Positions 1 to 64,000 of a stretch of DNA of 64,000 bases are shown piece by piece. A model generated the notes under the pieces. It was not told where the DNA came from. It did not search any database and saw only the letters and a list, made by a program, of their open reading frames with translations. The translations under genes were made by a program, and so were the position numbers. How positions within the stretch are numbered: the stretch's first letter is position 1; each line of letters begins with the position of its first letter. Origin of the DNA: Bacilli bacterium (lineage in GTDB: Bacteria; Bacillota_I; Bacilli_A; RF39; UBA660); NCBI GenBank assembly GCA_017432825.1, contig JAFRIJ010000011.1, positions 34,591 through 98,590 on the forward strand, given 5' to 3'.

Positions 1-1
1 T

Positions 2-514
2 AATTTAGATAAAATTAAAATTGATAAGCTAATTAATACTAGTGATAAGAAGCTTACTATATTATCTAGAATATTATTAAATAAATTACTTAATAAGTAT
101 TATAATACTAGTTATTTTGATATTAATATTAAGTATAATAAATATAATAAACCTTATACAGATAATATTTGTTTTAATATTAGTCATTCTAATGATTATG
201 CATGTGCGGTTGTTAGTAATAAGAATGTTAGTATAGATATTGAATTAATTAGAAATAATACTGATATAATTAATTATGTTTGTACTGATAGAGAATTTGA
301 TTATATTAATAAATCTATAAATAAATATAAATCTTTATTTACTATCTTTTGCCTTAAGGAAGCCTATTTTAAAATGATTGGTACTGGTATAGATAATCTT
401 AAAGATATAGAGTTTACTTTTAATAATAAAGATATTATCTGTAATAAAGGTAATTTTAATATTATAATTGATTATTCTATCGATAATTATGTAATTTGTA
501 TTATAGAAGAATAA
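2..514 (+). CDS. 4'-phosphopantetheinyl transferase (Sfp/AcpS superfamily), 3' partial (N-terminus lies outside the window)
   Basis: An open frame from position 2 to a TAA at 512-514. It is absent from the ORF track because it contains no start codon. The translation carries the PPTase motifs ...FNISHSNDYACAVVS...VSIDIELIR... and ...FCLKEAYFKMIGTGI..., matching G-x-D / (V/I)G(I/V)D / W-x-KEA-x-K. Confidence 0.6.
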   Translation, partial: NLDKIKIDKLINTSDKKLTILSRILLNKLLNKYYNTSYFDINIKYNKYNKPYTDNICFNISHSNDYACAVVSNKNVSIDIELIRNNTDIINYVCTDREFDYINKSINKYKSLFTIFCLKEAYFKMIGTGIDNLKDIEFTFNNKDIICNKGNFNIIIDYSIDNYVICIIEE

Positions 515-566
515 CTTTATTCTTTATATTATTATATATCATATTTTATATTTTTTCTACATAAAA

Positions 567-588
567 ATAAGCACTTTTTAGTGCTTAT
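567..588. terminator. Bidirectional rho-independent terminator between the PPTase gene (+) and htrA (-)
   Basis: A 9-bp stem ataagcact/agtgcttat with a tttt loop, flanked by an A-run on the 5' side and a T-run on the 3' side. It overlaps the htrA stop codon. Confidence 0.4.
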
Positions 589-1736
589 TTATTTTCTTGT
601 AATGTTACATTTGTTGTTTCTTCTTTATTATTTCTAATATAAGTTATTTTTACTTTATCATTTGGTTTATGTTTATATAATTCATATCTAAATTTGGCTA
701 GGCTTGATACTTTGTTATCATCTATTTTAGTTATTATATCCCCCTTTTGTAATCCTGATACTGAGGCTGGAGAATTATCTTCTACTTTATATATTGCTAC
801 TCCTTCAGTAATGTTATCTGGAAGTAATATTCCAGCTTGCCATAGATAATAACTATTTGTTAGATCTAGCATGCTTATTCCTATATATGGTCTTGCTACT
901 TTTCCTGTTTCCTCTATAGTTTTAGCAAATTCTATAGCGTCTTCTATTGGTATAGCAAAGCCCATTCCTTCTATTGTATTATCTACTAATTTCATATTAG
1001 TAATACCTATTACTTCACCATTGGTATTACAAATAGGTCCACCACTATTTCCAGGGTTTATAGCAGCATCTGTTTGTAATACTTTCATATAGTAGTCTGA
1101 TACTTGAGTATTGGATAATGCAACTGCTACTAATCTATCTTTTCCTGATAATATTCCTTTTGTTACTGTTCCAGCATAGTCAGATCCTTCTGGAGAACCT
1201 ACGGTAAAGACGGTATCTCCTACTTTAGTTTTATTACTTTCTCCCATGGTTGCTGATACTATTTTATCAGAATCTTTTACTGTTAATACTGCTATATCTG
1301 AATATGTATCTGTTCCCACTAATGTCGTTTCTAATTCTTCTCCGCTTGTAAATAATACTTTTACTTTATCACTATTTGCTACTACGTGATTATTTGTCAT
1401 AATATAGGCTTTATCATCGGCTTTTTTATAAACAAATCCTGTACCAGTTGATGCAAGATTATCTTTTTGATAAGATTCAACAACTACTACTGCATCATAT
1501 ATTTTACCTACTGCTGTAGATATGGAATTTGTTTCATTTAATTTTATTGTACTTGTAGTTATTCCATTATCTGTAGTAGCGCCACTTCCATTACTTTTTA
1601 AGATTAATGCAGCTCCTAATAATCCGCTTATTAGTGATAGTATTATTACTAGTATTATAAAATTTCCTTGATTTATTTTATTGTTTTTATTTGGTACTTT
1701 TTTTATTTCTTCTTCTATTATTTTTTCTTCTTTCAT
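585..1736 (-). CDS. htrA: HtrA/DegP-family trypsin-like serine protease with a C-terminal PDZ domain and an N-terminal membrane anchor
   Basis: Catalytic motifs TNNHVV (His), D, and GNSGGP (Ser). The PDZ-like stretch is GLQKGDIITKIDDNKV. There is one N-terminal TM segment. Confidence 0.85.
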   Translation of the reverse strand: MKEEKIIEEEIKKVPNKNNKINQGNFIILVIILSLISGLLGAALILKSNGSGATTDNGITTSTIKLNETNSISTAVGKIYDAVVVVESYQKDNLASTGTGFVYKKADDKAYIMTNNHVVANSDKVKVLFTSGEELETTLVGTDTYSDIAVLTVKDSDKIVSATMGESNKTKVGDTVFTVGSPEGSDYAGTVTKGILSGKDRLVAVALSNTQVSDYYMKVLQTDAAINPGNSGGPICNTNGEVIGITNMKLVDNTIEGMGFAIPIEDAIEFAKTIEETGKVARPYIGISMLDLTNSYYLWQAGILLPDNITEGVAIYKVEDNSPASVSGLQKGDIITKIDDNKVSSLAKFRYELYKHKPNDKVKITYIRNNKEETTNVTLQENK

Positions 1737-1776
1737 ATTTCCTCCTTCGATGTTATTATAGATTTCTTTTCTTGAA

Positions 1777-2412
1777 TTAATCTTGAATTATTTTCTTTTT
1801 TTCTATTGTTCTTATAAATATTATTAAATATATTATAGTTAAGCTTATTCCTACTACTACATCACTACAATAATGTACCCCTAAGTATATTCTACTTATA
1901 CCTATTCCTATTATTATTAAGCTATTTAGTATTATTGAAATGATTTTTAGTGTTTTGTTTTTTATTAATTTATATGATAAATATATCAATAATCCATAGA
2001 AAGCTGTACTTCCCATAGCGTGACCGCTTGGAAAGCTAAATCCACCTATTTCTATTAATCTAAATCCTGTCGGTCTTGGTCTTTGAAATATAAATTTTAA
2101 TATTTGATTTATTATTGCAATAATACCTAGATTAATTGGTATAAGTGAGGCTGTTTTTATATTTTTTCTTAATGAAATTATTATAGTTAATAATATTGCT
2201 ATTAATATTATTATACTGGTATTACTTAACTTTGTTATGAATTTCATTATAGGGGTTAGGGTATCATTCCTTAATTTTAAAACTATTAATTCATATGCAT
2301 ATTTATCAATTAATAATTCTTTATTAATGGTTAGTTTTGTAGTTATTATTGTTATAATTAGTATTAATAAAACAATTATTATTGATATTGCATAATATTT
2401 CTTTTTTTTCAT
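1777..2412 (-). CDS. PAP2-family membrane phosphatase (PgpB / undecaprenyl-diphosphatase-like)
   Basis: PAP2 signature KFIFQRPRP, FPSGHA and SRIYLGVHYCSDV; multiple TM helices. Confidence 0.8.
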   Translation of the reverse strand: MKKKKYYAISIIIVLLILIITIITTKLTINKELLIDKYAYELIVLKLRNDTLTPIMKFITKLSNTSIIILIAILLTIIISLRKNIKTASLIPINLGIIAIINQILKFIFQRPRPTGFRLIEIGGFSFPSGHAMGSTAFYGLLIYLSYKLIKNKTLKIISIILNSLIIIGIGISRIYLGVHYCSDVVVGISLTIIYLIIFIRTIEKKKIIQD

Positions 2413-2469
2413 GTTTCACCTACTATAATATTATATCATAAAAAGAGATTTATGGTTAATAAATCTCTT

Positions 2470-4566
2470 CTATTTTTGAAATTGAGAATTATATAAATCT
2501 GCATAGAAACCTTTTTTCTTTAATAATTCTTGGTGTGTTCCTTGCTCTATTATATTTCCTTCATTCATTACTAATATTAAGTCTGCATTTTTTATTGTTG
2601 ATAATCTATGAGCAATAATAAATGATGTTTTACCTTCCATTAGTTTATCCATTGCTTTTTGTACTAATTCTTCTGTTCTGGTATCTACATTTGATGTTGC
2701 CTCATCTAATATTAAGAATGGTGCATCTTCTATCATTCCTCTTGTTATTGTAAGTAATTGTTTTTGTCCTGATGATATGGAATCATTATCTCCCACCATG
2801 GAATCTAATCCTCCTGGTAGTGTTTTAATAAAATGATCTACTCCTACTATTTTACATATTTTCCATATTTCTTCGTCAGTAATATCCTTTTTATTAAATT
2901 TTAGATTATCTCTAATTGTTCCTTCAAATAGCCATGTATCTTGTAATACCATTACAAATAAATCATGAATGTTTTCTCTTTTTAGTTCTTTTATTGTTTT
3001 ACCATCTATTAAAATATCACCTGAATTAATATCATAGAATTTCATTAATAAGTTTACCATGGTTGTTTTTCCTGCTCCGGTTGGACCTACTATTGCTATT
3101 TTTTCTCCTTTATTTACTTTAGCACTGAAATCTTTAATTATTGTTCTAGATTCATCATAACCAAATTTTACATTTTTAAATTCTATATTCCCTTTGGCAT
3201 CTTTTTTTTCAATTTTTTCTTTTAAATTAGATTCATCAGTCATTTCTTTTTCATCCATTAATTCGAATACTCTTTCTCCGGCTGCTGCTATAGATTGCAT
3301 TGTTGTCATTGCTTGAGCTATTCTTGTTAATGGATTTGTAAATAGTCTTATATATATCATAAATGCTACTATTGTTCCAAATGATGTTTTATGATTCATT
3401 ACTAATAGGGCACCTACTACACATACTGCTACATATCCAAAATTACCTACAAAACTCATTATTGGTTGCATTATGCCAGATAGGAATTGGCTTTTTCTAT
3501 TACAATTATATAGTTTTTCATTTATATTATCAAATTCTTTTCTTGCTTGTTCTTCACCATTATAGGCTTTTACTACATTGTGTCCCGAATATATTTCTTC
3601 AATATGTCCATTTAACTTTCCTAATTCTTTTTGTCTTTGAATAAAGTATTTTTGTGATCTTTTTAATAAGAAGAAAGAAAATATAAATCCTAGAATACTT
3701 GATGCTATAGCAGTTAAAGCCATTATCCAATTGGTTACAAACATCATTATAATTGAACCTAAGAATAGTGTTATATTTGTTATTAGAGATGTTATATTAT
3801 CACTCATATTTATTCCAATGGTATCTACATCATTTGTTACTCTTGATAATACATCACCTACTTCATGTGAATCAAAATATCTTAGTGGTAATTTATTTAT
3901 TTTAATACTTATTTCTTTTCTTAATCTTTTTGAATATCCTATTCCTACATATGCCATAATTAATCCTTCAATATATCCAAATAATGAATTTAATAAGTAT
4001 ATTATTGCTAAGATTAATGATCTTTTATGTAGTTCTTTTATATTTAGTTTTGGTTCAACTAATTTTTTTATTGATTTAGGCATTTTTTCTAATTTAATTA
4101 TGTATTCTTCTGTTACCATTGTTTCATCTATTGATGATGTTAACTCTATAAATTTAATTTGATCACTTACGGATATTATTTTATTTTTTATACTTATTGG
4201 TGTTAGTATTGATTCTTTTTCTTCTATGCTTAAATTATTAAATTCTGTAATAATTTGTTTTATACTATCTTTATTATTATAATCTATAGTTACTTTCTTT
4301 TTTAGTTGATAATTTACTATGGTGTTTTTATATATATTTTCAGATATTAACTGAATATTTTCTGTATTTGGCTTTATGCCATCGCTTATTACATTTGTTA
4401 CATCTGATAGTTTATTGGGAGCTATTGTTGATAATATGGCTGCTATCATTGCTAATATTGAAGCTATTATTAGTAGGTAACGCCACTCTTCTAGGCTTTT
4501 AAATAACCTTATGATGGTACCTTTAAAATCTTTTACTTTTTCTTCTACATGATTATGTCTAGGCAT
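2470..4566 (-). CDS. ABC exporter, fused permease-ATPase; the subunit of a heterodimeric exporter with the canonical ATPase site. It carries an extracytoplasmic insertion of about 150 aa after TM1.
   Basis: Walker A GPTGAGKTT, signature LSGGQKQ, Walker B LILDEATS, H-loop. The long hydrophilic loop between TM1 and TM2 resembles the BmrCD type. Confidence 0.85.
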   Translation of the reverse strand: MPRHNHVEEKVKDFKGTIIRLFKSLEEWRYLLIIASILAMIAAILSTIAPNKLSDVTNVISDGIKPNTENIQLISENIYKNTIVNYQLKKKVTIDYNNKDSIKQIITEFNNLSIEEKESILTPISIKNKIISVSDQIKFIELTSSIDETMVTEEYIIKLEKMPKSIKKLVEPKLNIKELHKRSLILAIIYLLNSLFGYIEGLIMAYVGIGYSKRLRKEISIKINKLPLRYFDSHEVGDVLSRVTNDVDTIGINMSDNITSLITNITLFLGSIIMMFVTNWIMALTAIASSILGFIFSFFLLKRSQKYFIQRQKELGKLNGHIEEIYSGHNVVKAYNGEEQARKEFDNINEKLYNCNRKSQFLSGIMQPIMSFVGNFGYVAVCVVGALLVMNHKTSFGTIVAFMIYIRLFTNPLTRIAQAMTTMQSIAAAGERVFELMDEKEMTDESNLKEKIEKKDAKGNIEFKNVKFGYDESRTIIKDFSAKVNKGEKIAIVGPTGAGKTTMVNLLMKFYDINSGDILIDGKTIKELKRENIHDLFVMVLQDTWLFEGTIRDNLKFNKKDITDEEIWKICKIVGVDHFIKTLPGGLDSMVGDNDSISSGQKQLLTITRGMIEDAPFLILDEATSNVDTRTEELVQKAMDKLMEGKTSFIIAHRLSTIKNADLILVMNEGNIIEQGTHQELLKKKGFYADLYNSQFQK

Positions 4567-6319
4567 TTTCTAATTCCTCCTCACTTAATTGCGATAAGGC
4601 AATTTCTTTATATACAGCACATTTTTTTAACAATTCTTTGTGAGTACCAATTCCTACACATTTTCCTTTATCTAGTACTACTATTTTATCAGCATTCATT
4701 ATTGTTCCTATTCTTTGAGCTACTATCATACTTGTTGCATTTTTTGTATATTTTTTTAATTCTTTTCTTAATTTAGCATCTGTTTGATAATCTAGAGCAC
4801 TAAATGAATCATCAAATATATATATTTCTGGATCTCTTGCTATGGCTCTTGCTATAGATAATCTTTGTTTTTGTCCTCCACTAACATTAGTTCCTCCTCT
4901 TGATATATTTGAATCATATTGTTTATCCATTTTTTCTACAAATTCTTTTCCTTGTGCTATTTCTATAGCTTCTTTTATTTTTTCTATTGATGGTTTTTTC
5001 TTACCATTATCACCATATGATACATTATATTTTACACTTCCTGTAAACATAACTGCTGTTTGAGGAATATAACCTATTTTATTGTTTAATGTTTTTGTGT
5101 CATACTCCTTTACATTTATTCCGTCAACTAAAACTTCTCCATCTGTAGCGTCATATAATCTTGGTACTAGGTTAATTAGTGTAGATTTTCCGCTTCCTGT
5201 ACTTCCAATGAAGGCTATTGTTTCTCCTTTATTTACTTTAAATGATATGTTTTTCAATATATATTCATCGGCATCTGGATATTTAAAGCTTACATCTTTA
5301 AATTCTATTGTTCCTGTTTCTTTTGTTTCACCTTTAAATGTACCATTTTTTATTAATATTTCACTTTCTAATACTTCATTTATACGTTTTGCTGATACTT
5401 GTGCTCTTGGTAAAATCATAAATATCATTGTTAGCATTAAGAATGATATTATTACTTGCATTCCATAGCTAGAGAATACTACCATATTACTAAATGTATT
5501 TATTTTTTCCATCATACCGCTTCTAATTATTAAGTATGCTCCAACAAAGTATATTCCTAAGTGTTGGAAGTGCATTACAAAATTCATAGTTGGATCCATT
5601 AAAGCAAATGTTTTTGTTATTTTTAAATGTACTCCTGTTAATTCATCATTGATAGTATTAAATCTATTTTGTTCAAATTTTTCGGCATTAAATGCATGTA
5701 CTACTCTAATACCTGTTATGTTTTCTCTTGTTACACCATTAATTTTATCAGTTAGTTTTTGTATTATAGCAAATCTAGGTGATACTGTTTTAATAATAAA
5801 GATATTAGTTAAAACTATTATTATTACTCCAGCTCCTGTTACTAAGCTTAATTCTCCACTTTTACCTATTATTTTTAATAATGCCCATATTGACATTATT
5901 GGAGCTTTTATTAAAAGCTGTAATCCCATACTTAGTAGCATTTCTATTTGGGTTACATCATTGGTTGTTCTTGTTATTAGACTCGGTGTAGAGAATTTTT
6001 TTATTTCTGCTATACCAAAGTTTTCTACTTTACTAAATATTTTTCTTCTAATTGATTTAGAAAACCTTGCTGATAATAGTGAGGTACAAAATCCTACTGA
6101 TATTGTACATAGTAAACTACCTATAGCACATATTAGCATATGAGTTCCTGCATTAATAATACTTTTCATTGTACTGTCTTCTGTTTGAACTAATCTGGTT
6201 ATTTCACTCATATATTCTGGCATTTTTAAATCAAGAAATACGGAAAATATTACTAATAATATTACAATAAATATTATTAATAAATCTTTTTTTGTTAGAT
6301 TTTTGAATAGTTTTATCAT
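4559..6319 (-). CDS. ABC exporter, fused permease-ATPase; the partner subunit with a degenerate catalytic site
   Basis: Walker A GSTGSGKST, signature VSGGQKQR, Walker B IYIFDDSFSALD (Asp replaces the catalytic Glu). It overlaps the downstream partner gene by 8 nt. Confidence 0.85.
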   Translation of the reverse strand: MIKLFKNLTKKDLLIIFIVILLVIFSVFLDLKMPEYMSEITRLVQTEDSTMKSIINAGTHMLICAIGSLLCTISVGFCTSLLSARFSKSIRRKIFSKVENFGIAEIKKFSTPSLITRTTNDVTQIEMLLSMGLQLLIKAPIMSIWALLKIIGKSGELSLVTGAGVIIIVLTNIFIIKTVSPRFAIIQKLTDKINGVTRENITGIRVVHAFNAEKFEQNRFNTINDELTGVHLKITKTFALMDPTMNFVMHFQHLGIYFVGAYLIIRSGMMEKINTFSNMVVFSSYGMQVIISFLMLTMIFMILPRAQVSAKRINEVLESEILIKNGTFKGETKETGTIEFKDVSFKYPDADEYILKNISFKVNKGETIAFIGSTGSGKSTLINLVPRLYDATDGEVLVDGINVKEYDTKTLNNKIGYIPQTAVMFTGSVKYNVSYGDNGKKKPSIEKIKEAIEIAQGKEFVEKMDKQYDSNISRGGTNVSGGQKQRLSIARAIARDPEIYIFDDSFSALDYQTDAKLRKELKKYTKNATSMIVAQRIGTIMNADKIVVLDKGKCVGIGTHKELLKKCAVYKEIALSQLSEEELENA

Positions 6320-6431
6320 TATATACCTTCTTTCTTTAATTTTTATATGATATATATTTATAAAAAATACTATTTTTGATTATACTATTTTATTAATATA
6401 TTTGTCAATTATATAATAAAAAAAATAATAC

Positions 6432-7109
6432 TTAATGTATTATTTTTTCATTATAAATTCTTACTCTTTTTTTTGTTTTATCATTATTCTTAATTTCTAT
6501 TTTCTTTTTTTCATCTTCTATTTTTATTTCATAATTATATTCTGCTAGGTTATATTTTGGATCATAATAATAATCTTCATCATCTTCTAATTTGAACGGA
6601 TTTATGTGTACTTCTCCAGATTGATAATAATCAATACAATCTAAATTGAATAAAATAAGAGAATTAATACTAAATCTATCTAAATTTTCTTTTAATACCC
6701 AATCACTTGTTAGTCTTGTTAGAGTATCGATATTTACAAAAATTCCATCATAATCTACACTTAGATCTTCGTAAGAGAATTTTTTTCCACTATTATGTGG
6801 ATAATTATTTATTAAATAAGCATATTGTTCTGGAGTTTCCAATCTAAATATTTTAGCAACTTCTTTTAATGAAACTAAAGTACATGGTTGGATAAAAATT
6901 TCATTATTTTTACTTTTGTGTCTTAAAGTATATGGATGTTCAATTAAATAATCTATCCAACGATTATATGTTAAATTTTCATTTTGTTCTGATAGCCATA
7001 GTCCACCTCTTGGTTTTAAAGCATTAAAATTTTCTACATCTTCTACTTCATATAGCATATTATTTTTTAATTCTTTTGTTCCTACTGTCAAATATTTCAT
7101 GCTATTCAC
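6432..7109 (-). CDS. Hypothetical protein, 225 aa, no family recognised
   Basis: A long ORF with a contains-KPRGGLWLSE segment and an acidic Tyr-rich C-terminal half. No TM segment. Confidence 0.45.
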   Translation of the reverse strand: MNSMKYLTVGTKELKNNMLYEVEDVENFNALKPRGGLWLSEQNENLTYNRWIDYLIEHPYTLRHKSKNNEIFIQPCTLVSLKEVAKIFRLETPEQYAYLINNYPHNSGKKFSYEDLSVDYDGIFVNIDTLTRLTSDWVLKENLDRFSINSLILFNLDCIDYYQSGEVHINPFKLEDDEDYYYDPKYNLAEYNYEIKIEDEKKKIEIKNNDKTKKRVRIYNEKIIH

Positions 7110-7168
7110 CTTCTTTTTTACGTCGAGTTATATAATAGCACTATTTGTAATAAAATTCAAGTTTCATT

Positions 7169-8494
7169 TTAGTTTTTGATTATTTCACCATTTGAATCTA
7201 TTTTAATTTTATTTTCTGAATAGTTAATTATGTTATTTATTACTTTATTTTTTTCATTATCTTTTAATAAGAATGTATATTCATCTTTTTGATGAGCAGG
7301 AATTATATAATGCTTGAAATTTCCTTCATTATCTATTAATAGTTTATATATCATTGTATCTTTATCTTCATCATTAAAAATAAAATCACCTAGGTTATAA
7401 ATTATAGCTTTATCTTTATAAAAATCTATTCCTTGTAATACGTGAGCATGTGTTCCTACTATTAGGTCTGCTCCTGCATCTATATATGTTTTAGATGTAT
7501 CTATTTGAACTTGTTCTAATTCATGTGAATCTTCTTTCCCCCAATGTATAAGTGCAATTAAAAAATCACTTTCTTTTTTTGTTTTAGTTATTAATTCTGT
7601 AAATAGTGTTGGGTCATAGCATCTTAATACTCCTGGTTCTGTATCTGTTGCTTCTGGAGTTAAAATATTTTTTTCTGATCTATTAGCGTTTATAAAAGAT
7701 ATTTTATAACCATTTGTTATGAAATAATATGGAGTACTTGCTTCACTTATATTTTTTCCTGCTCCTATATGTGGTATTTTATAATTATCAAATGATTCTA
7801 ACATATCTAGGAATGCATATTCACCAAAATCGTAGACGTGATTATTTGCTAATGTTACTAAGTCTATTCCCATTTCATTATATATTGGTAATCTTTCTGG
7901 TTTTGCTCTAAATGTATAATATTTATTAGGCATTTTTTCTCCTCTATTACTTACTGTAAATTCACTATTAGCAACTGAAAGAGTTGATTTTGTTAATTCA
8001 TCTACTACTTCTTCACTTAGTATTCCTAATATTTTTTTATTTCTTTCATCATATTTAGGTGCTATATACCAGTTATCAGCTAAAGAAACATCTCCTATAA
8101 AATTAATCGTTATTTCTTTGTTATTTTCTTTTTTTATTGTTATATTAGTCATATTATCATATTTATTATTATATAAATCTTGTAATACTATTAAAGAGTT
8201 TCCTGTTATTTTATGCCATATATTTTCATTATATTCGTTATCTTTTAAATAATTATCTATTTTAGGTATTGAATCTTTATAATTATTACTTATCCATTTA
8301 AGAAATGATTCATCTATATTATTTATATTATGTGATAAGATATTATTTATTATTTCTTTATCATTACTCTTTTTTTGTGGTTTAGATTGATTTAGGTTTA
8401 TTTTTTTATATGCTAATAATGATAATATTATTATTGGTAATAAGAATATTAATATCTTTACTTTTCTTTTTAGTTTTCTTTTTTTTCTTACCAT
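7169..8494 (-). CDS. CapA/PGA_cap-family metallophosphatase-like protein (poly-gamma-glutamate capsule synthesis type), membrane-anchored
   Basis: N-terminal basic stretch followed by a TM helix. It has the FIGDVSLADNWY segment and HWGKE/GTHAH motifs typical of CapA-like proteins. Confidence 0.65.
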   Translation of the reverse strand: MVRKKRKLKRKVKILIFLLPIIILSLLAYKKINLNQSKPQKKSNDKEIINNILSHNINNIDESFLKWISNNYKDSIPKIDNYLKDNEYNENIWHKITGNSLIVLQDLYNNKYDNMTNITIKKENNKEITINFIGDVSLADNWYIAPKYDERNKKILGILSEEVVDELTKSTLSVANSEFTVSNRGEKMPNKYYTFRAKPERLPIYNEMGIDLVTLANNHVYDFGEYAFLDMLESFDNYKIPHIGAGKNISEASTPYYFITNGYKISFINANRSEKNILTPEATDTEPGVLRCYDPTLFTELITKTKKESDFLIALIHWGKEDSHELEQVQIDTSKTYIDAGADLIVGTHAHVLQGIDFYKDKAIIYNLGDFIFNDEDKDTMIYKLLIDNEGNFKHYIIPAHQKDEYTFLLKDNEKNKVINNIINYSENKIKIDSNGEIIKN

Positions 8495-8521
8495 ATTATC
8501 ACCTATATAAATTATATTTAT

Positions 8522-8830
8522 TTATTCTTTAATTGTAAAGTAGGTATTTATTTTTAAATCTTTAAACGTGTCTAATGGTAGTAATATTGTTTTTGTAGCA
8601 TTTTCATTTTCAAATATAGTGTTTTCATGCATTTCTTTTTTTATGGATAATATTTTATAATTTTCATCTGTCATTATTACATCTATTCTTTGTTTGTTTT
8701 GGATGGAACTATAACTATTACATTCATTTATAATAATTGCATAATATAATTTCTGATATTTATATTTCATTATTGTTTCGTTATATGTATTAGTTACTGA
8801 TATTTCTTTATTATTATAAATTAATTTCAT
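8522..8830 (-). CDS. Hypothetical small protein, 102 aa
   Basis: ORF only. It lies between the capA-like gene and xfp. No recognisable motifs. Confidence 0.35.
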   Translation of the reverse strand: MKLIYNNKEISVTNTYNETIMKYKYQKLYYAIIINECNSYSSIQNKQRIDVIMTDENYKILSIKKEMHENTIFENENATKTILLPLDTFKDLKINTYFTIKE

Positions 8831-8859
8831 TTTACTCCTTTAAAAAGACAACTAGTATT

Positions 8860-11196
8860 CTAATTGTCTTCCCATTTCCAATTGATTATTTCAGGCATAT
8901 CTTTACCAAATTCTTCAATATATTGTTTGTGCATTACTAGTTTGTCTTGACATATTTGGTTTAGAATTGCACCTCTATTACCTAATTTAGGTAATCTTTT
9001 TAATGCTGATAATACTAAATGATATCTATCTATTTCATTTTGTACTCTCATGTCAAATGGTGTAGTTATTGTCCCTTCTTCTTGATATCCATGAACGTGT
9101 AAATCTTGATTATGTCTATTGTATGTTAATTGATGTATTAAATGTGGGTATCCATGAAAGGCAAATATTATTGGTTTATCTTTTGTAAATATAGCATCAT
9201 AAGCATCATCACTTAATCCATGAGGATGTACTTGTTCACTTTGTAATCTCATTAAATCTACTACATTAACTACTCTTATTTTTATTTCTTTAAAATGTTC
9301 TCTTAGTATTGAGGTTGCTGCTAAAACTTCTAATGTTGGGGTGTCTCCACAGCAAGCAAATACTATATCTGGTTCATTTCCTTCATCATTGCTAGCCCAC
9401 TTCCAGATTCCTATTCCTTCTGTACAATGAATTACTGCTTCTTCCATTGTTAACCATTGCGGTCTAGGATGTTTAGATGCTACTATAACATTTATATAAT
9501 CTTTACTTCTTATGCAATGATTAAAACAAGATAATAAGCAATTTGTATCTGGTGGAAGATATATTCTAGTAATATCTGCTTTTTTGGTTACCACGTGATT
9601 TAAGAATCCTGGATCTTGATGAGTATATCCATTATGATCCTGTTGCCATACATGTGATGTTAATATGTAATTTAGGGATGATATTTTATTTCTCCATGGT
9701 AATTCTTTGGATACTTTTAACCATTTAGCATGTTGACTTGCCATTGAATCTACTATTCTTATAAATGCTTCGTAGCTAGTAAAAAATCCATGTCTTCCTG
9801 TTAATAAATATCCTTCTAATAAACCTTGACATACGTGTTCTGATAAAATAGAATCTATTACTACCCCATCAGCATCTAAAAATTCATCATTATCTATTTT
9901 TTTAGCATTCCATTTTCTATTGGTTATTTCAAACACATGATTTAATCTATTTGATGCTGTTTCATCTGGAGCAAATATTTTAAAGTTTCTTTTTTCTTTA
10001 TTTAATTCTATTATGTCCTTAATATATCTACCTAATTCTGTCATATCGCTTGCTTCAACACTTCCGTGCTTTTTGAATGATAAACCATATTTTCTGAAGT
10101 CAGGGACATTTAGTTCTTTTAATAATTTACCACCATTAGCAATAGGATTTGCTCCCATTCTTTGATTTCCTATTGGGGATAAATCTTTTAATTCTTGAAT
10201 TAGTTTTCCATTTTTATCAAATAATTCTTCTGGATGATAGCTTTTTAACCATTTTTCTAATTCTTTTAGATTATCTGGATTGGTATTTGGATCAAGTGGT
10301 ATTTGATGTGCTCTAAAGGATCCCTCTATTATTTTTCCATCTATTTCTTTTGGTCCTGTCCATCCTTTTGGTGTTCTTAATATTACTATTGGCCATTGTG
10401 GTCTTTTAGTTATTTTTTTATACTTTATGTCTTGTATTCTTTCTATTATTTCATCTAATGTTTCTGCCATTTTTTTATGCATTTTTTCTGGTTCATCACC
10501 TTCTACATAATATGGTAGATATCCACATCCTCTAAAGAAATCATCTAATTCTAAATCGGTTACTCTAGAAAAAATAGTAGGATTGGCTATTTTATATCCA
10601 TTTAGATGAAGTATTGGTAATACAACTCCATCTGTTTTAGGATTTATTATTTTATTTATTTGCAAGGATGCTTGCAATGGTCCTGTTTCTAATTCACCAT
10701 CTCCAATTACACAAGCTGCTATTAAATCAGGATTATCCAAAACTGCTCCGTAAGCATGTGCTAGACTATATCCTAATTCCCCACCTTCATTTATTGATCC
10801 AGGTGTTTCAGGTGCTACATGTGAAGATATTCCACCAGGAAATGAAAATTGTTTAAATAGTTTTTTTAAGCCTTCTTCATCTTCTGTTATAGTTGGATAT
10901 ACTTCACTGTATGTTCCTTCTAAATATGTATTTGCTACTATAGCTTCTCCACCATGTCCTGGTCCTGATATATATATCATATTTAAATCATATTTTTTTA
11001 TTATTCTATTTAAGTGAGCATAGATAAAATTTTGTCCTGGAGCAGTTCCCCAATGACCTACTATTTTTGGTTTAATATCTTTAATAGATAATGGTCTTTT
11101 TAATAAGGGGTTATCTAGTAGATATAATTGTCCTACTGATAAGTAGTTAGCTGCTCTAAAATAAGCATCTATTTTCTTTAATTCTTTATTATCCAT
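8860..11196 (-). CDS. xfp: Xylulose-5-phosphate / fructose-6-phosphate phosphoketolase
   Basis: N-terminal [21 protein letters not shown]...[11 protein letters not shown]...SGPGHGG and a 778-aa length are diagnostic of Xfp. A strong RBS, aaggagg, lies upstream. Confidence 0.9.
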
Positions 11197-11221
11197 ATTG
11201 CCTCCTTATTCTTTTTAAAAC

Positions 11222-11249
11222 AAGCTAAAGCCCTTTAGAACTTTAGCTT
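11222..11249 (-). terminator. Hairpin downstream of the coiled-coil gene and upstream of the xfp RBS
   Basis: A perfect 9-bp stem aagctaaag/ctttagctt with a 10-nt loop. On the minus strand it is followed by gtttt. Confidence 0.35.
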
Positions 11250-11250
11250 A

Positions 11251-11901
11251 CTATCTTTCTATTTCACTAAGTTTTTTATCTAAATCATTTATTATATTTT
11301 GTAATCTATCATAATTATTTTTTAATGATTCTTTTTCTTTAGCTATTTTTTCTTCTTCTTCTTTTTTATAGTCCATAAATTTTTGCTTTTCATCTTTTAA
11401 ATCTAAAGTATCTTTTTCTAATTTGTTTGTAGATTCATTAATGTCTTCTCTCATTTCCTTTAATTCATCAATATATGAATTTAGTTCATTAACTCTAACT
11501 GATAATGCATTAAATAATTCATCAAAATTAGCTCCATAATCACCTTTAGCTTTTATTTCTGGAATATCATTTTCTTTATCTTTTTCATTTTTAATTAATC
11601 GATATTCCGTCCAAAATTGTTTTAATGATGATACTTTTGGCTTAATAACAATTCCTTTTTCTACATAATTATTAAAATATAGTATATTATCTATTTCATT
11701 ATTTACAGGAGTTAAATCATCTATTTTGTTATACATATTAGTTATTCTATCTCTATAATTATTATCTACTTTTATTTCAGTATCAGTTTTTTCTATTGTA
11801 GGAACAATTTTAGGTTTTTTACTTGCACCTAAATTGGAAAATAAATTTTCAGGAAGTTCTATACTTCTTATTTTATTACTGTTACTATACATCATTTTCA
11901 C
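11251..11901 (-). CDS. Coiled-coil hypothetical protein, 216 aa
   Basis: The C-terminal half is heptad-rich (ELNSYIDELKEMREDINESTNKLEKDTLDLKDEKQK...). It overlaps the upstream DUF1292 gene by 17 nt. Confidence 0.5.
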   Translation of the reverse strand: MKMMYSNSNKIRSIELPENLFSNLGASKKPKIVPTIEKTDTEIKVDNNYRDRITNMYNKIDDLTPVNNEIDNILYFNNYVEKGIVIKPKVSSLKQFWTEYRLIKNEKDKENDIPEIKAKGDYGANFDELFNALSVRVNELNSYIDELKEMREDINESTNKLEKDTLDLKDEKQKFMDYKKEEEEKIAKEKESLKNNYDRLQNIINDLDKKLSEIER

Positions 11902-12169
11902 CTTCTAAACTATATTTTGCCATTGTCTTCATTATTTCTTTTAGTTTTTCCCATTCTTCACCATCATTTACGTTTTCTATGAATTGTTTATTTCCCATAT
12001 TTATAACTTTTCCTGAATAAATGATAGTGTTTCCATCTTTGTCTTTTTCATTTTTGGTATAAATGATATATTTTTCGTTATGTCCAGTTATTTTAAAAGC
12101 GCAGATAAGTTCTACTTCACCTACTTCTCTGTAGCCATCTATAAGCGTTATTGTCTTATCATTCCCCAT
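11885..12169 (-). CDS. DUF1292-family small protein
   Basis: A 94-aa acidic protein, ...TLIDGYREVGEVELICAFKITGHNEKYIIYTK..., matching the DUF1292 pattern common in Firmicutes. Confidence 0.65.
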   Translation of the reverse strand: MGNDKTITLIDGYREVGEVELICAFKITGHNEKYIIYTKNEKDKDGNTIIYSGKVINMGNKQFIENVNDGEEWEKLKEIMKTMAKYSLEGENDV

Positions 12170-12387
12170 ATTTATTCTCCTCCTATCTTAAATTATTATA
12201 ACATATTATTTTTTTTATAACAAGATAATATTTTTAATTATTAGAAATTGTATTTTGAATCTCTAAACGTCATTTTTAGTTATTTATTAGTTAACTTTCT
12301 ATTGTTAGATTTTTACTATTTAATATTTGATTTTTGATTATTGGTTAAATTTTCTTTTATTCTATAATTTTTATAGTAGGTGATAAA

Positions 12388-12984
12388 TTGAAGCAGTATT
12401 TTTTAGTTTCATCTATTAATCTTATTAAAAAGAATAAAAATTATACTGATGACGAGATAGAAATCATAGCGTATGGATTAGAAGGTATTTATCTTACTAT
12501 TACAAAGGCTGTTGTAATATTTGGCCTTGCTTTATTACTTGGTATTTTTAAAGAAGTTATTTATTTACTAATTTCCTATAATATTATTAGATCGCAAGCA
12601 TTTGGTATTCACGCTAGTAAAAGTATTTATTGTTTAATATCATCTTTAACTACTTTTATTGGTGGAGCTTATTTATGTATTTATCTAGTAATACCTTTTT
12701 GGTTAATGATTATTATTTCATTACTATGTATTGTATTTCTATTTTTATATGCTCCTGCAGATACAGAAAAAAGACCTATTGTTAATAAAAAGAAAAGAAT
12801 ACGATTTAAAGTTATTAGTGTTTCTTTGGGAATTATATATACAATTTTAATAATTATTTTTAAAGGTAAATTCTTATCTAATTATTTATTATTTGGTATG
12901 TTTATTAGTGTAATTATGATATTACCTGTTACATATAAGATATTTAAAATGCCATATAACAATTATAAAAATTATGGTGTATAA
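12388..12984 (+). CDS. agrB: AgrB-like membrane peptidase, the AgrD-processing enzyme
   Basis: A 198-aa polytopic membrane protein with the AgrB catalytic His/Cys context ...SQAFGIHASKSIYCLISS.... It has a TTG start preceded by aggtga and sits immediately upstream of an AgrD-like peptide ORF. Confidence 0.75.
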   Translation: MKQYFLVSSINLIKKNKNYTDDEIEIIAYGLEGIYLTITKAVVIFGLALLLGIFKEVIYLLISYNIIRSQAFGIHASKSIYCLISSLTTFIGGAYLCIYLVIPFWLMIIISLLCIVFLFLYAPADTEKRPIVNKKKRIRFKVISVSLGIIYTILIIIFKGKFLSNYLLFGMFISVIMILPVTYKIFKMPYNNYKNYGV

Positions 12985-13036
12985 TTAATTATTTTTAATT
13001 AATTTTACATAAATGTATTAAAAAGGAGGTTGTAAT

Positions 13037-13160
13037 AATGAAATTTTTAGCTGACATTTTAGCTCTTCTTGGAGGTTCTTCTGCTAAGGCTGGAACTCAA
13101 GGATGCTACTGGTGGTTTTTAGATGAACCTAAAGCTCCAAAATCTATTATAGAAAGATAA
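13037..13160 (+). CDS. agrD: AgrD-like autoinducing-peptide precursor, absent from the ORF track. As I read it, the N-terminal helix and the C-terminal part sit in frames offset by 1 nt.
   Basis: A strong RBS, aaaaggagg, lies 8 nt before the ATG at about 13037. The N-terminal amphipathic leader reads MKFLADILALLGGSS. A frame offset by one encodes ...AKAGTQGCYWWFLDEPKAPKSIIER, ending at the TAA at 13158-13160. Its DEPKAPK tail matches the conserved AgrD C-terminal motif (compare S. aureus AgrD-II, ...CSSLF DEPKVP...). Confidence 0.45.
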
Positions 13161-13178
13161 AAACTAATTCTTAAAGAA

Positions 13179-14477
13179 TTAGTTTTTTATTATTATTTTT
13201 TGTGTATATAATTTATCAGTAATATTTGTTTCAAGCTCAAAAGTATTACTATTATTAATAATAAATTTTAATAACAATAATCCATGCCCTCTATTCTTTC
13301 CTTTAGAAGATTTTTTGTTTTTATTATATTTATTTAATTCTTCTTTGGAATAAGAATTAGATATAATAATTTGACAATTATCTTTAATTAAATATGCTTC
13401 TATACCTAATAATTTCTCTTTTGATTCCTTTGATGCTTCAATCGCATTATCTAAAATAATACCTAATATTTTACCTAAATTTCTTTGTTCTTTAATATTT
13501 AACTTATAAATATTAGAATTTTTTATTCTTTTAGATATATTGATACTAGTATTTATTTTCTTTTCTTGTGCTTGTTGTGTTTTTAAATAACACAATCCTT
13601 TAATACCATTTGGAGGTAAATATCCAAATTTGGCATATTCTTCTTGTTTAACTTCTATTTTTTCTTTTAATATTTCATCAATATAATCAATTATTTCTTT
13701 ACCCTTTTCTTTATCTTGTATTTTACCCTTTATAGTGATAAATTCATTCTTAGTTTCATGTCTTAATATTCTTTGCTTTTCTATTTCATTTTCATATGTT
13801 GTCATAAATTCTAAAAGCTTATCGTATTCACTTGTTAGTTTATAATTTACTATTGTTTGTCTTACTAATGAAGAAAGTACAAATATTAATACAATAATAG
13901 AAACTAAATAAATTATAATATTATTACTAAATCTAAATTCTTTTATTAGTGTATAAAAGAATAAACCGATACATATTAGTGTTAAAATTGATAAAATAAT
14001 AATTTTTTTATTACTAGATATTTTGGTATTTATAACTTTTCTTAATAATTTTCTTAGTACAAATGTCGTTAAAACAAAACCAATACACATAAAAATGTTT
14101 GATAATAGACTGCCGGCATAGTTATTATATAGAAAATCTCTTTCTATATGTAATACTTCTGTAATTATAAATAATTCTATTATTTCTGGGATTAGTAATA
14201 ATAGTACATAAATGATAGTTAGAAATATTGACTTTGACCAATTTATTTTAAATATATATTTAAATACTAGTACGTGTATTAAACATACTAGTAATGTTTT
14301 GATTGTTCCATATAAGTATAAATTATTTAATGTATACGCGATAGAAGATATTATTAATATAGCAATTAATTCTATTTTTGATATTTTTATTTTTTCTTGT
14401 AATATTATTTTGGCAAAGATTATTTCGCATATACCCATTATAAATATGCCAATCCAAACACTAATAATTTGCAACAT
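13179..14477 (-). CDS. agrC: AgrC-like sensor histidine kinase (HPK10 family), 6-7 TM
   Basis: The N-terminal half is polytopic. An H-box ...RHETKNEF... and a C-terminal HATPase region (GHGLLL) follow. It overlaps the LytTR regulator gene by 17 nt and is convergent with agrB and agrD. Confidence 0.75.
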   Translation of the reverse strand: MLQIISVWIGIFIMGICEIIFAKIILQEKIKISKIELIAILIISSIAYTLNNLYLYGTIKTLLVCLIHVLVFKYIFKINWSKSIFLTIIYVLLLLIPEIIELFIITEVLHIERDFLYNNYAGSLLSNIFMCIGFVLTTFVLRKLLRKVINTKISSNKKIIILSILTLICIGLFFYTLIKEFRFSNNIIIYLVSIIVLIFVLSSLVRQTIVNYKLTSEYDKLLEFMTTYENEIEKQRILRHETKNEFITIKGKIQDKEKGKEIIDYIDEILKEKIEVKQEEYAKFGYLPPNGIKGLCYLKTQQAQEKKINTSINISKRIKNSNIYKLNIKEQRNLGKILGIILDNAIEASKESKEKLLGIEAYLIKDNCQIIISNSYSKEELNKYNKNKKSSKGKNRGHGLLLLKFIINNSNTFELETNITDKLYTQKIIIKN

Positions 14478-15183
14478 ATTCTCTTATTCCTTTTTTATTT
14501 CTGCTTGATAATAAATATACTGTTTTACCATTATTAAATGTTATTGTGCTGTCAGCATAATTAATCTTTTTTATTTGTTCTATATTTACTATACATGATT
14601 TATGTGATTGATAAAAACTAGGGCCTAATATTTTTACTAAGTTTGATATGCTTTGGTTTATCTCATAAGAGCTATCATCTTCCATAACAATTCTGCATTT
14701 TGAATTATCTTGTATCTTTTCAATATACAATATTTTTCTCATTGGTAATCTGTATGAGTTATGATTAAATTCAAATGATAATACTCTTTTCTTATCTAGT
14801 GATCTAATTGTATATATTATGGTTTCTTCGAATCTATCTTGCCATAATTTATCTTTATTAATAAAATCAATTGCAAGTAATCTTGAATAGAATATATCGT
14901 TTTGGCATTCTGGGTGTACTGTTAGGAAGATAATTGAACTATCTAGATCTTCTTCTCTTATTTCTGAAGCTATTTCTAATCCGGATATTTCTGGTAATTC
15001 TATATCTAATATATAGACTTTTTGTTCATTTTCATTTTTTATTATTTTAGATAATTCTTCATTATATTCTGTAAATTTACTTATTTTATATTCAAAATTA
15101 TATGGCATCATTACTTTATTTATGATTACTGATATTTTATCTTGGTATTGTTTTTTATCTTCACATATGATAAATCTTAACAT
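14461..15183 (-). CDS. agrA: AgrA-like response regulator with a LytTR DNA-binding domain
   Basis: Receiver domain (IICEDKK..., phospho-acceptor in ILDIEL) plus a C-terminal LytTR domain (...KCRIVMEDDSSYEINQSISNLVKILG...). Confidence 0.85.
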   Translation of the reverse strand: MLRFIICEDKKQYQDKISVIINKVMMPYNFEYKISKFTEYNEELSKIIKNENEQKVYILDIELPEISGLEIASEIREEDLDSSIIFLTVHPECQNDIFYSRLLAIDFINKDKLWQDRFEETIIYTIRSLDKKRVLSFEFNHNSYRLPMRKILYIEKIQDNSKCRIVMEDDSSYEINQSISNLVKILGPSFYQSHKSCIVNIEQIKKINYADSTITFNNGKTVYLLSSRNKKGIREYVANY

Positions 15184-15247
15184 AAAACCTACTCCTCCTA
15201 AAAATGGTAAGTTATATAATACAACATTTTTTTATTTTTTAAAAGAA

Positions 15248-16435
15248 TTATTGAATTTTTCCTTTTATTAGTTCTATTGATTTATCTAATTGATTGTCTG
15301 TTACTTTAGTGTTATCAAATTCTATATATTCTGTTGGAGATACTCCTATATCTTCTACCCATATTCCTTTTGGTGTTAACCATTTTTGTATTGTATATTT
15401 TATCATGCTTCCATCTTGTAATTTTTTTGTTTTTTGAACTGTTCCTTTACCATATGTATTTGTACCTACTACTATGGCATCATAGCTTTCTTTTAGAGCT
15501 CCTGCTAAAATTTCTGATGCTGATGCACTTGCTCTATTTGTTAATACTGCTATAGGATAGTCTCTTTGTTCTTTGGTTTTATCTTTTATTTTTGTTGTTT
15601 TAGTATCATCTTTTAGTTGATATATTATTTTCCCTTTTTCTAAAAACATGCTTGTAATATTAGTTACGACGTTTAAGTATCCACCACTATTATTTCTTAC
15701 ATCTATGATTAAGGCTTTTATTTTTTTCTTTTCTAATTTTTCTAATTCTTCTTTAAATTGTTTTTCCGTTACAGTACTAAATATTGTTATATTTATATAT
15801 CCTATGTTGTTTTCTTTATCTATTATTTTACTAGATACTGTAGGCATTGTTATTTTAGATGTTGATAGTGTTATTTCTTTTTCTTTATTATCTCTTATAA
15901 TAATCAATTTTACTTTTTTATTATTATTGTTTTTAATATATTCTACTAAATAATTAGTAGTTTTATTATTTAAATCTATATCGTCTACTTTAGTTATTAT
16001 ATCGTTTTCTTTTAATCCTGCTTCTTTTGCTGGTGTATTATCAAATACTTTAACTATTGTTATTCTTTTTTCTGTATCTAGTTTTATTGTTATTCCTAAT
16101 CCTTCATAGTGTCCTTCTACGTTTTCTAAGAATGTTGTAGCTTCTTCTTCATCACTATAGTTTGTGTACTCATCTTCTACACTTTCTATCATAGCGTTTA
16201 CTGCTGTATCTCTTAAATCTTCTTTATCTACTTTTCCATAATAATTTTTTGTTATTGTATCATATGTATCAATTACTTTGTTTAATTCTCCATATAGTCT
16301 GAAATAGTTCTTACCTCCTGCTAGATAGAATAAAATTACTAAACATATTAATGCTCCCATTAATTGATAATATAGAGCATTTAATAATGAATGTTTATCT
16401 ATTTTAATCTTAGAAAAAAAATTTTTTAACTTCAT
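15248..16435 (-). CDS. ctpA: Carboxyl-terminal processing protease (S41 family) with a PDZ domain
   Basis: N-terminal TM. The PDZ stretch is GLGITI...DNTPAKEAGLKENDIITKVDD, and the S41 core is ALIIDVRNNSGGYL. Confidence 0.85.
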   Translation of the reverse strand: MKLKNFFSKIKIDKHSLLNALYYQLMGALICLVILFYLAGGKNYFRLYGELNKVIDTYDTITKNYYGKVDKEDLRDTAVNAMIESVEDEYTNYSDEEEATTFLENVEGHYEGLGITIKLDTEKRITIVKVFDNTPAKEAGLKENDIITKVDDIDLNNKTTNYLVEYIKNNNNKKVKLIIIRDNKEKEITLSTSKITMPTVSSKIIDKENNIGYINITIFSTVTEKQFKEELEKLEKKKIKALIIDVRNNSGGYLNVVTNITSMFLEKGKIIYQLKDDTKTTKIKDKTKEQRDYPIAVLTNRASASASEILAGALKESYDAIVVGTNTYGKGTVQKTKKLQDGSMIKYTIQKWLTPKGIWVEDIGVSPTEYIEFDNTKVTDNQLDKSIELIKGKIQ

Positions 16436-16501
16436 ATAATCACCTACTTGTTAAGATAAGTCTACCACAATATAACTTTTTTTACAATTTAAAAAAGAAA
16501 G

Positions 16502-18619
16502 TTATGGCTTTCTTTTTAGAATTAATTGTTTTGTTTTTAAATAGTCATCTTCTTTAACATCTTGTTGATTGAAACGTTTTTCTTCAAATTCAAACATTTC
16601 TATTTCACCTTTTGAATTGGTATACATATTAATAAAATATGCTCCCATAGTATTTTCTAATCCTTGTCTTATAGCAAATGGACTTTTTGCTGTTAAACAT
16701 GGCAATAATATTTCTATTACGTTTCTATATGCTAAAAACTCACTTTGATGGAAGTGTCCCATTCCTCCAACGTTTGGTTTGTTACCTGGTTCCATTTTAT
16801 CAATATATTTTTGAGGTCTATATGATAGGCTTGAGGCACATCCTCCTCCTGGATGATACATTTCTATAGATGTTTTTGGGCTTTCATCTGGATAATAAGT
16901 TGCTTTTTCACTTCCTAAATATTTAATATCTGGTCTTAAATATCCCAACATTTTTCCTATTTCTATACCGCCATTTTTATTGTGTGTGTCATCATGATTA
17001 CCACCAATAACTATTGTTTCTATGCCTTCTACTTGTGGCCAGTAATTTGCTACATATTCAACTTGATTTTGAGCACCTAATCTAAATAATTCGTATCTAT
17101 GATCAGGTCTATTTTGATAATCTCCATCTGTAATATCTCCAAAATGTAATACTGTACTTATATTTCTTTTAGCTGTTTCTTCATATATTTTATTTATCAT
17201 ATTTAATTGTTGCGATTCATTACATAAGTGTGTATCTGATATCCAGGTTTGACTTATTTTAGTTAGTTCATTTATTTTTGGTTTAATATCTTTAGATGTT
17301 GTTTTGCTTTTCTTTTTTATTACTATTTTTTCTCCATTTTTTTCAGTAATGGATACTTCATATCCTTTTACTTTAAATTCTTCTAATAGACCGTTAAATT
17401 TAAATTCAGTTGTTTTTAATTTATTTAATACATCTTGTAATGTTTCTCCACTTCTTATTGTGGAAAACTTTTTATTTGTTTCATCTTTTTTATATGTATG
17501 AGCTAAGTATATTTTTTGATTATCTTTTATATATAAGCTTTTAGCAGTTTTATAATCATCTCTTATGGTATTATAATATGGAATCCACATTTGTGTAGTG
17601 TTTTTTAAATATCCTTTTTTATCTTTTTCTAAAGTAACTATCCATCCGCCTATGGTGTTGTATACTGGGGTATTTGCATCTTTCATTTCATCTGTTGTTG
17701 CTACTATTGTTGGAACTTGATATGATCTTACTCCTCTTCTTAAGAATGAATCACATGCTGCAAAATGGCTTGTTACTAAAATATCTGTTTTATCTTCATT
17801 TCTCATTGAGGCAATTATTTGTTGTGGTTTATATGATACAGTATATGGAACATTTCCTTTTGAGTGTTGTAAGTATAATGTTACACTTCCATTTTTACCA
17901 TCATCTGATATAAATGATACCTTTTTTCTTCTTGGTCCTAAACATATCATATCATCTCTTTTGTATGCTATTAATCTACCTATATCTATTTTTTCTTTGG
18001 CTTTTAAGAATGATAAATCATGTTCTCCAGTAATAAAATATGTTGTTATTCCATCTACTCTTGGAAAAAATGCTGATACGCATTCTGCTTGGTCTTCATA
18101 ACCATTTTTATGTAATGTTGAATTATAAATACTTTTTGCACCGGTATAAATACCTTCTACTACATCACCTGTTAAAAAAACATATTTTACTCCTAATCTC
18201 TTTGCTTTAGAGTATAAATCATTCAATATGCTTGTTTGTTGATAAATACTTCCAAATCTTGTATCAGATATTAACATCATTTTTATTTTTTCATTATTAT
18301 CTACTATATTATAAGATAGGTCATTTATTAATTTTTCATGGCCAAAGTTACGTATTAAAGTTACTTGTGATTTTTCTTCATAATTATCTCTTTCTTTGTA
18401 TGCTGTTGTATTTATTGTAATGACATTGTTTCCTCTTCTTTTTAATTCGTGAATTAATATATACATATCTTCTTTGGATATGTTGTATGATTCACATAAA
18501 TCCTCTGCTATGCACTCTTGAGATAATGTATCAAATTGTAATTGGTCAGCATATTCTTTTAAATTTTCTTCGTTTATTTTAACAAGATTACTATTTTGTA
18601 ATTCCATATTCCCCTCCAA
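16502..18619 (-). CDS. Tandem calcineurin-like metallophosphoesterase, 705 aa; the N-terminal domain is degenerate and the C-terminal domain is intact
   Basis: The C-terminal domain carries all the motifs: WISDTH, HFGDITDG, GGNHDD and GMGHFHQ. The N-terminal copy has only LISDTRFGS, TGDVVEG and TGEHD. No signal peptide. Confidence 0.6.
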   Translation of the reverse strand: MEGNMELQNSNLVKINEENLKEYADQLQFDTLSQECIAEDLCESYNISKEDMYILIHELKRRGNNVITINTTAYKERDNYEEKSQVTLIRNFGHEKLINDLSYNIVDNNEKIKMMLISDTRFGSIYQQTSILNDLYSKAKRLGVKYVFLTGDVVEGIYTGAKSIYNSTLHKNGYEDQAECVSAFFPRVDGITTYFITGEHDLSFLKAKEKIDIGRLIAYKRDDMICLGPRRKKVSFISDDGKNGSVTLYLQHSKGNVPYTVSYKPQQIIASMRNEDKTDILVTSHFAACDSFLRRGVRSYQVPTIVATTDEMKDANTPVYNTIGGWIVTLEKDKKGYLKNTTQMWIPYYNTIRDDYKTAKSLYIKDNQKIYLAHTYKKDETNKKFSTIRSGETLQDVLNKLKTTEFKFNGLLEEFKVKGYEVSITEKNGEKIVIKKKSKTTSKDIKPKINELTKISQTWISDTHLCNESQQLNMINKIYEETAKRNISTVLHFGDITDGDYQNRPDHRYELFRLGAQNQVEYVANYWPQVEGIETIVIGGNHDDTHNKNGGIEIGKMLGYLRPDIKYLGSEKATYYPDESPKTSIEMYHPGGGCASSLSYRPQKYIDKMEPGNKPNVGGMGHFHQSEFLAYRNVIEILLPCLTAKSPFAIRQGLENTMGAYFINMYTNSKGEIEMFEFEEKRFNQQDVKEDDYLKTKQLILKRKP

Positions 18620-18740
18620 TGTAGTAGATACTTTTTCTACTTTTCTATTCTATCCTATGTTATAATATCATATTTTTAAAAAAAATATTTCTATATTAAT
18701 TAATAGTTTATGATAATTTTTTGTTATTTTATTGTTAACA

Positions 18741-18779
18741 AAAAAAAGACTATTGTTTATATATACTAGTCTTTTTTTT
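18741..18779. terminator. Hairpin between ssb and the metallophosphoesterase gene
   Basis: Stem agacta/tagtct with a 14-nt loop, flanked by A8 on one side and T8 on the other. On the minus strand it acts as the ssb terminator. Confidence 0.4.
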
Positions 18780-18781
18780 AA

Positions 18782-19147
18782 CTAATTATTAGTTTCTTTC
18801 TTTTTTGGCTTATCTTCTTTTTTCTTAGGTGCTTGGGCTAAGAATGTTACTTTTTCTGCTACTATTTCTGTTTTTTTCTTTTTAGATCCATCATCATTTG
18901 TTATTATTCTACTTTGTACACGTCCTTTTACACCAATCATATCTCCAACTTGACAATATTCTGATGTATTTTCTGCAACATTAGTCCATAGTGTGCAATC
19001 TAGAAAATCAGTTTCGTATTCACCATTCATATTTTTGTAATTTCTTGGTACTGCTAAGGTAATTGTACTTGTTTTTTTACCATTTTCTGTTAATCTTAAC
19101 TCTGGTGTTTTTACTAATCTTCCAACCAAAACAATTTGATTAAGCAT
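18782..19147 (-). CDS. ssb: Single-stranded DNA-binding protein (OB-fold) lacking the acidic DDDIPF-type C-terminal tail
   Basis: MLNQIVLVGRLVKTPELRLTENGKK...LAVPR... is typical SSB. I place the start at the second Met, preceded by gggagg with 7-nt spacing, rather than at the ORF-track start at 19180. The C-terminus ends in a basic KPKKKETNN instead of the acidic tip. Confidence 0.85.
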   Translation of the reverse strand: MLNQIVLVGRLVKTPELRLTENGKKTSTITLAVPRNYKNMNGEYETDFLDCTLWTNVAENTSEYCQVGDMIGVKGRVQSRIITNDDGSKKKKTEIVAEKVTFLAQAPKKKEDKPKKKETNN

Positions 19148-19370
19148 ATTTTTTCCTCCCTTCACGGGGGAATATAACATATTATTTTTTTATTACAAAA
19201 TTGTATTTTTTTATTTTTTGTATATAACTATAAACTATATTTTTAATTTGGCTTTTTTTATTTTTAAGTATTTGATAAATTGCTATTCATGTATTTTTAT
19301 TTTATATTTACATATTTTGTTTTTTTTCTTTATTTTTAAATATTTATTTTTTTAATTTGACACAAATTTG

Positions 19371-19405
19371 ACATAAAAATAGAGAAATTATTTTAATTTC
19401 TCTAT
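19371..19405 (-). terminator. Rho-independent terminator overlapping the amidase stop codon
   Basis: A perfect 11-bp inverted repeat atagagaaatt/aatttctctat with a 5-nt loop, followed on the minus strand by TTTTT. Confidence 0.45.
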
Positions 19406-20662
19406 TATTGTATTTGCAATAGCGTCCGCATATTCTTCTTGTTTGTTTGTTATTATATTTAAATCTTCTGAATTTGATATATATCCTATATCTATTACGT
19501 ATGCTTCTGTACCTACATTACTTTTATAATATTTATTTACTCCAACTTTGTCTGGGTTGCTATCATCTACGTAGGCACCTGTTATTATTCCACCTGATTC
19601 TCTTATCATGTACATGTAATTAGAATTAGTTGTTACGTTGTATGCTTTGTATCCTTTTTGTTTGTAATAATACATGTTTTGATTTATTTCTTGATTGTTA
19701 AAGTTATGACTATATATTCCATAGTCAATTCTATTATATGTAGATGGTGATGTTTCTATATTTGTTTTTTCTTTTATATTTTTTACCAATTGTGTTACGA
19801 AATCATAATTTATTCCTGTTGCTGTGTATATTTCTAATCCTCTAGTATTTTTATTACTACTTTTATTAACTTCTATGGAAAACAAATACTTAGCATTTAC
19901 TTCTCTTGCAATAACTGCTCTTCCACCATCGTTATATTCTTCAAAATATTCGTTATCTCCTAAACTTTTTTCTGTTCTTGTTAATTTTACTTTTATGTTT
20001 TCTTTTTCTAATTTTTCTTTTATTTTATTTGCTATAGACATATTAATATCTTTTTCTTTTTGACCATTACTTATATATCCTGTATCTCTTCCCCCTTTTT
20101 GAGGATCTATAACTATATCATAGATATTATCATCTTTGTTTTCCTTTACTTTTAATGTTATAGTGTTATCATCTTTAGATATTGTTATTTTATTATTATA
20201 TTTGGATAAAGTATAATATGTTGTTTTATCATATTCTGTTTCGTTATTTAGTGGATAATATTTATAATTTTCTTCTTTATCTTTTTTATAGGTGAATTTT
20301 AAATATAATTCATAGTTACCTATTTTAATATTATCTAAATATATTCCATTATTTATTTCATCTGATAAATTAAATTTGACTGTATTAACATTTTTACTAT
20401 AGTTAATTTCATATTCTTTTTGTTTTCCATTTTCTGGGTTAAATAATATTAATTTTAAATCTGTGTATTTGGCATTTATTTTAGTAATGCTACCTTCTAA
20501 ATTTAAATTTGTTCCATAAATATATAATTTAGATATTGTTACTTTATTACTTGTTTCTGGTTCTATTGTGGGAATTAAGCTTGGTAAATATATATTATTA
20601 TATGTATAGTATCCTGCGTAAGAAATAATAATTAGAAATATTATTATTAATAATTTTTTCAA
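19388..20662 (-). CDS. N-acetylmuramoyl-L-alanine amidase (Amidase_3) with an N-terminal beta-rich domain and a signal peptide
   Basis: The C-terminal Amidase_3 core reads IVIDPQKGGRDTGY...EKDINMSIANKI...KLTRTEK.... A signal/anchor sits at the N-terminus. Confidence 0.75.
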   Translation of the reverse strand: MKKLLIIIFLIIISYAGYYTYNNIYLPSLIPTIEPETSNKVTISKLYIYGTNLNLEGSITKINAKYTDLKLILFNPENGKQKEYEINYSKNVNTVKFNLSDEINNGIYLDNIKIGNYELYLKFTYKKDKEENYKYYPLNNETEYDKTTYYTLSKYNNKITISKDDNTITLKVKENKDDNIYDIVIDPQKGGRDTGYISNGQKEKDINMSIANKIKEKLEKENIKVKLTRTEKSLGDNEYFEEYNDGGRAVIAREVNAKYLFSIEVNKSSNKNTRGLEIYTATGINYDFVTQLVKNIKEKTNIETSPSTYNRIDYGIYSHNFNNQEINQNMYYYKQKGYKAYNVTTNSNYMYMIRESGGIITGAYVDDSNPDKVGVNKYYKSNVGTEAYVIDIGYISNSEDLNIITNKQEEYADAIANTIIEKLK

Positions 20663-20665
20663 TTA

Positions 20666-22048
20666 TTATGCGCCTCCTATATTTATTTGTAATAATCTAT
20701 TTAATTCTACTGCATATTCCATTGGTAATTCTTCTCTAAACTCATTAACAAATCCTAATATTATTAATTCTTTAGCTGTTTCTTCAGATAAACCTCTAGA
20801 CATTAAATAAAACAGTTTATCTTCACTTATTTTACTTACTGTAGCTTCATGTTCTAATATTGACGTTTTATTATTAACTATATTATCTGGTATTGTATCA
20901 CTTTTAGATTCTTTATCTAGTAGAATTGTATCACATTTTACACTTGCTACTGAATTATGGGCTTCTTTCGATATAAATACTTTACCTCTATATGTTGCAT
21001 TTCCTCCGTTGGAAGCGATTGATTTAGATACAATATTACTTTTTGTATATGGAGCTAAGTGAATCATTTTAGCACCCGTATCTTGTATTTGTCCATTTCC
21101 TGCTCCTGCTACTGTAATGCAAGTTCCTCTTGCGTATGGTCCATTTAAAATACATGCTGGGTATTTCATGTTTGTTTTAGATCCTACATTGCCATCTATC
21201 CATTCCATTAATCCATTTTCTTCTACTAAGCATCTTTTTGTTACTAAATTATAAACATCACTTGACCAATTTTGAATAGTAGTATATCTACATTTGGCAT
21301 TCTTTTCTACAAATATTTCTACTACTGCTGCATGTAAGGCATCTTCTGTATAAGTTTTAGCAGTGCATCCTTCTATGTAATGTAGTTCACTATCTTCATC
21401 TACTATAATTAGTGTTCTTTCAAATTGTCCCATATTTTTACTATTTATTCTAAAATAACTTTGTAATGGTCTATCTAATTTAGTATGTGGTGGTATGTAT
21501 ATAAATGTTCCTCCACTCCATACTGCTCCATTTAAGGCTGTAAATTTGTTTTCGTTATATTTTACTAATTTATTGAAATACTTTTTAAATAACTCTGGAT
21601 ATTGTTTTAAAGCTGAATCTGTATCTAAAAAAATGATATTTTTTTCTTTTAATTCATTAATCATGTTGTGATATATTACTTCACTATCATATTGAGCTCC
21701 CATACCATCTAGATATTGTTTTTCTGCCTTTATTACTCCTAGATTATCAAATATATTTCTTACATCACAGGAAATATTATTCCAATCATCTGTTAGTTCT
21801 TCTTCTCTTTTTTTATAATAATTAATACTATCATAATCAATATTTATTTTTGGGCCAAAATTAGGTTCTTTACTTTGTTTAAAATATTCGAAAGCTTTCA
21901 ATCTAAATTCTAGCATCCATTCTGGTTCTTCTTTAATTGTTGATATGTTTTTTATATCATCTTTAGTTAATTTCATGTATATCACCTGACTAACTTTATT
22001 ATACATTAATATTTTAAAAATAAAAAGGGATTTTGTTATTGTATACAA
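20666..22048 (-). CDS. sufB: Fe-S cluster assembly protein SufB. The likely true start is the ATG at about 21976, which has an aggtga RBS.
   Basis: SufB/SufD-family conservation along the full length. The first 24 codons of the track ORF look like an over-extension. Confidence 0.8.
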   Translation of the reverse strand: MYTITKSLFIFKILMYNKVSQVIYMKLTKDDIKNISTIKEEPEWMLEFRLKAFEYFKQSKEPNFGPKINIDYDSINYYKKREEELTDDWNNISCDVRNIFDNLGVIKAEKQYLDGMGAQYDSEVIYHNMINELKEKNIIFLDTDSALKQYPELFKKYFNKLVKYNENKFTALNGAVWSGGTFIYIPPHTKLDRPLQSYFRINSKNMGQFERTLIIVDEDSELHYIEGCTAKTYTEDALHAAVVEIFVEKNAKCRYTTIQNWSSDVYNLVTKRCLVEENGLMEWIDGNVGSKTNMKYPACILNGPYARGTCITVAGAGNGQIQDTGAKMIHLAPYTKSNIVSKSIASNGGNATYRGKVFISKEAHNSVASVKCDTILLDKESKSDTIPDNIVNNKTSILEHEATVSKISEDKLFYLMSRGLSEETAKELIILGFVNEFREELPMEYAVELNRLLQINIGGA

Positions 22049-22055
22049 AATCTCT

Positions 22056-23246
22056 TTATTTTATATTAAATAATAAATATGCAATACAGAAGGAAAAGAC
22101 TAATATTATTATAAGTGCTAATAATAGTTGTGCAATATTAACAAATCCAGCGTTACTTTGATTTCTTTCTTGTATTTCTTTGGTTGTTAATAGTCTTTTA
22201 TAATTCTCTATATTTGTTTTTATGTTATTTAGCAACATATTATATGTATTTATATCTAGGTGATATTTAAATATAGTTGAGGCTATTTTTAATATCTTTT
22301 CTTCATTATTAATAATAAATGTTAATTTCTTTTCTACTTTATCATAATAATTGAATATTAGGGTTTCTGTCAATTCGTAGCGATTACATGTTATATCATT
22401 AAATGAAAACACATCATTGTTTTTTAATATTGTTGGAAATACATTATCAAATAATGGAGCAAAACTATATCTTTTTGTTTCTTTATCACATATTATTCCG
22501 TAGTCTTTAAAATTTCTTTCACTTTGATTAATTAAACTATCAAATATTAGCATTTCAAAATATTTTTGTTCTAATTTATTATAATCTTCTTCTAACATAC
22601 TAGGTAAACTTTTTAAGATATTTAATCCATAATTTATTGCAGTTATATAGTCTTCTTTGGTATTAGCTATTTTTAGATTATTACTTATATCTACCCATGG
22701 TTCTTTATTAATTCTTCCTGCATTGATTAGTTTGTTAAATCTTTTCTTTAAATTATCTACATCATAAAATTCATCATCATTTACTAGATCTTTGATTATT
22801 ATAGAATCTTTTTGTCTATTAGAATTATATAATCTATATTCTTCTACTAAATCAAATCCTAAGGCTTTACCGAATTGACATATTGCTATTTCTATATCAT
22901 CAACATTGGTATGTTTTTGATACCCTTTAAAACTATTTTCAACTAATACTTCTTCTTTTTCTGGATTAGTTATTGTTATACTTACTGGTTGTAGATAAAA
23001 ATTACTATTTTTATCAAATGTGGTTACATAATAATTCTTACCTTCTGGCAAAGGATTAGTGTTATTAATAGAAATTAGTAATCTATTTTGAAATTGATAA
23101 TATTCACATATATTAGTTACTTCATTTTTTATTTGTGATGTGTCTCTTGAATCATTTTGATATTTAGTAATTAATTCATTATATTGCATTCGTGTTAAAT
23201 TATAATTTCTACTTAATTCAGTTATCACGTTTAAATTATTATTCAT
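22056..23246 (-). CDS. HipA-like kinase-fold protein with a C-terminal TM anchor (tentative)
   Basis: GYQKH is P-loop-like. ...NQSERNFKDYGII... followed by ...YSFAPLFDNVFP resembles the HipA catalytic loop and the LAPAYD motif. A C-terminal hydrophobic helix is present. The similarity is weak. Confidence 0.35.
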   Translation of the reverse strand: MNNNLNVITELSRNYNLTRMQYNELITKYQNDSRDTSQIKNEVTNICEYYQFQNRLLISINNTNPLPEGKNYYVTTFDKNSNFYLQPVSITITNPEKEEVLVENSFKGYQKHTNVDDIEIAICQFGKALGFDLVEEYRLYNSNRQKDSIIIKDLVNDDEFYDVDNLKKRFNKLINAGRINKEPWVDISNNLKIANTKEDYITAINYGLNILKSLPSMLEEDYNKLEQKYFEMLIFDSLINQSERNFKDYGIICDKETKRYSFAPLFDNVFPTILKNNDVFSFNDITCNRYELTETLIFNYYDKVEKKLTFIINNEEKILKIASTIFKYHLDINTYNMLLNNIKTNIENYKRLLTTKEIQERNQSNAGFVNIAQLLLALIIILVFSFCIAYLLFNIK

Positions 23247-23326
23247 CTTATCACTATCCTATTATGTTAATTATATCATTAATTATTGTAAAAAAAAAGA
23301 AGAAATTGTAATAAAATCTCTTTTTT

Positions 23327-25420
23327 TTATATTTTAGTAATACTTCTATGATTTTTAATAAATTTCTTTACTCCTATTGGATGAGGAAAAGCTATAGTTA
23401 TAAGTGATTTGTCAATATTAACTACTACTCCTTCTCCATAATCTGTATGTTTTACATTGTCCCCTATTTCATAGTTAGTATTATTATTTAGCATTACTTC
23501 TTTTCTAAATTTATTTACTTTGCTAAATATTGATGTTGTTTGTTTATCTATTTCTAAGTATTTTGGATCTATTTCATCAATAAATCTACTTGGTGGATTG
23601 GCATTGGTTTGGCCATATAATAATCTTTTTTTGCAATTGATTATCCATAAATCTTTTTTTGCTCTTGTAATTGCAACGTAGCATAGTCTTCTTTCTTCTT
23701 CTATAGCATCGTTTGTTCCTTCATTTATGGAATTATAGTGAGGGAATATTCCCTCTTCCATTCCTATTATAAATACGTAGTCAAATTCTAATCCTTTAAC
23801 AGAATGTACTGTCATTAGGCTTACTTTATTAGTTTCATCGGTATGTTCAGTTACATCTGATACTAATGATATTTCATTTAAAAAGTCGTCTAATGATATT
23901 TCTCCATATTCATCTTCATAATTTTTTGTTATTGATTTAAATTCTTCTAAGTTTTCTAATCTTATTTCACTTTCTAGTGTTTTTTCTTTTAATAATTCTT
24001 CTTTAATTCCACTTTTATCTAATACTTCATCTACCATTTCTGTTAGAGATAAATTTTCACATGATTCTTGTAGAGCTAGAATTGTTTCTTTAAACTTTAA
24101 TTCTTTTCCACTATTAATAGCGTCAAATAGTGATATATTTTGAGCATCCGCTACAGCAGTTATATTACCAATAGTTTTATCTCCTATTCCTCTTTTAGGT
24201 ACATTTATTACTCTTGTTAAGCTTGAATCATCATTTGGGTTATTTATTAATCTTAAATAACATAATAAATCTTTTATTTCTTTTCTATTATAGAAATAAA
24301 AGCTACCAATTATTTTATAAGGAATGTTTGCTTTTAACATAGATTCTTCTATTGATCTGGATTGAGCATTTGTTCTATATAATATTGCTATATCGTCATA
24401 TGTTACATTATTATCTTTAATTATTTTTTTTATTTCTTCTGTAACAAATTCTCCTTCTTTTTTTTCATCATCTGTTTTAATATATTTTATTTTATTACCT
24501 ACTTCATTATTGCTCCATAGGTTTTTGTCTTTTCTTTGTTTATTGTGTTTAATTACTGAATTAGCAGCATTTAGTATGTTTTGTGTAGATCTATAATTTT
24601 CTTCAAGTAATATTATTTTACAATTTGGATAGTCTTTTTCAAAGTTTAATATGTTTTTATAGTTAGCTCCTCTAAAGGCATATATTGCTTGATCATTATC
24701 ACCTACTACAAATATATTTTTGTATTTATTTGCTAGCATTTTGCTAAATACGTACTGTGCTTCGTTAGTATCTTGATATTCATCTATTAATACATATCTA
24801 TATTTTTCTTGATAATTGTTTAATATATTACTACTTTCTTTAAAAAGTTTTATTGGTAATAATAGTAAATCATCAAAGTCTACTGAATTTCCTTTTTTTA
24901 ATTTTTTACAGTATTCTTTATATAATTCTACTATTTTATTATCAAATTCTATTTTGCTAAAATACTCTGGTTCAATTAATTCATTTTTAGCAGAACTAAT
25001 TTTATTTCTTATATCTTTTGCATTATAGTATTTAGGGTTCATGTTTAAATCTTTCATTAATTTTTTCACTACTGTAAGTGTATCATCATTATCCAAAATA
25101 ATAAAATTTTTGTTGTACCCTAGAAATTCATAGTTTTCTTTTAATATTTTTAATCCTAAGGAGTGAAAAGTTGAAATTTGAATATAATTAGCATCCGGCC
25201 CTATTAATTTTTTTACTCTTTCTTTCATTTCTTTAGCTGCTTTATTAGTAAATGTTATTGCTAATATATTAGCAGGTGATACATCATTTTCTATTAAATT
25301 TGCAATTCTTGATGTTAATACTTTTGTCTTTCCAGAACCTGCTCCTGCTAAAACAAGCATTGGTCCTTTATCATGTAGTACTGCTTCTTTTTGTTTGTCA
25401 TTTAAATTATCTATATTCAT
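23327..25420 (-). CDS. pcrA: ATP-dependent DNA helicase PcrA/UvrD
   Basis: Motif I GAGSGKT, UvrD helicase motifs, and the C-terminal PcrA Tudor-like tail. Confidence 0.9.
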   Translation of the reverse strand: MNIDNLNDKQKEAVLHDKGPMLVLAGAGSGKTKVLTSRIANLIENDVSPANILAITFTNKAAKEMKERVKKLIGPDANYIQISTFHSLGLKILKENYEFLGYNKNFIILDNDDTLTVVKKLMKDLNMNPKYYNAKDIRNKISSAKNELIEPEYFSKIEFDNKIVELYKEYCKKLKKGNSVDFDDLLLLPIKLFKESSNILNNYQEKYRYVLIDEYQDTNEAQYVFSKMLANKYKNIFVVGDNDQAIYAFRGANYKNILNFEKDYPNCKIILLEENYRSTQNILNAANSVIKHNKQRKDKNLWSNNEVGNKIKYIKTDDEKKEGEFVTEEIKKIIKDNNVTYDDIAILYRTNAQSRSIEESMLKANIPYKIIGSFYFYNRKEIKDLLCYLRLINNPNDDSSLTRVINVPKRGIGDKTIGNITAVADAQNISLFDAINSGKELKFKETILALQESCENLSLTEMVDEVLDKSGIKEELLKEKTLESEIRLENLEEFKSITKNYEDEYGEISLDDFLNEISLVSDVTEHTDETNKVSLMTVHSVKGLEFDYVFIIGMEEGIFPHYNSINEGTNDAIEEERRLCYVAITRAKKDLWIINCKKRLLYGQTNANPPSRFIDEIDPKYLEIDKQTTSIFSKVNKFRKEVMLNNNTNYEIGDNVKHTDYGEGVVVNIDKSLITIAFPHPIGVKKFIKNHRSITKI

Positions 25421-25453
25421 ATTCTACTCCTTACTAAACAAAGGAAAAAGTTA

Positions 25454-26560
25454 TTACATAACTTTTTCTTTAATTAAATTTGGTATTCTTTCATTTAAAT
25501 AAATTCCTATTTTTCTGTTTTCAATATTTTTTATTAATTCACTAGAAGATATTTCTATAAATGATGATTTAGTATAATTATAGCTATAATGTTTATCGTC
25601 ATAACTTATCAGTATGAAGTGTTCTTTGTTGTTATATATATTATTTATAAATAAATTATTTATTGTAACATCTAAATTAGGACAGTATTTTTCAAAAATT
25701 ATATCATAAATGATTCCTAATTCAATAGGTTTTATATTATTTATATCAATTATTTCTTGTGTTTTAATTAATATTTCTTTCACTATATTATTACTATAAT
25801 CTATATTTTTTAATGCTTTTTCTATTTTTTCTTCATTGTAATTATCTTTTATATAATTTATTTTTTTATCTAATTCTATATTATCGTTATATCCTATAAA
25901 ATTCTTTGTTCTAAAGTTTGCTTCAATTAATGGAATATCTTTTGTAATATCTGTTAGTATTGTATTATTATTAATTGTTATTATATTCTTTAAGTAGTCT
26001 ATTTTATTAACAGAAATTATATTACAGTCTATATTCATTATTCTACATAGATATAAGTATATTTTGGTAAATGATATGTTAGTTCCTTTTTTATTTTTAA
26101 TACATCCCCATATATTATTTATTGTATTTATTGCTTGTAAATTAAATGTTTCATTTTTATCCGGTAATATATTTATATCATAGCCTAATTTTTTACCTAA
26201 TGTAATATATAAATATCTAGATATTTCTAATTCATTTAAGTTAGGAGGAATATTGTTTATTATATCTAGTAATTCTAATTCTCCTTCTTTAAAAATATCA
26301 TATGAAACATATATATATCCATTTTTGTCATCTAACTTTTCTGAATAAGAATATTCTTTTCCATTATCTATTAGGTAATATATTACTTCTAGATTTGGAT
26401 TGCTAATGTCTACATTTATATATTTTACACTTGGTGTATTTTTTAGTTCTTTTATGTCTTCCATTGTTGATATACTCATTATTAGTGGGGATCTATTTTT
26501 CATATTATCACCATAATAATTATATAATAAATGTAAACAAAAATAAACACAATTAGACAT
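25454..26560 (-). CDS. Hypothetical protein, 368 aa. It may be a remnant or variant of a transglutaminase-like Cys-protease fold. The true start is probably an internal Met.
   Basis: ORF only. The segment IWGCIKNKKG...YLYLCRIMNIDCNIISV resembles the G-x-C core of transglutaminase-like proteins, but no matching His/Asp is evident. Confidence 0.35.
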   Translation of the reverse strand: MSNCVYFCLHLLYNYYGDNMKNRSPLIMSISTMEDIKELKNTPSVKYINVDISNPNLEVIYYLIDNGKEYSYSEKLDDKNGYIYVSYDIFKEGELELLDIINNIPPNLNELEISRYLYITLGKKLGYDINILPDKNETFNLQAINTINNIWGCIKNKKGTNISFTKIYLYLCRIMNIDCNIISVNKIDYLKNIITINNNTILTDITKDIPLIEANFRTKNFIGYNDNIELDKKINYIKDNYNEEKIEKALKNIDYSNNIVKEILIKTQEIIDINNIKPIELGIIYDIIFEKYCPNLDVTINNLFINNIYNNKEHFILISYDDKHYSYNYTKSSFIEISSSELIKNIENRKIGIYLNERIPNLIKEKVM

Positions 26561-26578
26561 TGTGTTTACATATTTATT

Positions 26579-27958
26579 TTATTTTTCTACTAAATAATCT
26601 ACTATTTTAGTTAGTTCCATTCCATGAGAGGCTTTTATTAAAACTATGTCATTTTCTTTTAATATTTTATCAATATTATCTATTACTTCTCTATAATTAT
26701 TATATAAATATACGCTGTTTATACTTAATTTGTTATTTAGAGCTTCTTCTTTTATGTATTTGGAATTATTACCTACTGCTATTAAGATATCTAAAATATT
26801 ATTATTAATATATTTACCTATTTTTCTATGTATTTCTTCTTCATAGCTACCTAATTCTAATATATCTCCTAAAATTGCTACTCTTCTTCTATTTTTTACT
26901 TTGCTTAAAATAGATAAGGAATTTAACATGGAATCTAAATTTGCATTATAGGTATCATCAATTATAGTAATATTATTCTTTATATCTTTTTTTTCTAATC
27001 TATGGGGACTTAATTTAAAGTTATTTATTCCTTCTATTATTTTTTTATTTTCTATATTTAATGATTTTCCTACGGAATACGCTACTAAAGCGTTATAGAT
27101 AAAGGCTTTGCTTCCAACATTAATATTTATTTTATTATTTTCTATTTCAAATGTGCTAGAAAAAATATTATCTTTTATATTAGTAGCATTGTAAGTACTT
27201 TTATTATTAATTCCTATTGTTACTAAATTATATTTATCTTTTAATATTGTTGCTTCTTTATTTAATAAATCGTTATCATTATTAATTATTAGAGTATTAT
27301 CTTTGGTTAATGGTTCTGTTATTTCTAATTTTGCTTTTAGTATATTTTCTCTTGAACCTAAATTACCTATATGTGCTGTACCTATATTGGTTATTACTGC
27401 TATTGTAGGCTTTACAATATTTGTTAATATAGATAATTCACCTAAGTGATTCATTCCCATTTCTGTTACTAGCACTTCTTCATCTTTTAGTTTTAATATT
27501 GTTAGAGGTAACCCTATATGATTATTCTCATTTCCTTCTGTTTTTAGAGTTTTATATTTTGTTTTTACTACTTCATATATTATATCTTTAGTACTTGTTT
27601 TCCCTACTGATCCTGTAACTGCTATTACGGGAATATTATATTTGCTTCTTTTGTATCTAGCTAATTCTTGTATACATTTAATTGTGTCATCTACTTTTAT
27701 TATTGTTTTATCTTTATATAGTGATAAATCTATGTTTTCATCTATATTATCTAATATGCAGCAAGCTGCTCCTTTATTTAGTGCTTCTTTATAAAAATTA
27801 TTTCCATCAAAGGTTTCTCCTTTTATTCCTAAATATATATCTCCTTTTTTTATTGTTCTTGTATCTTTAGAAAAATTATCTAATGAAAGATTTTCATCTC
27901 CTATTAATAATTTCCCATTTAATTTATTAATTATGTCTTTAACATATAATTTAAACAT
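26579..27958 (-). CDS. murF: UDP-N-acetylmuramoyl-tripeptide--D-alanyl-D-alanine ligase
   Basis: Mur ligase P-loop VIAVTGSVGKTSTKD and full-length MurF architecture. Confidence 0.85.
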   Translation of the reverse strand: MFKLYVKDIINKLNGKLLIGDENLSLDNFSKDTRTIKKGDIYLGIKGETFDGNNFYKEALNKGAACCILDNIDENIDLSLYKDKTIIKVDDTIKCIQELARYKRSKYNIPVIAVTGSVGKTSTKDIIYEVVKTKYKTLKTEGNENNHIGLPLTILKLKDEEVLVTEMGMNHLGELSILTNIVKPTIAVITNIGTAHIGNLGSRENILKAKLEITEPLTKDNTLIINNDNDLLNKEATILKDKYNLVTIGINNKSTYNATNIKDNIFSSTFEIENNKININVGSKAFIYNALVAYSVGKSLNIENKKIIEGINNFKLSPHRLEKKDIKNNITIIDDTYNANLDSMLNSLSILSKVKNRRRVAILGDILELGSYEEEIHRKIGKYINNNILDILIAVGNNSKYIKEEALNNKLSINSVYLYNNYREVIDNIDKILKENDIVLIKASHGMELTKIVDYLVEK

Positions 27959-28013
27959 ATTATCACCTCAGTTATTATTATACTATAATTTAATATAAAA
28001 AAGAAAAAGAATA

Positions 28014-30437
28014 TTATATTTTAGTTACTCTTTTTCTTGTTAATGTAATTATTGATGTTAATATTATTACTATAGAGATTATGATTGCTAAAGTTATGTT
28101 ACTTATTATATGGCTGTCACTGTATTGATCTTTTAGAATATTTATTGTGTAATCTTTTGTTGTTTTTGCTTCTGAAGTTACTGTAATAGTTATAATACTA
28201 TTATTTTTTAGTTTTTCATTTCCAGTAATTTTATATGTTGAAGATGAATCGTTTAATGTAACTTTTATATCTAATTTTTTATCATTCTTTATTGGCAAAT
28301 CATATATATATTTATCTTTTTGATAGTTTAATTCATATCCTTTTATTATTATACTTTTGATAGATGTATCATCAGATAATTTCTTTTTATTTGCAATTAC
28401 TACATATTTACATTTGTTTCCATCTTTTCCTGTTACAGTAATTGTTATAATATTTTCCCCTACTTTTAAATTAGATGGTTTATCTATTTCAATTTTAGAA
28501 TCTTTACTTGTAGGTATAGCAGATATATTTAAATCATTAACATCTCCATTTACTGTTACTTCATATTTAAATGTATCTTTATTAAATTTAATATTATAAT
28601 CATTTACTTCTAAATCAGTTAAACTTACATCTTCTTTTTCTGTATTTGTTTTGTTATCATTTTTATTATTATTTTTAGGTTTTTCTTGAGGTAATGGTCT
28701 TGTTACTGAAATGGTATATATTCTTTCTTCTCCTAATTCACTTGTTACTTTTATTTTAAATAAATTTAATCCATATGAAAGATGTTTATTACCTATATCT
28801 CCTTCTAATTTTTGTTGTTCGCTATTTTTAATTGCTTTTATTATTATATTTTCTTTATCTGTTGTTAGTGTATAATCTAATTTTTCTTTATTAAAGTTAG
28901 GTACTATTTTTTCAGTTTCTACAGATAAACTTTTTAAATAATTATCTTCATCCAATCTTCTAGTAATAGTAGCGGTATATGTTGTTTCGCCACATTTATT
29001 ACCTATAATTCTTATATTTGACGTTCCTTCTGATACTTGTGTTATCGTTAAATAATCATTTTCTATTTTACATGTTGCAACATTATTATTACTACTTACG
29101 CAAGATAAATCCCCTGCGTTTTCATTTGTTATTTTTACAACTAATTTTTTTCCATTTAATGGTGTTGTACCGTTTTGGGCTGATAATGATAGTTTATATA
29201 CTTTTGCTGTAAATCCAACTTCGTTATGTCCATTACTTTCTGTAAAAATTATTCTTGCATCTCCTGCTTTGTTTCCTGTTAATATTGAAATGCTTTTTCT
29301 ATATAAAGATGCATTCATTACTATATTTCTATCACTAATACTTTTTGTACTAATACTACCAAAATTAAATCCACTTACTATTATGCTGGCTCCAATACTA
29401 TTATTTTTTTCAATACATCCTTCTTTTGGAAACATTGTAAATGATGTAAATAATACTTCTAAGTTTAATTCTGTTTCTCCATATGTTGGACTTATTACTT
29501 TTACTATTGTTTGACCATCGTCTATTGGTCTTAGTATTAATTTTTTATCTTCGATACTACAACTTGCTATATTTGGATTATCTATAGTACAGGTTAATTC
29601 ATTATAATTTAGGGCACTTATTGGTATTTCACTATCATATGCTCCTCTATATGTTGTTAAGGATTGCTGTGATAATTTAGGCCTGTTATCTACAATTACT
29701 CTAGCTGTTTTAGATAAACTATTATCTTTAGTCGTTGCTGTAATTGTTGTTTCTCCTTGATTAATAGCGATTATTTTACCTGTTTCATCAACTGTTGCTA
29801 CACTGGTATTACTACTTGTCCAATTAAGATTTTGGTTTAGGATTATATTAGGACTAACTGTATAAATGATTCTTTCAGTCTCATTTGTTACAAGAGTTAT
29901 TTCTGTTTTGTTTAATTGTAGAGAGCTATAACTGCTGTTTAAATAATCATTTATTGTATCCAAATCTTCTATTGTAATACTATTATCTTTATTTATATCA
30001 ATCGCTTTTATTTCTATATCTGTTAGAGTTATTTCTTTATCTAAGTGCTTTTGTAATTTGTTTAAGTCTTCTATATTTACTATTCCATCTTTAGTAATAT
30101 CTCCGGTAATTATATTTGTGTATGTTCCTACTAAATTGTTAGCACTATTATATACTAAGGTTTTAGTTCCAGTATAGATATTTCCACTGGTTAATTCTAT
30201 ATCATTTTCATTTATTATTTTTAGGTAGCAATTATTTATGTCAAAATATTTTTTAAATAAATTAATACTAGTATTTGGAGATATATTGGTGATAGTATTA
30301 TTACTAATATTATATATATCTGTTTTAAATTCTATATTTGAAGCAAAAGTAAATTTTTTAATAGTAGATAGTAGTACTATTAAAAAAGTTAATATAAATA
30401 CTAATGAAACTAATATATTTGTTCTTTTCTTTTTCAT
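28014..30437 (-). CDS. Large surface protein carrying an N-proximal type-I dockerin module, Big_2 Ig-like domains, three cadherin-like beta-sandwich repeats and a C-terminal TM anchor
   Basis: Dockerin F-hand pair GDITKDGIVNIEDLNKLQKHL ... DINKDNSITIEDLDTINDYL. Cadherin-like repeats begin DNYLKSLSVETEKIVPNF, VSLTDLEVNDYNIKFNKD and DTSIKSIIIKGYELNYQKD. The C-terminal hydrophobic helix is followed by RKRVTKI. Confidence 0.6.
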   Translation of the reverse strand: MKKKRTNILVSLVFILTFLIVLLSTIKKFTFASNIEFKTDIYNISNNTITNISPNTSINLFKKYFDINNCYLKIINENDIELTSGNIYTGTKTLVYNSANNLVGTYTNIITGDITKDGIVNIEDLNKLQKHLDKEITLTDIEIKAIDINKDNSITIEDLDTINDYLNSSYSSLQLNKTEITLVTNETERIIYTVSPNIILNQNLNWTSSNTSVATVDETGKIIAINQGETTITATTKDNSLSKTARVIVDNRPKLSQQSLTTYRGAYDSEIPISALNYNELTCTIDNPNIASCSIEDKKLILRPIDDGQTIVKVISPTYGETELNLEVLFTSFTMFPKEGCIEKNNSIGASIIVSGFNFGSISTKSISDRNIVMNASLYRKSISILTGNKAGDARIIFTESNGHNEVGFTAKVYKLSLSAQNGTTPLNGKKLVVKITNENAGDLSCVSSNNNVATCKIENDYLTITQVSEGTSNIRIIGNKCGETTYTATITRRLDEDNYLKSLSVETEKIVPNFNKEKLDYTLTTDKENIIIKAIKNSEQQKLEGDIGNKHLSYGLNLFKIKVTSELGEERIYTISVTRPLPQEKPKNNNKNDNKTNTEKEDVSLTDLEVNDYNIKFNKDTFKYEVTVNGDVNDLNISAIPTSKDSKIEIDKPSNLKVGENIITITVTGKDGNKCKYVVIANKKKLSDDTSIKSIIIKGYELNYQKDKYIYDLPIKNDKKLDIKVTLNDSSSTYKITGNEKLKNNSIITITVTSEAKTTKDYTINILKDQYSDSHIISNITLAIIISIVIILTSIITLTRKRVTKI

Positions 30438-30513
30438 TTTATCACTACCTTATGATACATAAATTATATCATAAGTTATTTTATTTTTAAATATATAAAT
30501 AGAAAAGAAGGAA

Positions 30514-33075
30514 TTATTTTCCTTCTATGTCATCTAAGAAATTATTTATTCTTACTATTTTATCATCAACTTGTTTTAGTGATTCTTTATTTAACATATC
30601 AAAGCTTAATTTTGTTTGTTCTTTTTTTTCTTCTGGTTCTATCTTTTCTTCTTTGTTTTCTTTGTTGTCAAAATTATCTTTGGATAATATTGATGATTCT
30701 ATATAACTATTTATTATTCTATCCTTTATTATATATGATCCATTGCTATAGCGATCCATAATAGGTATTTCTGTTATTTTTACTTCTTTTGTATAATTAT
30801 CTGATACTACTATTATGGAATTTTTATTATCTGTTACAAAGGCTTTTACTATTTTACTTGGATTAGATTTTATTTCTTTCATAAACATAAGTCCTCTATT
30901 TGCTCTACTACTTATGTCTATTTCAGAAAATCTCATTCTTTTAGCAGTTCCTTTATCTGTTAAAACTGTAATATAATCACTCGTATTTCTATTAAATAGA
31001 ATACTACTAACTACTTCGTCATCTTTTAAATTAATTGATTTTACTCCTGCTGCTTTTACGCCAACTGGATTTACTTCATTTATGTTATACCATAATCCGT
31101 AGCATTTTTTAGTTACTACTAATACATCTGTATTTGTACTATAGCTTACATCAACTACTTCATCATTATCTTTTAATTTCATCATATTAATAGCCTTGGA
31201 ATATCTTTGTACAATAAAATCGGATAATTTAGTTCTTTTTACCATTCCATATTTAGAGAATGAAGTTATATAAATATCGGCTTTCCAATCGTATACAGGC
31301 ATAGCATTTATTACAAGTTCTCCTTCATCTACTTCAATGATATTACTCATATGCTTGCCTAAATCTTTCCATTTTAAATCTGGTATTTCATGTACTGGAA
31401 TATATAAGTAATTACCTAAATTAGTAAAAATTAGTAATGTATCTAGTGTATTCATATTATATGTTCCAATTACATAATCGTTTTCTTTTAATGTTAAATC
31501 CTCTATATTTGATGCTGCAAAGCTTCTTTGAGATGTTCTTTTTATGTACCCTTCTTTTGTTACTACTACTATTACATCTTCTTTTGGTATCATTGCTGTA
31601 GTATCTATTTTTATTTCTGTTATTTCATCTCTTATTTCAGATTTTCTAGGAGAACCATATTCTTTTTTCATTTTTCTTAGTTCTTCTTTAATTACTGCAT
31701 CTAATTTACTAGCATCACTTAATATTGCTTCTAAAGTTTCTATTATTTTTATTAGTTTTTGTTGTTCTTCTTCTAGGGCTATAATATCAGTATTAGATAA
31801 TCTATATAATCTCATATCTACTATAGCGGTTGCTTGTTCTTCTGTAAATTTAAATTTATTTATTAAATTAATAATGGAATCTGCTCTATCTTTACTTTCT
31901 CTAATTGCTTTTATTACTTCATCTAAGACAGATATTGCTTTTATTAATCCTTCTACTATATGATATCTTGCTTTTGCATGTTCTAAATCAAATTCACTTC
32001 TTTTTTTAACTACGTCTCTTTGATGTTCTATATAAGCGTCTAATATTAATAATAGATTAGCAAGTACTGGTCTTCTTTTTACTATTACTACATTATTAAA
32101 ATTATATGATATTTGTAATTCTGTATTTTTATATAAGAAATTTAATATATTTTCTGCATTGGCATCTTTTTTTAAGTCTATTGTTATTTGTAAGCCTTCT
32201 TTATCTGATTCGTCTCTTACTTCTAACATGCCATCTATTTTTTTATCTATTCTTAGTTCGTCAATTTTTCTTACTAATAGTGCTTTATTTACTTCATATG
32301 GAATTTCACTTATTATTATTTTGTTTTTTTCTATTCTAGTTTTAGATTTTACAATTATTTTGCCTCTTCCTGTTTCATATGCTGCTTTTATTCCATCTAT
32401 TCCTTCTATAATAGCTCCTGTTGGAAAATCTGGACCTTTTATATAATTCATTATTGTTTCTAATCTTGAATTTGGATTATCTATTCTATAAATAGTTGCG
32501 TTTATTACTTCTTCTAGATTGTGTGGTGGAATATTTGTTGCATATCCTGCTGATATACCTGTTGTTCCATTTACTAAAAGGTTAGGAAACTTGGCTGGCA
32601 AAACTGTTGGTTCTAATAATGTATCATCATAGTTAGGCGCCATTACTACTGTATCTTTATCTATATCTTGTAGCATTGCTCCTGCTATTTTAGATAATCT
32701 TGCTTCTGTATAACGAGATGCTGCAGGGCCATCACCATCTATAGATCCATTGTTACCTTGCATATCAACAAATGGTTCTCTCATCTTCCAGTCTTGGCTC
32801 ATTCTTACTATTGCTTCATAGATTGATGAATCTCCGTGTGGGTGATATTTACCCATAACATCTCCAACCGCACGAGCACTCTTTTTATATGGTTTATCGT
32901 ATGTGTTTTTTTCTTTATACATTGAGAATAATATTCTTCTTTGAACTGGTTTTAATCCATCTCTAACGTCGGGAATTGCTCTATCTTGGATTATATATTT
33001 AGAATATTTCCCAAATCGTTCTCCCATTATTTCTTCTAGTGAATAATCGTATATTTTCTTTATTATGTCTTCCAT
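30514..33075 (-). CDS. parC: DNA topoisomerase IV subunit A (ParC/GrlA type)
   Basis: GERFGKYSKYIIQDRAIPDVRDGLKPVQRRILFSM... matches the GrlA N-terminus almost residue for residue, and the active-site Tyr context AASRYTEARL is present. I place the start at the ATG at 33075 with a ggtga RBS. No parE gene is adjacent. Confidence 0.85.
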   Translation of the reverse strand: MEDIIKKIYDYSLEEIMGERFGKYSKYIIQDRAIPDVRDGLKPVQRRILFSMYKEKNTYDKPYKKSARAVGDVMGKYHPHGDSSIYEAIVRMSQDWKMREPFVDMQGNNGSIDGDGPAASRYTEARLSKIAGAMLQDIDKDTVVMAPNYDDTLLEPTVLPAKFPNLLVNGTTGISAGYATNIPPHNLEEVINATIYRIDNPNSRLETIMNYIKGPDFPTGAIIEGIDGIKAAYETGRGKIIVKSKTRIEKNKIIISEIPYEVNKALLVRKIDELRIDKKIDGMLEVRDESDKEGLQITIDLKKDANAENILNFLYKNTELQISYNFNNVVIVKRRPVLANLLLILDAYIEHQRDVVKKRSEFDLEHAKARYHIVEGLIKAISVLDEVIKAIRESKDRADSIINLINKFKFTEEQATAIVDMRLYRLSNTDIIALEEEQQKLIKIIETLEAILSDASKLDAVIKEELRKMKKEYGSPRKSEIRDEITEIKIDTTAMIPKEDVIVVVTKEGYIKRTSQRSFAASNIEDLTLKENDYVIGTYNMNTLDTLLIFTNLGNYLYIPVHEIPDLKWKDLGKHMSNIIEVDEGELVINAMPVYDWKADIYITSFSKYGMVKRTKLSDFIVQRYSKAINMMKLKDNDEVVDVSYSTNTDVLVVTKKCYGLWYNINEVNPVGVKAAGVKSINLKDDEVVSSILFNRNTSDYITVLTDKGTAKRMRFSEIDISSRANRGLMFMKEIKSNPSKIVKAFVTDNKNSIIVVSDNYTKEVKITEIPIMDRYSNGSYIIKDRIINSYIESSILSKDNFDNKENKEEKIEPEEKKEQTKLSFDMLNKESLKQVDDKIVRINNFLDDIEGK

Positions 33076-33126
33076 ATTTCTCACCTTTTTTTAGTTTAAC
33101 ATAAAAAAAAAAAGAAAACAAGATTA

Positions 33127-34314
33127 TTACTCTTGAGTTTCTAGAATACTAGGGTCTATTTTAGATATTTCTCCTATATTTTCTATTACGCTTATAAACA
33201 TTTTTATATCTAGTATTGTTTCTTTTTCTTCTTTATTTATTATTATTATTTTCTTAATTTCTTTTATATTTGGATTATCTTTTTTTAGTTTTCTTTCTAT
33301 ATAATCTTTGGCTTTATTAATTGCTATATCTTCTGGATATACTTCATCTAATACTTTTAATTCGTATTGTTTTTCTTTTATTAATTTTATTGTTGATAAT
33401 TGATTACTTAATAATATTTTATCTTTAGATTTAAAAGACTTGTATTTTTTAAAATTAAAGAAAGATATTCTTTTGTTTATAAGTTTTAATACATAAATAG
33501 TTTTATTTTTTCCAGTTAAGTTTTCTTCTCTATAGATATAAGGATACTGCATCGATACTTTATACCACACTTCTCCATATACTTCGCCGCTTGCCATAAT
33601 AGGTATTTTACTATTATTAGGTAATGTTATGTATCCCGCTATTATAATATCTCCTTTATTTACATAATCATTTACATTTTTTACTTTTTCTCCACTTAAA
33701 GCTTTTATTTCTGTTATAGTGGCTTTCTTTTTTGATATTATATTTTGATATTCATATTCTTTTTTATTATCATTTATTTTTCTTTCTTCTATTCTTACAA
33801 TATATTTAGTTCCGCTTTCTTTTATTTCAATCCATTCTAATTTATCTTTATTTTCTTCTAATATTTTATCTTCTATTTTCTCTAATTTACTAAAACTTTT
33901 TTTAAATTTATATTTTTTTATTCCATTTTTTTCTAATTCTTCTTTTAATAATCTTCTTATTTCTTTGTCTTCATGTATTATATCTATGGAAAAAATTATA
34001 TTTGACAAGGTAATGATAATTGAAATACCTATTAATAGTGATACTATTAATATTTGATTTTTTTTAACAATTTTTCTTATTTTTAATTTCCCATATGTAT
34101 TAATTATTGATATTTTATATATAGATTTGTATTTTGTTAATTCTCTATAATCTTTATATTTTAATATTATATGAGCTTCTTTATAAGAAATTGGTATTAA
34201 TTTAATAATATTTATTTTTCTTTTTATTAATCTTTTAATATAATTATTAATATTTTTACCTTCTACTTTTATTTTTACAATATTATCAAAATTATCTAGG
34301 TATTTATTTTTCAT
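33127..34314 (-). CDS. yqfD: Sporulation protein YqfD-like
   Basis: The N-terminus ...IVKIKVEGKNINNYIKRLIKRKINIIKL... followed by one TM and about 390 aa matches the YqfD pattern. It sits directly downstream of a YqfC-like gene. Confidence 0.55.
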   Translation of the reverse strand: MKNKYLDNFDNIVKIKVEGKNINNYIKRLIKRKINIIKLIPISYKEAHIILKYKDYRELTKYKSIYKISIINTYGKLKIRKIVKKNQILIVSLLIGISIIITLSNIIFSIDIIHEDKEIRRLLKEELEKNGIKKYKFKKSFSKLEKIEDKILEENKDKLEWIEIKESGTKYIVRIEERKINDNKKEYEYQNIISKKKATITEIKALSGEKVKNVNDYVNKGDIIIAGYITLPNNSKIPIMASGEVYGEVWYKVSMQYPYIYREENLTGKNKTIYVLKLINKRISFFNFKKYKSFKSKDKILLSNQLSTIKLIKEKQYELKVLDEVYPEDIAINKAKDYIERKLKKDNPNIKEIKKIIIINKEEKETILDIKMFISVIENIGEISKIDPSILETQE

Positions 34315-34352
34315 TGTTTCACCTATAAAATTTTATGTTATTTTATTTGGTG

Positions 34353-34589
34353 TTATAACTTAATGCTTTCTATTTTTCCTGTTATTAGTATTTCATTATC
34401 TTGCATTTTAGATACTACTAGATTTTCTCCTGTTACTATAGTATTATTATCCTCATTTTTTATAACTATCTTTGTACTAGAAAAATCTTTTATTTCTTTA
34501 AAATTAATAATATTTATGCTATTTTTTTTAATTATTATTTTGTATTCTTTATCTATTATATATCTATCTAATTTATTTAATAAGTTCAT
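34353..34589 (-). CDS. yqfC: Sporulation protein YqfC-like
   Basis: A 78-aa protein with the repeated pattern ...ITGENLVV...ILITGKIESIKL and the conserved yqfC-yqfD order. Confidence 0.5.
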   Translation of the reverse strand: MNLLNKLDRYIIDKEYKIIIKKNSINIINFKEIKDFSSTKIVIKNEDNNTIVTGENLVVSKMQDNEILITGKIESIKL

Positions 34590-34657
34590 ATTATCACCTA
34601 TAATAGTATATTCATATAAAATAAAAAAAATAGGTGTCTGCCTATTACTTAAAAAAT

Positions 34658-34741
34658 TGGTGCGAGTGAAGGGACTTGAACCCCCACGGATAAACCACTA
34701 GATCCTAAGTCTAGCGCGTCTGCCAATTTCGCCACACTCGC
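34658..34741 (-). tRNA. tRNA-Leu, anticodon UAG, class II with a long variable arm
   Basis: The reverse complement folds into a cloverleaf: acceptor GCGAGTG/CACTCGC, anticodon stem CTAGA/TCTAG with loop CTTAGGA, T-loop TTCAAGT, and a CCA end. Confidence 0.9.
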
Positions 34742-34748
34742 ATATATT

Positions 34749-34825
34749 TGGTGGACCCTATAGGACTCGAACCTATGACCGCCCGGTTATGAGCCGGATG
34801 CTCTAACCAACTGAGCTAAGGGTCC
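34749..34825 (-). tRNA. tRNA-Met, anticodon CAU; elongator type (G1-C72 paired). A tRNA-Ile(LAU) reading is not excluded.
   Basis: The reverse complement is GGACCCTTAGCTCAGTTGGTTAGAGCATCCGGCTCATAACCGGGCGGTCATAGGTTCGAGTCCTATAGGGTCCACCA, which folds into a canonical cloverleaf. Confidence 0.85.
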
Positions 34826-34888
34826 ATGTGAATTAATATTAACATATTTTTATAGTTTTATCAATAGTTTTTTTATAAAATATTAATA

Positions 34889-35167
34889 TTAATTGGCATT
34901 TTCATTGGATTTTAATGTTACTATTGTGCATCCATTATTAAAACTATCTAATTTAAAATCTTCTACTAGTTTATTTCTAGATAATGTTTCGTGAACTGCT
35001 TTTTTTACTGCTCCTGTACCTATTCCGTGTATTATTACTACTTCTTTATATTTCATTAATATAGATTCTTCTATAAAATCATTTGTTTTTACTCTTGCAC
35101 TTTCTATATCGTAGCCATGTAAATCTATTTTAGGTAATCTATCTAAGAAAATATTATATACCTTCAT
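34889..35167 (-). CDS. Smr-domain small protein
   Basis: A 92-aa protein with ...IDLHGYDIESARVKT...VIIHGIGTGAVKKAV..., the Smr fold signature. Confidence 0.6.
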   Translation of the reverse strand: MKVYNIFLDRLPKIDLHGYDIESARVKTNDFIEESILMKYKEVVIIHGIGTGAVKKAVHETLSRNKLVEDFKLDSFNNGCTIVTLKSNENAN

Positions 35168-35183
35168 AACATCACCCAGTAGA

Positions 35184-36416
35184 TTATATCATAGTTATCG
35201 GTAATTTTACAACTACTTTTGTTCCTTTATTTGGTTTAGATTTATATTCTATTGTTCCGTTATGTGCTTTTATTATTTCGTTTGATAAACTTACTCCTAA
35301 TCCTGATCCTTTTTCTTTTGTAGTAAAGAATAATTCTTTTATATGATTTAACGTGTATTCATCCATTCCACATCCATTATCTGTTATTTCTATATAATAA
35401 TAATCTTTTAATATGTGAGTTATTATATCTATGTTTCCTTCTTTTTCCATTGATTCTATGCTATTTTTTATAAGATTAATGAATACTTGCTTTAATCTAT
35501 TATAATCTCCATTTAAATATATTTCATCTTGTGTTATTCTAGAATTTAATTTTATTTTTTTGCTTTTTAATATTATTTTAAATTCTTCTGTGATATCTTC
35601 TAGTAATAAATTTATATCTAATATGTCTTTATCTATTTTTATTTTATTAAATTCCATAAAATCACTCATTATATTTATACTTCTATCTATTTCTTGTTTT
35701 ATTATAGGAATGTATTTCTTTATTTTTTCTTTATTATTAATATCTAACATTTCTAAATATCCTTTACATACTGCTATTGGATTTTTTACTTCGTGAGTTA
35801 TTTTAAATAATGAATTTCTTAATTGTTTTTCTTGTTCAAACTCTCTTATGGTTAGATATAAAGAAGAAACATTATCTGCTAAATCAAATAAAAATAGTAA
35901 TATAAATGGTATAGTATAAAAAATTAATATAGATAATACTATTTCTATTATATCTGTTATATTTGTATTGTTATATAAAAACATTTGTATTGACATGTAA
36001 AATCCTTGTAATAGTGAAATTACTAATATTAATTTTTTATTACTAATTTTTTTTCTAGTACTTAATACATATATTGTGTAAAAAGAAACATATTGAATTA
36101 ATAGTACTATTATTGGTTTATCTAATGTATACTTTGTATAAAGTATTATTATTGTTGATAGTAACATAGCAATTTTTCTTTCCTTTTTTGTATATGCTAA
36201 TAAAACTGGTATATTTAAGAATAATAACAATTTTATATATGAATTTGATTCTCCATATTTTATACATAAATATAATGATATAAACAGTGATAAATTAAAT
36301 AATATTCCATTATATTTTTCACTAGTTAATTCTCTATAACAATTATAAATAAAATATATTAAGATTGGAAAAAATATTAATATTATATTTAATATATCGT
36401 CTTTTATTATATTCAT
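35184..36416 (-). CDS. Orphan sensor histidine kinase with a 5-6 TM N-terminal sensor (5TMR-LYT / KinB-like)
   Basis: HisKA H-box ITHEVKNPIAVCKGYLEMLD; HATPase N/G boxes (...DNGCGMDE...GSGLGVS...). No response-regulator gene is adjacent. Confidence 0.8.
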   Translation of the reverse strand: MNIIKDDILNIILIFFPILIYFIYNCYRELTSEKYNGILFNLSLFISLYLCIKYGESNSYIKLLLFLNIPVLLAYTKKERKIAMLLSTIIILYTKYTLDKPIIVLLIQYVSFYTIYVLSTRKKISNKKLILVISLLQGFYMSIQMFLYNNTNITDIIEIVLSILIFYTIPFILLFLFDLADNVSSLYLTIREFEQEKQLRNSLFKITHEVKNPIAVCKGYLEMLDINNKEKIKKYIPIIKQEIDRSINIMSDFMEFNKIKIDKDILDINLLLEDITEEFKIILKSKKIKLNSRITQDEIYLNGDYNRLKQVFINLIKNSIESMEKEGNIDIITHILKDYYYIEITDNGCGMDEYTLNHIKELFFTTKEKGSGLGVSLSNEIIKAHNGTIEYKSKPNKGTKVVVKLPITMI

Positions 36417-36521
36417 ATTATTCCTCTTTTCTATTATTAGTATATATTTTATTTATTATGTTTTTTGTCGAATGGTGTCGACTTAATAAAATAATGTCGA
36501 AAAAAAATAGAAGTATTACTT

Positions 36522-36836
36522 CTATTTTAATTCATCTATATATTTTTTTAATTTTTTAGCATCTTTACCAAATATTATTTTAAGTTGGTTATCTATTTCC
36601 ACAACACCTTTAGCACCTAACTTCATTATTCCTTCTTTGTTAGCTAAATTAATATCTTTTAGTGTTACTTTAAATCTAGACATTTCTACTTCAGTTTCTA
36701 GAATATTATCTCTTCCACCTAGTAAATCTACTAATTTATTTATTTCTAAATTAAAATCTTTTTTATTTCCTCTTACAATTGCTAAAGCTATTATTAATAG
36801 AACCGAGAAAATTATTATGTAATATATGGGTTGCAT
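36522..36836 (-). CDS. Membrane-anchored PTS-EIIB(Glc)-like domain protein lacking the phospho-Cys
   Basis: An N-terminal TM helix followed by ...LGGRDNILETEVEMSRFKVTLKD...GAKGVVEI..., which follows the EIIB pattern but has EMSRF in place of the C-x-TRLR motif. Confidence 0.5.
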   Translation of the reverse strand: MQPIYYIIIFSVLLIIALAIVRGNKKDFNLEINKLVDLLGGRDNILETEVEMSRFKVTLKDINLANKEGIMKLGAKGVVEIDNQLKIIFGKDAKKLKKYIDELK

Positions 36837-36886
36837 TTTTCCACCTCTTTTTCATTATACTATAATTCTATTTATATAACAAGTTA

Positions 36887-38440
36887 TTATTTTATAATAT
36901 AAGTGTATTTCCTATTTCTAATTTTTAGTTCAATCCATATTTTAGAAGCTTTTTCAATATCTTTATCTACTTCTAAAAATAATCCTTCAGTATATATCCC
37001 AGGTGTTTTATTATTCATTAAATTACTTGTATATTCTTTATTATCTATTATATATTTTATTTTACCATAATTTTCTAATAATTCATAAATAGTCATTTTA
37101 TTTGGTAAAGAGTATGTTAGTTTTATGTTTATTAGTGTGTTGGAAAGACTTTTGATATTTAGTTTACTTGTAAAATCTTTTCCTTCTACTTGATATTTAA
37201 AATCATGTGTAAAAGTATCTTTAATTTCTATAGAACTAATATTTATATTTCCATTTGATAATATAGTTTCATTTAGATTTAAATTTTCTTTTAATTTTAT
37301 TTCTTTTGTTTTTTCTTCTGTATCTAGATTTATAGGAGATAAATTAATTTTTGTCTTTTCTAGATATATTAATCGCATATTTTTATTAATGTTTTTAGTT
37401 GGTACTTTAAAAGTAAATATATATACTGCTCCTGATGTTAGTGATTGGTTGGTATAAATAGTTCCAATATCTTTAAAATTATTATTATTCTTTTCTGTAA
37501 GTTTATATTTTTCTTTTCCAATTTCTAAAACAATATATCCAGTATTTAATCTACTACCTCTTGTATATGGTGTTATATACATTTTTACTATTACATATGT
37601 TTCATCTTCCTCTGTTAATATCTTATTTGTAGAACTTTTACTTGTTATATAAGTGTTCGTTACATCAAGATTAAAGCTATCAGTTTGAACTGTTTCATTT
37701 TCATTATATATTTTATTTACTACTTTTTTGTCTAGAAATAATATAATTGATAATACTATTACTATTGTTGCTATTATTGCTACTAGTATTAATTTATTCT
37801 CTTTATAATAATAAGTGTATTCTCTTATTTTTCTTCTTATTCTTCTAAATATGCCTTCGTTTGATCCTAGAGTTAGTTCTACTTCTTCTTCATCATCTAA
37901 ATTTAATCCTAAGTCTGCTATGTCTTCTTTAAAATTAAATTTTTTTATATCAAATCCTAGTCCTCTAACTAGAGTAAATGCTATAGATATATACTGAAAT
38001 AGTGATGCTATTCTTAGTATATCTCTATATAATCTAGCTGTTTTTAATTCTAGACTATTAAATATATATATTTGATTTAATCCATCATAAGAAATATTAA
38101 TTACAAGTGCTATTAAAATATATAAAATTATTAGAACAAAATATAATAGCTTTGGTTTCTTTTTGTATCTCATTAGGGCATATATTATTATACATAATAT
38201 AATTGATAGAATTATCGCTATTAAATAATAATTAGTTGTTATTTTTATAGCATTTAATCTATTAGCAGTTCCTTCTAAGTAATCATTGTAGTAGCGTAAT
38301 ATAGAGTTTACTTTAACTAATAAATATATATATATAGCTGTTATTAATAAATGAATAAGCTTAAAATGCTTAATTAAAAATCCATATGGTTTTCTTAGTA
38401 TCAATAGAATCGCCCCTATCTTATTTAGATAATTATACAA
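36887..38440 (-). CDS. Polytopic membrane protein with a C-terminal extracytoplasmic beta-rich domain (hypothetical)
   Basis: About 6 TM helices, then an RRIRRKIRE linker, one further TM and about 290 aa of extracellular domain. Confidence 0.45.
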   Translation of the reverse strand: MYNYLNKIGAILLILRKPYGFLIKHFKLIHLLITAIYIYLLVKVNSILRYYNDYLEGTANRLNAIKITTNYYLIAIILSIILCIIIYALMRYKKKPKLLYFVLIILYILIALVINISYDGLNQIYIFNSLELKTARLYRDILRIASLFQYISIAFTLVRGLGFDIKKFNFKEDIADLGLNLDDEEEVELTLGSNEGIFRRIRRKIREYTYYYKENKLILVAIIATIVIVLSIILFLDKKVVNKIYNENETVQTDSFNLDVTNTYITSKSSTNKILTEEDETYVIVKMYITPYTRGSRLNTGYIVLEIGKEKYKLTEKNNNNFKDIGTIYTNQSLTSGAVYIFTFKVPTKNINKNMRLIYLEKTKINLSPINLDTEEKTKEIKLKENLNLNETILSNGNINISSIEIKDTFTHDFKYQVEGKDFTSKLNIKSLSNTLINIKLTYSLPNKMTIYELLENYGKIKYIIDNKEYTSNLMNNKTPGIYTEGLFLEVDKDIEKASKIWIELKIRNRKYTYIIK

Positions 38441-38471
38441 TAAAAAAGAAGAAATATAAAGATGTTTCTTC

Positions 38472-38915
38472 TTAAAAAATAATTATTTGTTCTTCTTCTA
38501 AATAAATATCGTTATTATATTCAAGTAATTTATTTATATCTATATTTAAATTATTTAATAAGCTTTTAATGGTATCATTTTTTTTAGTTAAATACATGTT
38601 ATTATCTTTTCTTGGTAATAATATTGTTTGATTTGGATATATGTAATCGTCTTTTTCTAGGCCATTTATTTTTAGTAATAGGTTATAATCCATATTATTG
38701 TTATTAGCAATTTTATATATAGTATCTTCTTTTTTTACTGTGTAAAAATCAAAGTTTTTATTTCTTTTTTTTGGTAATATGATTTCATTGCCGGTGTCTA
38801 TTTTTAATAATACTTCCTCTCCATTTATATTTATTAATTCTTCTTCTGTTATATTATATTCATTTAATATATTTGACAAACTATCATTTTCTTTTATTTT
38901 ATATATCTCGTACAT
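38472..38915 (-). CDS. LysM-repeat protein (three LysM motifs)
   Basis: Three repeats of the Y-x-V/I-K-x-x-D-T/S-L...I...N shape: YKIKENDSLSNIL..., YTVKKEDTIYKIA... and YLTKKNDTIKSLL.... Confidence 0.7.
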   Translation of the reverse strand: MYEIYKIKENDSLSNILNEYNITEEELININGEEVLLKIDTGNEIILPKKRNKNFDFYTVKKEDTIYKIANNNNMDYNLLLKINGLEKDDYIYPNQTILLPRKDNNMYLTKKNDTIKSLLNNLNIDINKLLEYNNDIYLEEEQIIIF

Positions 38916-39042
38916 ATCTATTCACTTCCTATGATAGATTATGTTTTTTTATTGTTTTTGTTACTATTATCATATAAAATGTTTGACTTAAGTATTATTT
39001 TATGATAAAGTTAATATACGATGTTTTTGAGGAGGGATTATA

Positions 39043-39222
39043 ATGGCTAAGAATATATCAAGTAAAAAAACTAATTATGCTAATAATAGACCTAATTGTT
39101 TAAAAGTAACTAAGAAAGCTCAAAAGGTGAACTTACAAAAAGTAAAAGTAAAAGATGAAAAAGGTAATGTTGTAAGTGTTAGATTAAGTGCTAGAGAAAT
39201 TAGATCTTTAAAGAATGCTTAA
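39043..39222 (+). CDS. rpmB: 50S ribosomal protein L28, absent from the ORF track
   Basis: RBS gaggaggg, then ATG. The 59-aa product is MAKNISSKKTNYANNRPNCLKVTKKAQKVNLQKVKVKDEKGNVVSVRLSAREIRSLKNA, a typical L28. Confidence 0.8.
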   Translation: MAKNISSKKTNYANNRPNCLKVTKKAQKVNLQKVKVKDEKGNVVSVRLSAREIRSLKNA

Positions 39223-39227
39223 TAATT

Positions 39228-39256
39228 AAAACTTCCTATTTGGAGGTTTTTTATTT
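39228..39256 (+). terminator. Rho-independent terminator after rpmB
   Basis: Stem aaaacttcc/ggaggtttt, one G·U wobble, a 5-nt loop, then a T-run. Confidence 0.5.
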
Positions 39257-39273
39257 TAGAAGATGGTGATATT

Positions 39274-40290
39274 ATGTCTAAATATATAGATTTAAGAGAT
39301 AATTGTAATAAAGAATTATTAGTTGCTGCTAGCAACTGTATAAAAGAAGGAAAATTAGTAATATTTCCTACAGAAACTGTTTATGGTATTGGAGCTGATG
39401 GGCTTAATGCGAATGCTGTTAAGAATATTTTTATTGCTAAGGGAAGAGCTAGTGATAATCCTTTAATACTACATGTTTCTAGTATTGATATGATTAATAG
39501 AATTGCTTATATTGAATCTAAGCTAGAAAAAGACCTTATTAATGCTTTCTTTCCTGGACCATTAACTATAATTTTAAAGAAGAAAGAAATTGTTCCTAAT
39601 ATAGTTTGTGGTAATTTAGATACTGTTGGAGTTAGAATGCCTATTAATAATATTGCTCATGATTTAATAGAATTATCTAATACTCCTATAGCTGCTCCTA
39701 GTGCTAATATATCTGGTAGACCTAGTGGTACTAATATTAAAGATATATATGATGAACTTAATAATAGGGTCGACTATATTATAGATGGTGGAGATACTAA
39801 TATTGGGTTGGAATCTACAGTTATTAGAGTTATTAATGATGAAATACATATTTTAAGGCCTGGTAAAATTACTTATGACGATTTGAGTAAGTATGGTAAG
39901 GTAGTAATTGATTCACATGTTTTAGATAAGGTTAAAGCAACTGATAAGGTATTATCTCCTGGTATGAAATACAGACATTATGCTCCTAAAACTAAATGTG
40001 TGCTAGTATATAGTGAAAATAATAAAAAATTAATTGAAAAGATGAAAGAATTAGAAAGTGAGAATACCTTAGTAATTACTCATAATAAGAATATTAATCT
40101 CTTTAAAAATGCTATTAGTTATGGTGAAACGTTAGAAGATATTTCTCATAATATTTTTAAAATACTAAGAAGTGTTGATAAATATAATAATGATTTAGTT
40201 ATAATTGAGGGTGTTAAGTCTAAAGGTTTAGGTCTAGCTATTATGAATAGGCTTATTAGAGCTTGTTCTCATAATTATATTAAAATATAA
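39274..40290 (+). CDS. tsaC: L-threonylcarbamoyladenylate synthase (Sua5/YwlC type, with the Sua5 C-terminal domain)
   Basis: YrdC fold motif IFPTETVYGIGAD...; the 338-aa length indicates the extra Sua5 domain. Confidence 0.85.
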   Translation: MSKYIDLRDNCNKELLVAASNCIKEGKLVIFPTETVYGIGADGLNANAVKNIFIAKGRASDNPLILHVSSIDMINRIAYIESKLEKDLINAFFPGPLTIILKKKEIVPNIVCGNLDTVGVRMPINNIAHDLIELSNTPIAAPSANISGRPSGTNIKDIYDELNNRVDYIIDGGDTNIGLESTVIRVINDEIHILRPGKITYDDLSKYGKVVIDSHVLDKVKATDKVLSPGMKYRHYAPKTKCVLVYSENNKKLIEKMKELESENTLVITHNKNINLFKNAISYGETLEDISHNIFKILRSVDKYNNDLVIIEGVKSKGLGLAIMNRLIRACSHNYIKI

Positions 40291-40315
40291 AAAACTTCCT
40301 GCTGGAAGTTTTTTT
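40291..40315. terminator. Bidirectional terminator between tsaC (+) and rpe (-)
   Basis: Stem aaaacttcc/ggaagtttt with a tgct loop and T5 on the plus strand. It sits between two convergent stop codons. Confidence 0.55.
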
Positions 40316-40316
40316 A

Positions 40317-40943
40317 TTATAACAATTTATTTATTTGTTCTTTATAATTATCACTTTTCGTTATGTATGATCCTACTACAGAAATATTTGCTTCTTTTAT
40401 TTTTTGTATTATTTCGTTATTTATTCCGCCATCTACTTCTATTTGAACTTTATATTTATTATTATCAATTATTTTTCTTAGTTCTTTTACTTTGTCTATT
40501 GTGTTTTCAATAAACTGTTGTCCTCCTTTACCTGGTTCTACACTCATTACTAGTATTAAATCTATTTTATCTAAGTATGGTGTTAATACATTAATATTTG
40601 TATCTGGTTTTATAGCAACTCCAACTTTATATCCTATTTCTTTTATTTTATTTATTATTTCATTTATATTTTTTTCCACTTCTATGTGAAAAGTTATATA
40701 TTTTATATTTAAGTTCTCACATTTATTTATATATGCAAGTGGGTTTTCCACCATTAAGTGGATATCTAATTTTTTCTTGGAAATACTATTTATTTTTTTT
40801 ATTTCATCAATTGTGAATTGGGTGTCTTCAACGAATAATCCATCCATTACATCAATATGGATATATTTAGTTTTAGTGAAATTTAATTTTTTAATTGATT
40901 CTTCTCTATTATTTGAGTTTAATATGGATGTTGATATTTGCAT
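40317..40943 (-). CDS. rpe: Ribulose-phosphate 3-epimerase
   Basis: ...IHIDVMDGLFV...LDIHLMVENP... is TIM-barrel RPE. The gene holds the conserved position after rsgA. Confidence 0.85.
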   Translation of the reverse strand: MQISTSILNSNNREESIKKLNFTKTKYIHIDVMDGLFVEDTQFTIDEIKKINSISKKKLDIHLMVENPLAYINKCENLNIKYITFHIEVEKNINEIINKIKEIGYKVGVAIKPDTNINVLTPYLDKIDLILVMSVEPGKGGQQFIENTIDKVKELRKIIDNNKYKVQIEVDGGINNEIIQKIKEANISVVGSYITKSDNYKEQINKLL

Positions 40944-40977
40944 ATTACCAGCTCCTTATTTATTAAAAGATATAAGA

Positions 40978-41823
40978 TTATCTTATATCTTTTATGCTAT
41001 TTATGAATTGTTTGTAGTTTTCATATCTAGATTTTAATATATTACCATTTTCTACTTGTTCTTTTACATAGCAGTTATCTTCTTTTATGTGCATGCAATC
41101 TTTATATTTACAATGATGTGAATTATCAAATATATCTTTCATATTATGACTTATATCTGTTTTAGTCATATCAGTAAAATCTACTTGTGAAAATCCTGGT
41201 GTATCTACAATATAACCATCTAATAATTCATACAATTCTGTATGTCTTGTTGTATGTTTTCCTCTATTTAGGGCATATGATATATCGTTTGTTTTTAAAT
41301 TTAAGCTTGGATTTAATTTATTTAATAAACTACTCTTTCCTGCTCCTGACTGTCCTGCTAAGACAGTTACTTTGTTTTTAAATATATTTATAAGATTATC
41401 TTTATTTTCATTGGTTACTACTTTGTATCCTGTTTTTTTATAATAATCTATATATTTATCTATTTCTTTTCTTTCTTCTCCTTTTAATAAATCTAATTTA
41501 GTAAAACAAATTATTGGTTCTATATTATTATAACTTATTATTGTTAGTAATTTATCTAGTAAATAAGTATCTAAGTTAGGATTTTTTACACTTGTTACAA
41601 TAAGAGCATTATCTATATTAGATACGTTAGGTCTAATAAGATAATTTTTTCTAGGATATATTTTTAATATATAATTATTATCTTCATCAAATAATACATT
41701 ATCTCCTACTAATGGTGTTGTTTTATCCTTTCTAAATTTACCTCTTGGTTTGCATATATATTCTTTATTATTACTTTTTACTACATAGTCATTACTTATA
41801 TTTTTTATTATTTTTCCTTCCAT
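40978..41823 (-). CDS. rsgA: Ribosome small-subunit-dependent GTPase A
   Basis: Circularly permuted GTPase (VLAGQSGAGKSSLLN) with a C-terminal zinc-finger CKYKDCMHIKEDNC. Confidence 0.85.
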   Translation of the reverse strand: MEGKIIKNISNDYVVKSNNKEYICKPRGKFRKDKTTPLVGDNVLFDEDNNYILKIYPRKNYLIRPNVSNIDNALIVTSVKNPNLDTYLLDKLLTIISYNNIEPIICFTKLDLLKGEERKEIDKYIDYYKKTGYKVVTNENKDNLINIFKNKVTVLAGQSGAGKSSLLNKLNPSLNLKTNDISYALNRGKHTTRHTELYELLDGYIVDTPGFSQVDFTDMTKTDISHNMKDIFDNSHHCKYKDCMHIKEDNCYVKEQVENGNILKSRYENYKQFINSIKDIR

Positions 41824-41838
41824 ATTCCCCCCATGATA

Positions 41839-43803
41839 TTATCCATCTCCTTCAGGTTCATTTTCAGAATCTTTTGTGTAATAACAATTAACTGTATCAT
41901 CATCATTGTTTATTTTATAATCAACTGTTGGTGTTTTGGTTGTATATCCTGTTTTACCTTTACATTCAATTTTTCCTGTTGAACCATTTGATAGATTTTT
42001 CTTTAAAGGTTCAGTATCCATTATTGAATTTGTTGTTCCATCAATATAGTAATTAACTATTACGTTATAAGTTGTTGTATCAGCTTCTATTGATACTGAG
42101 AAAGATACTCCTGTTGATATTTTTCCTTTTCTATTTTGAGATGTTACTTTTTTACTTAGATATTGACTATAATCAGAAATGGTTTTTCCTTTTGAGTCTT
42201 TTACTACTAATGTTAAATTATAATCTTTAGAAAATTCTTCAACCTTTTCTAGTGTCCAATTTTCATCAACCATATCAGGATATTCTTCTAATATATCTGG
42301 TGTATATAGTATTACTGTATCATCTTTAGTTAATTCTTTCTTTGTATCTGGATCATATTCTGGATATTGATCAATTATTGTATTATTCTTTCCTACATAT
42401 TCACTTGGTTTTTCTACTTCTTTTTTCTCTTTTTTTACTATAACACCTAATTTATTTAGTTTTTCTTCTACTTCATTTATATTTTCTCCAGAATAATCTT
42501 CTAATTCAGATTTTAAAGGGCCAGATGATTCTATTATTTTTATAATACTTCCTTTTTTCTTGCTAGATCCTGCTTTGGGATTTGTTTTAATTACGTATCC
42601 TTCTTCTATTTCGTCACTTTCTTCTGTTTCTATTTCGTATTTAAAGCCTTTTTCTTTTAATTTTTTCTGAGCATTTTTAGTTTTCATATTTGTTACATCT
42701 GGTACATCTGCTATAGAAGAGTTATTTCTATGATTTATTATTGCAATTACTCCGATTAAAGCTATAAATAAGATTAAAACTATTAATATAATTATATTTC
42801 TTTTTTTATCATCACTTATTTTTTCGTTTTCTTCTAGCTCTTCTTCTTTTTCTTTATCTGGTAATGCTATATTATTAGAAATTGGTTTTTCTATATCTGT
42901 ATCTTTAATTGGTATTGCTTTACTTTCATCTATTTCACTTTCTGGATATTTATAATTGTATTTATTTTCATTGGCTCTATCTTCATCTAGGGCATGTACT
43001 AAATCTTCATGCATTTCTTCTATTGTTTCATATCTATTTTTAGGATTTTTTGCTGTTGCTTTTAATATAATATTTTCTATACTTTGTGGTATTAATGGAT
43101 TTTGTTTTCTAATACTTGGAAGTTTTTCTTTCATTTGTTTTAAGGCAATTTCTACAGCGTTATCTCCTTTAAATGGAAGATTTCCTGTAATTAATTCATA
43201 CATTAGTATACCTGATGAATAAATATCGCTTTTGGTTGTTGCTGTTTGACCTGCTGCTTGTTCTGGTGGCAAGTAGTGAACCGAACCCATTACAGAGTTT
43301 GTTTGAGTTAATTGAGTTGCATTTAGAGTCATTGCTATTCCAAAGTCAGTTATTTTTATCATTCCATTATCTAGAATCATTATATTTTGTGGTTTTATAT
43401 CTCTATGGATTATGTATGCTTTATGTGCTGCTGATAATCCATCTGTTAGTTGTGTCATTATATCTAAGACTTCTGGTATTGTTAATGCTCCTCTTTTTTG
43501 AATTAACTGTTTTAAAGTTCTTCCTTCAATATATTCCATTACAATATAATGTTGTCCTTCTTCTTCTCCTACATCATATACTTCAACTATATTAGGGTGT
43601 GATAAATCAGATACTGATCTTGCTTCTCTTTGAAATCTTCTAATAAACTTTTCATCGTTTTCTAAATCGCCTCTTAATACTTTTATGGCTACATTTCTTT
43701 CTAGTATTGTGTCTTTAGCTAAATATACGTTAGCCATTCCACCTTCGCCAATTGATTTAATGATTTCATATCTATCATTAATTTTTTGCCCCTTTGATAG
43801 CAT
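41839..43803 (-). CDS. prkC: Ser/Thr protein kinase PrkC-like: kinase domain, TM, and extracellular PASTA repeats
   Basis: Hanks kinase motifs (HRDIKPQNIMI, DFG, APE); one TM; at least two PASTA-like repeats (...DVPDVTNMKTKNAQKKLKEKGFKYEI...). Confidence 0.9.
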   Translation of the reverse strand: MLSKGQKINDRYEIIKSIGEGGMANVYLAKDTILERNVAIKVLRGDLENDEKFIRRFQREARSVSDLSHPNIVEVYDVGEEEGQHYIVMEYIEGRTLKQLIQKRGALTIPEVLDIMTQLTDGLSAAHKAYIIHRDIKPQNIMILDNGMIKITDFGIAMTLNATQLTQTNSVMGSVHYLPPEQAAGQTATTKSDIYSSGILMYELITGNLPFKGDNAVEIALKQMKEKLPSIRKQNPLIPQSIENIILKATAKNPKNRYETIEEMHEDLVHALDEDRANENKYNYKYPESEIDESKAIPIKDTDIEKPISNNIALPDKEKEEELEENEKISDDKKRNIIILIVLILFIALIGVIAIINHRNNSSIADVPDVTNMKTKNAQKKLKEKGFKYEIETEESDEIEEGYVIKTNPKAGSSKKKGSIIKIIESSGPLKSELEDYSGENINEVEEKLNKLGVIVKKEKKEVEKPSEYVGKNNTIIDQYPEYDPDTKKELTKDDTVILYTPDILEEYPDMVDENWTLEKVEEFSKDYNLTLVVKDSKGKTISDYSQYLSKKVTSQNRKGKISTGVSFSVSIEADTTTYNVIVNYYIDGTTNSIMDTEPLKKNLSNGSTGKIECKGKTGYTTKTPTVDYKINNDDDTVNCYYTKDSENEPEGDG

Positions 43804-44543
43804 TAATCATCACCACTTTCTTTTTTTAGATAAGCTACACTTATATTATCGTTTCCCCCTCTTGCATTTGCTTTTTTTATTAATTTTTCTAATGCTTCTT
43901 TTGGTGTAGGCTCTGTATTTAGTACTTTTTCTATTTGATCTTGTGTAAGCATATTTGTTAATCCATCACTACACAAGAGAATTCCATTTATATTTATATC
44001 TACATCAAATATATCTATATCTATTGGGTTGTTTGCTCCTAAAGCTCTCATTAATACATTTTTTCTTGGATGATATTTTGCTTCTTCTTCTGTTAGTTCT
44101 CCAGTCGATACTAATAAATTTACTAACGTGTGATCTTTAGTTACTTTGTGCATTTTTTTATTTTTAATTACATATCCTGAACTGTCTCCTATATTTCCAT
44201 ATAATAAATAGTCATTTGTAATTATTGCGCAGACAAATGTTGTTCCCATTCCTTTACTATCAGGATTTTCTTTGGTGTAATCAAATATTTTATTATTCAT
44301 TTCTGTTACTATATTTCTTAACCATTCTATGGCATTTTCTTTTGTTCCTATTGTGTCTAATCTATAGAATTCTTCCGTTAGATGATTAATTACTATAGCG
44401 CTTGCTACTTCTCCTGCTTTATGTCCTCCCATGCCATCTGCAACTGCAAGAATGTATTCATTATTTTCATTATTCAATATTATTACGTTGTCTTCATTGT
44501 GATCTCTTACTTTTCCGGGATCTGTTATATAATATGTTTGCAT
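43803..44543 (-). CDS. stp: PP2C-family Ser/Thr phosphatase (Stp/PrpC)
   Basis: DGMGGH and the other PP2C metal-binding motifs. It overlaps prkC by 1 nt. Confidence 0.85.
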   Translation of the reverse strand: MQTYYITDPGKVRDHNEDNVIILNNENNEYILAVADGMGGHKAGEVASAIVINHLTEEFYRLDTIGTKENAIEWLRNIVTEMNNKIFDYTKENPDSKGMGTTFVCAIITNDYLLYGNIGDSSGYVIKNKKMHKVTKDHTLVNLLVSTGELTEEEAKYHPRKNVLMRALGANNPIDIDIFDVDININGILLCSDGLTNMLTQDQIEKVLNTEPTPKEALEKLIKKANARGGNDNISVAYLKKESGDD

Positions 44544-44544
44544 T

Positions 44545-45570
44545 TTACCCTCCTATCATTTGGTTGGCTCTTAATTGTCCGCATGCTGCATCTACTTTGC
44601 TACCAAATTCTTTTCTTATTGTTACATTTACTTTATTTTTCTTTAATACATCATAAAAACTCATTATATCCTTATTGTTTGTTCTTCTAAATTCTATATT
44701 TTCTGTCTCATTATATGGTATTAAATTTACATAACAATTTATACCTTTTAATAATTTAGCTAATTCTTGAGCATTCTCTTTAGAGTCATTTATGTCTTTT
44801 AACATTATATATTCAAATGTAACTCTTCTATTTGTTTTTTCTATGTATTTTTTTATTGTATCCATTAAATCATTTAATTTATATACTTTTGCTATAGGCA
44901 TTATTTTTTCTCTTAACTTATCGTTCGGAGCATGTAAACTTATAGCAAGATTTACTTGTCCCGGTTCATTTATGAATTTTTCTATACCAGGTATTATTCC
45001 ACAGGTTGAAATAGTTATGTGTCTTGAACCTATATCTATTCCTTTAGGATTATTTACAATCTTAATGAAATTCATAACGTTATCATAGTTATCAAATGGT
45101 TCTCCTATTCCCATAATGACAATATGTGTAATTCTTTTTTTTATATCTTCTTCTATATATAAAATTTGTTCCACCATTTCATATGGTTCTAGATTTCTTA
45201 CTTTTTTTAATCTTCCACTTTCACAGAATTTACATCCCATATTGCAGCCTACCTGAGATGAGATACAAATACTTATTCCATAATCATGAATCATTAATAC
45301 TGATTCTATTCTTTGTCCATCTATTAATTCAAATAAATATTTTTTTACATTAACATCTTCTTGTTTTAATATTAGTTTAATTTTGAACATACTAAAATCA
45401 TTTTTTAATAATTCTATTGTTTTTTTTCCTATATTTATCATTTCATCAAACGATTTTACTCTTTTTTTATATAAAAACTCATATATTTGATCTGCTCTAT
45501 ATTTTTTATCATTATTCTCTAACAAGTAATTTCCTAAATCACCTTGTGTAAAATTATATATATTTTTCAC
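44545..45570 (-). CDS. rlmN: 23S rRNA (adenine2503-C2)-methyltransferase, radical SAM
   Basis: CNMGCKFCESG radical-SAM cysteine triad with full-length RlmN similarity. Confidence 0.9.
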   Translation of the reverse strand: MKNIYNFTQGDLGNYLLENNDKKYRADQIYEFLYKKRVKSFDEMINIGKKTIELLKNDFSMFKIKLILKQEDVNVKKYLFELIDGQRIESVLMIHDYGISICISSQVGCNMGCKFCESGRLKKVRNLEPYEMVEQILYIEEDIKKRITHIVIMGIGEPFDNYDNVMNFIKIVNNPKGIDIGSRHITISTCGIIPGIEKFINEPGQVNLAISLHAPNDKLREKIMPIAKVYKLNDLMDTIKKYIEKTNRRVTFEYIMLKDINDSKENAQELAKLLKGINCYVNLIPYNETENIEFRRTNNKDIMSFYDVLKKNKVNVTIRKEFGSKVDAACGQLRANQMIGG

Positions 45571-45586
45571 TTTTTGCTCCTTATAA

Positions 45587-46042
45587 TTAGTATATTTTCT
45601 TAGTAAATATATAGAATAGAGCTATATTTAAAATTATATAAAAAATAATAATTGAAATTGTTAATTTTTTGGTGTTTTTGATTTTTAGTAAGTATTTGTT
45701 GTATAGTAGTGTATATATTGTGAAGAAGAAAGTAATTATTAATGTGATATAGTTTCTTCCAAAGAAAAGATTTTTTGTTTTACTAATTAGTACTTTTTCT
45801 TTTCCTGGTAGTGATATATAGTTTACATAATTGTGTCTTGCAAAATATATTATCATTACTATATCAATTAACAATATTAAAATATAAGATAAAATTGTTT
45901 GCTTTTTCGTTATTTCTTTTTTATTTTTTTTTACGTTAGTAATATTATTATTTTTCTTATTCATATTATCACTACTTTCTATTTTATTATATCTTTTTTT
46001 TGTATTTATTTCAACTATTTTGCAAGAAAAAAGCAGTTTCAT
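45587..46042 (-). CDS. Small membrane protein (hypothetical; basic N-terminus plus 3 TM helices)
   Basis: ORF with hydrophobic helices only. Confidence 0.4.
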   Translation of the reverse strand: MKLLFSCKIVEINTKKRYNKIESSDNMNKKNNNITNVKKNKKEITKKQTILSYILILLIDIVMIIYFARHNYVNYISLPGKEKVLISKTKNLFFGRNYITLIITFFFTIYTLLYNKYLLKIKNTKKLTISIIIFYIILNIALFYIFTKKIY

Positions 46043-46062
46043 TACTGAAGCTACTCATATAA

Positions 46063-46611
46063 TTATAATTTTACCTTTATATTTTCTTTTTTATTTTCTT
46101 CTACTTTAAATAATTCAGCTTTCTTAAATCCAAATATCGCTGCTACTATATTACTTGGAACAGATTCAATTACAATATTATAATTTGTTACAACATCATT
46201 ATATTTATGTCTTGCTCTTTCTAATTCATTTTCAATTGTAGTTAATTCATCATGTAATTTTAAATATTGTGTATTTGCTTTCAAATCAGGATATGCCTCT
46301 ACTACTGCTAAATATTTATTTAGTTCATTATTCATTTTTTCTAATTTCTTTATATTAATATTATCTTCTTTTTTATAATCATTTCTTAAAGATACAATAT
46401 TTTCTAGTGTTTCTTTTTCATATTTTGAATATGATTTAATACATTCTACTAGGTTAGGAATTAAATCAAATCTTTTATTAGAATATATATCAATACTAGA
46501 TTTTTCTTTTTTTGTTTCATTATATAATTTTACCAAGCTATTATATTTAGCAAATATGTTTAAGTTAATAATTAGCACTATTATTAATACTATATAAATT
46601 AATATATTCAT
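46063..46611 (-). CDS. lemA: LemA-family protein
   Basis: An N-terminal TM followed by ...KYNSLVKLYNETKKEKSSIDIYSNKRFDLIPNLVE..., which matches the LemA consensus. Confidence 0.8.
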   Translation of the reverse strand: MNILIYIVLIIVLIINLNIFAKYNSLVKLYNETKKEKSSIDIYSNKRFDLIPNLVECIKSYSKYEKETLENIVSLRNDYKKEDNINIKKLEKMNNELNKYLAVVEAYPDLKANTQYLKLHDELTTIENELERARHKYNDVVTNYNIVIESVPSNIVAAIFGFKKAELFKVEENKKENIKVKL

Positions 46612-46620
46612 AATCCACCT

Positions 46621-47115
46621 CTAATACTCTATCGTTATTTTATTAATGTAACCTTCTTCATTATAATCAACTGATACTTCATATTTATGCCATTCTTCAA
46701 AACTCTTTTTTAAGTTTTTTATTTCTTCTGGATCAGTTGTATTTATATTTCCATATATTACATTTATTAATCTTTCTTTCTTTTGTTTATTGTTTTTTAT
46801 TACATCATCTAATAGAAATGAAATACTAGCTTCATATTGACTTCCCGCACGAAATTCAAATGTTCTATTGAAATTCTCTTTGTCGTATTCTTTTTGTCGT
46901 TTTTCTGCTTCTTCTTTTATCTTGTTTATTGAATCTTCAACATCCTTACTATTTTTATTTATATTTTCTTTTACTTCATTCATGTTTTTTCTTTGATTAT
47001 CTATTATTTTTTTAAAACCTAGTATTCCTTTATATGCTAGAAATGTTGCTATTGCAATTGTAATTATAATTAATATTATTAATAACCACTTTCTTGGTTT
47101 AGTTTCTTTTTCCAT
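46621..47115 (-). CDS. Single-TM hypothetical protein with a coiled-coil segment
   Basis: ORF plus one TM helix; no recognisable family. Confidence 0.4.
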   Translation of the reverse strand: MEKETKPRKWLLIILIIITIAIATFLAYKGILGFKKIIDNQRKNMNEVKENINKNSKDVEDSINKIKEEAEKRQKEYDKENFNRTFEFRAGSQYEASISFLLDDVIKNNKQKKERLINVIYGNINTTDPEEIKNLKKSFEEWHKYEVSVDYNEEGYINKITIEY

Positions 47116-47116
47116 A

Positions 47117-48112
47117 TTATACTCCTTTATTAGCTTGTATTATTGTTATTAGTATTGTACCAACTATATCTTCAATACTGCTTCCTCTTGATAAGTCATT
47201 TACTGGTTTAGACATTCCTTGCGTTATTGGTCCAAAAGCTTTGGCTTTGGCTAATCTTTCTACTAGTTTGTATCCAATATTACCTGAATCTAAATCAGGA
47301 AAAATTAATACATTGGCTTTACCTGCTACTTTTGAATCCGGTGATTTTATTTTTGCTATTTCCTTTACAATTGCTGCATCTAATTGTAATTCGCCATCTA
47401 TAATGTATTCTTTATATTGTTCATTTGCTATTTTGTTTGCCTCTATGACCTTATCGACATCTACGTGTTTTGCGCTTCCTTTGGTTGAATGAGAAAGCAT
47501 TGCTACTAATGGTTCTTTACCTATTAATAATCTAAATGAATCTGCACTTTCTTTTGCTATACAAGCTAATTCTTTTGAAGTAGGATTTTGTACTAATCCG
47601 CAGTCAGCAAATACAAATGTTCCATTTTCGCCATATTCACAATTAGGAATGCTCATTAAAAAGAAAGATGATACTAATTCTGTATTGGGAGCTGTTTTTA
47701 ATATTTGTAATGCAGGTCTTAATGTATTTGATGTTGAGTGACATGCTCCAGATACTGCTCCATCCGCATAATTATCTTTTACTAGCATGCATGCATAATA
47801 CATATTATCATTTAGTAATAATTCTTTTGCTTCTTCTTTAGTCATTCCTTTTTCTTTTCTTAATTGATAAAGCTCTTCTATAAATTTTTCTGTTAAATTA
47901 CTATTATGGGGATCTATTATTTTTGCTAATGAAATATCAATATTCTTACTTTCTATTTCTTCTTTATTACCAATCAATATTATATTTGCAATATTTTCTT
48001 TTAAAATAATTTCTGCTGCTTTTAATACTCTTTCTTCTGTTGATTCTGGTAATACTATTGTTTTTTTATTATCTTTTGCTTTTATTTTTAAGTTTTCTAT
48101 TACATTATTCAT
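47117..48112 (-). CDS. pta: Phosphate acetyltransferase
   Basis: A 331-aa PTA_PTB-family protein (...GAVSGACHSTSNTLRPALQI...). No ackA gene is adjacent. Confidence 0.85.
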   Translation of the reverse strand: MNNVIENLKIKAKDNKKTIVLPESTEERVLKAAEIILKENIANIILIGNKEEIESKNIDISLAKIIDPHNSNLTEKFIEELYQLRKEKGMTKEEAKELLLNDNMYYACMLVKDNYADGAVSGACHSTSNTLRPALQILKTAPNTELVSSFFLMSIPNCEYGENGTFVFADCGLVQNPTSKELACIAKESADSFRLLIGKEPLVAMLSHSTKGSAKHVDVDKVIEANKIANEQYKEYIIDGELQLDAAIVKEIAKIKSPDSKVAGKANVLIFPDLDSGNIGYKLVERLAKAKAFGPITQGMSKPVNDLSRGSSIEDIVGTILITIIQANKGV

Positions 48113-48167
48113 ATCACCATCTCCAGCTTTATTATAACAATTATTTTTTTGATAGTCTATTCTTTTT

Positions 48168-48668
48168 TTAAATTAAAATTGATTCAATTATTAATTGCTT
48201 TGTTTTATTGGTTTTACTACAGGTTATTAATATTAATTTATCTGATTTGTTATTATCTATTGTCATATATCCTGTTTTATTAATATAATATATTTTATTT
48301 ATTTTATAAGTATATATTGTACTATTATAATAAATGTATATTAAATCATTTATTGACAGATATACTAATTTATTAAAATAGGCATTATTGTTATTTCCCG
48401 AATGAGATGCTAGGATAATAAATTTATTATTTATATTCGATTCTTTTAATAGTTCTATATTTATTTCCACATTATTCTTAGGACTATTTATGTTGTATAT
48501 TTTTTTATCTATATTAATTTTAGGAATAATTAATTTAAATAGATAATCTTCTTTTGGTAGCGTTTTATTTACTAATTTTTTGTTATAAACTATTTTGTTT
48601 TTTATTTTGCTTTCTTTTGGAATTGGTAATAGTAATACTACTATTAATATAATTATTAGCTTTTTTAT
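48168..48668 (-). CDS. Small sortase-like transpeptidase. The ORF-track version (48168..48470, GTG start) holds only the C-terminal half. The in-frame upstream extension encodes the membrane anchor but has no ATG, GTG or TTG start; an ATA at about 48667-48669 follows an aggag RBS.
   Basis: Conserved His context ILASHSG and the TLxTC-like active site LILITC. The upstream in-frame extension reads KKLIIILIVVLLLPIPKES...KLIIPKINIDKKIYNINS.... No Arg follows the Cys, only Lys residues. Confidence 0.5.
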   Translation of the reverse strand: MKKLIIILIVVLLLPIPKESKIKNKIVYNKKLVNKTLPKEDYLFKLIIPKINIDKKIYNINSPKNNVEINIELLKESNINNKFIILASHSGNNNNAYFNKLVYLSINDLIYIYYNSTIYTYKINKIYYINKTGYMTIDNNKSDKLILITCSKTNKTKQLIIESILI

Positions 48669-50787
48669 AAATTATCACTCCTATTAAAACTAAGATTATT
48701 TTTATATAATTGAGTATATTTATTCTATTACTTAGAGTATTTGGTATTGTTATTTGTGTATTATTATCTTCTTCTATTTCAATGGTATTATTATTTATTT
48801 TTTCTGTTAATACTACTTTTTTGTTATTATCATCTTCTGTTAGTACTAGGCATTCTTTAGTGTTTTTTTCTTTTATACAATAAGTTGCTAATTCTAAATT
48901 ATTTAATTCTAATACCCCATTTTTATTTGTTTTATAATTGTTTATTAATACATTATCTTTATATACTTCTATTTCAACATTTTCTCTTTTAGATATTATC
49001 TTTTTATTATCTATATTTTCTTCTTTATTTGTAATTATTTTTATACTTCCTTTTATTTTGGTATTAAAATAGTCAATATTTACTAATAATTCTTTTTCGG
49101 TGTTTATATAATTGGTTTTATCATTAATGATTATTGTTAAAATTTCTTTATTATTTTGATAATTTTTAGGTGAATTTACTTGTTCTATATAATAAGTACC
49201 ATAAGGTATTTCAAATGGTAATAAGAGTTTTCCACTTTCATCTGTGGAAAAAGCTTCTATGTTATTATGTGATAAATAATTTCCTTTTTCATCTTTTATT
49301 TTATATTTAATTTGGTTATCGTTTATTTCATTTAATGTCTCTTTATCTTTAGTGGTTATTTGTAATTTTGTTTTTATTTGTTTATTTATTAGTGTATAAT
49401 TGTATGGATTATTTATTTCTCTATCTACAATAAAATATAAAATTGGGGCTTTTTCATATCCGTAAGTAGTGTTTTCTTGAATTACTTTATATTTTCCATA
49501 AGGTAATGTTATTATACTGCTACCTTGTTTGGTTGTTATTATAGATCCAAAATAATTTGTTGTTTTATCATAAAATTTAAAAGTAAATTCTATATTTTCT
49601 TCTCTTTCAAGTTTATTATTTACTTCGTAGAATTTATTAATTTCAAACTGGCGTTTTATTACTTCTTCTTCTAAGGTAATATTACCAGTTTTAGATAAAT
49701 CCACTTCAATTAGCTCTTCATTTTTTTTATATCCTTCACTTGCTTTTATTTGCTTAATATAATATTTTTCTTTATACAAATTATCTATTGTGTATTTTAA
49801 ACTACTATCAAATTTAAATGAAGTTACTAAATTATTGTTTTTATCATATAATTCATATTCTGCTCCTTCTAAAGTAGCTTGTCCTTTTGGAATAGTAGTT
49901 TTGGTATCTTTATCTACTAGATTTGTCTCTAGTTTATATCCTTCAATATTTATAGTTACTTCCTTTGTATTAGATGGGATATATCCTTTGGATATTAATA
50001 ATTGGGAATTATTATTACTATATACTTTTTTAGGTATATTTGTATAATTGTTTATACTTAATACTACTTTAGCAGTTCCAAAATAATTATCTACTGTAGA
50101 CAGTTTTAAATTATTGTTTGTTTTGTCTCCTATAATATTTTGTATATTATTTATTTTATATAAGAATAAGTTGCTACTAAAGAATGTAATAGTGTCTCCT
50201 ATTTTTAAATTTACATTGGATGGAACATTTAATTTTTCAGTATAACTATTTATTTTGCTTTTTATTTCATTAATGTAACTATCTATGTTTATTCTATTAC
50301 CATTTATATCTTCTTCATTAGTCCAGGTTATATCTAGATTTTTGTTTAAATATTCCCATATTATTTCTTGAGTTGCCATATAATATTCTTTTTCACTATG
50401 TATTTTTTCTTCATTTTCTTCATATTGATAGCCAAAATAGGCTACTAGATTTATGTATTCTAGTTGTTCTTTAGTTAAGTTAGTTATTCTTTGTTGTTCT
50501 TCTATATTGTCAGTAGAATTATATGTAGTTGTTGTTATACTTTTACCTATTTCAATACAATAGCTAGGTATATTATTAATTGTAAATATCTCTAAGTTAT
50601 ATAAGTGGGTTCTATCACTTAATGGTGCTATGGCAAATATTCCATCTTGTTTATTTCTTACTAAAACTGAATCATTTTCTTTAGCATACACACTAGTTAT
50701 TCCTGTAAATAATATTAATAATAATATTATTAATTTATTACTTTTTATTCTTTTTTTATTTTTTTTGCTTATATTCATTTCTTTCAC
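48583..50787 (-). CDS. Thioester-domain (TED) adhesin with Cna-B / prealbumin-like stalk domains, a signal peptide and a C-terminal sorting-signal-like tail
   Basis: Signal peptide MKEMNISKK...SVYA. Thioester Cys motif YCIE and Gln motif TQEIIW. Cna-B-like repeats include LEGAEYELYDKNNNLV...YYIKQIKASEGY. The tail ...IPNTLSN... is followed by a hydrophobic stretch and KK. Confidence 0.7.
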   Translation of the reverse strand: MKEMNISKKNKKRIKSNKLIILLLILFTGITSVYAKENDSVLVRNKQDGIFAIAPLSDRTHLYNLEIFTINNIPSYCIEIGKSITTTTYNSTDNIEEQQRITNLTKEQLEYINLVAYFGYQYEENEEKIHSEKEYYMATQEIIWEYLNKNLDITWTNEEDINGNRINIDSYINEIKSKINSYTEKLNVPSNVNLKIGDTITFFSSNLFLYKINNIQNIIGDKTNNNLKLSTVDNYFGTAKVVLSINNYTNIPKKVYSNNNSQLLISKGYIPSNTKEVTINIEGYKLETNLVDKDTKTTIPKGQATLEGAEYELYDKNNNLVTSFKFDSSLKYTIDNLYKEKYYIKQIKASEGYKKNEELIEVDLSKTGNITLEEEVIKRQFEINKFYEVNNKLEREENIEFTFKFYDKTTNYFGSIITTKQGSSIITLPYGKYKVIQENTTYGYEKAPILYFIVDREINNPYNYTLINKQIKTKLQITTKDKETLNEINDNQIKYKIKDEKGNYLSHNNIEAFSTDESGKLLLPFEIPYGTYYIEQVNSPKNYQNNKEILTIIINDKTNYINTEKELLVNIDYFNTKIKGSIKIITNKEENIDNKKIISKRENVEIEVYKDNVLINNYKTNKNGVLELNNLELATYCIKEKNTKECLVLTEDDNNKKVVLTEKINNNTIEIEEDNNTQITIPNTLSNRINILNYIKIILVLIGVIIYKKANNYINSSITITNSKRKQNKKQNSL

Positions 50788-50835
50788 CTCTAATTATATT
50801 ATTAGAGATTAATTATTAATTTCCTTTTAATTTAA

Positions 50836-50864
50836 TTAAAAAAAACTAGTTTTTTACTAGTTTT
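50836..50864 (-). terminator. Terminator-like hairpin downstream of the M13 peptidase gene
   Basis: aaaactagt / actagtttt inverted repeat with a ttttt loop and an A/T-run flank. The stem is AT-rich, so it is weak. Confidence 0.3.
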
Positions 50865-52783
50865 TACCATACTTTTACTCTTTTTTTAGGAGATATATAC
50901 ATTTTATTGAAAGAATTAATATTATATGTTTTATAAAATAATTCTGTGGAAGATAGCGTTCCATTTACTCTATATTTGGATGGAGAATGATTATCTTGTA
51001 ATAATAGTAATTCTTTGTATTCTTCTTTTTCTATCGAAGCCCATAGGTTTGCTAAAGATTTATACATATGTTTAATTTCTTCTTTTTTAGCTTTTTTTGA
51101 TTCTGCTATTCCTGATATACATGATACCGCTCCTAAATCAGCAATATTTTCGTTTACTGTTTTTCTTCCATTTATGTATGATCCTTTTACTACTTCATAT
51201 TTGTTATAGTATTTAATTACGTCTTGTTGCTTTTTCTTAAAGATATTATAATCTTCTTCTTGCCACCAATTATTTATGTTTCCTTTGTCATCAAATTTTG
51301 AACCATTATAATCAAATGCATGAGTTATTTCGTGTGCTATAATCATACCTATTGATCCTAAATTTTTATAATAGTTATCTTTTTCATCAAATAATGTAAA
51401 TGATGATATTGGTATATTAATTGAATTATCTTGAGGATTATAGTAGGCATTTACTGTTGTTTCTGTAATAAGATTATCTTGTTTATTAGTTTTTAATTTT
51501 GATAATTCATAGTTATATAGATATTTTTCAATGGTTATAATATTTTCTATTAATGTATTATTTTCATTTAAATTATAATCGTAATTATTGTAATTAGATA
51601 CTCCTATATTTATTTTCATATTATTTAGTTTTAGCTTGGCTTTTTTTCTTGTTTCTTTACTTAACCAATCTAATGTATCTATATTTTTTTTATAGTAATT
51701 TATTATTTCTTTAGTCATTTTATTTATATAATCTACTTTTTCTTGAGATATGTTGTTTTCTTTATATATTTTATCTATTTCGTTATTAAAATAATTATCT
51801 ATTATTTCTCTTATTTTTTCTTCTTCATTATTTATTTTTTTCCCTAATAGTTTATTATTTAATTCATATATTAGATTACTATAATTATTATCTAAGAAAA
51901 TTGCATAATTTTCTAATATTTTTAGTTTAAGTTGTTCTTTTAATAATTCTAAGTTATCATTTGATAGATAATTATTTATTGTCTTATAATTATTGATATC
52001 TATAATGCTAAATATTTCTTCATTTATATTTTTTTCTTTTAAATATTTATCTATATCTATATTAGTATATACTTTCTTTAATTCTTCTTTGGTTATTATA
52101 TTATAATATTTTGATATATCTTCTAAGTCTTTAGATAATAATGAATTATTAGAAATATCTGTATACATATTTGTTATACTTTTTGAAACGTCTCTAGCTT
52201 TTTTAGTACTATAGCCGTATTGTTTTAATATTTTTATTCCATATTGTTTAATTAGTGCTTTATATGACATATAATCTTCATTTGCATAAAAATCTGAGGT
52301 TGCTCCAAAATCCATTGTTATTGGGTATAAATATATTATACTTTTGCTATTATCTTTATAATCTTTTTCTACTTTTATATTAGTAAATATGTCTATATTT
52401 AATTCTTTTTCTATTATTATAGCATTTTTTATATAATCCTCTATATTATTTGAATTATCTACTATATTTATGTATTTGCTTAGTGTTGATAAGCCTTTTT
52501 CTTTAGTTAATAGTTTTTCATATATTATACTTATATTATTGTTTGTTTTATTTTCTATTAATTTATTAATTATTTCTTTTTTTTTGTTATCAACTTTTTC
52601 TTGTTTATCTATGAACGTACTCCAAGTGTATTCATCATTTTTTAATTTATGTTTTTCTATTATTTTTTTATTTATATAATTATAATAATCATCTTTTAAT
52701 TCATTATTAGGTAATAATAATAGTGGAATTATTATAACTATTATTAATAATAATATTTTTATTCTTTTCATTTTATATACCAA
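50864..52783 (-). CDS. pepO: M13-family zinc metalloendopeptidase (PepO / neprilysin-like), secreted or anchored
   Basis: Zinc-binding HExxH as IAHEITHAF, the downstream ENIADLGA motif, and an N-terminal signal/anchor. Confidence 0.8.
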   Translation of the reverse strand: MVYKMKRIKILLLIIVIIIPLLLLPNNELKDDYYNYINKKIIEKHKLKNDEYTWSTFIDKQEKVDNKKKEIINKLIENKTNNNISIIYEKLLTKEKGLSTLSKYINIVDNSNNIEDYIKNAIIIEKELNIDIFTNIKVEKDYKDNSKSIIYLYPITMDFGATSDFYANEDYMSYKALIKQYGIKILKQYGYSTKKARDVSKSITNMYTDISNNSLLSKDLEDISKYYNIITKEELKKVYTNIDIDKYLKEKNINEEIFSIIDINNYKTINNYLSNDNLELLKEQLKLKILENYAIFLDNNYSNLIYELNNKLLGKKINNEEEKIREIIDNYFNNEIDKIYKENNISQEKVDYINKMTKEIINYYKKNIDTLDWLSKETRKKAKLKLNNMKINIGVSNYNNYDYNLNENNTLIENIITIEKYLYNYELSKLKTNKQDNLITETTVNAYYNPQDNSINIPISSFTLFDEKDNYYKNLGSIGMIIAHEITHAFDYNGSKFDDKGNINNWWQEEDYNIFKKKQQDVIKYYNKYEVVKGSYINGRKTVNENIADLGAVSCISGIAESKKAKKEEIKHMYKSLANLWASIEKEEYKELLLLQDNHSPSKYRVNGTLSSTELFYKTYNINSFNKMYISPKKRVKVW

Positions 52784-53924
52784 ATAATACTTTTTCTTCT
52801 TTATATTGTCTTGTTATAATGTAGATAACTATTATTACATAAATTATAGATGAAATTAAAACGATAAATATATTTAAAATATTGAATTCTTTAGAAAAGA
52901 TATCCATTAATATTTGTACGTAGTTAATTATTGGTATTAGGTAAAAAAATGATGTTATTTTTATACCCATTATTGATATCATCATTGGTATAATTGTTAT
53001 TACATTTAATACTTGAGATGATGATTGAGCTTCTTTATATGTTTTAGAAAATGATGTTATTGCTATGGCTAATCCAGATATAAATAGGGAAGCTGATAGG
53101 CATATAATAAAACCAAATATTATTGTTATTACGTTTATTTCAAAGTTATATGTTTTAAATGCTTCAAAAAATGATGATGCTACAAATATACTTCCAATTG
53201 TTAGGATTAAACCTATTATTGATGATACAATGCTTGCTATTACACACGCTAGATATTTACCTGCTACTAATTCACTTGGCTTTATAGGAAATGTTAGTAA
53301 TGTTTCTAAGGTTCCATTTTCTTTTTCTACTGCTGTAGCAGAAGTTGCCATATTAGTACTTGCTAAAACTATTGCAGCTATAATATAAGTAAATGATATA
53401 GAGAATATTAATTTTAACATAAAATTTTCTCCTTCTAGGTTTTTAAATTTATATGTAAAATTATTATATACTGTTTCTACATCTATATCTTCTCCTGTTA
53501 AATAAAGTTTAGCTAAATATGTGTTATATGAATCTAGGTATGATGTTATGTAATTGGTAGCATACATTCCGTCTTCTGAGTCTTGGTTTGTATATATTGT
53601 ATATTTTTTTTGTTTCTCATTATAGTCTATATATGCTACTATTTTACCTTTTTTATATGAATTTTTCATATTATCTATATTTTTATAGTAAATTGGGGTA
53701 ATAAAACATTCTTTCATTAATGATTTTTCTGTTGTGTTTGTTTTATAATTAATTCCTATATTATAATATTTTTCTTCACTTTGATTTTCATATATATATG
53801 CATATAAAAATATCATCATTGGTATTAGAATAGGAAATACTAATAGTGTTATAAGTGTCTTTTTATCTCTTAGTAATGATCTTATTTCTTTTTTTATAGT
53901 TATTATTATACTTTTTTTATTCAT
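52773..53924 (-). CDS. ABC-2 type transporter permease
   Basis: An N-terminal TM, a large extracytoplasmic loop, then five C-terminal TM helices. It overlaps the ATPase gene. Confidence 0.7.
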   Translation of the reverse strand: MNKKSIIITIKKEIRSLLRDKKTLITLLVFPILIPMMIFLYAYIYENQSEEKYYNIGINYKTNTTEKSLMKECFITPIYYKNIDNMKNSYKKGKIVAYIDYNEKQKKYTIYTNQDSEDGMYATNYITSYLDSYNTYLAKLYLTGEDIDVETVYNNFTYKFKNLEGENFMLKLIFSISFTYIIAAIVLASTNMATSATAVEKENGTLETLLTFPIKPSELVAGKYLACVIASIVSSIIGLILTIGSIFVASSFFEAFKTYNFEINVITIIFGFIICLSASLFISGLAIAITSFSKTYKEAQSSSQVLNVITIIPMMISIMGIKITSFFYLIPIINYVQILMDIFSKEFNILNIFIVLISSIIYVIIVIYIITRQYKEEKVLFGI

Positions 53925-54669
53925 TTATGCCTCCTATTATAGAGAAGAAACTATCTCTTAGGTTAGTTGTTTTAGTTTGCTTTTTTATTTCTTTTGGTGT
54001 TCCGGTTGCTATAATTTTGCCTTTATTTATCATTATTATTTTATCACATATATTTTCTGCTTCTTCCATGTAATGGGTTGAATATAGTATACATTTATTA
54101 TTATTTTTTTCTTCCTTTATGAAATTTAATATTACTTGACTAGATATTATATCTAAACCGCTAGTAGCTTCATCTAAGATATAGTATTTTGGATTATGAA
54201 TTAGGCATCTTGCTATAGAAGTTCTTTGATATTGACCAGTAGATAAATTATCTATTTTTTGATGTAAGAAAGAATTCATATCAAATTTATTAGCTATTTC
54301 TTTTATTCTTTTTTCTAATTCTTCTTTTGGAACATCATAGTATTCTCCACACATTTTTAATAATTCATATGGTGATATATCTTTATATAGTTTGGTATTA
54401 CCCGATAGGTAAGCTATTTTCTTTTTTATAGAAATTGCTTTATCATTATACCTTTCATTATCAATAGTAATAGTTCCTTCGGTTGGATTCATTATTCCCG
54501 CTATAATTCTTAATAGAGTTGTTTTACCAGCACCATTTGGTCCTAATATACCTATTATTTCTCCTTCTTTGGCATTAAATGATATGTTATTATCAGCTTT
54601 AAATAATACTGTTTCTTTTTTACTATTTTTTTTCTTAAATTCTTTGGTAATATTATCTACTTTTAACAT
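53917..54669 (-). CDS. ABC transporter ATP-binding protein (partner of the ABC-2 permease)
   Basis: Walker A GPNGAGKTT, signature LSTGQYQR, Walker B ILDEATSGLD. Confidence 0.85.
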   Translation of the reverse strand: MLKVDNITKEFKKKNSKKETVLFKADNNISFNAKEGEIIGILGPNGAGKTTLLRIIAGIMNPTEGTITIDNERYNDKAISIKKKIAYLSGNTKLYKDISPYELLKMCGEYYDVPKEELEKRIKEIANKFDMNSFLHQKIDNLSTGQYQRTSIARCLIHNPKYYILDEATSGLDIISSQVILNFIKEEKNNNKCILYSTHYMEEAENICDKIIMINKGKIIATGTPKEIKKQTKTTNLRDSFFSIIGGINE

Positions 54670-54687
54670 ATAATCACTCTTTCTATA

Positions 54688-55098
54688 TTATATTCCTAAT
54701 TGTGAATTAACTCTTTTTTGATAGGCTGCTAGGATTTTTTTATTACCCTTTTTTTCTTTTTTTGGTATTAGTTTATCAGCATTTTTTAATTCAAATTCAC
54801 ATAATAATAAATCTATTAATCTTCTTTGTGTTTTGGTTGGTTCTTTTTTACTTCCGTTTATTTCTTTAAATATTTTATTTATTCTATTATATATATCTAC
54901 GTCTAGTCTTTCTATAGTATGGAGATATTCGTGGGCTCTATCAGTTAATAATGCTCCATTATCGATAGTTCTTTTGCCACCATTTTCTTTTTTTATTATA
55001 TGATGATAGGTTAAATTGTTATTAATAATTATATAATCCATCCAATCCATGGTATATGTATTATATATTTCCATCATTTGTTCTGTTATTTTATCCAT
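54688..55098 (-). CDS. Small HNH endonuclease-domain protein
   Basis: ...YHHIIKKENGGKRTIDNGALLTDRAHEYLH... follows the H-N-H spacing. The gene starts 1 nt after the DUF1848 gene stop. Confidence 0.6.
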   Translation of the reverse strand: MDKITEQMMEIYNTYTMDWMDYIIINNNLTYHHIIKKENGGKRTIDNGALLTDRAHEYLHTIERLDVDIYNRINKIFKEINGSKKEPTKTQRRLIDLLLCEFELKNADKLIPKKEKKGNKKILAAYQKRVNSQLGI

Positions 55099-55099
55099 C

Positions 55100-55984
55100 T
55101 TAACTTCTTTCTTTTATAATATCATCACTTTCTAATTCTCCTATTAATAGTGATGATTTTTTATTATGTCTCTTTATATTATTATTTATTTCTTTTTCAT
55201 CATAATTAGCATAGCAATACTTACATAAATGATTACATGAATTATAATATCCAATATCTACCATTTCAACACAATTACATTTTTTTTCTTTTCTTGCGGT
55301 CCAATTCTTATATTTTTTCCCTGTTAATTTATAGGCTAATTCATGTGATAGACATTCTCCTTTTATAAAGCCATACTCTGTTAAGTTTTCATCTTCGTAG
55401 CAGGTTTGTACTGTCATGTTATGTTTTTTTGCTATAGTAGAAAAAGATATACCTATTTCTTTATAATCTTCTTTAGTTATTTCTTTGTATTTTATTATAT
55501 TTTTATTTTTCTTAACGTTTTTATATTCATCTAGAAAAGATACTATTATTTTATTAACATATCCATCTAACAGAGAACACATTTTATTAAAAGCTTTTTT
55601 ATGATATTCTAGATTATATTTATCACTTATAAATATTGGATCATATCTGATATAAATATTATCTTTTCCTATAATATTAGATATTTCTTTTACTGCATCT
55701 ATTATTATTTTTTTGTCTGTAACGTTTGGTTCTATATCTTTATTATATGGAGTTATAGTTATATGAAATATTATTGGTTTATCTATAATATTTATGTATT
55801 TTATAATAGGAAGAGGATTTTTAGTACAGAAAAGAATTAAGTCTACATTATTAAAATATATTCTACTTACTTGTTTTTTATAATATGGGTTTCTTACATC
55901 TACATATCCTTCTTTATATCTATTCATAAACCAATCTGTATAGAATGCTACTATATCTGTTCTCCCGCTTACATTTAATATCAT
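55100..55984 (-). CDS. DUF1848-family protein with a C-terminal Cys cluster
   Basis: The N-terminus ...GRTDIVAFYTDWFMNRYKEGYVDVRNP... and the C-terminal CNCVEMVDIGYYNSCNHLCKYCYAN fit my recollection of the DUF1848 pattern. Confidence 0.55.
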   Translation of the reverse strand: MILNVSGRTDIVAFYTDWFMNRYKEGYVDVRNPYYKKQVSRIYFNNVDLILFCTKNPLPIIKYINIIDKPIIFHITITPYNKDIEPNVTDKKIIIDAVKEISNIIGKDNIYIRYDPIFISDKYNLEYHKKAFNKMCSLLDGYVNKIIVSFLDEYKNVKKNKNIIKYKEITKEDYKEIGISFSTIAKKHNMTVQTCYEDENLTEYGFIKGECLSHELAYKLTGKKYKNWTARKEKKCNCVEMVDIGYYNSCNHLCKYCYANYDEKEINNNIKRHNKKSSLLIGELESDDIIKERS

Positions 55985-56047
55985 ATTCTACTCCTTATAT
56001 TTATTATAAAATATTTAATAAAAAAAGTATATATTTTCTATATACTT

Positions 56048-57181
56048 TTAATCGCTAAAATCATTATCTATTATTACATAATAAGTATAGTTTGGATATA
56101 ATTTTTTTATTTCATTTATAACTTTTCTTTTTATTTTTTCTGGAGATTTAGTATTAAAATCTACAATTATATCAAAGTTTATTTGATTTTTTTTGCTATC
56201 TATATAAAATCCATGTAATTGTAATATTTCTTTATAATTAGATATTATTTTTTCTAAATCAGTTTTAATTTTTAATGATTCTTTATCACTTGTATTAGAT
56301 GCATATATTCCAATTGTTAGGATTATTCCAAAGGATGTATATATTTTCTTTTCTATTTCTTTGGTTAAAATATGTATTTCTTTTGCAGTCATAGTATCTT
56401 TTACTTGGATATGGACTGATCCAATCATTTGCATTGGTCCATAGTTGTGTAATACTAAATCATAAGTTCCTTCAACTTCAGGATATAAATTTATTGCTTC
56501 TTTTAATTTTATAGCTAATTCTTTATTAACCCTGGTTCCTATTAATTCACTTGATGTTTCTTTTAATAATTCAATGCTTGATTTAAGTATAAATAGTGAT
56601 ATTAATAGTCCTATTATTCCTTCTATATTTATTTTAAATAATAAATAAGATAAAATTGCTATAAGGGTTCCTGTGGATAATATTGCATCAAATAAGGCAT
56701 CTGTTCCAGATGCTATTAAACTTCCTGAATTTATTTTGTTTCCTATATTTTTAACATAACTTCCTAATAATATTTTAACTATTATAGCTGTTATTATTAT
56801 TATAATTGTATATACTGTATAATTTGGTTTGGTTGGATTTATTATATTAGTAAATGATTCTTTTAAGGATAATACTCCTGCTACTAGAATAATTATTCCT
56901 ATAATAATAGATGTAAAATATTCTATTCTTCCATGTCCATAGGGATGTTCTTTATCTGGAGCTTTTGTTGATAATTTAGTTCCAATTATGGTTATAATTG
57001 ATGATAGGGCATCTGTTAAGTTGTTTATAGCATCTAATATTATAGCTATTGAATTGGCAATAAATCCTATTATTAATTTAAATATTACTAATAATATATT
57101 AACTATTATTCCTTTAATACTTGTTTTAATTATTTTGTTTTGACGTTCCATTATTACTCCTTTATATATAAATGTCTTCAT
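56048..57181 (-). CDS. Cation diffusion facilitator family transporter
   Basis: Six TM helices, an EHPYGHGR motif, and a C-terminal cytoplasmic domain. Confidence 0.8.
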   Translation of the reverse strand: MKTFIYKGVIMERQNKIIKTSIKGIIVNILLVIFKLIIGFIANSIAIILDAINNLTDALSSIITIIGTKLSTKAPDKEHPYGHGRIEYFTSIIIGIIILVAGVLSLKESFTNIINPTKPNYTVYTIIIIITAIIVKILLGSYVKNIGNKINSGSLIASGTDALFDAILSTGTLIAILSYLLFKINIEGIIGLLISLFILKSSIELLKETSSELIGTRVNKELAIKLKEAINLYPEVEGTYDLVLHNYGPMQMIGSVHIQVKDTMTAKEIHILTKEIEKKIYTSFGIILTIGIYASNTSDKESLKIKTDLEKIISNYKEILQLHGFYIDSKKNQINFDIIVDFNTKSPEKIKRKVINEIKKLYPNYTYYVIIDNDFSD

Positions 57182-57237
57182 AATAATATTTATTATTTAT
57201 TGTTTAATATTATTATTAAAAAACTCAATTTAGAGTT

Positions 57238-57669
57238 TTAATTTATTTTATTTAGTATTTTATATAATATTTTATATAAGTCTACACTTTCTTTTTTTGT
57301 TAAATTTAGGCATTTACCAATACTGGTTGGTATATCTTTTGCTAATATCTTTAATTCTTCTCCTTTTGGTGTTATAGATATAATTAGTTTTCTTTCATCT
57401 TTTGATGATTTATTTCTTTTAATATATTGTTTATTTTCTAGCTTTTTTAATAGTGGAGTTAGTGTTCCTGAATCTAAATATAATTTGTCTCCTAGTGATT
57501 TAACGTTTATTTCTTTTTCTTCCCATAAAACCATCATTGTAATATATTGTGTGTATGTTAATCCTAATTTATCTAAATACGGTTTATATTTTTTTATTAT
57601 TTCTTTTGAACATACGTATAAAGGAAAACATAGTTGATTTTCTATTGTTAACAAATCTATATTATCCAT
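57238..57669 (-). CDS. ohrR: MarR-family organic hydroperoxide sensor and repressor (OhrR-like)
   Basis: The reactive-Cys context LTIENQLCFPLYVCSKE and ...LGDKLYLDSGTLTPLLKKLE... track B. subtilis OhrR closely. Confidence 0.8.
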   Translation of the reverse strand: MDNIDLLTIENQLCFPLYVCSKEIIKKYKPYLDKLGLTYTQYITMMVLWEEKEINVKSLGDKLYLDSGTLTPLLKKLENKQYIKRNKSSKDERKLIISITPKGEELKILAKDIPTSIGKCLNLTKKESVDLYKILYKILNKIN

Positions 57670-57671
57670 AT

Positions 57672-57983
57672 TTATTTTTCTATTATTTCTTTTAGTTCTT
57701 CTTTTGTTTTTAGTCCTATAGATTTTGCTACTTCTTTACCATCTTTAAATATTAATACTGTTGGTATAGACATTATACCATATTCTCTTGATACTTCTTC
57801 TGCGTCATCTACATTTAATTTATAGAATTCACAACTATCTATTTCACTTGCTAATTCATCAATTATTGGTGATAACATTCTACATGGTCCACACCAATCA
57901 GCATAACAATCAACTAATACTTTTTTCTCCTTATTATTAATAACTTCTTTAAAATCTTTTTCTTCTATTTTTTTTACACTCAT
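57672..57983 (-). CDS. trxA: Thioredoxin
   Basis: WCGPC active site; 103 aa. Confidence 0.85.
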   Translation of the reverse strand: MSVKKIEEKDFKEVINNKEKKVLVDCYADWCGPCRMLSPIIDELASEIDSCEFYKLNVDDAEEVSREYGIMSIPTVLIFKDGKEVAKSIGLKTKEELKEIIEK

Positions 57984-58882
57984 TATTCATCTCTCCTTAA
58001 TTCTTTTATAGCAGTTGTTGCTGCTATACTTCCATCACTTACTGCAGTTGTTAATTGCCTTAATGTTTTTACTCTAGTATCTCCAGCTACATATATTCCT
58101 TCTATATTTGTATGTACTCCATCTTCTGATTCGATATAGCCATAGTCATTAATTTTAATTAAATTAGCAAATATTTCATTCTTAGGGCTTTGTCCTACCG
58201 CTATAAATAATCCTGATATAGATATTTCTTTAGTATTGTTATCTTTATCTGTTACTTCAATACTTTCTATTTTATCTTCTCCATTTAATTTGGTAATATT
58301 AGAGTTTAATATTATTTCAATATTATCTTTCTTTTTTATATCACTTAAATATCTAGATTCTCCTCTAAAGTTATCTCTTCTATGGATTAAATATACTTTT
58401 TTTGCTATATTTGATAAATATATAGCATCTTCTAAGGCAGTGTTCCCTCCACCTACTACTGCTACTACTTTATTTTTAAAGAAATTTCCATCACATGTTG
58501 CACAATAAGATACTCCTTTACCTACAAATTCTTCTTCTTTTGGTATATTTAATTTTCTGTTTTCAGCACCTGTTGCTAGAATAATTGCTTTTGCTTGGTA
58601 AGTTCCTTTATTAGTAGTTACTTTCTTGTCTTCATCAATGTGAAGTGCTGTTTCAAATTTTATTTCTGTATCTAATTCTTTTACTTGATTATACATATTA
58701 GTTGCCAAGTCAAAGCCTGATATATTTGGTATTCCTGGGTAGTTTTCTACGTTGCTAGCGTTTATTATTTGTCCACCATAGCTTTTTGCTTCTAATACTA
58801 ATACTTTTTTATTAGCTCTTCGTGCATATAATGCTGCTGTTAATCCTGCTGGCCCTGCTCCAATTATTATTATATCATACAT
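57983..58882 (-). CDS. trxB: Thioredoxin-disulfide reductase
   Basis: FAD motif GAGPAG, redox CATC, NADPH motif; 299 aa. Confidence 0.9.
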   Translation of the reverse strand: MYDIIIIGAGPAGLTAALYARRANKKVLVLEAKSYGGQIINASNVENYPGIPNISGFDLATNMYNQVKELDTEIKFETALHIDEDKKVTTNKGTYQAKAIILATGAENRKLNIPKEEEFVGKGVSYCATCDGNFFKNKVVAVVGGGNTALEDAIYLSNIAKKVYLIHRRDNFRGESRYLSDIKKKDNIEIILNSNITKLNGEDKIESIEVTDKDNNTKEISISGLFIAVGQSPKNEIFANLIKINDYGYIESEDGVHTNIEGIYVAGDTRVKTLRQLTTAVSDGSIAATTAIKELRRDE

Positions 58883-58890
58883 GTTATCAC

Positions 58891-59433
58891 CTATCCTAGT
58901 AATTCTATTATTGTTTTTTCCATTTTCATTGGATCTTCTATTGGTGAGTATCTTGCTACTATGTTTCCTTCTTTATCAATAATAAATTTTGTAAAGTTCC
59001 ATATTATATCGTTTTCTTTTTTACAAGTAGTACTTATCTTTTTAACAGCAGACATAGCCATTTTATTTTTTAGTCCTTCTAATATTTCTTTTGGAGAATT
59101 ATCTTTTATATATTTAAATAATGGTAATTCGTTTTCTCCATTTACTTCTATTTTTTTGAATCTATCAAATGATGTATTATATTTACTTGTACAAAATTCA
59201 TGGATTTCATCATCAGTTCCTGGTGCTTGATGTCCAAATTGATCACATGGAAAATCTAATATTTCTAATCCTTTTTTATGATATTTTTGATATAGTTTTT
59301 CTAATGCTTCATATTGTGGAGTAAATCCACATCCTGTAGCAGTATTTACTATTATTAATACTTTCCCTTTATAATCCTTTAAATTTATTTCTTCGTCTTC
59401 TTTATTTTTTACTTTAAAATCATATATACTCAT
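58891..59433 (-). CDS. gpx: Glutathione peroxidase-family thiol peroxidase. The true start is the Met of MSIYDF..., with a gaaagagagg RBS; the ORF-track TTG start at 59466 is an over-extension.
   Basis: Gpx motifs VNTATGCGFT and FPCDQFGHQAPG. Confidence 0.85.
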   Translation of the reverse strand: MSIYDFKVKNKEDEEINLKDYKGKVLIIVNTATGCGFTPQYEALEKLYQKYHKKGLEILDFPCDQFGHQAPGTDDEIHEFCTSKYNTSFDRFKKIEVNGENELPLFKYIKDNSPKEILEGLKNKMAMSAVKKISTTCKKENDIIWNFTKFIIDKEGNIVARYSPIEDPMKMEKTIIELLG

Positions 59434-59454
59434 TATAGCCTCTCTTTCATTTTT

Positions 59455-59468
59455 AATTGTATACAATT
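59455..59468. promoter_or_regulatory. Candidate OhrR operator (a perfect 14-bp palindrome) overlapping the gpx transcription start region
   Basis: AATTGTATACAATT lies immediately downstream of the -10 box. It matches the core of the B. subtilis ohrA operator (TACAATT/AATTGTA inverted repeats). Confidence 0.55.
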
Positions 59469-59470
59469 GA

Positions 59471-59500
59471 ATTATAGCATTTCGTTGTTTAGATTGTCAA
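59471..59500 (-). promoter_or_regulatory. Sigma-A type promoter for the gpx-trxB-trxA-ohrR operon
   Basis: On the minus strand it reads TTGACA-N18-TATAAT, with the -35 box at 59495-59500 and the -10 box at 59471-59476. Confidence 0.5.
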
Positions 59501-59510
59501 GTATATATAA

Positions 59511-59536
59511 TAACAAAAAAAGAGAATAAATTCTCT
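59511..59536 (-). terminator. Terminator at the fic stop codon
   Basis: Stem agagaa/ttctct with a taaa loop, followed on the minus strand by TTTTTT. Confidence 0.4.
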
Positions 59537-60492
59537 TAATGTAATTTTTGTATTTTCATTGATTTTATTTTCTGATTAATTGATTCATTTTTTAATGATG
59601 GATTTTCTATATTGAATAAATATCTATTTTTATTTTTTAATTCATTACTTAAATAAAATAATTGTTCATCAGTCATATTTAAACAGAAATCAAACCATTT
59701 ATTTATTTCATCATTACAATCATGTTTTACATCAAAGTATATACTATCTAATGCATGTACGTATGATGGTTGATTTAATAAAATACTATTTGATATATGT
59801 AATGGAGATATTTTTAAGTTTGTTTTATATATTTTATTTATTAATTCAGTAAATTTCATATCATATAGTAATCTTGCTGTTCTTCCATTTCCATCACCAA
59901 ACGGATGAATTCTAATAAATAATAATGTTATTAAAGCACTTTTTAGAAAGGGATTACTGTTTAATAAAGATAATGAATTTGCTTTATATTCTTTAATATA
60001 ATCATCCATAAATTTTTTTATATCTTCTGGTTCTGCTCCATACCAATAGATATGTTTTTCATTATCTTTAACATAACCTACCCATGCTTCTTCTTTTCTA
60101 TAATCATCTATTGTTTCTTTTTCAAGTGCAAATTTATGTAAATTTTTTATTCTTTGATGATTTATGTTTAATGTATAATAAAAGATATTATTCTCATTTA
60201 TTTTAGAATAATTAGAAGTATGATTTTCAATTAGATTAGAATCTACTATTTCTTTTTCAAATGAGTTAATTAAAAAAGATGCTACTATATCTGGGTCATA
60301 GCTACTTAATAATTTTATATATTTATCAAAATCCTTTGATGTTTCTTCTAAATGATATAGTAAATTGGAATTTAATTTAATTCTACTTATGTATTCTTCT
60401 AATGGAAAATACTCTACTCTTTCTAAATTACAACAATTCTCTGGTCCCATAATTATCCCCCTTTTTTCAAGTTGTTTGATATTATACCACAA
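59536..60492 (-). CDS. Fic-family protein (class II, carrying an intramolecular inhibitory S-x-x-x-E-N motif)
   Basis: Fic motif HPFGDGNGRTAR. An N-terminal SNLIEN matches the [S/T]xxxE[G/N] inhibitory helix. Confidence 0.8.
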   Translation of the reverse strand: MWYNIKQLEKRGIIMGPENCCNLERVEYFPLEEYISRIKLNSNLLYHLEETSKDFDKYIKLLSSYDPDIVASFLINSFEKEIVDSNLIENHTSNYSKINENNIFYYTLNINHQRIKNLHKFALEKETIDDYRKEEAWVGYVKDNEKHIYWYGAEPEDIKKFMDDYIKEYKANSLSLLNSNPFLKSALITLLFIRIHPFGDGNGRTARLLYDMKFTELINKIYKTNLKISPLHISNSILLNQPSYVHALDSIYFDVKHDCNDEINKWFDFCLNMTDEQLFYLSNELKNKNRYLFNIENPSLKNESINQKIKSMKIQKLH

Positions 60493-60538
60493 AATATTAA
60501 AAATGTTAACAAAAAGTTTAAAAAAATAATAATTTCTT

Positions 60539-60913
60539 TTAATTATTATTTTTATATTCTCTTATTATCCATTCTAGTAATAGTGCTACTACATAGTTTA
60601 TTTCATTATTTGTAAGCTCTCTTCCTTTAGGAATATGATGCCATTTTTCTAAACAATTTCTACAACAACATGCACAGGCATGTTGTGCTATGAATACAGG
60701 GTGTCCTTTCATTGGTGTTTGTTTTCCATCATTAACTGGATTAGCTCCAGCTAATCTTTCTTTTATAAAGTCATAGGCATGATCTTTTATTTTATTCATA
60801 CCTATATTATTTATATAATCTATCATATATTTTCTTAGTTTAAAACTAGATCTAAATTTTGATTTAGATAAATCTTCTAATTTTTTGTTAATTATTTCTT
60901 TATTATTTCCCAT
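60539..60913 (-). CDS. DUF4186-family protein
   Basis: ...GHPVFIAQHACACCCRNCLEKWHHIPKGRELT... is the conserved Cys-rich DUF4186 core. Confidence 0.55.
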   Translation of the reverse strand: MGNNKEIINKKLEDLSKSKFRSSFKLRKYMIDYINNIGMNKIKDHAYDFIKERLAGANPVNDGKQTPMKGHPVFIAQHACACCCRNCLEKWHHIPKGRELTNNEINYVVALLLEWIIREYKNNN

Positions 60914-61242
60914 TCTGATTCTTTAAATCCTATTAGTATTATATCATTATCAATTAATAGTGGTCTTTTTATTAACATAGCATTATTTGATAATAGTTCT
61001 ATTTTTTCATCTTTAGTCATTTTATCTAGTTTTTCTTTTAAATTTAATTTTCTATAGATTAAACCACTGGTATTAAATAATTTATTAATATTTATTTTGT
61101 ATTTATTTATCAAACTATTTATTTCTGTTTTAGTAGGTGTATTTTCTTTTATTTCTCTATTTATATATTTAATGTTATTAATATTTAAATATTCTTTTGC
61201 TTTTTTACATGTACTACATTTGCTATATCCAATTAATTCCAT
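60892..61242 (-). CDS. ArsC/Spx/MgsR-family protein with a thioredoxin-like fold and an N-terminal CxxC
   Basis: MELIGYSKCSTCKKAKEYL...LIKRPLLID..ILIGFKESEW; 116 aa. It overlaps the DUF4186 gene by 22 nt. Confidence 0.7.
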   Translation of the reverse strand: MELIGYSKCSTCKKAKEYLNINNIKYINREIKENTPTKTEINSLINKYKININKLFNTSGLIYRKLNLKEKLDKMTKDEKIELLSNNAMLIKRPLLIDNDIILIGFKESEWEIIKK

Positions 61243-61257
61243 AATTTCTCCTTTAAT

Positions 61258-62427
61258 TTAATAATTATATTTACTTGTAATTCCATAATAGTCTTCTAGT
61301 GTTATCCAGTTACCTTTATTATATAATTTAGTAGCTAAATCTACTCCTACATATCTTAAATGCCATGATTCATACATATATCCTGTTTCATTGGTTTTTC
61401 CTTTTGGATATCTTATTATTAAGCCATATTTGTAACAGTTATCATTTATCCATTTTGCTTGATCTGTATTATCAAATGCTGATGTTATACATGCTGCCAC
61501 ATTATAATCACATACATCAAAAGCTAGGCCTGTTTGATGTTCTGAATGTCCTGCTCTTGCAGAATAAGTATCAGCATTAGCTTGTCCATCTGTTGCTACA
61601 TAATTATTATATATGTATTTTTGGTCATTATAAGATCTAAATCCACTTCCTACAAATAAATTATATCCTTCTTTTGAAGCATCATTTTTTAGATTATTAA
61701 AGGCATTTTGTGTATTACTAGTTAATCCTCCTGGATAGTATGTTGATGGTAATTTATAGGTTTTATTTGCTATTAATACTCCATCTATATAAGTTATACC
61801 ATTTTTTACTTCTCCACTATATCCTTTTGATGTTGTAAATGTAGTATTAGTATTATCAACAATAACTACTTCTTTCTTTTTAACTTCTAAAGTAAATTTT
61901 TCTTTCTTTTCATTATTACTAGAATCTTTAGCAACATAATATAATTCATATTTATTTGGTTTATTTATATCATAATCTCCTTCTATACTAACTTTAATAT
62001 CTTCTTTAGAGTTATCAGTTGCTTTTACATCTTTTAATAAATCTATTTTATCTCCTTCAGTAATACTTATACTATTTTTAAATTCTATTGTAGGTGGTTC
62101 CTTATCTATAATATTTACAGTATATGTATAATTCTTTTTTCTATTAAAGTAATCTTTAACTTTTATAGTTATTTTCTTACTACCTAAAACAGATGTATCT
62201 ATTAATTCTTTTTTGCTTAATAATTTACCATTATTTATACTTTTAATATAATCAGTATTATATACTTCTTCATTAATATTTATTTCTATATTCTTTTTAA
62301 TATTAATAATTAATATTTTAGATTTATAGAATAAATATCCACCTATAAATAACCCTATTATTAAAATAAATATAATACTAAATATTGTTATTTTCTTCTT
62401 TTTATTACTTTTAATTCTTTTTTTCAT
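61258..62427 (-). CDS. VanY/M15-family D,D-carboxypeptidase with an N-terminal TM and Ig-like (DUF5011-type) domains
   Basis: C-terminal SGFRSYNDQ...SEHQTGLAFD... matches the VanY zinc-peptidase motifs. One TM helix lies after a basic N-terminus. Confidence 0.75.
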   Translation of the reverse strand: MKKRIKSNKKKKITIFSIIFILIIGLFIGGYLFYKSKILIINIKKNIEININEEVYNTDYIKSINNGKLLSKKELIDTSVLGSKKITIKVKDYFNRKKNYTYTVNIIDKEPPTIEFKNSISITEGDKIDLLKDVKATDNSKEDIKVSIEGDYDINKPNKYELYYVAKDSSNNEKKEKFTLEVKKKEVVIVDNTNTTFTTSKGYSGEVKNGITYIDGVLIANKTYKLPSTYYPGGLTSNTQNAFNNLKNDASKEGYNLFVGSGFRSYNDQKYIYNNYVATDGQANADTYSARAGHSEHQTGLAFDVCDYNVAACITSAFDNTDQAKWINDNCYKYGLIIRYPKGKTNETGYMYESWHLRYVGVDLATKLYNKGNWITLEDYYGITSKYNY

Positions 62428-62473
62428 ACTATACTTCCTTTTGATAATTATATCATATTATATAATGTAATAA

Positions 62474-62498
62474 TAAAAAAAGATACCTAGAGGTATCT
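62474..62498 (-). terminator. Terminator downstream of the 65-aa gene
   Basis: Stem agatacc/ggtatct with a taga loop, followed on the minus strand by TTTTTT. Confidence 0.4.
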
Positions 62499-62566
62499 TC
62501 AGACTATTAACAAAATTTACTTTGTCAACAGTCTGAACACTATTTAAAGATAAATAGTTTTTTATT

Positions 62567-62764
62567 TTATATTATATTGTCTATTTCTTTTATTATTTCT
62601 TGATTATTATTTAGTATAGATAATAATTCTTCTTCTACTGGTGATTTATTATCTATTAATAAGTTTTTATTTAAGGTATTATTTAGTTTTTTATATTCTT
62701 CTTCTAATTCACATATTTTTGTTTTTATTTGAGATAATTTAGTATGTACTTCTTCATATTCCAT
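62567..62764 (-). CDS. Small acidic helical protein, 65 aa
   Basis: ORF; predicted all-helical. It overlaps the upstream 106-aa gene by 11 nt. Confidence 0.4.
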   Translation of the reverse strand: MEYEEVHTKLSQIKTKICELEEEYKKLNNTLNKNLLIDNKSPVEEELLSILNNNQEIIKEIDNII

Positions 62765-63074
62765 CTATATCTACCTCTTTTTCTCCTGATAAAATCATTT
62801 TATTTTCTCTTTCTAACTCTTTATGTTCTTCTACTTTCTTTTCTAGCACAAGAATATTATTGTTATGTATTTTTGATATTTTTTTCAAATTGTTTACTAA
62901 TTCTGATTCTAATAAATCTATTTTATTTGTATTATTTGTTTGATAATACTTATTTATTTCTAAATACAAATTATCTAATTCATCTACAGAAATGTCTTCT
63001 TCTTTTATATATATTTTTAGTTTGTCAATTAATAGTTCTATTTCTGGAACATTCATTCCTATTTTATCAATCAT
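62754..63074 (-). CDS. Small helical protein, 106 aa
   Basis: ORF; coiled-coil-like. It sits in a tandem array of small genes. Confidence 0.4.
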   Translation of the reverse strand: MIDKIGMNVPEIELLIDKLKIYIKEEDISVDELDNLYLEINKYYQTNNTNKIDLLESELVNNLKKISKIHNNNILVLEKKVEEHKELERENKMILSGEKEVDIDGI

Positions 63075-63083
63075 ATTGCTCTC

Positions 63084-63638
63084 CTATAAGTATTTTTTAA
63101 TATCAAATTCTTCTTTTATATATTCTAAATTAATTTTATCTATTTTTAAAGAAATATCTTTTTCATGTTCTTCTATTTCTTTTATCATAGTTATTATTTT
63201 ATCTTCTATTATCTCTATTTCTTTTTTGTTTTTCTTAATTTGTTCTAGTTCTGATGTTATTATATAGTTGTTATAAATTGATATTACTTCGCTATAAAGA
63301 TTTATTATTTCATTTAATTTTGCTTTACAATTATTGAAATTTATTATAATTTCATCTTTATTAGATAAATTATAATTTATTGTATTACCATATGATTTGT
63401 ATTTTTCTACTATGTATTGATATAACTCTTTTATTTCGTTTAAATTAGAAATAATAGGCTTTATTTTTTCTTTATCACTTATCGAATCATTAAGGAAGTC
63501 ATTAGCTATAGTTCCTTTCCAAAGCATACTTGCTTGTGATAAGTCATTGTAATAGTTTAAATAAACCTCTTCATATTTTCTTATAATATTATTTATTTTA
63601 TTTATTTTATCCTTTAGATTGGATATATTTATTTTCAT
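63084..63638 (-). CDS. Helical protein, 184 aa, with a WxG-like motif (LWKGTIANDF) near the N-terminus
   Basis: A ggtga RBS precedes the ATG. The motif sits about 40 residues in and is reminiscent of WXG100/LXG N-domains (W-x-G-x-x-A-x-x-F). This is tentative. Confidence 0.45.
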   Translation of the reverse strand: MKINISNLKDKINKINNIIRKYEEVYLNYYNDLSQASMLWKGTIANDFLNDSISDKEKIKPIISNLNEIKELYQYIVEKYKSYGNTINYNLSNKDEIIINFNNCKAKLNEIINLYSEVISIYNNYIITSELEQIKKNKKEIEIIEDKIITMIKEIEEHEKDISLKIDKINLEYIKEEFDIKKYL

Positions 63639-63702
63639 ATTATCACCAAATTATGTTTATTATACTTAATTCTATTATTTTATTAATCAATTATTTATAA
63701 TA

Positions 63703-63722
63703 AAAACTCCAATTGGAGTTTT
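63703..63722 (-). terminator. Hairpin terminator after the partial edge gene
   Basis: Perfect palindrome aaaactccaattggagtttt, followed on the minus strand by TTTTT. Confidence 0.45.
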
Positions 63723-63734
63723 TATTTCTAATTA

Positions 63735-63971
63735 TTATTGAAGAATTTCTTTGTTTGCTTTTTCAAGTGTTTCTCTTTCTGAAATTTCTCTACTCATACG
63801 AGTTGTTAATGATGATTTTAGTGTTTCCATATCAGTTTCAAAATCACTTTTTATTTTATTAACACTATTTGTTAATGAGGTTACTTCATCACTATCAAAT
63901 GCATCACATGACTTAACTGTTGTTAAAATGTTTTCTAATGTTTTTTTAACATTATCAATTAGTGTTTGCAT
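63735..63971 (-). CDS. C-terminal part of a helical protein. The gene probably continues beyond the window edge.
   Basis: ORF with no stop upstream before the window ends. The sequence is helical and Ser/Thr/Glu-rich. Confidence 0.35.
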   Translation of the reverse strand: MQTLIDNVKKTLENILTTVKSCDAFDSDEVTSLTNSVNKIKSDFETDMETLKSSLTTRMSREISERETLEKANKEILQ

Positions 63972-64000
63972 TGGAGTTTCTATTGAACTAATGTCTGCCC

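Follow-up and report, generated by a model that had tools for sequence, protein, structure and literature searches.

As judged from its sequence, the locus described here very probably encodes a working quorum-sensing system of the agr type, chromosomal and based on an autoinducing peptide, in an uncultured Bacilli bacterium. It lies in a stretch of 64,000 nucleotides (the window) from an uncultured gut or rumen 'Bacilli' bacterium of ~24% GC, probably a spore-former. The window holds no 16S rRNA gene, and there is no cultured representative among the relatives found. The original prediction of a complete agr-type locus was supported: AgrB, AgrD, an AgrC-like kinase and a regulator with REC and LytTR domains could all be assigned, together with several candidate control elements.

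12264..12294, + strand: conserved 31-bp direct-repeat box TAAACGTCATTTTTAGTTATTTATTAGTTAA, candidate LytTR (AgrA) operator for agrBD
12363..12368, + strand: -10 hexamer TATAAT of the putative agrBD promoter, at a conserved position
12388..12984, + strand: agrB, 198-aa membrane cysteine peptidase predicted to process AgrD; TTG start, ribosome-binding site AGGTGA at 12378-12383
13021..13029, + strand: agrD ribosome-binding site AAAAGGAGG, 8 nt before the ATG, read from the sequence
13038..13160, + strand: agrD, intact 40-aa autoinducing-peptide precursor MKFLADILALLGGSSAKAGTQGCYWWFLDEPKAPKSIIER, a single open frame
13104..13121, + strand: predicted mature-signal core Cys23-Leu28 (CYWWFL), from the C-x5-DEP spacing; ring size and tail length are predictions
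13156..13191, no strand assigned: AT-rich hairpin with A-run and T-run flanks, between and overlapping the agrD and agrC 3' ends, candidate bidirectional intrinsic terminator
13179..14477, - strand: agrC-like sensor histidine kinase, 432 aa, ~7 TM segments in residues 1-205 plus a kinase module that carries His240
14461..15183, - strand: agrA-like response regulator (REC + LytTR, from Pfam matches), 240 aa
15184..15247, - strand: 64-bp spacer between the ctpB-like gene and agrA, with a ribosome-binding site AGGAGGAG and a weak promoter-like site at 15243-15216

Reading frame and genes of the locus

The original prediction described agrD as unannotated and apparently frameshifted, an extra C near 13080 introducing a TAA into the leader frame. 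Direct translation instead gave 40 codons in one continuous frame, ending at a TAA stop at 13158-13160, while the other two frames, translated in the same three-frame run, are full of stops. The claimed 'CC' is not present, bases 13078-13081 being c-t-t-c, and the TAA at 13085-13087 is out of frame for agrD, where it straddles codons 16 (GCT) and 17 (AAG). In contrast, the ribosome-binding site and the ATG (13038) are both found in the sequence, and translation recovered the proposed propeptide, MKFLADILALLGGSS...AKAGTQGCYWWFLDEPKAPKSIIER, with its Trp-rich core. A frameshifted or disrupted agrD (no signal made, receptor kept) or an assembly indel would thus have only the earlier by-eye reading in its favour. 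Against it stand not only the open frame but also the exact 40-aa product, found on 21 contigs that derive from independent samples and assemblers and present in GenBank, as well as homologues of equal length (40 aa) in ~20 species. We consider such a defect close to impossible. Among the three explanations initially offered, misreading was the correct one; the sequencing indel and the peptide-null 'cheater' state are both refuted, and the claim as first put is without consequence. Nor is the gene unannotated, since its product is named in GenBank as a "cyclic lactone autoinducer peptide" (MBQ6495135.1, from a MAG of a "Bacilli bacterium"; PGAP name). Its omission from the earlier ORF track is probably due to its length of 40 aa, below the default 60-aa threshold of the ORF list. 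Genetic code 4, considered as a reason for TGA oddities, was rejected since TGG is the only Trp codon used and code 11 already gives full-length ORFs.

AgrB could be confirmed by profile search. The 198-aa protein matched Pfam PF04647 (E=9.7e-36; 123 bits, cut-off 23; 177/185 profile positions covered) and NF002210 (E=1e-40), and is identical to GenBank MBQ6495134.1; no meaningful match was obtained against PDB sequences. Two residues spaced by 7, His75 and Cys82, show no variation among 19 AgrBs of the clade. The catalytic dyad of S. aureus AgrB, His77/Cys84 (PMC10482373), has an identical spacing, and the two pairs appear equivalent as judged by spacing and invariance rather than by explicit alignment. 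The agrD start is located 53 nt downstream of agrB, both genes being on the + strand.

The 432-aa kinase matched PF14501 HATPase_c_5 (E=6e-11). Its best NCBIfam match is staphylococcal AgrC (E=1e-26), with 94 bits, far below the equivalog cut-off of 500, and its best solved relatives in the PDB are S. aureus AgrC structures 4bxi and 6e52, which it resembles in the kinase module. A hydropathy map displayed ~7 hydrophobic segments. The phospho-acceptor His240, in RHETKNEF, is invariant among 33 homologues; invariant residues are concentrated in 201-426, with only 3 within residues 1-200. The regulator, of LytTR type as in S. aureus, matched PF00072 (E=3.6e-11) and PF04397 LytTR (E=3.8e-16), and its best NCBIfam match is AgrA (E=2.4e-19), with 70 bits, below the equivalog cut-off of 400. 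Its best solved relative is ComE of S. pneumoniae (PDB 4cbv). The end of agrA overlaps the start of agrC by 17 nt, suggesting translational coupling.

The AgrD family and its predicted signal

The 40-aa peptide scored 21.4 bits with NCBIfam TIGR04223 (AgrD family; cut-off 19, E=2e-4), a small margin of 2.4 bits, in agreement with the initial identification. No match was obtained at E<=1 with Pfam AgrD (PF05931), a profile built mainly on staphylococcal-type sequences and with a precomputed match in just 2 of 120 listed family members; the subfamily is a distant one within AgrD. Homologues are numerous (687 database matches), with a length of 40 aa in nearly all of the 120 listed. They share the pattern MKF(I/L)AD.LA..G ... 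GTQGC-x5-DEPKxPKS(L/I)IE(K/R), that is, an amphipathic leader, a single Cys, a variable core and a conserved acidic Pro-containing tail. S. aureus AgrD likewise has such a leader, a single Cys and such a tail, although the Cys-to-DE gap is five residues here and four there, and the tail 12 aa here and 14 there. S. aureus AgrD-II carries DEPKVP, similar to DEPKAPK here, while in C. difficile the AgrD core is followed by HQPKVPKE, not DEPK.

The core was analysed in 121 peptides, and invariance was scored on 119. Cys23, Asp29, Glu30 and Pro34 are invariant, and the Cys-to-DEP gap is 5 residues in 120/121 homologues, the remaining one having DEV. The core itself is hypervariable, with 107 distinct cores among the peptides analysed; entropy is highest at positions 24, 25 and 28, and the most constrained core positions are C+3 (W, L or F) and C+4 (F or I). 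Together, the fixed C-x5-DEP spacing and the hypervariable core suggest a six-residue thiolactone ring. The signal ring is thus most likely CYWWFL, with the five-residue CYWWF as the alternative. The five-residue ring, in which Leu28 would be the first residue of the AgrB-removed tail LDEPKAPKSIIER, seems to us the weaker candidate, yet one to be reckoned with. The constrained C+3 and C+4 would fit it, with C+4 as the ring-closing hydrophobic residue. However, position 28 (2.6 bits, 8 states) varies as much as core positions 24 and 25 do, unlike the tail, which is nearly invariant from D29. In addition, AgrB cuts S. aureus AgrD-II directly before the homologous DEPKVP motif. Finally, five-membered rings are reported as 'far more common', but six-membered rings have already been predicted for the C. 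acetobutylicum group (PMC10301443).

In the mechanism that we propose, agrB and agrD would be co-transcribed on the + strand and AgrB, through its His75/Cys82 dyad, would cut the conserved C-terminal tail DEPKAPKSIIER off the 40-aa AgrD. It would then close the thiolactone between Cys23 and the new C-terminus, giving most likely the CYWWFL ring or alternatively CYWWF, and a second protease would trim the amphipathic leader somewhere in ...AKA-GTQG, a predicted site. The 7-TM AgrC-like kinase would sense this hydrophobic Trp-rich peptide and, via His240, phosphorylate the LytTR regulator AgrA. The remaining value of the locus is a testable pheromone prediction, a thiolactone of CYWWFL or CYWWF that bears a short N-terminal tail, while the understanding of agr systems is left unchanged by it.

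Convergent layout and candidate control elements

The locus consists of two units, agrBD on the + strand and, convergent with it on the - strand, a regulator-first unit of agrA (14461-15183) then agrC (13179-14477). These four genes recur, likewise convergent and in identical order, in ~20 related uncultured gut Bacilli species (species representatives), where the synteny with ctpB, DUF1292 and xfp is also kept. This conserved synteny and the absence of any plasmid match to the locus (megablast against plasmids) led us to reject a mobile-element or plasmid origin.

The arrangement had been called unusual. The convergent, regulator-first order is real, and no description of a convergent agrBD/agrAC orientation was found in the agr literature compared here, but it is less unusual than implied since split and regulator-first layouts have both been published. 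S. aureus agrBDCA (P2 operon with divergent P3/RNAIII) has the same four components, in a single operon instead of two convergent units with the regulator before the kinase. No RNAIII or other structured RNA was detected at our locus (Rfam at gathering threshold; the only hits in the window are two tRNAs elsewhere), and the candidate operator here lies upstream of agrBD only. With its convergent units, no RNAIII, and AgrC and AgrA scores below the staphylococcal equivalog cut-offs, the locus falls outside the strict staphylococcal type.

The agr of C. acetobutylicum is described as split agrBD and agrCA units, without RNAIII and with a predicted six-residue ring, as here (PMC10301443). C. acetobutylicum is an anaerobe that forms spores, as the present host probably does, and its agr influences traits linked to sporulation (PMC10301443). 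The two differ, however, in that the C. acetobutylicum units have the same orientation with a kinase-first agrCA (PMC10301443), whereas ours are convergent with agrA before agrC, and in that the host lineages are distinct. Moreover, the LanM-like gene CA_C0082 is associated with agr in C. acetobutylicum, while the present locus has no LanM-like neighbour. The chromosomal order agrACDB of C. difficile agr2 is regulator-first, and agrA and agrC were proposed to form one unit, both as here (PMC3754575). A single agrACDB transcript was suggested there (PMC3754575); in our locus agrD and agrB are on the opposite strand and so cannot belong to the agrAC transcript.

The 31-bp box upstream of agrB contains three A(C/G)GT-type half-sites (A(C/G)GTTA) 11 bp apart, the outer two being 22 bp apart. 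It follows the pattern TAAACG-N9-GTTA-N7-GTTAA. Each related locus has a single copy, in every case upstream of agrB, and in 15/21 loci (12 after removal of near-duplicates) the copy lies at -123 to -127 relative to the start of agrB. In the window it is present only once with 2 mismatches allowed. Since 34/100 shuffles gave at least one match at this stringency, it is the position across species, and not uniqueness in the window, that carries the argument. In nearly all species TATAAT or a one-off variant lies equally far from the start codon, and the 3' end of the box lies ~68 bp upstream of this conserved -10. A scan for sigma-70 consensus promoters was uninformative in such AT-rich DNA (22% GC), with 31 sites found for 34.9 expected. 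In S. aureus P2/P3 the AgrA sites abut the -35. The gap being greater here, AgrA control is plausible rather than demonstrated, and the box is best described as a candidate operator to which AgrA may plausibly bind.

Another regulator could use the box, or it could be an element of the divergent DUF1292 promoter. Its centre is atypically placed, ~90 bp ahead of the point where agrB transcription probably starts, and the box is 41 bp from the -35 hexamer of the well-conserved DUF1292 promoter (12223-12195). Nevertheless, the box is retained in two loci (L019 and L022) whose sequence further upstream differs from that of the other loci, and its distance to agrB is kept there. The half-sites at 11 and 22 bp spacing also resemble the LytTR direct repeats of agrP2, 9-bp sites 12 bp apart (PMC10482373), and the box marks no further target besides agrB in the 64 kb. 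A role other than AgrA operator seems the less likely reading. The direct-repeat operators of ComDE (S. pneumoniae) and PlnABCD (L. plantarum) have a period of roughly 21-22 bp, as here, although these systems use linear, ABC-exported double-glycine peptides, with no AgrB and no thiolactone.

The location of the candidate AgrA operator upstream of agrB only suggests autoinduction of the signal genes alone. No copy of it was found in the 64-bp spacer upstream of agrA (15184-15247), where the weak promoter-like site may act as a promoter; read-through from the upstream gene is also possible. Phospho-AgrA would probably bind the triple-repeat box, positive feedback would then act on signal production only, and receptor and regulator would be expressed separately.

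The opposite-strand agrA and agrC converge on agrBD and would share the bidirectional hairpin as terminator. Folding gave -11.1 kcal/mol (z = -3.6) for the + strand and -11.2 kcal/mol (z = -4.0) for the - strand, which makes the hairpin a candidate for such a function. A consensus terminator scan found nothing at the agrD/agrC spacer because it requires at least 3 G-C pairs, and a permissive Rfam scan gave one chance-level match on the hairpin (17.9 bits versus 100).

Strain alleles and divergent sensor patches

Codon 26 of agrD (13113-13115) is polymorphic, TGG (W) or TTA (L), giving the cores CYWWFL and CYWLFL. Besides W26L, the window species displays 34 nt differences within 113 nt of agrC. 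The alternative AgrC allele is absent from the database as one full-length protein and was reconstructed from two overlapping fragments, L050 and L001. Putative agrC variants TGA65 and delta-RIL236-238 were also noted. In a sister species, the flanks are 97-99% identical while the first 600 nt of agrC are only 62-72% identical, and the AgrD cores are CYWWFI, CYWFFI and CLFWFM. Hypervariability is limited to agrD, agrB and the agrC sensor, the regions whose intraspecies hypervariability defines the staphylococcal agr groups (PMC10482373). The alternative cores and divergent AgrC sensor patches are, at the sequence level, features resembling those specificity groups.

These alleles and mosaics might instead be products of chimeric assembly from metagenomes, or scars left by neutral recombination. 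The sequences all derive from short metagenome contigs, many ending within agrC, and the AgrC patch of the window species (residues 139-175) falls on TM5, a cytoplasmic loop and TM6 rather than on a predicted extracellular loop. In the sister species, moreover, the same AgrC sensor occurs with two different AgrD cores, and the same core with two sensors, which argues against strict pairing. On the other hand, W26L takes two neighbouring base changes and was seen on 5 contigs, each from a different sample, L001 and L050 carry the same patch substitutions although they derive from different samples, and two sister-species contigs from different samples and assemblers (L039 and L040) show the same mosaic. 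The divergence is also restricted to exactly the regions hypervariable in staphylococci (PMC10482373). Artefact or neutral scarring is, in our estimation, a real but minority prospect. Strict AgrD-AgrC allele pairing in the sister species is nonetheless unsupported, L039 and L040 joining the AgrD of one allele to the sensor of another.

More speculatively, the family could represent a large, undescribed AgrD subfamily of uncultured low-GC spore-forming gut and rumen Bacilli. It would combine six-residue aromatic-rich rings (C-x5, W/L/F at C+3), autoinduction of the signal genes only via a distal triple-repeat LytTR operator, and within-species diversification by short recombination patches able to uncouple agrD and agrC alleles. 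We put this forward tentatively. If true, co-resident gut strains would be linked by a dense web of cross-talk or interference. The ~100 natural core variants and the natural receptor alleles would lend themselves to tests of AgrC ligand specificity and of how far ring size is tolerated, and could help to address whether interference through agr shapes the coexistence of strains in the rumen and gut. Two further proteins, P0023 and P0024, considered as alternative AgrC of the window species, were rejected since they belong to the sister species.

Reading frame of agrD and identity of the agr proteins

The region 12100-13300 was re-read and ORFs of at least 20 aa were listed. The peptide gene and its ribosome-binding site (RBS) are:

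13038-13160, + strand: agrD, 40-codon ORF from ATG 13038 to TAA 13158-13160, product MKFLADILALLGGSSAKAGTQGCYWWFLDEPKAPKSIIER
13021-13029, + strand: agrD RBS, AAAAGGAGG

When the forward strand was translated in all its frames, leader and tail fell in one and the same frame, frame 1, which is open throughout; frames 2 and 3 contain many stops over agrD. The original prediction had described agrD as frameshifted by an extra C (a CC near 13080) introducing a TAA into the leader frame. However, bases 13078-13081 are c-t-t-c and the TAA at 13085-13087 straddles codon 16 (GCT) and codon 17 (AAG). Misreading, the last of the three explanations offered at the time, is the correct one. The identical 40-aa AgrD occurs on 21 contigs whose metagenome samples are independent, and GenBank lists it under MBQ6495135.1 with the title 'MAG: cyclic lactone autoinducer peptide [Bacilli bacterium]', so that agrD is neither the product of a sequencing indel nor unannotated, as had also been proposed. 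This record stands beside MBQ6495134 (AgrB family), MBQ6495136 (GHKL kinase) and MBQ6495137 (response regulator). Usual ORF-list thresholds exceed 40 aa, and ORFs of this size drop out. The agr locus is genuine, intact and was annotated before, and the frameshift is refuted; the RBS and the coordinates of the other agr genes agree with the earlier description.

Profile search upheld the AgrB assignment, the product of 12388-12984 matching Pfam AgrB with E=9.7e-36. Its His75 and Cys82, invariant across 19 clade homologues, have the same spacing as the catalytic dyad His77/Cys84 of S. aureus (PMC10482373). AgrD passed the NCBIfam model TIGR04223 narrowly (21.4 bits for a cut-off of 19) and gave no match to the Pfam AgrD model in a Pfam search. 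The AgrC-like kinase (432 aa) carries about seven hydrophobic segments, HATPase_c_5 and an invariant His240, with S. aureus AgrC as nearest solved structure; for the AgrA-like regulator (240 aa, REC and LytTR) the nearest solved structure is ComE. Both score far below the staphylococcal equivalog cut-offs of NCBIfam. Both are of agr type, though without close orthology to the staphylococcal proteins.

Layout and candidate regulation of the locus

The agrB-agrD (+) and agrA-agrC (-) units are convergent, and agrA overlaps the start of agrC by 17 nt. Features around them are:

agrD stop codon to agrC end, a gap of 18 nt, both strands: AT-rich hairpin spanning the gap, flanked by A and T runs
12264-12294: 31-bp direct-repeat box upstream of agrB
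12195-12223, - strand: extended -10 promoter, TTGTTA-17-TGTTATAAT, strongly conserved, with RBS
11885-12169, - strand: DUF1292 gene, divergent from agrB and served by this promoter
15248-16435, - strand: gene for a CtpB-like S41/PDZ protease, 64 bp upstream of agrA

The gap hairpin has a folding energy near -11 kcal/mol on each strand, with z scores of about -3.6 and -4.0, making it a plausible candidate bidirectional terminator. Gene order and orientation are shared by about 20 species representatives of GTDB and by several metagenome contigs, mostly together with the same neighbours; the layout is therefore a stable feature of the clade instead of a rearrangement in this strain. It had been called unusual: the convergent, regulator-first order is real, but is a variation on known themes, since C. 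acetobutylicum has agrBD and agrCA as split units (PMC10301443) and C. difficile the regulator-first order (PMC3754575).

When the 240 nt preceding agrB were aligned for 21 loci, 15 of them had the motif TAAACG-N9-GTTA-N7-GTTAA at a position of -123 to -127 relative to the start codon. Even with two mismatches allowed, the box is the sole match within the 64-kb window. At this stringency 34 of 100 shuffles also gave at least one match, so that the main evidence for the box is its position conserved across species. Each related locus has exactly one, always upstream of agrB, and it is kept in two loci (L019 and L022) although their sequence further upstream departs from the others. The half-sites ACGT, AGTT and AGTT step by 11 bp, the outer pair being 22 bp apart. 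They resemble LytTR direct repeats, those of S. aureus agrP2 being two 9-bp sites with 12 bp between (PMC10482373). A conserved TATAAT hexamer (12363-12368) follows the box at a fixed spacing of about 68 bp. No box precedes agrA, as judged by the window scan with two mismatches and by the sequence of the ctpB-agrA spacer. The promoter with its RBS and the DUF1292 gene divergent from agrB are conserved in most relatives.

In the mechanism we propose, AgrA~P would activate agrBD only, through the candidate box, and agrAC would be expressed from a weak promoter of its own or by read-through from ctpB. Action of AgrA~P at the box is the least secure step because the distance between box and -10 is large and atypical. 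The ctpB-like gene, also present upstream of agrA and on its strand in every closer relative with genes listed, could be co-transcribed with agrAC; that the protease might help to process the AgrD leader or act in sporulation signalling is purely speculative. Some features of the locus can be regarded as variant: the convergent units, the regulator-first order, the C-x5 cores of AgrD and a distal candidate operator on agrBD only.

AgrD cores, predicted signal and strain variation

A search with a profile of 19 clade AgrDs matched 687 database proteins; of the 120 matches listed, almost all have a length of exactly 40 aa. With a CYWLF variant added, the listed matches form a set of 121 peptides with 107 distinct cores, in which exactly five residues separate Cys from DEP (120/121) or DEV (1/121). 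At C+3 only W, L or F occurs, and at C+4 mainly F or I. The entropy per column is close to 0 at G19, T20, Q21, C23, D29, E30, P31 and P34, and is maximal at positions 24, 25 and 28 (3.2, 2.6 and 2.6 bits, respectively). The conserved GTQG may be a piece of the mature tail or of a recognition site.

Position 28 varies as a specificity residue would, the nearly invariant tail begins at D29 and S. aureus AgrD-II is cleaved immediately before DEPKVP. For these reasons we favour a six-residue ring, CYWWFL (Cys23-Leu28), as the rather probable core of the mature signal. A five-residue ring, CYWWF, is a serious alternative, given that five-membered rings are 'far more common' (PMC10301443); it would leave the specificity-like position 28 outside the ring, and six-membered rings have been predicted earlier for the C. 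acetobutylicum group (PMC10301443).

Within the window's species, AgrD W26L (two adjacent substitutions, TGG to TTA, core CYWLFL) was found on five contigs, all ending inside agrC. All five also carry a GTG start and AgrB V7D and V42I; F169V and I173V each occur in four of the five. L001, a CYWLFL locus, and L050, from a different sample, have in common an agrC patch in which 34 nucleotides differ over a stretch of 113 nt, changing 13 amino acids at AgrC residues 139-175; the remainder is >99% identical. On the hydropathy map the patch is predicted to cover TM5, a basic cytoplasmic loop and TM6. In the sister species, the locus genes share about 78-86% nucleotide identity with those of the window. 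Three of its loci (L016, L017 and L038) have flanks 97-99% identical, but identity is only 62-72% in the first 600 nt of agrC; the AgrD cores that they encode are CYWWFI, CYWFFI and CLFWFM, respectively.

Metagenome chimerism could possibly generate such patterns. Two further loci, L039 and L040, both combine the L016 AgrD with the L038 AgrB and sensor and come from independent samples and assemblers. This repetition argues against chimerism and points to real recombination, and it shows that peptide-sensor pairing in the sister species is not strict. At the sequence level, the strain variation resembles that of staphylococcal agr groups, defined by the same hypervariable-region pattern (PMC10482373). 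Tentatively, and with more doubt than for the ring itself, these loci might represent a large AIP subfamily of gut Bacilli that has six-residue rings and pherotypes that recombine.

Two other agrC variants were observed. Codon 65 of L047:1390-2427 (sample ERZ28655635; window equivalent about 14283-14285) is TGA instead of TGT, nonsense under code 11 though the public gene call reads through; either a receptor-null variant or a mistake in the assembly could account for this. L007:614-1903 (one contig with L042, sample ERZ28654026) encodes an AgrC lacking R236-I237-L238 (window equivalent 13764-13772). These residues immediately precede the phospho-acceptor His240, and R236 is invariant in 33 homologues. 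The deletion may represent a signalling-defective receptor in a natural population.

Host and gene neighbourhood

All relatives found are MAGs from gut metagenomes that are labelled 'Bacilli bacterium' or 'Erysipelotrichaceae bacterium', and none of them is cultured. The sample names (XIEF21-1, SAMN158299xx) presumably point to a study of ruminant gut metagenomes. A few record titles read 'Muribaculaceae', perhaps through mislabelling. The window (GC about 24%) encodes phosphoketolase, a PGA_cap protein, the DUF1292 protein, SSB, an amidase, SufB/D, a Mur ligase, GyrA, the sporulation protein YqfD and a dockerin-domain protein. This gene content indicates a walled, probably spore-forming anaerobe. 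Other features are:

28014-30437, - strand: 807-aa protein with type I dockerin, Big_2 and cadherin-like domains
34661-34741 and 34752-34825, - strand: two adjacent tRNA genes (Rfam)

The cellulosome-type module is surprising for a MAG labelled Bacilli. The two tRNAs are the only Rfam gathering-level matches across the window. Almost all genes lie on the - strand and GC skew is uniformly negative; among curated long ORFs, agrBD and ORF 39274-40290 are the only + strand coding units. TGA terminates none of the 54 curated long ORFs (45 TAA, 9 TAG) and ends 12 of 126 long stop-to-stop frames in related-species loci; TGA may be avoided in the window. Genetic code 4 was rejected, the Trp codon in the 54 ORFs being always TGG (86 times), and in-frame TGA seems absent.

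Follow-up and report, generated by a model that had tools for sequence, protein, structure and literature searches.

A tandem metallophosphoesterase of Bacilli that pairs a complete with a ligand-depleted domain and lies close to DP1

We propose that a gene in the 64,000-nucleotide stretch of Bacilli DNA analyzed here (the window) encodes a single-chain pseudo-heterodimer, in which an active C-terminal and an inactive N-terminal module make up a DP1-like nuclease. We regard this as the best overall explanation and give it a probability of roughly 60%. The tandem gene would specify two paralogous modules in one chain, each combining a winged helix-turn-helix (wHTH) with a calcineurin-type metallophosphoesterase (MPE) domain. 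Judged by its motifs, the C-terminal module is a putative complete two-metal phosphodiesterase. In the N-terminal module, metal site A is lost, with Arg121 and Ala287 each standing in for a His, and site B is altered (Asn to Glu199). The N module would most likely act as a non-catalytic partner, a scaffold that gives the substrate site its shape or position and brings in another winged helix.

Domain layout of the tandem protein

The features that we assign to this gene and to the neighboring SSB gene are collected in Table 1. The original prediction described a 705-residue protein, a length that holds if translation starts at the first TTG. The true start is probably ATG 18607, giving 701 residues, because a GGAGGGG ribosome-binding site lies upstream of this codon and the 701-residue database protein P0001 is 100% identical to the product read from it.

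Table 1. Features of the tandem MPE gene and its SSB neighbor, in positions of the window
Feature	Position	Strand	Description and basis
Tandem wHTH-MPE ORF	16502..18619	(-)	705 aa counted from first TTG (18619); stop codon 16502-16504
Winged-helix module 1	18344..18571	(-)	Residues ~17-92; three helices, then a long beta-hairpin wing; AF2 secondary structure
N-type (pseudo-catalytic) MPE domain	17504..18298	(-)	Residues ~108-372; alignment, family ligand statistics, AF2
Winged-helix module 2	17312..17482	(-)	Residues ~380-436; hhalign, AF2
C-type (catalytically complete) MPE domain	16520..17272	(-)	Residues ~450-700; Pfam, family ligand conservation, AF2
SSB gene	18782..19147	(-)	121 aa from ATG 19147; OB-fold, Lys-rich mixed-charge C-terminal tail; neighbor of the tandem MPE gene
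Intrinsic-terminator-like hairpin	18739..18780	(-)	14-bp A/U-rich stem and U-run directly after the SSB stop

The C-terminal MPE domain had been described as complete (DxH, GD, GNHD, GHxH), and we reproduced all of these motifs: D462-T-H464, G494-D495-IT-D498, G540-N541-H542-D543, H589, and G621-H622-F-H624 supply all eight metal and catalytic residues. The best Pfam MPE stretch of the protein (residues 460-554) falls in this domain, which belongs to the calcineurin-like superfamily with 47.6 bits against PF00149 (cut-off 21.5) and 28.8 bits against PF12850 (cut-off 27). The earlier observation that the N-terminal domain has lost the metal-ligand pattern (DTR, GEHD) was borne out by alignment. 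Its motifs read D119-T-R121, G151-D152-VV-E155, G198-E199-H200-D201, H252, and S284-H285-F-A287, so that five of the eight canonical positions are kept and three are replaced: the motif I His by R121, the motif III Asn by E199, and the second motif V His by A287. This domain has no Pfam MPE match of its own and lacks the superfamily's metal-ligand motif pattern. Its fold and homology are those of an MPE despite the ligand loss, as judged from its identity to the C-terminal domain and from the AF2 model.

The two halves are real paralogues, winged helix included, rather than a chance resemblance; they share 27% identity over 229 residues in BLASTP (E 1e-26) and align with an hhalign probability of 99.85% over 303 columns. 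Winged-helix module 1 aligns with module 2 in hhalign, the segments equivalent to module 1 in divergent homologues match MarR, TrmB, and HTH_24 models, and the N-type profile searched against the PDB matched a MarR-family chain (E 0.048). A first AF2 model, built on an alignment of 21 close homologues (A1), was set aside for its low confidence (pLDDT 63, and below 30 for residues 253-323). Adding divergent tandems and split units to the alignment (A8) raised whole-chain pLDDT from 63 to 88, with a pTM of 0.78 and a pLDDT mostly above 90 in the C-type MPE domain. This pTM suggests that the modules may pack in the manner of a heterodimer.

We considered the C-terminal K-Q-L-V-L-K of the tandem protein as a beta-clamp motif but set this reading aside, since family members further afield do not keep the Gln and N-type units end in a comparable tail.

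N-type and C-type units across the family

An exhaustive profile search recovered 2,450 representative proteins at E ≤1e-3 and 436 at E ≤1e-30. The best 150 matches comprise 111 single C-type units, 17 single N-type units, 18 N-C tandems, and 3 C-C tandems. Across 127 C-type domains the pattern D/H/D/N-or-S/H/H/H/H is kept at each position in at least 93%, a figure that counts Ser besides Asn at motif III. The 35 N-type domains have lost ligands. At motif I, His is kept in 4/35 and Arg takes its place in 22/35; at motif II, Asp is kept in 19/35 and becomes Asn in 16/35; at motif III, Asn survives in a single domain and is otherwise replaced by E, P, D, K, Q, or G. The motif IV His is lost in 12/35, and at motif V the first His is Gly in 16/35 while the second is kept in 6/35. 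One split of a neighbor-joining tree sets 34 of the 35 N-type domains apart from all others; long-branch attraction could contribute to this clustering. For locus retrieval we used the smaller query sets A5 and A6, since A3 and A4 were too divergent, and a large mixed alignment (A7; 1,218 columns) was discarded because C-type singles had been wrongly aligned to the N half in it.

Gene order adds to these ligand statistics. Wherever both genes were called separately in metagenome loci, the C-type gene lies directly downstream of the N-type gene (19/19). The two overlap by up to 23 nt or lie up to 6 nt apart, except for a single gap of 116 nt. The order N then C is also the module order of the fusion, and the low-confidence linker residues 375-377, just before winged-helix module 2, coincide with the gene boundary of split-gene species. 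The N-type unit is an old paralogue, always paired with a C-type partner, and its ligand loss as read from the alignments is not local decay. Family-wide ligand loss together with the fixed N-then-C pairing identifies the tandem protein as a fused pseudoenzyme-enzyme pair. The original suggestion of a regulatory or binding pseudo-domain therefore stands insofar as the domain is non-catalytic or altered, but a degeneration specific to this lineage does not fit the age of the N-type paralogue. We envisage that the pair arose by an old duplication. Some lineages keep it as two abutting or overlapping genes, N then C, and in the lineage of the window the two are fused.

Is the N domain fully inert? 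Among 21 homologues of the window's clade (63-84% identity), D119, R121, D152, E155, E199, D201, H252, and H285 do not vary, H200 hardly does, and the region 253-323 is strongly conserved. All four residues able to form site B (D152, E199, H252, H285) are present, with Arg121 in the place of metal A. These invariant residues mean that a one-metal site could survive in this clade and that the N module may retain some function of its own; it might be a mono-metal hydrolase, or it might sense phosphate or nucleotides and thereby regulate the C-terminal enzyme. We consider this unlikely. Conservation of the N domain within the close clade is no higher than that of the rest of the protein, and distant N-type units freely replace the site positions, as the counts for motifs II and IV illustrate, so that whatever function the family conserves cannot require the N unit to bind metal.

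The adjacent SSB gene and other gene neighborhoods

The gene immediately upstream encodes an SSB of 121 rather than 132 residues, as a GGGAGG site precedes ATG 19147. It scores 102.9 bits against PF00436 (cut-off 26; E 1e-29; full model, 1-104) and 88.7 bits against TIGR00621 (cut-off 53.95). Its C-terminus reads ...AQAPKKKEDKPKKKETNN (final KPKKKETNN) and is followed by TAG. The claim that the protein lacks the acidic tip (D-D-D-I/L-P-F) survived a re-reading of the 3' end, where the stop codon and the hairpin follow directly and leave no hidden tip. The hairpin (dG -11.8 kcal/mol, z -3.42) was missed by a simple terminator scan because its stem has fewer than three G-C pairs. An HMM scan of all ORFs of at least 50 aa found no second SSB-family ORF, in agreement with the statement that this is the only SSB in the window.

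The tail-less state is real and, by sequence comparison, lineage-wide. The acidic-hydrophobic tip is absent in 120/120 nearest SSB homologues, all of which share a Lys-rich tail of ~18-35 residues. The absent tip sets the protein apart from the canonical replicative SSB (SsbA or E. coli SSB type). The designation phage-like was not upheld either: there is no prophage or mobile context, and the flanking genes (SufB, amidase, S41 peptidase, PcrA) form a housekeeping synteny conserved in relatives. It is possible that this SSB is an SsbB-like accessory protein. Like B. subtilis SsbB (YwpH), whose biology PMC3384303 covers, it is an SSB OB-fold protein in the range of ~110-130 aa without the acidic C-terminal tip, and the 112-position model NF005242 is among its best matches in NCBIfam; unlike SsbB, it has a conserved tail rich in Lys. 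Identity in the OB domain is 79-95% among the 120 nearest homologues, a conservation that fits a housekeeping role as well as an accessory one. A tailed ssb normally lies in an rpsF-ssb-rpsR arrangement.

The adjacency of the two genes invites the idea that tail-less SSB and tandem MPE work together as a two-gene module, the SSB for instance handing ssDNA to the nuclease. The genes are indeed adjacent and co-oriented both in the window and in locus L002, and one gene apart in L074. These two closest relatives are, however, the only 2 of 104 related cellular loci (flanks up to 6-7 kb on each side) in which an SSB lies near the MPE gene, so the neighbor conservation expected of a linked pair did not hold up. 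In other relatives the orthologous SSB sits between SufB and the S41 peptidase, within a SufB-SSB-CtpA-LytTR-kinase array that lacks the MPE gene. Within the window, moreover, the terminator-like hairpin separates the SSB from an MPE gene that has its own ribosome-binding site after a 174-nt spacer. We judge a functional module very improbable. On the strength of the terminator and the synteny, the SSB is an independent, separately terminated gene, and its position here is a local rearrangement. This cautions against taking SSB-MPE adjacency in one genome, which was a rearrangement, for a module.

The MPE gene itself occupies several other contexts. Across clades its neighbors are variable housekeeping genes (RNase HII, GlyRS, ClpB, TilS, FtsH, phosphoketolase, MscL), and such surroundings do not speak for a DNA function or point to a particular one. 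In 17 of the 87 loci with a called upstream gene, that gene is RNase HII, at gaps of 76-140 nt; this adjacency may be lineage synteny and is a weak lead. Phage C-type singles have heterogeneous neighbors (tape-measure or tail, endolysin, terminase, portal, and primase genes), with no consistent phage module around them. Among cultured phage genomes there is a single match, the unannotated ORF43 of Halorubrum tailed virus BLv36. A promoter scan of this 24% GC DNA gave matches not above chance.

Relation to DP1 and what the family may mean

By independent profile and model comparisons, the tandem MPE family is specifically close to DP1, the small subunit of the archaeal family-D DNA polymerase (PolD) and a 3'-5' proofreading exonuclease (PDB 5IHE, 6T8H, 8PPT). 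DP1 is the closest structural neighbor of the tandem protein and accounts for all of the top eight Foldseek matches. A profile search of the PDB with C-type singles matched DP1 chains as the only MPE structures (E 1.8e-4), and this match continues beyond motif V (GHxH..YRxV....Q..F). The original prediction had offered Mre11/SbcD and YmdB/CapA-like enzymes as alternatives for the two halves; fold and profile searches place neither nearest. We rejected an Mre11/SbcD identity: Mre11/SbcD is clearly more distant than DP1, the tandem protein has no capping domain, and no SbcC/Rad50 gene adjoins the tandem gene in the neighborhoods examined. Mre11 dimers, moreover, are symmetrical, with both subunits active. 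A YmdB/CapA-like identity was rejected as neither the closest fold nor the closest family match. The best viral family match is PHROG 7339, 'DNA repair exonuclease' (E 9e-17). A defense role was also discarded, PADLOC models giving only a marginal PDC-S10 match (E 2e-4).

The family nonetheless probably stands apart, as a sister group of the superfamily branch (NF003118, PF04042, COG1311) that holds DP1 and the B-subunits, the former the proofreading exonuclease of PolD, the latter inactive subunits of eukaryotic polymerases. Against the NCBIfam DP1 model NF003118 the tandem protein reaches 40.8 bits (E 1.3e-10; best stretch residues 97-201, in the N-terminal half), far below the curated cut-off of 445, and it has no PF04042 match at E ≤1. 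DP1 has a helical N-domain and an OB-fold that interrupts the PDE domain in its N-terminal part (PMC4996933). The tandem protein, according to its AF2 secondary structure, has no such insertion, and only a winged helix and one short strand (102-106) precede motif I in each unit. It also consists of two copies, one active and one inactive, unlike DP1, and its family is bacterial or phage-borne without a DP2-like neighbor, whereas DP1 is archaeal; among ~100 loci no polymerase-like gene is conserved beside it. The B-subunits of eukaryotic polymerases alpha, delta, and epsilon are inactive DP1 homologues that partner a polymerase catalytic subunit, whereas here the partner of the inactive unit is an active paralogue from the same family, and there is no OB domain. 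Inactivation of the N unit is independent of that of the B-subunits. The pseudo-phosphoesterase scaffolds Vps29 and GAP50 are unrelated in sequence and context, and we know of no pairing of either with an active paralogue.

By analogy with DP1, the active module may hydrolyze nucleic-acid phosphodiester bonds; the likeliest activity is that of a DNA exo- or endonuclease dependent on Mn/Fe/Zn, to which both winged helices would add DNA binding. MPE enzymes act on many substrates, and a DP1-like fold does not fix the substrate. The protein could instead be a phosphoesterase for small molecules or proteins, with cyclic or dinucleotide signals, Ap4A, or phosphoproteins as examples of its targets, in which case the winged helices would make it a DNA-binding regulator or serve protein contacts only. 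We see this as a tentative possibility, not a likely one, and continue to favor a nuclease. A more specific idea is that the family is a bacterial and phage counterpart of DP1 and the B-subunits, with an active DP1-like 3'-5' exonuclease and an inactivated paralogue, in lasting partnership, working at replication forks or in the processing of Okazaki fragments or ribonucleotides. This is quite a long shot. If true, uncultured low-GC Bacilli and many phages would carry a trans-acting proofreader or a flap- or end-processing nuclease, perhaps acting with RNase HII, and the active and inactivated pair would be a small-scale parallel to the step that led from DP1 to eukaryotic B-subunits.

Our search of the literature on bacterial DP1 homologues and pseudo-MPE heterodimers returned nothing describing this family. 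Its members are named only 'metallophosphoesterase' or 'hypothetical' in the source databases, and Pfam does not detect the N-type partner at all. The family also offers a clean natural case of enzyme-pseudoenzyme pairing: active units stand alone in phages and in many bacteria, other loci have adjacent split genes, and the series ends with the fused chain. DP1 and the polymerase B-subunits are regarded as a hallmark of archaea and eukaryotes. PolD is described as found only in Archaea (PMC6741145, PMC7594292, PMC10721889). A sizeable bacterial and phage family with DP1 as its nearest solved relative would provide a bacterial sister group for that branch of the MPE superfamily, and it could inform the origin of the DP1 nuclease.

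The two halves of the tandem metallophosphoesterase

The window has a G+C content of about 24% and carries nearly all its genes on the minus strand, among them an ORF encoding two metallophosphoesterase (MPE) domains. Read from the first TTG the ORF gives 705 aa; since a GGAGGGG site precedes ATG 18607, translation probably starts there and yields 701 aa, and a 701-aa protein in the database matches it at 100% identity. All motifs quoted in the original prediction are found in the sequence: D462-T-H464, G-D495, G-N541-H542-D543, H589 and G-H622-F-H624 in the C-terminal domain (C unit), and D119-T-R121, G-D152, G-E199-H200-D201, H252 and S-H285-F-A287 in the N-terminal domain (N unit). The two-metal site is complete in the C unit and incomplete in the N unit, and a Pfam scan returns an MPE match in the C-terminal domain only. 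Within the window's own clade, D119, D152, E199, D201, H252 and H285 of the N unit are invariant and H200 nearly so; a leftover single-metal or ligand-binding site is possible there.

Residues 96-360 and 441-705 align at 27% identity (E 1e-26), and profile-profile comparison of both halves gives a probability of 99.85% over 303 columns, with the half-versus-half alignment taking in a small helical domain ahead of each MPE. These comparisons show that the halves are paralogous modules. The AF2 model reached pLDDT 88 and pTM 0.78. Because the AF2 order is a predicted helix-helix-helix-beta-hairpin followed by MPE, occurring twice, and the small domains of divergent homologues match MarR, TrmB and HTH_24 winged-helix models, we assign the protein the predicted architecture wHTH-MPE(N)-wHTH-MPE(C).

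A word-indexed search identified at least 167 close homologues (64-85% identity), all of them in assemblies of the uncultured 'Bacilli', 'Firmicutes', 'Mollicutes' or 'Clostridium sp. CAG:914' kind, with no database name more specific than 'metallophosphoesterase'. When 1.84 billion representatives were searched exhaustively with a profile, 2,450 proteins matched at E <=1e-3 and 436 at <=1e-30. The best 150 of the 2,450, sorted with N-specific and C-specific HMMs, included 111 C-type singles, 17 N-type singles, 18 N-C tandems and 3 C-C tandems.

Metal-ligand residues across family representatives
Position	C-type (n=127)	N-type (n=35)
Motif I Asp	120/127	30/35
Motif I His	118/127	4/35 (Arg 22/35)
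Motif II Asp	123/127	19/35 (Asn 16/35)
Motif III Asn	97/127 (Ser 24/127)	1/35
Motif III His	126/127	11/35
Motif IV His	127/127	23/35
Motif V first His	120/127	16/35 (Gly 16/35)
Motif V second His	127/127	6/35

In one subclade of the close homologues (P0042, P0051, P0062, P0081, P0116), whose C-type domain is otherwise intact, the metal-binding Asn of motif III (GNHD; N541 here) is replaced by Thr; Thr or Ser in place of this Asn would be unusual in active metallophosphoesterases. Close-family proteins end in K-T-K-Q-L-V-L-K-(K/R), which resembles the hexapeptide beta-clamp-binding motif QLxLxL, found as QLVLGL at the C-terminal end of E. coli Pol IV. Because the Gln is unconserved in the wider family and N-type units carry a similar basic tail, this K-Q-L-V-L-K ending may simply be a terminal strand.

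Pairing, probable duplication and fusion of the units

Scanning metagenomes with N-type singles gave 80 loci. Wherever both genes were called (19/19 loci), the C-type gene lies directly downstream of the N-type gene, in the order N then C without exception; the two overlap by up to 23 nt or are separated by up to 6 nt, with a 116-nt gap in one locus. Loci in which only the N-type ORF was called lie at or near the end of a contig or seem truncated (L041, L076, L084, L102), and in the remaining loci the gene is fused. The low-confidence linker in the model of the fused protein (residues 375-377) coincides with the gene boundary of the split forms. Pairing of N and C units is obligate.

When all domains were placed in a neighbour-joining tree, a single split set 34/35 N-type units apart from the rest, consistent with one old duplication, with long-branch effects possible. 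Duplication, lost catalysis and fusion form the simplest reading: an ancestral active wHTH-MPE unit, probably homo-oligomeric, would have been duplicated, one copy would have lost catalysis and become an obligate partner, and the pair would later have fused in some Bacilli lineages, including that of the window. One clade (L050, L051, L068, L100; ~120-990 in each) carries an extra short MPE paralogue of 206-289 aa with a weak N-type score, ~6 kb upstream of the tandem gene.

The SSB gene and its surroundings

The SSB was confirmed as the only one in the window. Its start is most likely ATG 19147, preceded by a GGGAGG site, giving 121 aa. It is a true SSB-family OB-fold protein (full-length PF00436 match; TIGR00621 above cut-off), and its C terminus reads ...AQAPKKKEDKPKKKETNN followed by TAG. 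The 120 nearest homologues (79-95% identity, 118-163 aa) share the lack of an acidic tip: all 120 have a Lys-rich, mixed-charge tail and none (0/120) an acidic-hydrophobic tip, so the tail-less state is a stable trait of the lineage and no artefact of annotation or sequencing. Directly after the stop lies a hairpin with a 14-bp A/U-rich stem and a U-run (dG -11.8 kcal/mol, z -3.4); because of this terminator-like element the SSB and MPE genes, 174 nt apart, are predicted to be separate transcription units.

The link between the two genes implied by the original prediction is refuted on its own terms, as they are neighbours only in the closest relatives. In relatives the SSB belongs to a conserved array, PcrA - unknown - SufB - SSB - S41 peptidase - LytTR regulator - AgrC-like kinase - AgrB, which lacks the MPE gene; the window and loci L002 and L074 have the same array, and in these an amidase gene and the MPE gene are positioned around the SSB. 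The adjacency is thus a recent rearrangement, limited to the closest relatives.

Features of the window
Feature	Coordinates	Strand	Remarks
CapA/PGA_cap protein	7169-8494	-	PF09587, E 4e-58; another MPE-fold family
agr-like quorum-sensing cassette	12388-15183		complete; adjoins SSB/MPE region
AgrB	12388-12984	+	agr-like cassette
AgrD-like precursor ORF, 40 aa	13038-13160	+	between AgrB and kinase; MKFLADILALLGGSSAKAGTQGCYWWFLDEPKAPKSIIER
AgrC-like kinase	13179-14477	-	agr-like cassette
LytTR regulator	14461-15183	-	agr-like cassette
Tandem MPE ORF	16502-18619	-
MPE C-terminal stretch	16505-16540
N541 codon	16997-16999
SSB ORF	18782-19180	-
396-aa protein	22056-23246	-	no Pfam match; C-terminal membrane anchor
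807-aa protein	28014-30437	-	type I dockerin, Big_2 and cadherin-like domains
YqfD stage IV sporulation protein	33127-34314	-
Thioester-domain/SpaA-type adhesin	48583-50787	-

Relatives L124-L129 keep both the agr-like arrangement, including the 40-aa gene, and the 396-aa protein in the same place between PcrA and SufB. The CapA/PGA_cap protein, of a type the original prediction had named, is unrelated to the tandem protein. One would not expect a dockerin in a Bacilli-type genome of 24% GC, and YqfD hints at spore formation in this small-genome, Mollicutes-like lineage.

Relationship to DP1 and putative function

Independent comparisons point to DP1, the small subunit and 3'-5' proofreading exonuclease of archaeal polymerase D. 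The tandem protein matches the NCBIfam DP1 model NF003118 (E 1.3e-10); a profile built from diverse C-type singles, run against all PDB sequences, matched DP1 chains (E 1.8e-4 to 7e-3), most strongly after motif V, and no other MPE structure; and Foldseek ranks 1-8 are DP1 throughout. It nonetheless falls short of membership in the DP1/B-subunit family itself: the modelled protein lacks the OB-fold insertion of DP1 (PMC4996933), the Pfam scan gave no PF04042 match, the NF003118 score (40.8 bits) is far under the cut-off of 445, and no polymerase partner gene was found near the MPE gene in the neighbourhoods of related loci. The most fitting description is a separate DP1-like family, uncharacterised so far.

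Viral structure predictions contain single-unit homologues (A0A516LV74, E 1e-22) and several phage proteins annotated 'DNA polymerase II small subunit'; the best viral family is PHROG 7339, 'DNA repair exonuclease', and viral contigs hold C-type singles only. A search of 50,697 phage and virus genome records gave a single match, ORF43 of the haloarchaeal Halorubrum tailed virus BLv36 (OQ850970.1 24880-26040), a 'hypothetical protein' at 31% identity. In the predicted viral structure A0A8S5P6X8 (BFVD, 660 aa), the fold is joined to a Hint/intein domain.

These comparisons place the tandem protein specifically close to the nuclease members of the MPE superfamily. Gene context adds no precision: RNase HII lies upstream in 17/87 loci with a called upstream gene (gaps 76-140 nt), other neighbours are GlyRS, SepF/DivIVA, ClpB, RpoC, TilS, FtsH, phosphoketolase and MscL, and there is no defence-system signature. 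We infer a metal-dependent nuclease acting on DNA; its dead unit would be a scaffold or substrate-positioning partner. The predicted N-terminal pseudo-domain is supported and, with family-wide ligand loss and N+C pairing, extends to an enzyme-pseudoenzyme pair from a DP1-like family. The pair is a variant on a known theme, joining an MPE nuclease-like enzyme to a dead paralogue; the finding would gain in importance if the DP1 relationship reflects a role in bacterial replication or repair.

Follow-up and report, generated by a model that had tools for sequence, protein, structure and literature searches.

A sortase gene with a probable AUA start and glutamine at the catalytic-arginine position overlaps its putative adhesin substrate in an uncultured Bacilli bacterium

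Overlapping adhesin and sortase genes

The window, by which we mean the whole 64,000-nt stretch of DNA analysed here (GC content, 24%), carries two overlapping minus-strand genes for a putative sortase substrate and a sortase. The putative substrate (48583..50787, minus strand; 734 aa in the ORF list; hereinafter designated the adhesin) is a secreted surface protein with one thioester domain and repeated SpaA/prealbumin-like domains (Pfam TED, 1e-9; SpaA, 1.5e-21 over four stretches). Its sorting motif, IPNTLSN (48727..48747, minus strand), precedes a 19-residue hydrophobic segment (48667..48723), after which a Lys-rich tail extends as far as the stop at 48583. Fifteen close loci have the motif in the form [ILV]P[NDS]T[LIF]SN, and relatives from conjugative elements have VP[ND]Tx. 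In all loci examined, the gene directly upstream of the sortase gene encodes a substrate with a sorting signal, and the wider family pairs with thioester/SpaA adhesins carrying [ILV]P[ND]T-type signals. The window sortase is preceded by this single adhesin gene and no pilin cluster.

Read from an ATA codon, the sortase coding sequence occupies 48168..48668 on the minus strand and encodes 166 aa plus a stop, identical to the GenBank entry MBQ6495167.1 (MKKL...). The minus-strand sequence at the start region reads TAA TAG GAG TGA TAA TTT ATA AAA AAG CTA, and the sortase frame is open from just past the second TAA (48674..48672) to the stop codon at 48170..48168, a total of 167 codons. The first 86 nt from the ATA (48583..48668, about 28 codons) are shared with the 3' end of the adhesin gene, where the sortase is read in a frame offset downstream by one base from that of the adhesin; an overlap of this +1 kind, 20-86 nt in length, was found in 18/18 loci examined. 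The first canonical start in the sortase frame is a GTG at 48470..48468, which is codon 68 (index 67 counted from 0), and none of the 67 open codons upstream of it is ATG, GTG or TTG. Re-inspection thus bears out the initial annotation, which had described an extension of about 66 codons lacking a canonical start and overlapping the last 28 or so adhesin codons in another frame. No other minus-strand gene of the window has as many open codons ahead of its first canonical start, the next values being 36 and 30, and we estimate the chance of such a run at about 1e-3, given a rough stop probability of about 0.1 per codon derived from base composition.

Mechanical ORF callers choose the internal GTG (48468..48470, minus strand), and ab initio gene callers report only the resulting 100-aa sortase fragment. 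This GTG is not the real start of the sortase, because its product lacks the membrane anchor and the first beta-strands. The extended 166-aa translation matches the Pfam Sortase model PF04203 over residues 48-162 (E 4e-14; 52.9 bits, cutoff 26.6), a match that starts some 20 residues before the internal GTG, and it also exceeds the cutoff of TIGR01076 (42.5 against 39.35 bits). The AF2 model has a mean pLDDT of 82.5, and most positions between residues 41 and 166 score above 90. A Foldseek search of the PDB with this model gives nothing but sortases as top matches (E ~1e-8, TM ~0.6). Two of the predicted strands, at residues 44-48 and 53-57, precede the internal GTG. From the anchor to strand 1 the model shows neither a helix nor a lid, but pLDDT is below 50 over residues 21-39.

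Assignment to a class is less straightforward, as no class-specific sortase model in NCBIfam reaches its cutoff. The class C (pilus) model NF033745 scores 43.1 bits against a cutoff of 160, the class D models NF033746 and NF058671 score 30.5 against 165 and 33.2 against 140, respectively, and the class E (12 bits) and class GN (16.5 bits) models both fall far under their cutoffs; the class A, B and F models give no match for the query. The protein nevertheless belongs to the sortase superfamily by its profile matches, its fold, its His and TLxTC-type Cys, and its predicted anchor combined with the sorting signal of its putative substrate; what it lacks is the Arg of strand beta8.

Start of the sortase reading frame

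The proposed AUA initiation codon (ATA, 48666..48668, minus strand) straddles two codons of the adhesin frame, taking two bases from the end of a Tyr codon (TAT) and one from the beginning of a Lys codon (AAA). A Shine-Dalgarno sequence, AGGAG (48682..48678, minus strand), extended as AGGAGTGAT (48674..48682), lies inside the adhesin Ile-Gly-Val-Ile codons. The spacer between AGGAG and ATA is 9 nt, as the initial annotation had it; Shine-Dalgarno motifs in the window have spacers of 4-12 nt, a range that includes this one, albeit at its long end. Translation from the ATA yields the N-terminal sequence MKKLIIILIVVLLLP (48624..48668, minus strand), which has the character of a signal anchor, likewise as annotated, and is present only if translation begins at or near this codon. 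The N-termini of orthologous sortases are likewise positively charged and continue into a hydrophobic stretch.

The sources of loci for comparison included a profile scan of genome contigs with eight close sequences, which gave 6 loci, and a metagenome scan, which gave 4. Comparison of the orthologous loci, a check proposed in the initial annotation, reveals intact frames and an ATA at the same position in 12 sortase loci, which come from different metagenomes and MAGs and share ~50-60% amino acid identity where measured. Each of the 12 has a Shine-Dalgarno-like motif 8-9 nt upstream (AGGAG or GGAGG in 11, AGGCG in one) and, after the ATA, a K/R-rich segment followed by a hydrophobic stretch. 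The ATA is retained in locus L009 although the overlapping adhesin residue has changed from Tyr to His. In four more distant relatives (L006, L010, L029 and L031) the homologous position is occupied by ATG (adhesin TAT-G..), and two further relatives (L005 and L027) have an ATG a few codons away; the Shine-Dalgarno motif is weak or absent in these six ATG loci.

Because the ATA and its Shine-Dalgarno motif are kept in 12 loci, distant relatives have an ATG and the 166-aa product is the one recorded in GenBank, a conserved AUA initiation codon is strongly supported as the best explanation of the sortase start. The initial annotation had left three routes open, namely a non-canonical start, a frameshift from the adhesin frame and a decaying pseudogene; the first is favoured by the 12 loci, the second is unsupported and the third is refuted.

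Under the third route, the gene would have lost its ATG and be decaying, or would yield only a non-functional 100-aa product from the GTG, or would owe its appearance to an assembly or sequencing error. The missing canonical start and the short fragment reported by gene callers fit this account, as does a contig of the same species (L019) that has neither the adhesin nor the sortase N-terminus. However, the full-length frame is intact in the 12 divergent orthologues, together with the invariant His and Cys and the family motifs; a run of 67 stop-free codons is improbable by chance in DNA of such low GC content; and both the Pfam match and the AF2 strands reach into the region upstream of the GTG. 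An error in the sequence is contradicted by eight independent assemblies of the same species, obtained from different samples and with different assemblers, which are identical over 593 nt. These 593 nt include the A6 run within the overlap (48661..48666, minus strand), which the initial annotation had proposed to check for indels at about 48660. The sortase gene is intact, and we give decay or error hardly any credence. An indel in the A-run was also considered as the source of a start codon and rejected, since neither A5 nor A7 produces an ATG, GTG or TTG. An alternative genetic code (TGA = Trp) does not extend the frame upstream either, as the TGA is flanked by TAA and TAG, and the long genes of the window read under code 11; a database gene call that reads through a TGA (P0014) is an artefact.

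The remaining alternatives accept an intact gene and differ in how it would be translated. A +1 ribosomal frameshift, or transcriptional slippage, on the A-run (TAT AAA AAA G) would produce a self-processing adhesin-sortase fusion with two membrane helices. Such a fusion would have a consistent topology, with adhesin and sortase both outside and a helix on either side of a Lys-Lys that stays inside. Every ATA locus has an A-run (A5-A8) where the two frames meet, and the sortase frame has no canonical start of its own. Yet in relatives that share the overlap the sortase has an ATG of its own at the homologous position, and independent initiation is therefore the ancestral state. Frameshifting has no need of a Shine-Dalgarno sequence, whereas a strong and correctly spaced one is conserved specifically in the ATA loci. 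A gene expressed in this manner should be without an independent initiation signal, and here both the motif and a near-cognate start are present and conserved. The A-runs themselves are short and can be put down to Lys codons in a genome of 24% GC; the register of the -1 slippery heptamer A AAA AAG suits only a shift out of the sortase frame into that of the adhesin, which is the wrong direction. Folding of the junction is no better than that of shuffled sequence (z = -1.1), giving no sign of a stimulatory RNA structure, and the junction region has no Rfam match. Taken as a whole, we regard a fusion as very improbable. Somewhat less improbable, though still doubtful, is initiation slightly downstream at another near-cognate codon (ATA or ATT, anchor codons 5-9), which would yield a shortened N-terminus without the Lys-Lys n-region. 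Several ATA and ATT codons do occur within 10 codons of the first ATA, but only the first ATA keeps its position in 12/12 loci, 8-9 nt away from a Shine-Dalgarno motif that is itself conserved, only the first is homologous to the ATG of the relatives, and a downstream start would strip the positively charged n-region expected of a signal anchor.

If initiation takes place at the conserved AUA, the AGGAG embedded in the codons of the adhesin transmembrane helix would direct it independently of adhesin translation. Because AUA is a weak start, sortase output would be lowered relative to that of the adhesin, with the strong Shine-Dalgarno sequence partly offsetting the weakness of the codon. In S. 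aureus, AUA starts combined with strong Shine-Dalgarno sequences are experimentally documented for infC, ccpN and citZ and give ~10-30% of AUG output (PMC13009471), and in E. coli near-cognate starts yield 1-2% (10.1101/063800). The near-cognate starts of S. aureus infC, ccpN, citZ and cvfC1 and of E. coli infC and pcnB likewise are conserved among orthologues and have strong or extended Shine-Dalgarno sequences. Unlike them, the start proposed here is predicted from sequence, lies with its Shine-Dalgarno motif inside the upstream substrate gene in a dual-coding arrangement, and belongs to a surface enzyme rather than a regulator.

The origin of the ATA may be explained by this dual coding. 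With an ATG start, the overlapping adhesin codon has to open with G, which places Glu, Asp or Ala after the helix, while an ATA start would let that codon be Lys or Asn. The nucleotides TAT-AAA and GGA-G are also constrained by the adhesin protein (IGVIIYKK), and conservation of ATA and AGGAG could for that reason be partly a by-product.

Glutamine at the arginine position

The two catalytic residues recognisable by motif are His89 (CAT, 48402..48404, minus strand) in ILASHSG and Cys150 (TGT, 48219..48221, minus strand) in LILITC, a TLxTC-type motif. Both are invariant in the 392 distinct relatives over which residue counts were taken (392/392 in each case), and both align with the corresponding residues of solved sortases. 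The canonical position of the catalytic Arg, at the start of strand beta8, is occupied by Gln158 (CAA, 48195..48197, minus strand). Downstream of LILITC the protein reads SKTNKTKQLIIESILI to its end, and the entire 166-aa product contains zero Arg residues, which extends the initial observation that no Arg follows the active-site Cys. That observation had been taken as a peculiarity of this gene; instead, the position is Gln in 385/392 relatives, a conserved Arg is absent across the family, and the Lys preceding the Gln is not conserved.

Equivalence of Gln158 with the catalytic Arg is found in phmmer, hmmsearch, MAFFT and hhalign comparisons, which pair it with the Arg of B. anthracis SrtA (2kw8), of L. 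monocytogenes SrtA (5hu4) and of a C. perfringens plasmid class D sortase. Around beta8 the family reads ...KQLIVxSEL and the C. perfringens plasmid SrtD ...ERLIVKAEL. One alignment, with C. perfringens SrtD (4d70), sets the Arg opposite Lys157 rather than Gln158, a matter of where a one-residue gap is placed. Judged by these alignments and counts, the missing Arg is the defining trait of a large, uncharacterised sortase family with a near-invariant Gln. The family comprises at least 656 clusters at 50% identity with E <= 1e-30. Protein searches returned no named relative besides the window's own GenBank entry, nor did ten cluster look-ups. A literature search for sortases without Arg or with Gln, covering sources other than subscription journals, found nothing relevant, and a prior description is possible.

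Among sortases of known class, the closest in build are those of class D (WP_270600793.1 of C. perfringens pSXP-169_2, 4D70, and B. anthracis SrtD, 2LN7), which are lid-less and, like the window sortase, small, with an N-terminal anchor and a near-identical beta8 motif. By contrast, class D enzymes have the catalytic Arg and a His motif of the form (I/L)AGH, where the family has Gln and LASHSG. Class D sorting signals are of the LPNTA/LPDTS type; the P[ND]T core of the family's signal is similar, and the Thr is followed by L, I or F and then Ser-Asn. Among solved structures the best matches are the SrtA enzymes of B. anthracis (2KW8/2RUI) and L. monocytogenes (5HU4), at E 5e-9 for a single sequence and 4e-16 for a profile. 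They share the fold of the window sortase and align with it at His, Cys and beta8, despite ~20% identity and a Lys-Arg pair where the family has Lys-Gln. Class A enzymes are housekeeping sortases that recognise LPXTG and, unlike the window sortase, are not paired with a single substrate gene.

The sortase active site is described in a review as a conserved His-Cys-Arg set (PMC11231552), and mutagenesis work on S. aureus SrtA that this review cites is reported to show that the Arg is needed for efficient catalysis. Because of this need, an enzyme with Gln could be slow or altered, favouring hydrolysis or a different nucleophile, and the family might have been weakened or repurposed, for example as an adhesin-releasing protease or for a different acceptor. 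The lack of a match to any class-specific model and the bulky L, I or F after the signal Thr, rather than Gly or Ala, would fit such a departure from usual transpeptidation. We nevertheless consider it unlikely, although it deserves more weight than the alternatives for the start codon: His, Cys, the TLxTC-type motif and the fold are strictly conserved; the pairing with a substrate that has a complete tripartite sorting signal is tight, as expected of a transpeptidase acting through an acyl-enzyme; and the near-invariance of the Gln points to a selected catalytic role. For a catalytically competent Gln-sortase, the side-chain amide of the Gln may take over the hydrogen bonding of the Arg in substrate positioning and oxyanion stabilisation, and the enzyme would cut [ILV]P[ND]T on the C-terminal side of its Thr and link the adhesin to the cell wall. 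In papain-family cysteine proteases, the side-chain amide of a Gln beside the Cys-His pair (Gln19 of papain) stabilises the tetrahedral intermediate. The folds are unrelated, so the likeness of this oxyanion-hole Gln to Gln158 is a mechanistic analogy only.

Genomic setting and implications

All of the wider-family loci examined for their surroundings (3/3) are in conjugative elements. The window copy is chromosomal, with no adjoining type IV secretion gene, and the organism has wall-related genes (PASTA kinase, VanY and YqfD). Close family relatives were not found among 72,556 plasmids, where the best annotated relative is the class D sortase WP_270600793.1 (29.5% identity), and phages gave no match.

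The adhesin has the layout of TIE adhesins (BaTIE, SaTIE, EfmTIE86 and pLS20 TIE), with a signal peptide, a thioester domain, repeated CnaB/SpaA-like domains and a C-terminal anchor. The TIE adhesin of pLS20 is associated with a conjugation module (PMC8092201), and so are the adhesins of the wider-family loci examined. The window adhesin differs from TIE adhesins in carrying IPNTLSN instead of LPXTG and in having a dedicated, overlapping sortase, whereas pLS20 TIE has neither a sortase nor a sorting signal.

Our main reading, to which we assign a probability of about 0.7, is that the locus is a functional two-gene surface-display module, in which the adhesin is served by a dedicated Gln-sortase started at AUA in a walled, uncultured Bacilli host with 24% GC. 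A broader proposal, on which we are evenly divided, holds that Gln-sortases are a distinct active class whose active site is His-Cys-Gln and whose dedicated substrates are thioester/SpaA adhesins bearing [ILV]P[ND]Tx signals; they would be housed in conjugative elements, as in the loci examined, the copy described here having been domesticated on the chromosome.

AUA starts are already known in Firmicutes; for a sortase family with Gln in place of Arg, our literature search found no description. The start proposed here, set in the substrate gene and accompanied by a strengthened Shine-Dalgarno sequence, may serve as a comparative example of compensation between start codon and Shine-Dalgarno motif under dual coding. 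Standard gene callers cut these sortases to anchorless fragments or start them mid-helix, and the family is thus systematically mis-annotated in metagenomes. If the Gln enzymes are active, the "essential" Arg of sortases would be dispensable, and a natural His/Cys/Gln family would test whether hydrogen bonding or charge accounts for the role of the Arg. Such enzymes would also offer a new sorting specificity, and a new class that recognises a motif of its own ([ILV]P[ND]T and then a bulky residue) could serve sortase-mediated ligation. The wider-family loci examined link dedicated sortases to the conjugation adhesins of uncultured low-GC gut Firmicutes.

Reading frame and adhesin overlap

The sortase (minus strand, 48168..48668) directly follows the gene for its putative substrate, a 734-aa adhesin (minus strand, 48583..50787) with a thioester domain and SpaA-type domains, whose C-terminus consists of IPNTLSN, a 19-residue hydrophobic segment and a Lys-rich tail. 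This type of sorting signal is unique within the 64-kb window; close relatives carry [ILV]P[NDS]T[LIF]SN, and more distant ones (the contigs L027, L029 and L031 among them) carry VPDTLSE, VPNTESN or VPNTGLN. The locus thus described appears to be a working adhesin-sortase pair. The adhesin tail (48583..48666) extends 29 residues past the helix (KKANNYINSSITITNSKRKQNKKQNSL) versus ~10 in most orthologues; as it happens, no stop interrupts the adhesin frame across the sortase signal-anchor codons.

The sortase open frame comprises 167 codons (minus strand, 48671 to the stop at 48168) and lies one base downstream of the adhesin frame. On the minus strand within 48168..48760, the adhesin frame reads ATA CCA AAT ACT CTA AGT AAT (IPNTLSN) and then ATA GGA GTG ATA ATT TAT AAA AAA GCT, and the sortase frame reads TAA TAG GAG TGA TAA TTT ATA AAA AAG CTA ATA ATT. 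The initial annotation was correct in all elements of its observation: the first ATG, GTG or TTG is a GTG at 48470, preceded by 67 open codons; an ATA (48668..48666, minus strand) lies 9 nt downstream of an AGGAG Shine-Dalgarno motif (48682..48678, minus strand) within the adhesin's helix codons; the sortase 5′ end overlaps the adhesin ORF by 86 nt in another frame; and the 166-aa product translated from ATA (MKKLIIILIVVLLLPIPKES...; residues numbered from ATA) contains no Arg, hence none after the active-site Cys.

The region upstream of the internal GTG is coding sequence, because the Pfam Sortase match (residues 48-162 of the extended translation, E 4e-14) and AlphaFold strands 44-48 and 53-57 reach into it, and because 67 stop-free codons is the extreme value among minus-strand genes of the 24%-GC window. 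Most of residues 41-166 are modelled by AF2 with pLDDT >90, and the top PDB structure matches of this model are all sortases. While Pfam Sortase and TIGR01076 score above their cutoffs, no sortase class model reaches its own (class C, 43 vs 160; class D, 30.5 vs 165; SrtD, 33 vs 140).

Translation initiation of the sortase

We read the 5′ ends of the sortase genes at 18 loci, the window and 17 further loci encoding relatives. Twelve (the window, L001-L004, L007-L009, L020, L022, L024 and L025; GC 22-26%, protein identity to the window ~50-60% where measured) have no usable canonical start. In all 12, ATA occupies the same position and leads into Lys/Arg codons and then a hydrophobic stretch; a Shine-Dalgarno motif (AGGAG or GGAGG, AGGCG in one) lies 8-9 nt upstream of it, and the gene overlaps the adhesin tail in the +1 frame. 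Although L009 has a Tyr-to-His change (TAT to CAT) in the overlapping adhesin residue, its ATA is kept; in L020 and L022 a nearby TTG directly abuts the Shine-Dalgarno motif and therefore cannot use it. At the homologous position, ATG is found in four more distant relatives, namely L006, L010 and two copies on conjugative elements, L029 and L031 (adhesin sequence TAT G...); in L005 and L027 an ATG lies a few codons or less away. These six ATG loci either lack a Shine-Dalgarno motif or have a weak one of 4 nt (AGGA or GGTG), spaced by as much as 16 nt. Across the 18 loci, start-codon strength is inverse to Shine-Dalgarno strength. L001 (CAZRJK010000001.1) and L006 (CAYRAF010000020.1) are labelled 'uncultured Muribaculaceae bacterium' yet have GC of 23-25% and a Bacilli-type adhesin-sortase locus, and are probably mis-binned or mislabelled.

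The ATG at the homologous position in distant relatives indicates that the ancestral state was an overlapping sortase gene with its own initiation; in one clade ATA has replaced ATG, and the Shine-Dalgarno motif there is strong. In L027, L029 and L031 the sortase ATG lies within the adhesin tail (overlap 20-26 nt, +1 frame), so the overlap architecture is old and family-wide. The window's Shine-Dalgarno motifs belong to the AGGAGG/GGTGAT type and have spacings between 4 and 12 nt, which makes the geometry at the sortase start plausible.

Among the explanations initially offered, retention of ATA and Shine-Dalgarno motif at 12 loci, together with ATG in distant relatives, favours an AUA start: we assign a probability of about 0.7 to initiation at the conserved AUA under the strong Shine-Dalgarno motif, and are more confident still that initiation occurs there or at neighbouring near-cognate codons. 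A decaying pseudogene, the third option, is rejected, since the frame is intact in the orthologues and the catalytic His and Cys are invariant in the family. Assembly or sequencing error is likewise rejected: eight contigs of the species, drawn from separate samples and built by different assemblers, match the window without a difference across 593 nt, a stretch that takes in the ATA and the A6 run initially flagged for possible indels. The second option, production by frameshift from the adhesin frame, is very improbable. The A AAA AAG heptamer has the register for moving ribosomes by -1 out of the sortase frame and into that of the adhesin, the wrong direction. A +1 shift on AAA AAA can be envisaged, but the region has no Rfam match and is no more stably folded than shuffled sequence (z = -1.1), its A-runs follow from Lys codons, and a frameshift is unnecessary because the Shine-Dalgarno motif is conserved and relatives bear ATG.

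Existing gene calls differ at this start. GenBank MBQ6495167.1 ('MAG: sortase [Bacilli bacterium]') is exactly the 166-aa protein and starts MKKL, so the NCBI pipeline called the ATA start; the 100-aa GTG-start product is also present in other assemblies of the species. The call for the relative P0014 (MLLWEEWYITRKK...; L008, 2840-2860) reads the TGA just upstream of ATA as Trp, apparently under genetic code 4, an annotation artefact that masks the non-canonical start. A same-species contig (L019, 1-460; ERZ28654787 scaffold_29311), corresponding to window ~48600..48760, is identical from about sortase codon 24 onward; upstream, an oppositely oriented mscL-like gene replaces the adhesin and the sortase signal anchor, which points to a deletion or rearrangement at strain level, whereby the sortase would lose its anchor, or else to a chimeric assembly.

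Under AUA initiation, the Shine-Dalgarno motif within the adhesin's helix codons would direct the ribosome to the sortase start. An ATG would confine the overlapping adhesin codon directly after the membrane helix to a first base G (Glu, Asp or Ala) and ATA would permit Lys or Asn, which suggests dual coding as the reason for the change. The AUA start probably also holds the enzyme at a low level compared with its substrate. AUA initiation is a known phenomenon in Firmicutes: S. aureus infC, ccpN and citZ use AUA with strong Shine-Dalgarno motifs at ~10-30% of AUG output, as determined experimentally (PMC13009471), and near-cognate starts in E. coli reach 1-2% (10.1101/063800).

Gln in place of the catalytic Arg

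The sortase active site is described in reviews as His-Cys-Arg (PMC11231552). The catalytic Arg is indeed absent here, as initially noted, but its absence is not peculiar to this gene. His89 and Cys150 show no variation in the first 31 homologues, 29 of which carry Gln at position 158. When 1.84 billion representatives were searched with a profile, at least 656 clusters reached E <= 1e-30; of the best 150, all contain TC-x(5-8)-Q except three with Tyr or Lys there. Among 392 distinct relatives, His and Cys are present in all and Gln in 385 (otherwise Tyr in 4, Lys, Thr and His in 1 each); the preceding Lys (230/392) is not conserved, and no position holds a conserved Arg. AT bias does not explain the Gln, because members with normal Arg content keep it.

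Gln158 aligns with the catalytic Arg by phmmer, hmmsearch, MAFFT and hhalign, opposite ...SKRYVVAGDL in B. anthracis SrtA (2kw8) and ...TKRFVAVGEL in L. monocytogenes SrtA (5hu4); the C. perfringens plasmid class D sortase has ...KERLIVKAEL versus ...NKQLIVxSEL in these relatives (hereinafter the Gln-sortase family), and only the 4d70 alignment is displaced, by one residue. That the Gln is so strictly conserved speaks for a role in catalysis. In papain-type proteases a Gln lies in the oxyanion hole; by analogy, the Gln amide may supply the hydrogen bonding normally provided by the Arg guanidinium. Asn65 (NNV), Ser90-Gly91 right after His (SHSG versus the usual GH..) and Lys131 (KTG) are also nearly invariant and are candidate family-specific active-site or substrate-binding residues. 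A full-text literature search of incomplete coverage found no report of a Gln-variant sortase, which is absence of evidence only. The window sortase belongs to an apparently undescribed His-Cys-Gln sortase family.

Genomic setting of the Gln-sortase family

The gene order adhesin-sortase-pta is kept in related species, and the window is housekeeping chromosome (rlmN, PP2C phosphatase, PASTA kinase, rsgA, rpe, gyrA-like, M13 peptidase, VanY and YqfD genes). The PASTA-domain Ser/Thr kinase (41839..43803), VanY D-Ala-D-Ala carboxypeptidase (61258..62427) and YqfD sporulation protein (33127..34314), all on the minus strand, indicate that this 24%-GC organism is walled rather than wall-less and Mollicutes-like; it is possibly spore-forming. 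Nearly all long ORFs are on the minus strand, the long plus-strand ones being antisense shadows, and GC skew is negative throughout 1..64000, consistent with strong gene/replication co-orientation on one replichore.

No close relative of the sortase occurs among 72,556 sequenced plasmids, nor among the phages, and protein searches plus look-ups of ten clusters gave no named relative but MBQ6495167.1. In the wider family, all three contigs examined (those of P0022, P0083 and P0070) place the sortase beside thioester/SpaA adhesins in conjugation modules that also encode SSB, a T4SS pilin-like protein, TrbL and TraG/VirB4-like ATPases, with loci of this kind at L027 (1958-7627), L029 (755-7621) and L031 (1988-7633). 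The association is reminiscent of pLS20, for which conjugation adhesins have been described (PMC8092201). An Arg-to-Gln sortase family with its own sorting motif and an association with conjugative elements would be moderately surprising to a sortase specialist.

Follow-up and report, generated by a model that had tools for sequence, protein, structure and literature searches.

The 64-kb window (the whole stretch of DNA that was analysed) carries on its minus strand four genes in the order gpx-trxB-trxA-regulator, the last of which encodes an OhrR-family protein. Judging from the ORF coordinates, their spacing suggests translational coupling. The features of the locus, listed from its upstream to its downstream end, are:

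59514..59537, minus strand: hairpin followed by a U-run (UUUUUUU), 3' of the upstream fic gene; 7-bp stem, dG -5.3 kcal/mol, z = -2.2
59471..59500, minus strand: sigma-70-type promoter; TTGACA at 59500-59495, 18-nt spacer, TATAAT at 59476-59471, with an extended -10 TG (TGcTATAAT)
59447..59476, minus strand: putative operator; perfect palindrome AATTGTATACAATT at 59468-59455, then AAAA; resembles the B. subtilis ohrA operator over 30 nt
59439..59444, minus strand: ribosome-binding site GAGAGG, 5 nt 5' of the gpx ATG, read directly from the sequence
59433-58891, minus strand: gpx, ATG at 59433; 180 aa
58882-57983, minus strand: trxB; 299 aa
57983-57672, minus strand: trxA; 103 aa
57669-57238, minus strand: OhrR-family (MarR superfamily) regulator gene; 143 aa
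57220..57239, minus strand: weak AT-rich hairpin and U-run directly 3' of the regulator stop codon; dG -6.1 kcal/mol, z = -2.7
56048..57151, minus strand: CDF-family cation efflux gene directly downstream of the operon; Pfam Cation_efflux 1.4e-42

The gap between gpx and trxB is 8 nt, the trxB stop and the trxA start overlap by 1 nt (TAATG), and trxA and the regulator gene are 2 nt apart. The coordinates therefore agree with the gene order and the close or overlapping spacing of the original prediction, except that the regulator, given there as 144 aa, is 143 aa long. The gpx product is also 180 aa in gene calls made independently on contigs that are identical or related. A longer gpx frame starting from TTG at 59466 was rejected, as this start lies within the palindrome, lacks a ribosome-binding site and disagrees with those gene calls. 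The consensus TTGACA-N18-TATAAT promoter that had been proposed upstream of gpx is present at 59500-59471, where 12 of 12 positions match the consensus; it is the sole such site within 56900-59800. Given the gaps of 8 and 2 nt, the 1-nt overlap, the single 12/12 promoter and a hairpin at either flank, we infer that the four genes form one operon and, from their spacing, that they are co-transcribed.

The hairpin at 59514..59537 is probably an intrinsic terminator insulating the gpx promoter from fic, and the one at 57220..57239 is probably a leaky terminator closing the operon. A consensus terminator scan reported no terminator at either operon end, and missed the hairpin 3' of fic because it contains too few G-C pairs. 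Since the hairpins that folding reveals at the two ends are AT-rich and no more than weak, we regard the limits of the operon as probable, not certain. On related contigs the downstream CDF gene is called as 367 aa, which implies a start at 57151; this gene is a possible, if uncertain, accessory member of the operon through read-through. Searching Rfam with 56900-59800 (E≤1) returned no RNA family, i.e. no known riboswitch or leader.

The putative operator overlaps the promoter. Its palindrome had been described as abutting the -10 box: a perfect palindrome is indeed located there, but it starts 2 nt after the box and so does not strictly abut it. The inverted repeat around AATTGTATACAATT reaches 20 nt (59471-59452), is 90% complementary and takes in the final base of the -10 box. 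When compared with the B. subtilis ohrA operator that has been used experimentally, TACAATTAAATTGTATACAATTAAATTGTA, 24 of 30 positions are identical and the whole central AATTGTATACAATTAAA of that operator is present. The palindrome is thus the centre of the ohrA operator, as expected from its earlier identification as the core of the B. subtilis OhrR operator. The predicted site is an AT-rich inverted repeat with the AATT-N-AATT core of the OhrR family, overlapping its target promoter.

The first gene encodes a GPx-fold protein (Pfam GSHPx, 2.5e-40), the best PDB matches and best structural relatives of which are poplar Gpx5 and yeast Gpx3/Hyr1/Orp1. Cys35 and Cys81 align with Cys36 and Cys82 of yeast Gpx3, Gln65/69 and Trp145-Asn146 are likewise present, and both cysteines, the Gln and the Trp-Asn pair are invariant in 53 homologues linked to the regulator. 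Unlike yeast Gpx3 and poplar Gpx5, the protein has some 25 extra residues (roughly 113-140) inserted between the two segments that align to them; about half of the regulator-linked homologues are shorter, at roughly 157 aa. TrxB scores above the cutoff of NCBIfam TIGR01292 (363.2 bits versus 343.45), has a CATC active site and an HRRDNFR motif, and is a low-molecular-weight thioredoxin-disulfide reductase by family assignment. TrxA is a thioredoxin with a WCGPC motif (NCBIfam TIGR01068, 124.6 bits versus a cutoff of 96.8). Gpx is thus predicted by residue alignment to be a Cys-type, thioredoxin-dependent peroxidase, in line with the original prediction; its use of thioredoxin is suggested by the resolving cysteine together with co-transcription with trxA and trxB. 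No second copy of gpx, trxA or trxB was found within the 64-kb window. If these were the organism's only trxA and trxB (64 kb were examined), tight repression of the operon would be hard to square with a housekeeping role.

The regulator is a MarR-type winged helix-turn-helix protein (Pfam MarR, 5.9e-15; Staph_reg_Sar_Rot, 3.7e-20). In the PDB it is matched best by B. subtilis OhrR (2e-35), followed by SarZ (1.6e-33) and X. campestris OhrR (2.8e-27), with identities of 49%, 47% and 45%, respectively. Among NCBIfam models OhrR (NF052638) is the top match, its 164.6 bits lying below the equivalog cutoff of 200 and the next family reaching 54. These comparisons support placing the regulator in the OhrR/SarZ/MgrA branch of MarR proteins and bear out its description as OhrR-type. 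The S. aureus proteins SarZ and MgrA belong to the same sub-branch and have a single N-terminal sensing cysteine in a QLCF context, but they are 1-Cys global regulators with no peroxidase in their operons and lack a conserved C-terminal cysteine. The nearly equal match of SarZ, the missed OhrR cutoff, and the presence in the operon of the window's sole copies of trxB and trxA would all suit a general thiol/disulfide-stress sensor of the SarZ or MgrA kind, one which responds to diamide, HOCl, quinones or the overall thiol redox state and tunes thioredoxin supply, with Gpx as a passenger.

The gene neighbourhoods of related regulators bear on this question. The comparison set comprised 80 related genome loci (588 kb in total, GC 0.23-0.61), including Bacillota and Spirochaetota; cultivable strains of Butyrivibrio, Blautia and Anaerobacterium that bear the cassette are among them. 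In 49 of these loci gpx is linked to the regulator gene, in several different gene orders, and in 47 it has the orientation of the regulator gene and is no more than 1.5 kb away; trx genes are linked in 14. A further count gave 28/80 loci with neither a linked gpx nor a linked trx gene, some of these loci being truncated where their contigs end. Relatives of 73-82% identity retain the four genes as a cassette even where the flanking genes differ, and in one locus (L018) the regulator gene is separated from gpx by a CDF gene. The partner that stays constant across the clade is thus gpx and not trx. An adjacent ohr (OsmC-family) gene, the usual target of OhrR-family proteins, was not found here, the linked peroxidase being a GPx. 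No OsmC/Ohr-family protein was detected in the window among ORFs of 112-170 aa and one ORF of 184 aa, as had been predicted for ohrA-like genes, and the family was also absent from a census of 65 Ohr-sized neighbours in the 80 related loci, in which single-member matches stronger than about 1e-17 could be seen.

The pairing of an OhrR-type sensor with Gpx instead of Ohr, the novelty of which was originally implied, has a precedent. OspR of P. aeruginosa, a 2-Cys OhrR homologue (Cys24/Cys134), autoregulates as a repressor the gpx-ospR operon (PA2826-PA2825), in which it is co-transcribed with the upstream gpx; organic hydroperoxides induce the operon, and its operator has an AATT-N-AATT core overlapping the promoter, the mapped box being AATTCAA-N-TTGAATT (PMC4999210). 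Compared with the published description of OspR, the locus presented here shares a regulator gene located downstream of gpx in the same operon, a 2-Cys layout and an AATT-N-AATT operator; gpx comes first and the regulator gene follows on the same strand, behind a single promoter/operator, with co-transcription again judged from spacing. The differences are that OspR is proteobacterial, that its operon has two genes and neither trxB nor trxA, and that its mapped box is unlike the AATTGTATACAATT site. A canonical OhrR-Ohr pair exists in P. aeruginosa as well, whereas none was seen in this 64-kb window. A limited literature search for a Firmicute or anaerobe precedent, i.e. an OhrR/MarR regulator with gpx, trxB and trxA, returned nothing relevant. 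We take C. acetobutylicum to possess a trxA-trxB-gpx operon, which we did not count as evidence. The predominance of gpx (49/80) over trx (14/80) as the linked partner, the OhrR type of the operator, and the specificity of the closest characterised system of the same wiring, OspR-gpx, for organic hydroperoxides (PMC4999210) all argue against a general thiol sensor, which we regard as unlikely.

An OhrR-family peroxide sensor is also what the residues around the first cysteine suggest. The N-terminal sensing-cysteine context ENQLCF, noted at the outset, is retained, its cysteine being Cys14. In OhrR structures two tyrosines (Tyr29 and Tyr40 in B. subtilis) surround the reactive cysteine; Cys14, Tyr28 and Tyr39 of the regulator align with Cys15, Tyr29 and Tyr40 of B. 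subtilis OhrR. Among the 80 relatives Cys14 and Tyr28 are invariant and Tyr39 is kept in 79. Of two further cysteines, Cys120 is present in 80/80 and Cys20 in 70/80; Cys20 has no role in the model proposed below. B. subtilis OhrR, the closest solved structure, thus resembles the regulator in its NQLCF sensing cysteine, in its tyrosine pair and in an operator overlapping the -10 region. It differs in being a 1-Cys protein that represses a separately encoded Ohr (OsmC-family) peroxidase, whereas the system in the window has conserved second and third cysteines, would target a GPx-fold enzyme plus thioredoxin genes and encodes its regulator as the last gene of the operon.

In a pairwise HMMER alignment Cys120 matches Cys127 of X. 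campestris OhrR, the match lying at the alignment end and including a 1-residue gap; when aligned without gaps, Cys120 is one residue off. The Cys14-Cys120 distance of 106 residues is intermediate between the spacings in X. campestris OhrR (22/127) and in OspR (24/134), and falls within the 102-110 residues or so that separate the sensing from the C-terminal cysteine in 2-Cys OhrR proteins. The residue of B. subtilis OhrR at the Cys120 position is Leu (MAFFT alignment) or Gly, and that in the Cys20 column is Ser. X. campestris OhrR, the prototype 2-Cys member, shares with the regulator the N-terminal sensing cysteine and a resolving cysteine about 105 residues further on; it is Gram-negative and controls ohr, not gpx, its Cys131 has no counterpart in the window regulator, and Cys20 of the latter has none in X. 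campestris OhrR. That Cys120 is invariant in many families speaks for its having a function, and we propose it as the putative resolving cysteine. B. subtilis OhrR can reportedly be converted to a 2-Cys sensor by a cysteine introduced at 120 or 124. The 1-Cys assignment of the original prediction, in which the N-terminal cysteine alone would be conserved, does not stand, Cys120 being invariant at or next to the resolving Cys127 of X. campestris OhrR and Cys20 being kept in 70/80 relatives. Sensing might nevertheless proceed through Cys14 without any part for Cys120 or Cys20: the highest identity is to the 1-Cys B. subtilis OhrR (49%), the operator is B. subtilis-like, and the C-terminal cysteine of P. 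aeruginosa OhrR is dispensable for sensing (PMC4999210). Set against the 80/80 conservation of Cys120 at a position occupied by Leu or Gly in B. subtilis OhrR, this retains only a slim chance, and we favour 2-Cys sensing through Cys14 and Cys120.

We then asked how specific the palindrome is. Perfect 14-nt palindromes are not rare per se in this window of 23.6% GC (25 found versus 16.7±3.9 expected), so the weight rests on specific sequence, position and conservation. The exact 14-mer AATTGTATACAATT is unique within the 64-kb window, even at ≤2 mismatches; a first-order Markov model predicts 0.007 occurrences per window. A search with the alternative half-site arrangement of B. subtilis, TACAATT-N2-AATTGTA, yielded 33 matches at ≤3 mismatches where 34 are expected and is uninformative in so AT-rich a window. 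In the 80 related loci the palindrome (≤2 mismatches) was found 56 times against 7.3±2.7 expected, an enrichment of about 8-fold, and 50 of the 56 hits lie within 160 bp upstream of gpx (33), the regulator gene (15) or trx (2), so that the predicted conservation upstream of gpx in relatives is strongly borne out. It also occurs upstream of the regulator gene in loci without gpx. No palindrome at ≤2 mismatches was found in 39/80 loci, some of which are cut off by contig ends. In four related loci tandem palindromes are spaced 15 bp apart, which reproduces the period of the half-sites in the operator of B. subtilis. When the promoter region was aligned with those of relatives, the ATTGTATaCAAT block was kept at the same place while the flanks diverged, and the -35 box was kept in 5 of 6 aligned relatives. 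We give almost no credence to the idea that the palindrome is not the regulator's site, the regulator acting elsewhere and the operon being a mere neighbourhood of MarR and gpx-trx genes, constitutive from its consensus promoter: perfect palindromes are common in the window, but this exact sequence is not expected there, keeps its place in relatives while the flanks diverge, and is enriched nearly always upstream of gpx or of the regulator gene, the latter even in loci without gpx.

Together, the gene content, the promoter, the sequence and conservation of the operator, the arrangement of the cysteines and the conserved linkage of the genes lead us to propose, with a probability of roughly 0.72, that the four genes are a single operon transcribed from 59500-59471 and autoregulated by a peroxide-sensing repressor through AATTGTATACAATT. 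The mechanism would be as follows. While the cell is reduced, the product of the last gene, a dimeric repressor of the OhrR family, would sit on the AATTGTATACAATT operator, which overlaps the -10 end and the expected transcription start (around 59463-59465), and its binding would occlude RNA polymerase. Cys14, held in the NQLCF/Tyr28/Tyr39 pocket, would be oxidised to a sulfenate by a hydroperoxide, most likely an organic or lipid hydroperoxide, H2O2 or O2-derived oxidants also being possible. In a step modelled on Xanthomonas OhrR and Pseudomonas OspR, the sulfenate would then form an intersubunit disulfide with Cys120' and the repressor would leave the DNA. Derepression would lead to Gpx (peroxidatic Cys35, resolving Cys81) being made together with the TrxA and TrxB that would recycle it, electrons passing from NADPH to TrxB, TrxA, Gpx and finally ROOH. 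The induced thioredoxin system would probably also re-reduce the repressor, thereby closing a negative feedback loop.

In this uncultured, very AT-rich gut bacterium, the operon is thus most likely switched off by a repressor bound to the palindrome. The arrangement is widespread in anaerobes and follows a logic already described for Pseudomonas gpx-ospR; it represents no new regulatory principle. Peptide motifs of the regulator family match at least 597 stretches of a species-representative genome collection, and the regulator is probably a representative of a large uncharacterised clade from gut and rumen anaerobes. A broader reading, which we put forward tentatively and at somewhat less than even odds, is that a large uncharacterised clade of OhrR-like proteins (with Cys14, Cys20 and Cys120 conserved) in anaerobic Bacillota and Spirochaetota of gut and rumen has replaced Ohr wholesale by a thioredoxin-dependent GPx module, its regulon having repeatedly recruited trxA/trxB, small TSCPD-domain proteins, flavodoxin-like proteins and CDF metal exporters. 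If true, this would be the principal organic/lipid-hydroperoxide response of many strict anaerobes and would provide a first functional context, peroxide defence, for stand-alone TSCPD proteins.

The locus provides a testable model of hydroperoxide sensing and removal for an uncultured low-GC gut bacterium and for many rumen and gut anaerobes, with a defined putative operator, a trio of candidate redox cysteines, and every step of the electron path from NADPH to peroxide encoded on a single transcript. Regulons in metagenome-assembled genomes can be predicted from the conserved operator. The wiring of gpx to an OhrR homologue, previously studied in Pseudomonas only, is common in anaerobic Bacillota and Spirochaetota.

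The minus strand of the window carries, between 57238 and 59500, four tightly packed genes, the last of which encodes an OhrR-family regulator of the MarR superfamily:

gpx, 59433-58891, minus strand, 180 aa
trxB, 58882-57983, minus strand, 299 aa
trxA, 57983-57672, minus strand, 103 aa
MarR-family regulator gene, 57669-57238, minus strand, 143 aa

An 8-nt gap separates gpx from trxB, trxB and trxA overlap by 1 nt (TAATG), and 2 nt lie between trxA and the regulator gene. A minus-strand promoter is observed upstream of gpx, with TTGACA at 59500-59495, an 18-nt spacer, TATAAT at 59476-59471 and an extended -10 TG; it is the single perfect site found by a promoter scan of 56900-59800, all other candidates scoring 9/12. 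Gene coordinates, junctions and promoter thus confirm the gpx-trxB-trxA-ohrR unit of the original prediction, the regulator being 143 aa long in the ORF and not 144 aa as claimed. We infer that trxA and trxB are co-transcribed with gpx and the regulator gene. Folding yields a hairpin and U-run 3’ of the upstream fic gene (dG -5.3 kcal/mol) and a weak hairpin and U-run 3’ of the regulator gene (dG -6.1); neither was reported by a consensus terminator scan, because both contain few G-C pairs. No Rfam family matched the operon region.

TrxB and TrxA score above their NCBIfam equivalog cutoffs (363.2 versus 343.45 bits and 124.6 versus 96.8 bits) and contain CATC and WCGPC, respectively. Gpx is a Cys-type GPx, the best solved relatives of which, poplar Gpx5 and yeast Gpx3/Hyr1, are both thioredoxin-dependent. 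Its Cys35 and Cys81 align with the yeast peroxidatic Cys36 and resolving Cys82, and 53 regulator-linked homologues show no variation at either cysteine, the Gln residues or Trp-Asn. On a metagenomic contig of the same species, with a 100% identical regulator, trxB (L089:1741-2394) is called as a truncated 217-aa ORF with no Pfam match, followed by a 290-nt gap, which a frameshift, misassembly or a natural variant defective in trxB could explain.

Judged by sequence, the regulator falls in the OhrR/SarZ/MgrA branch of MarR proteins. Its PDB matches are B. subtilis OhrR (2e-35), SarZ (1.6e-33), X. campestris OhrR (2.8e-27) and MgrA (7e-23), followed by a steep drop, and NCBIfam OhrR is its top match by far, though at 164.6 bits it stays short of the equivalog cutoff of 200. 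Identities of 49% to B. subtilis OhrR, 47% to SarZ and 45% to X. campestris OhrR resemble the 46.5% between P. aeruginosa OhrR and its homologue OspR (PMC4999210). An alignment of the regulator with its homologues, used to scan species-representative genomes (one per species), matched at least 597 stretches; the analysis covered the best 80 of these (52-70% identity). These come from Lachnospiraceae, Oscillospiraceae, Ruminococcus, Christensenellaceae, Erysipelotrichales, Acholeplasmatales/‘Tenericutes’, Mogibacterium, Treponema and other Spirochaetes. Among these best 80 loci, gpx adjoins the regulator gene in at least 49 (on the same strand within 1.5 kb in at least 47) and trxA and/or trxB in at least 14, all lower bounds since some contigs end nearby. 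With REG denoting the regulator gene, the orders observed are gpx-REG, REG-gpx, gpx-REG-trxA-trxB, trxA-gpx-REG, gpx-trxB-REG, REG-gpx-trxA-trxB and trxB-trxA-REG, so the linkage has persisted despite rearrangements. In the closest relatives (73-82% identity), the order is exactly gpx-trxB-trxA-regulator, also where other genes flank the cassette. Another reading of such a regulator, a general thiol-stress sensor of the SarZ kind that tunes the supply of thioredoxin, is disfavoured, as the constant partner is gpx, not trx. A Pfam census of 65 Ohr-sized neighbouring ORFs showed no OsmC/Ohr family among the 25 most frequent families that it lists; even one match would have been listed if stronger than about 1e-17.

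Cys14 is present in 80/80 relatives of the regulator, as is Tyr28, while Tyr39 is present in 79/80; the two tyrosines correspond to B. subtilis Tyr29 and Tyr40. The regulator had been described as a 1-Cys OhrR, which is contradicted by a second cysteine, Cys120, found in all 80 relatives. In the HMMER alignment, Cys120 pairs with Cys127 of X. campestris OhrR, which is the resolving cysteine in this prototype 2-Cys sensor; when aligned without gaps, the two are offset by one residue. No cysteine occupies this column in B. subtilis OhrR. The Cys14-Cys120 spacing of 106 residues lies between those of X. campestris OhrR (22/127) and OspR (24/134) (PMC4999210). Invariance, alignment and spacing together therefore indicate a 2-Cys layout, and a true 1-Cys mechanism is disfavoured by the invariance of Cys120. 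Cys20 is found in 70/80 relatives.

The palindrome proposed as operator, AATTGTATACAATT at 59468-59455, starts 2 nt past the -10 box, contains the expected transcription start and is surrounded by an imperfect inverted repeat reaching 20 nt (59471-59452). A gpx start at TTG 59466 (longest ORF) was rejected, being inside the palindrome and without a ribosome-binding site; GAGAGG precedes the ATG at 59433, and gene calls from identical and related contigs give a 180-aa product. At 23.6% GC, perfect 14-nt palindromes as such are no rarity in the window (25 versus 16.7±3.9 in Markov shuffles), but for this specific 14-mer the expectation is 0.007 per window, and no second copy occurs even when two mismatches are allowed. 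Positions 59476-59447 agree at 24/30 nt with the B. subtilis ohrA operator TACAATTAAATTGTATACAATTAAATTGTA, a sequence employed in binding assays (PMC2651793). No other stretch of the window matches as well; a second match, at 23, is the only further one above 21 and presumably represents the same near-palindromic site read on the opposite strand. Conservation upstream of gpx in relatives, on which the original prediction had staked itself, is observed: allowing up to two mismatches, the palindrome occurs 56 times in 588 kb of the 80 related loci versus 7.3±2.7 in shuffles, and 50 of these fall within 160 bp upstream of gpx (33), the regulator gene (15) or trx genes (2). Three of the six unclassified matches also precede the unit, two just upstream of a flavodoxin-like gene heading it and one 232 bp upstream of the regulator gene. 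Sites occur in loci of 0.23 to 0.61 GC, and in four loci two lie 15 bp apart, reproducing the alternating half-sites of the B. subtilis operator. In six aligned promoters of the closest relatives, the ATTGTATaCAAT block is conserved and the flanks diverge, the -35 box being kept in 5/6. A chance palindrome is disfavoured by this conservation.

In four Butyrivibrio loci (L002, L011, L026 and L034), the regulator gene is not beside gpx and lies between minC-minD-minE and an Mrp/NADH-quinone antiporter-like gene. Since L026 and L034 have an operator-like palindrome upstream of the regulator gene despite no adjacent gpx, this arrangement suggests that the regulator acts on its own gene and on targets located elsewhere in the genome.

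Other genes recur nearby. In 15/80 loci (including L005:3525-3806 and L007:3690-3986), an 85-98-aa ORF lies upstream of the regulator gene on the same strand, mostly less than 200 bp away and, where gpx is present, between the two. Both of the ORFs that were scanned encode a TSCPD domain (Pfam PF12637, E down to 6e-28). We know of no established function for stand-alone TSCPD proteins; their placement beside the regulator suggests a redox or peroxide-related role. About 9-10 loci encode a flavodoxin-like protein (135-186 aa) directly upstream of the regulator gene (L029:79-486, L057:3561-3995 and L054:3554-3970, for example); the gene in L054 is preceded by two operator-like palindromes and is the first of a unit that further comprises the regulator gene, gpx and trxA. 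A CDF-family cation efflux gene (56048-57151, minus strand) lies 3’ of the regulator gene in the window, with only the weak hairpin between, and also downstream in the closest relatives L081-L083 and L087-L090; in L018 (2684-3787) it is inside the unit, between gpx and the regulator. L068, from a Lachnospiraceae MAG, has two regulator paralogues about 1.7 kb apart, the first (1872-2279) ending a gpx-trxB-trxA-regulator cassette and the second (4001-4423) following a 138-aa ORF and, immediately upstream, a CDF gene. The CDF gene may be co-expressed with the peroxide response for metal export. Directly upstream of the gpx promoter, a Fic-domain protein (59536-60450, minus strand; Pfam Fic 2.7e-13) is encoded by a gene ending in a probable hairpin terminator; its product is called as 304 aa on related contigs versus 318 aa for the longest ORF. 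Some relatives have this gene, others carry a prenyltransferase gene in its place, and it is thus not part of the conserved cassette. Just upstream of fic (60539-61242, minus strand), genes for an ArsC/Spx-family protein (116 aa, N-terminal CSTC) and a DUF4186 protein (124 aa) overlap by 22 nt; VanY-ArsC-DUF4186 recurs beside the gpx cassette in L083 and L084, and the ArsC/Spx-family protein may be another thiol-redox component of the neighbourhood. Among 59 non-overlapping window ORFs of at least 80 aa, 55 on the minus strand, stop codons are 47 TAA, 12 TAG and 0 TGA, and no gene appears interrupted by TGA, which seems essentially unused in this 23.6% GC genome.

The best-supported reading of gpx-trxB-trxA-regulator is an autoregulated peroxide-stress operon. 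It builds on the gene anatomy and conservation observed here, to which we add, as what we infer, the repressor’s DNA binding, the oxidant, the disulfide and the reductant. Reduced repressor would sit on the operator, covering the -10 box and the start of transcription, and would be released once Cys14 is oxidised; a disulfide with Cys120’ of the other subunit would then form, by analogy with X. campestris OhrR and OspR. Gpx, TrxA and TrxB would be made together as an NADPH-driven hydroperoxide reductase, and thioredoxin would plausibly reset the sensor.

An OhrR-type sensor over Gpx instead of Ohr, the usual partner, had been implied to be novel. It is not new in principle, because it is established experimentally in P. 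aeruginosa, where OspR, an OhrR homologue of the 2-Cys type, is the repressor of the gpx-ospR operon (PA2826-PA2825); its binding site, which overlies the promoter, is of the AATT-N-AATT type, and its response is specific to organic hydroperoxides (PMC4999210). Both systems would place a 2-Cys OhrR homologue, predicted as such here, over a Gpx operon. Unlike OspR, however, the clade of the present cassette occurs in anaerobes of the Bacillota and Spirochaetota, trxA and trxB are predicted to be co-transcribed, the operator is B. subtilis-like, and there is an extra conserved cysteine, Cys20. We found no description of this clade in the literature searched. Thus, the wiring and operator put forward originally stand, with good comparative support, while the ‘1-Cys’ assignment and implied novelty do not. 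The operon may represent the main hydroperoxide regulon of many gut anaerobes, having recruited TSCPD, flavodoxin-like and CDF genes.
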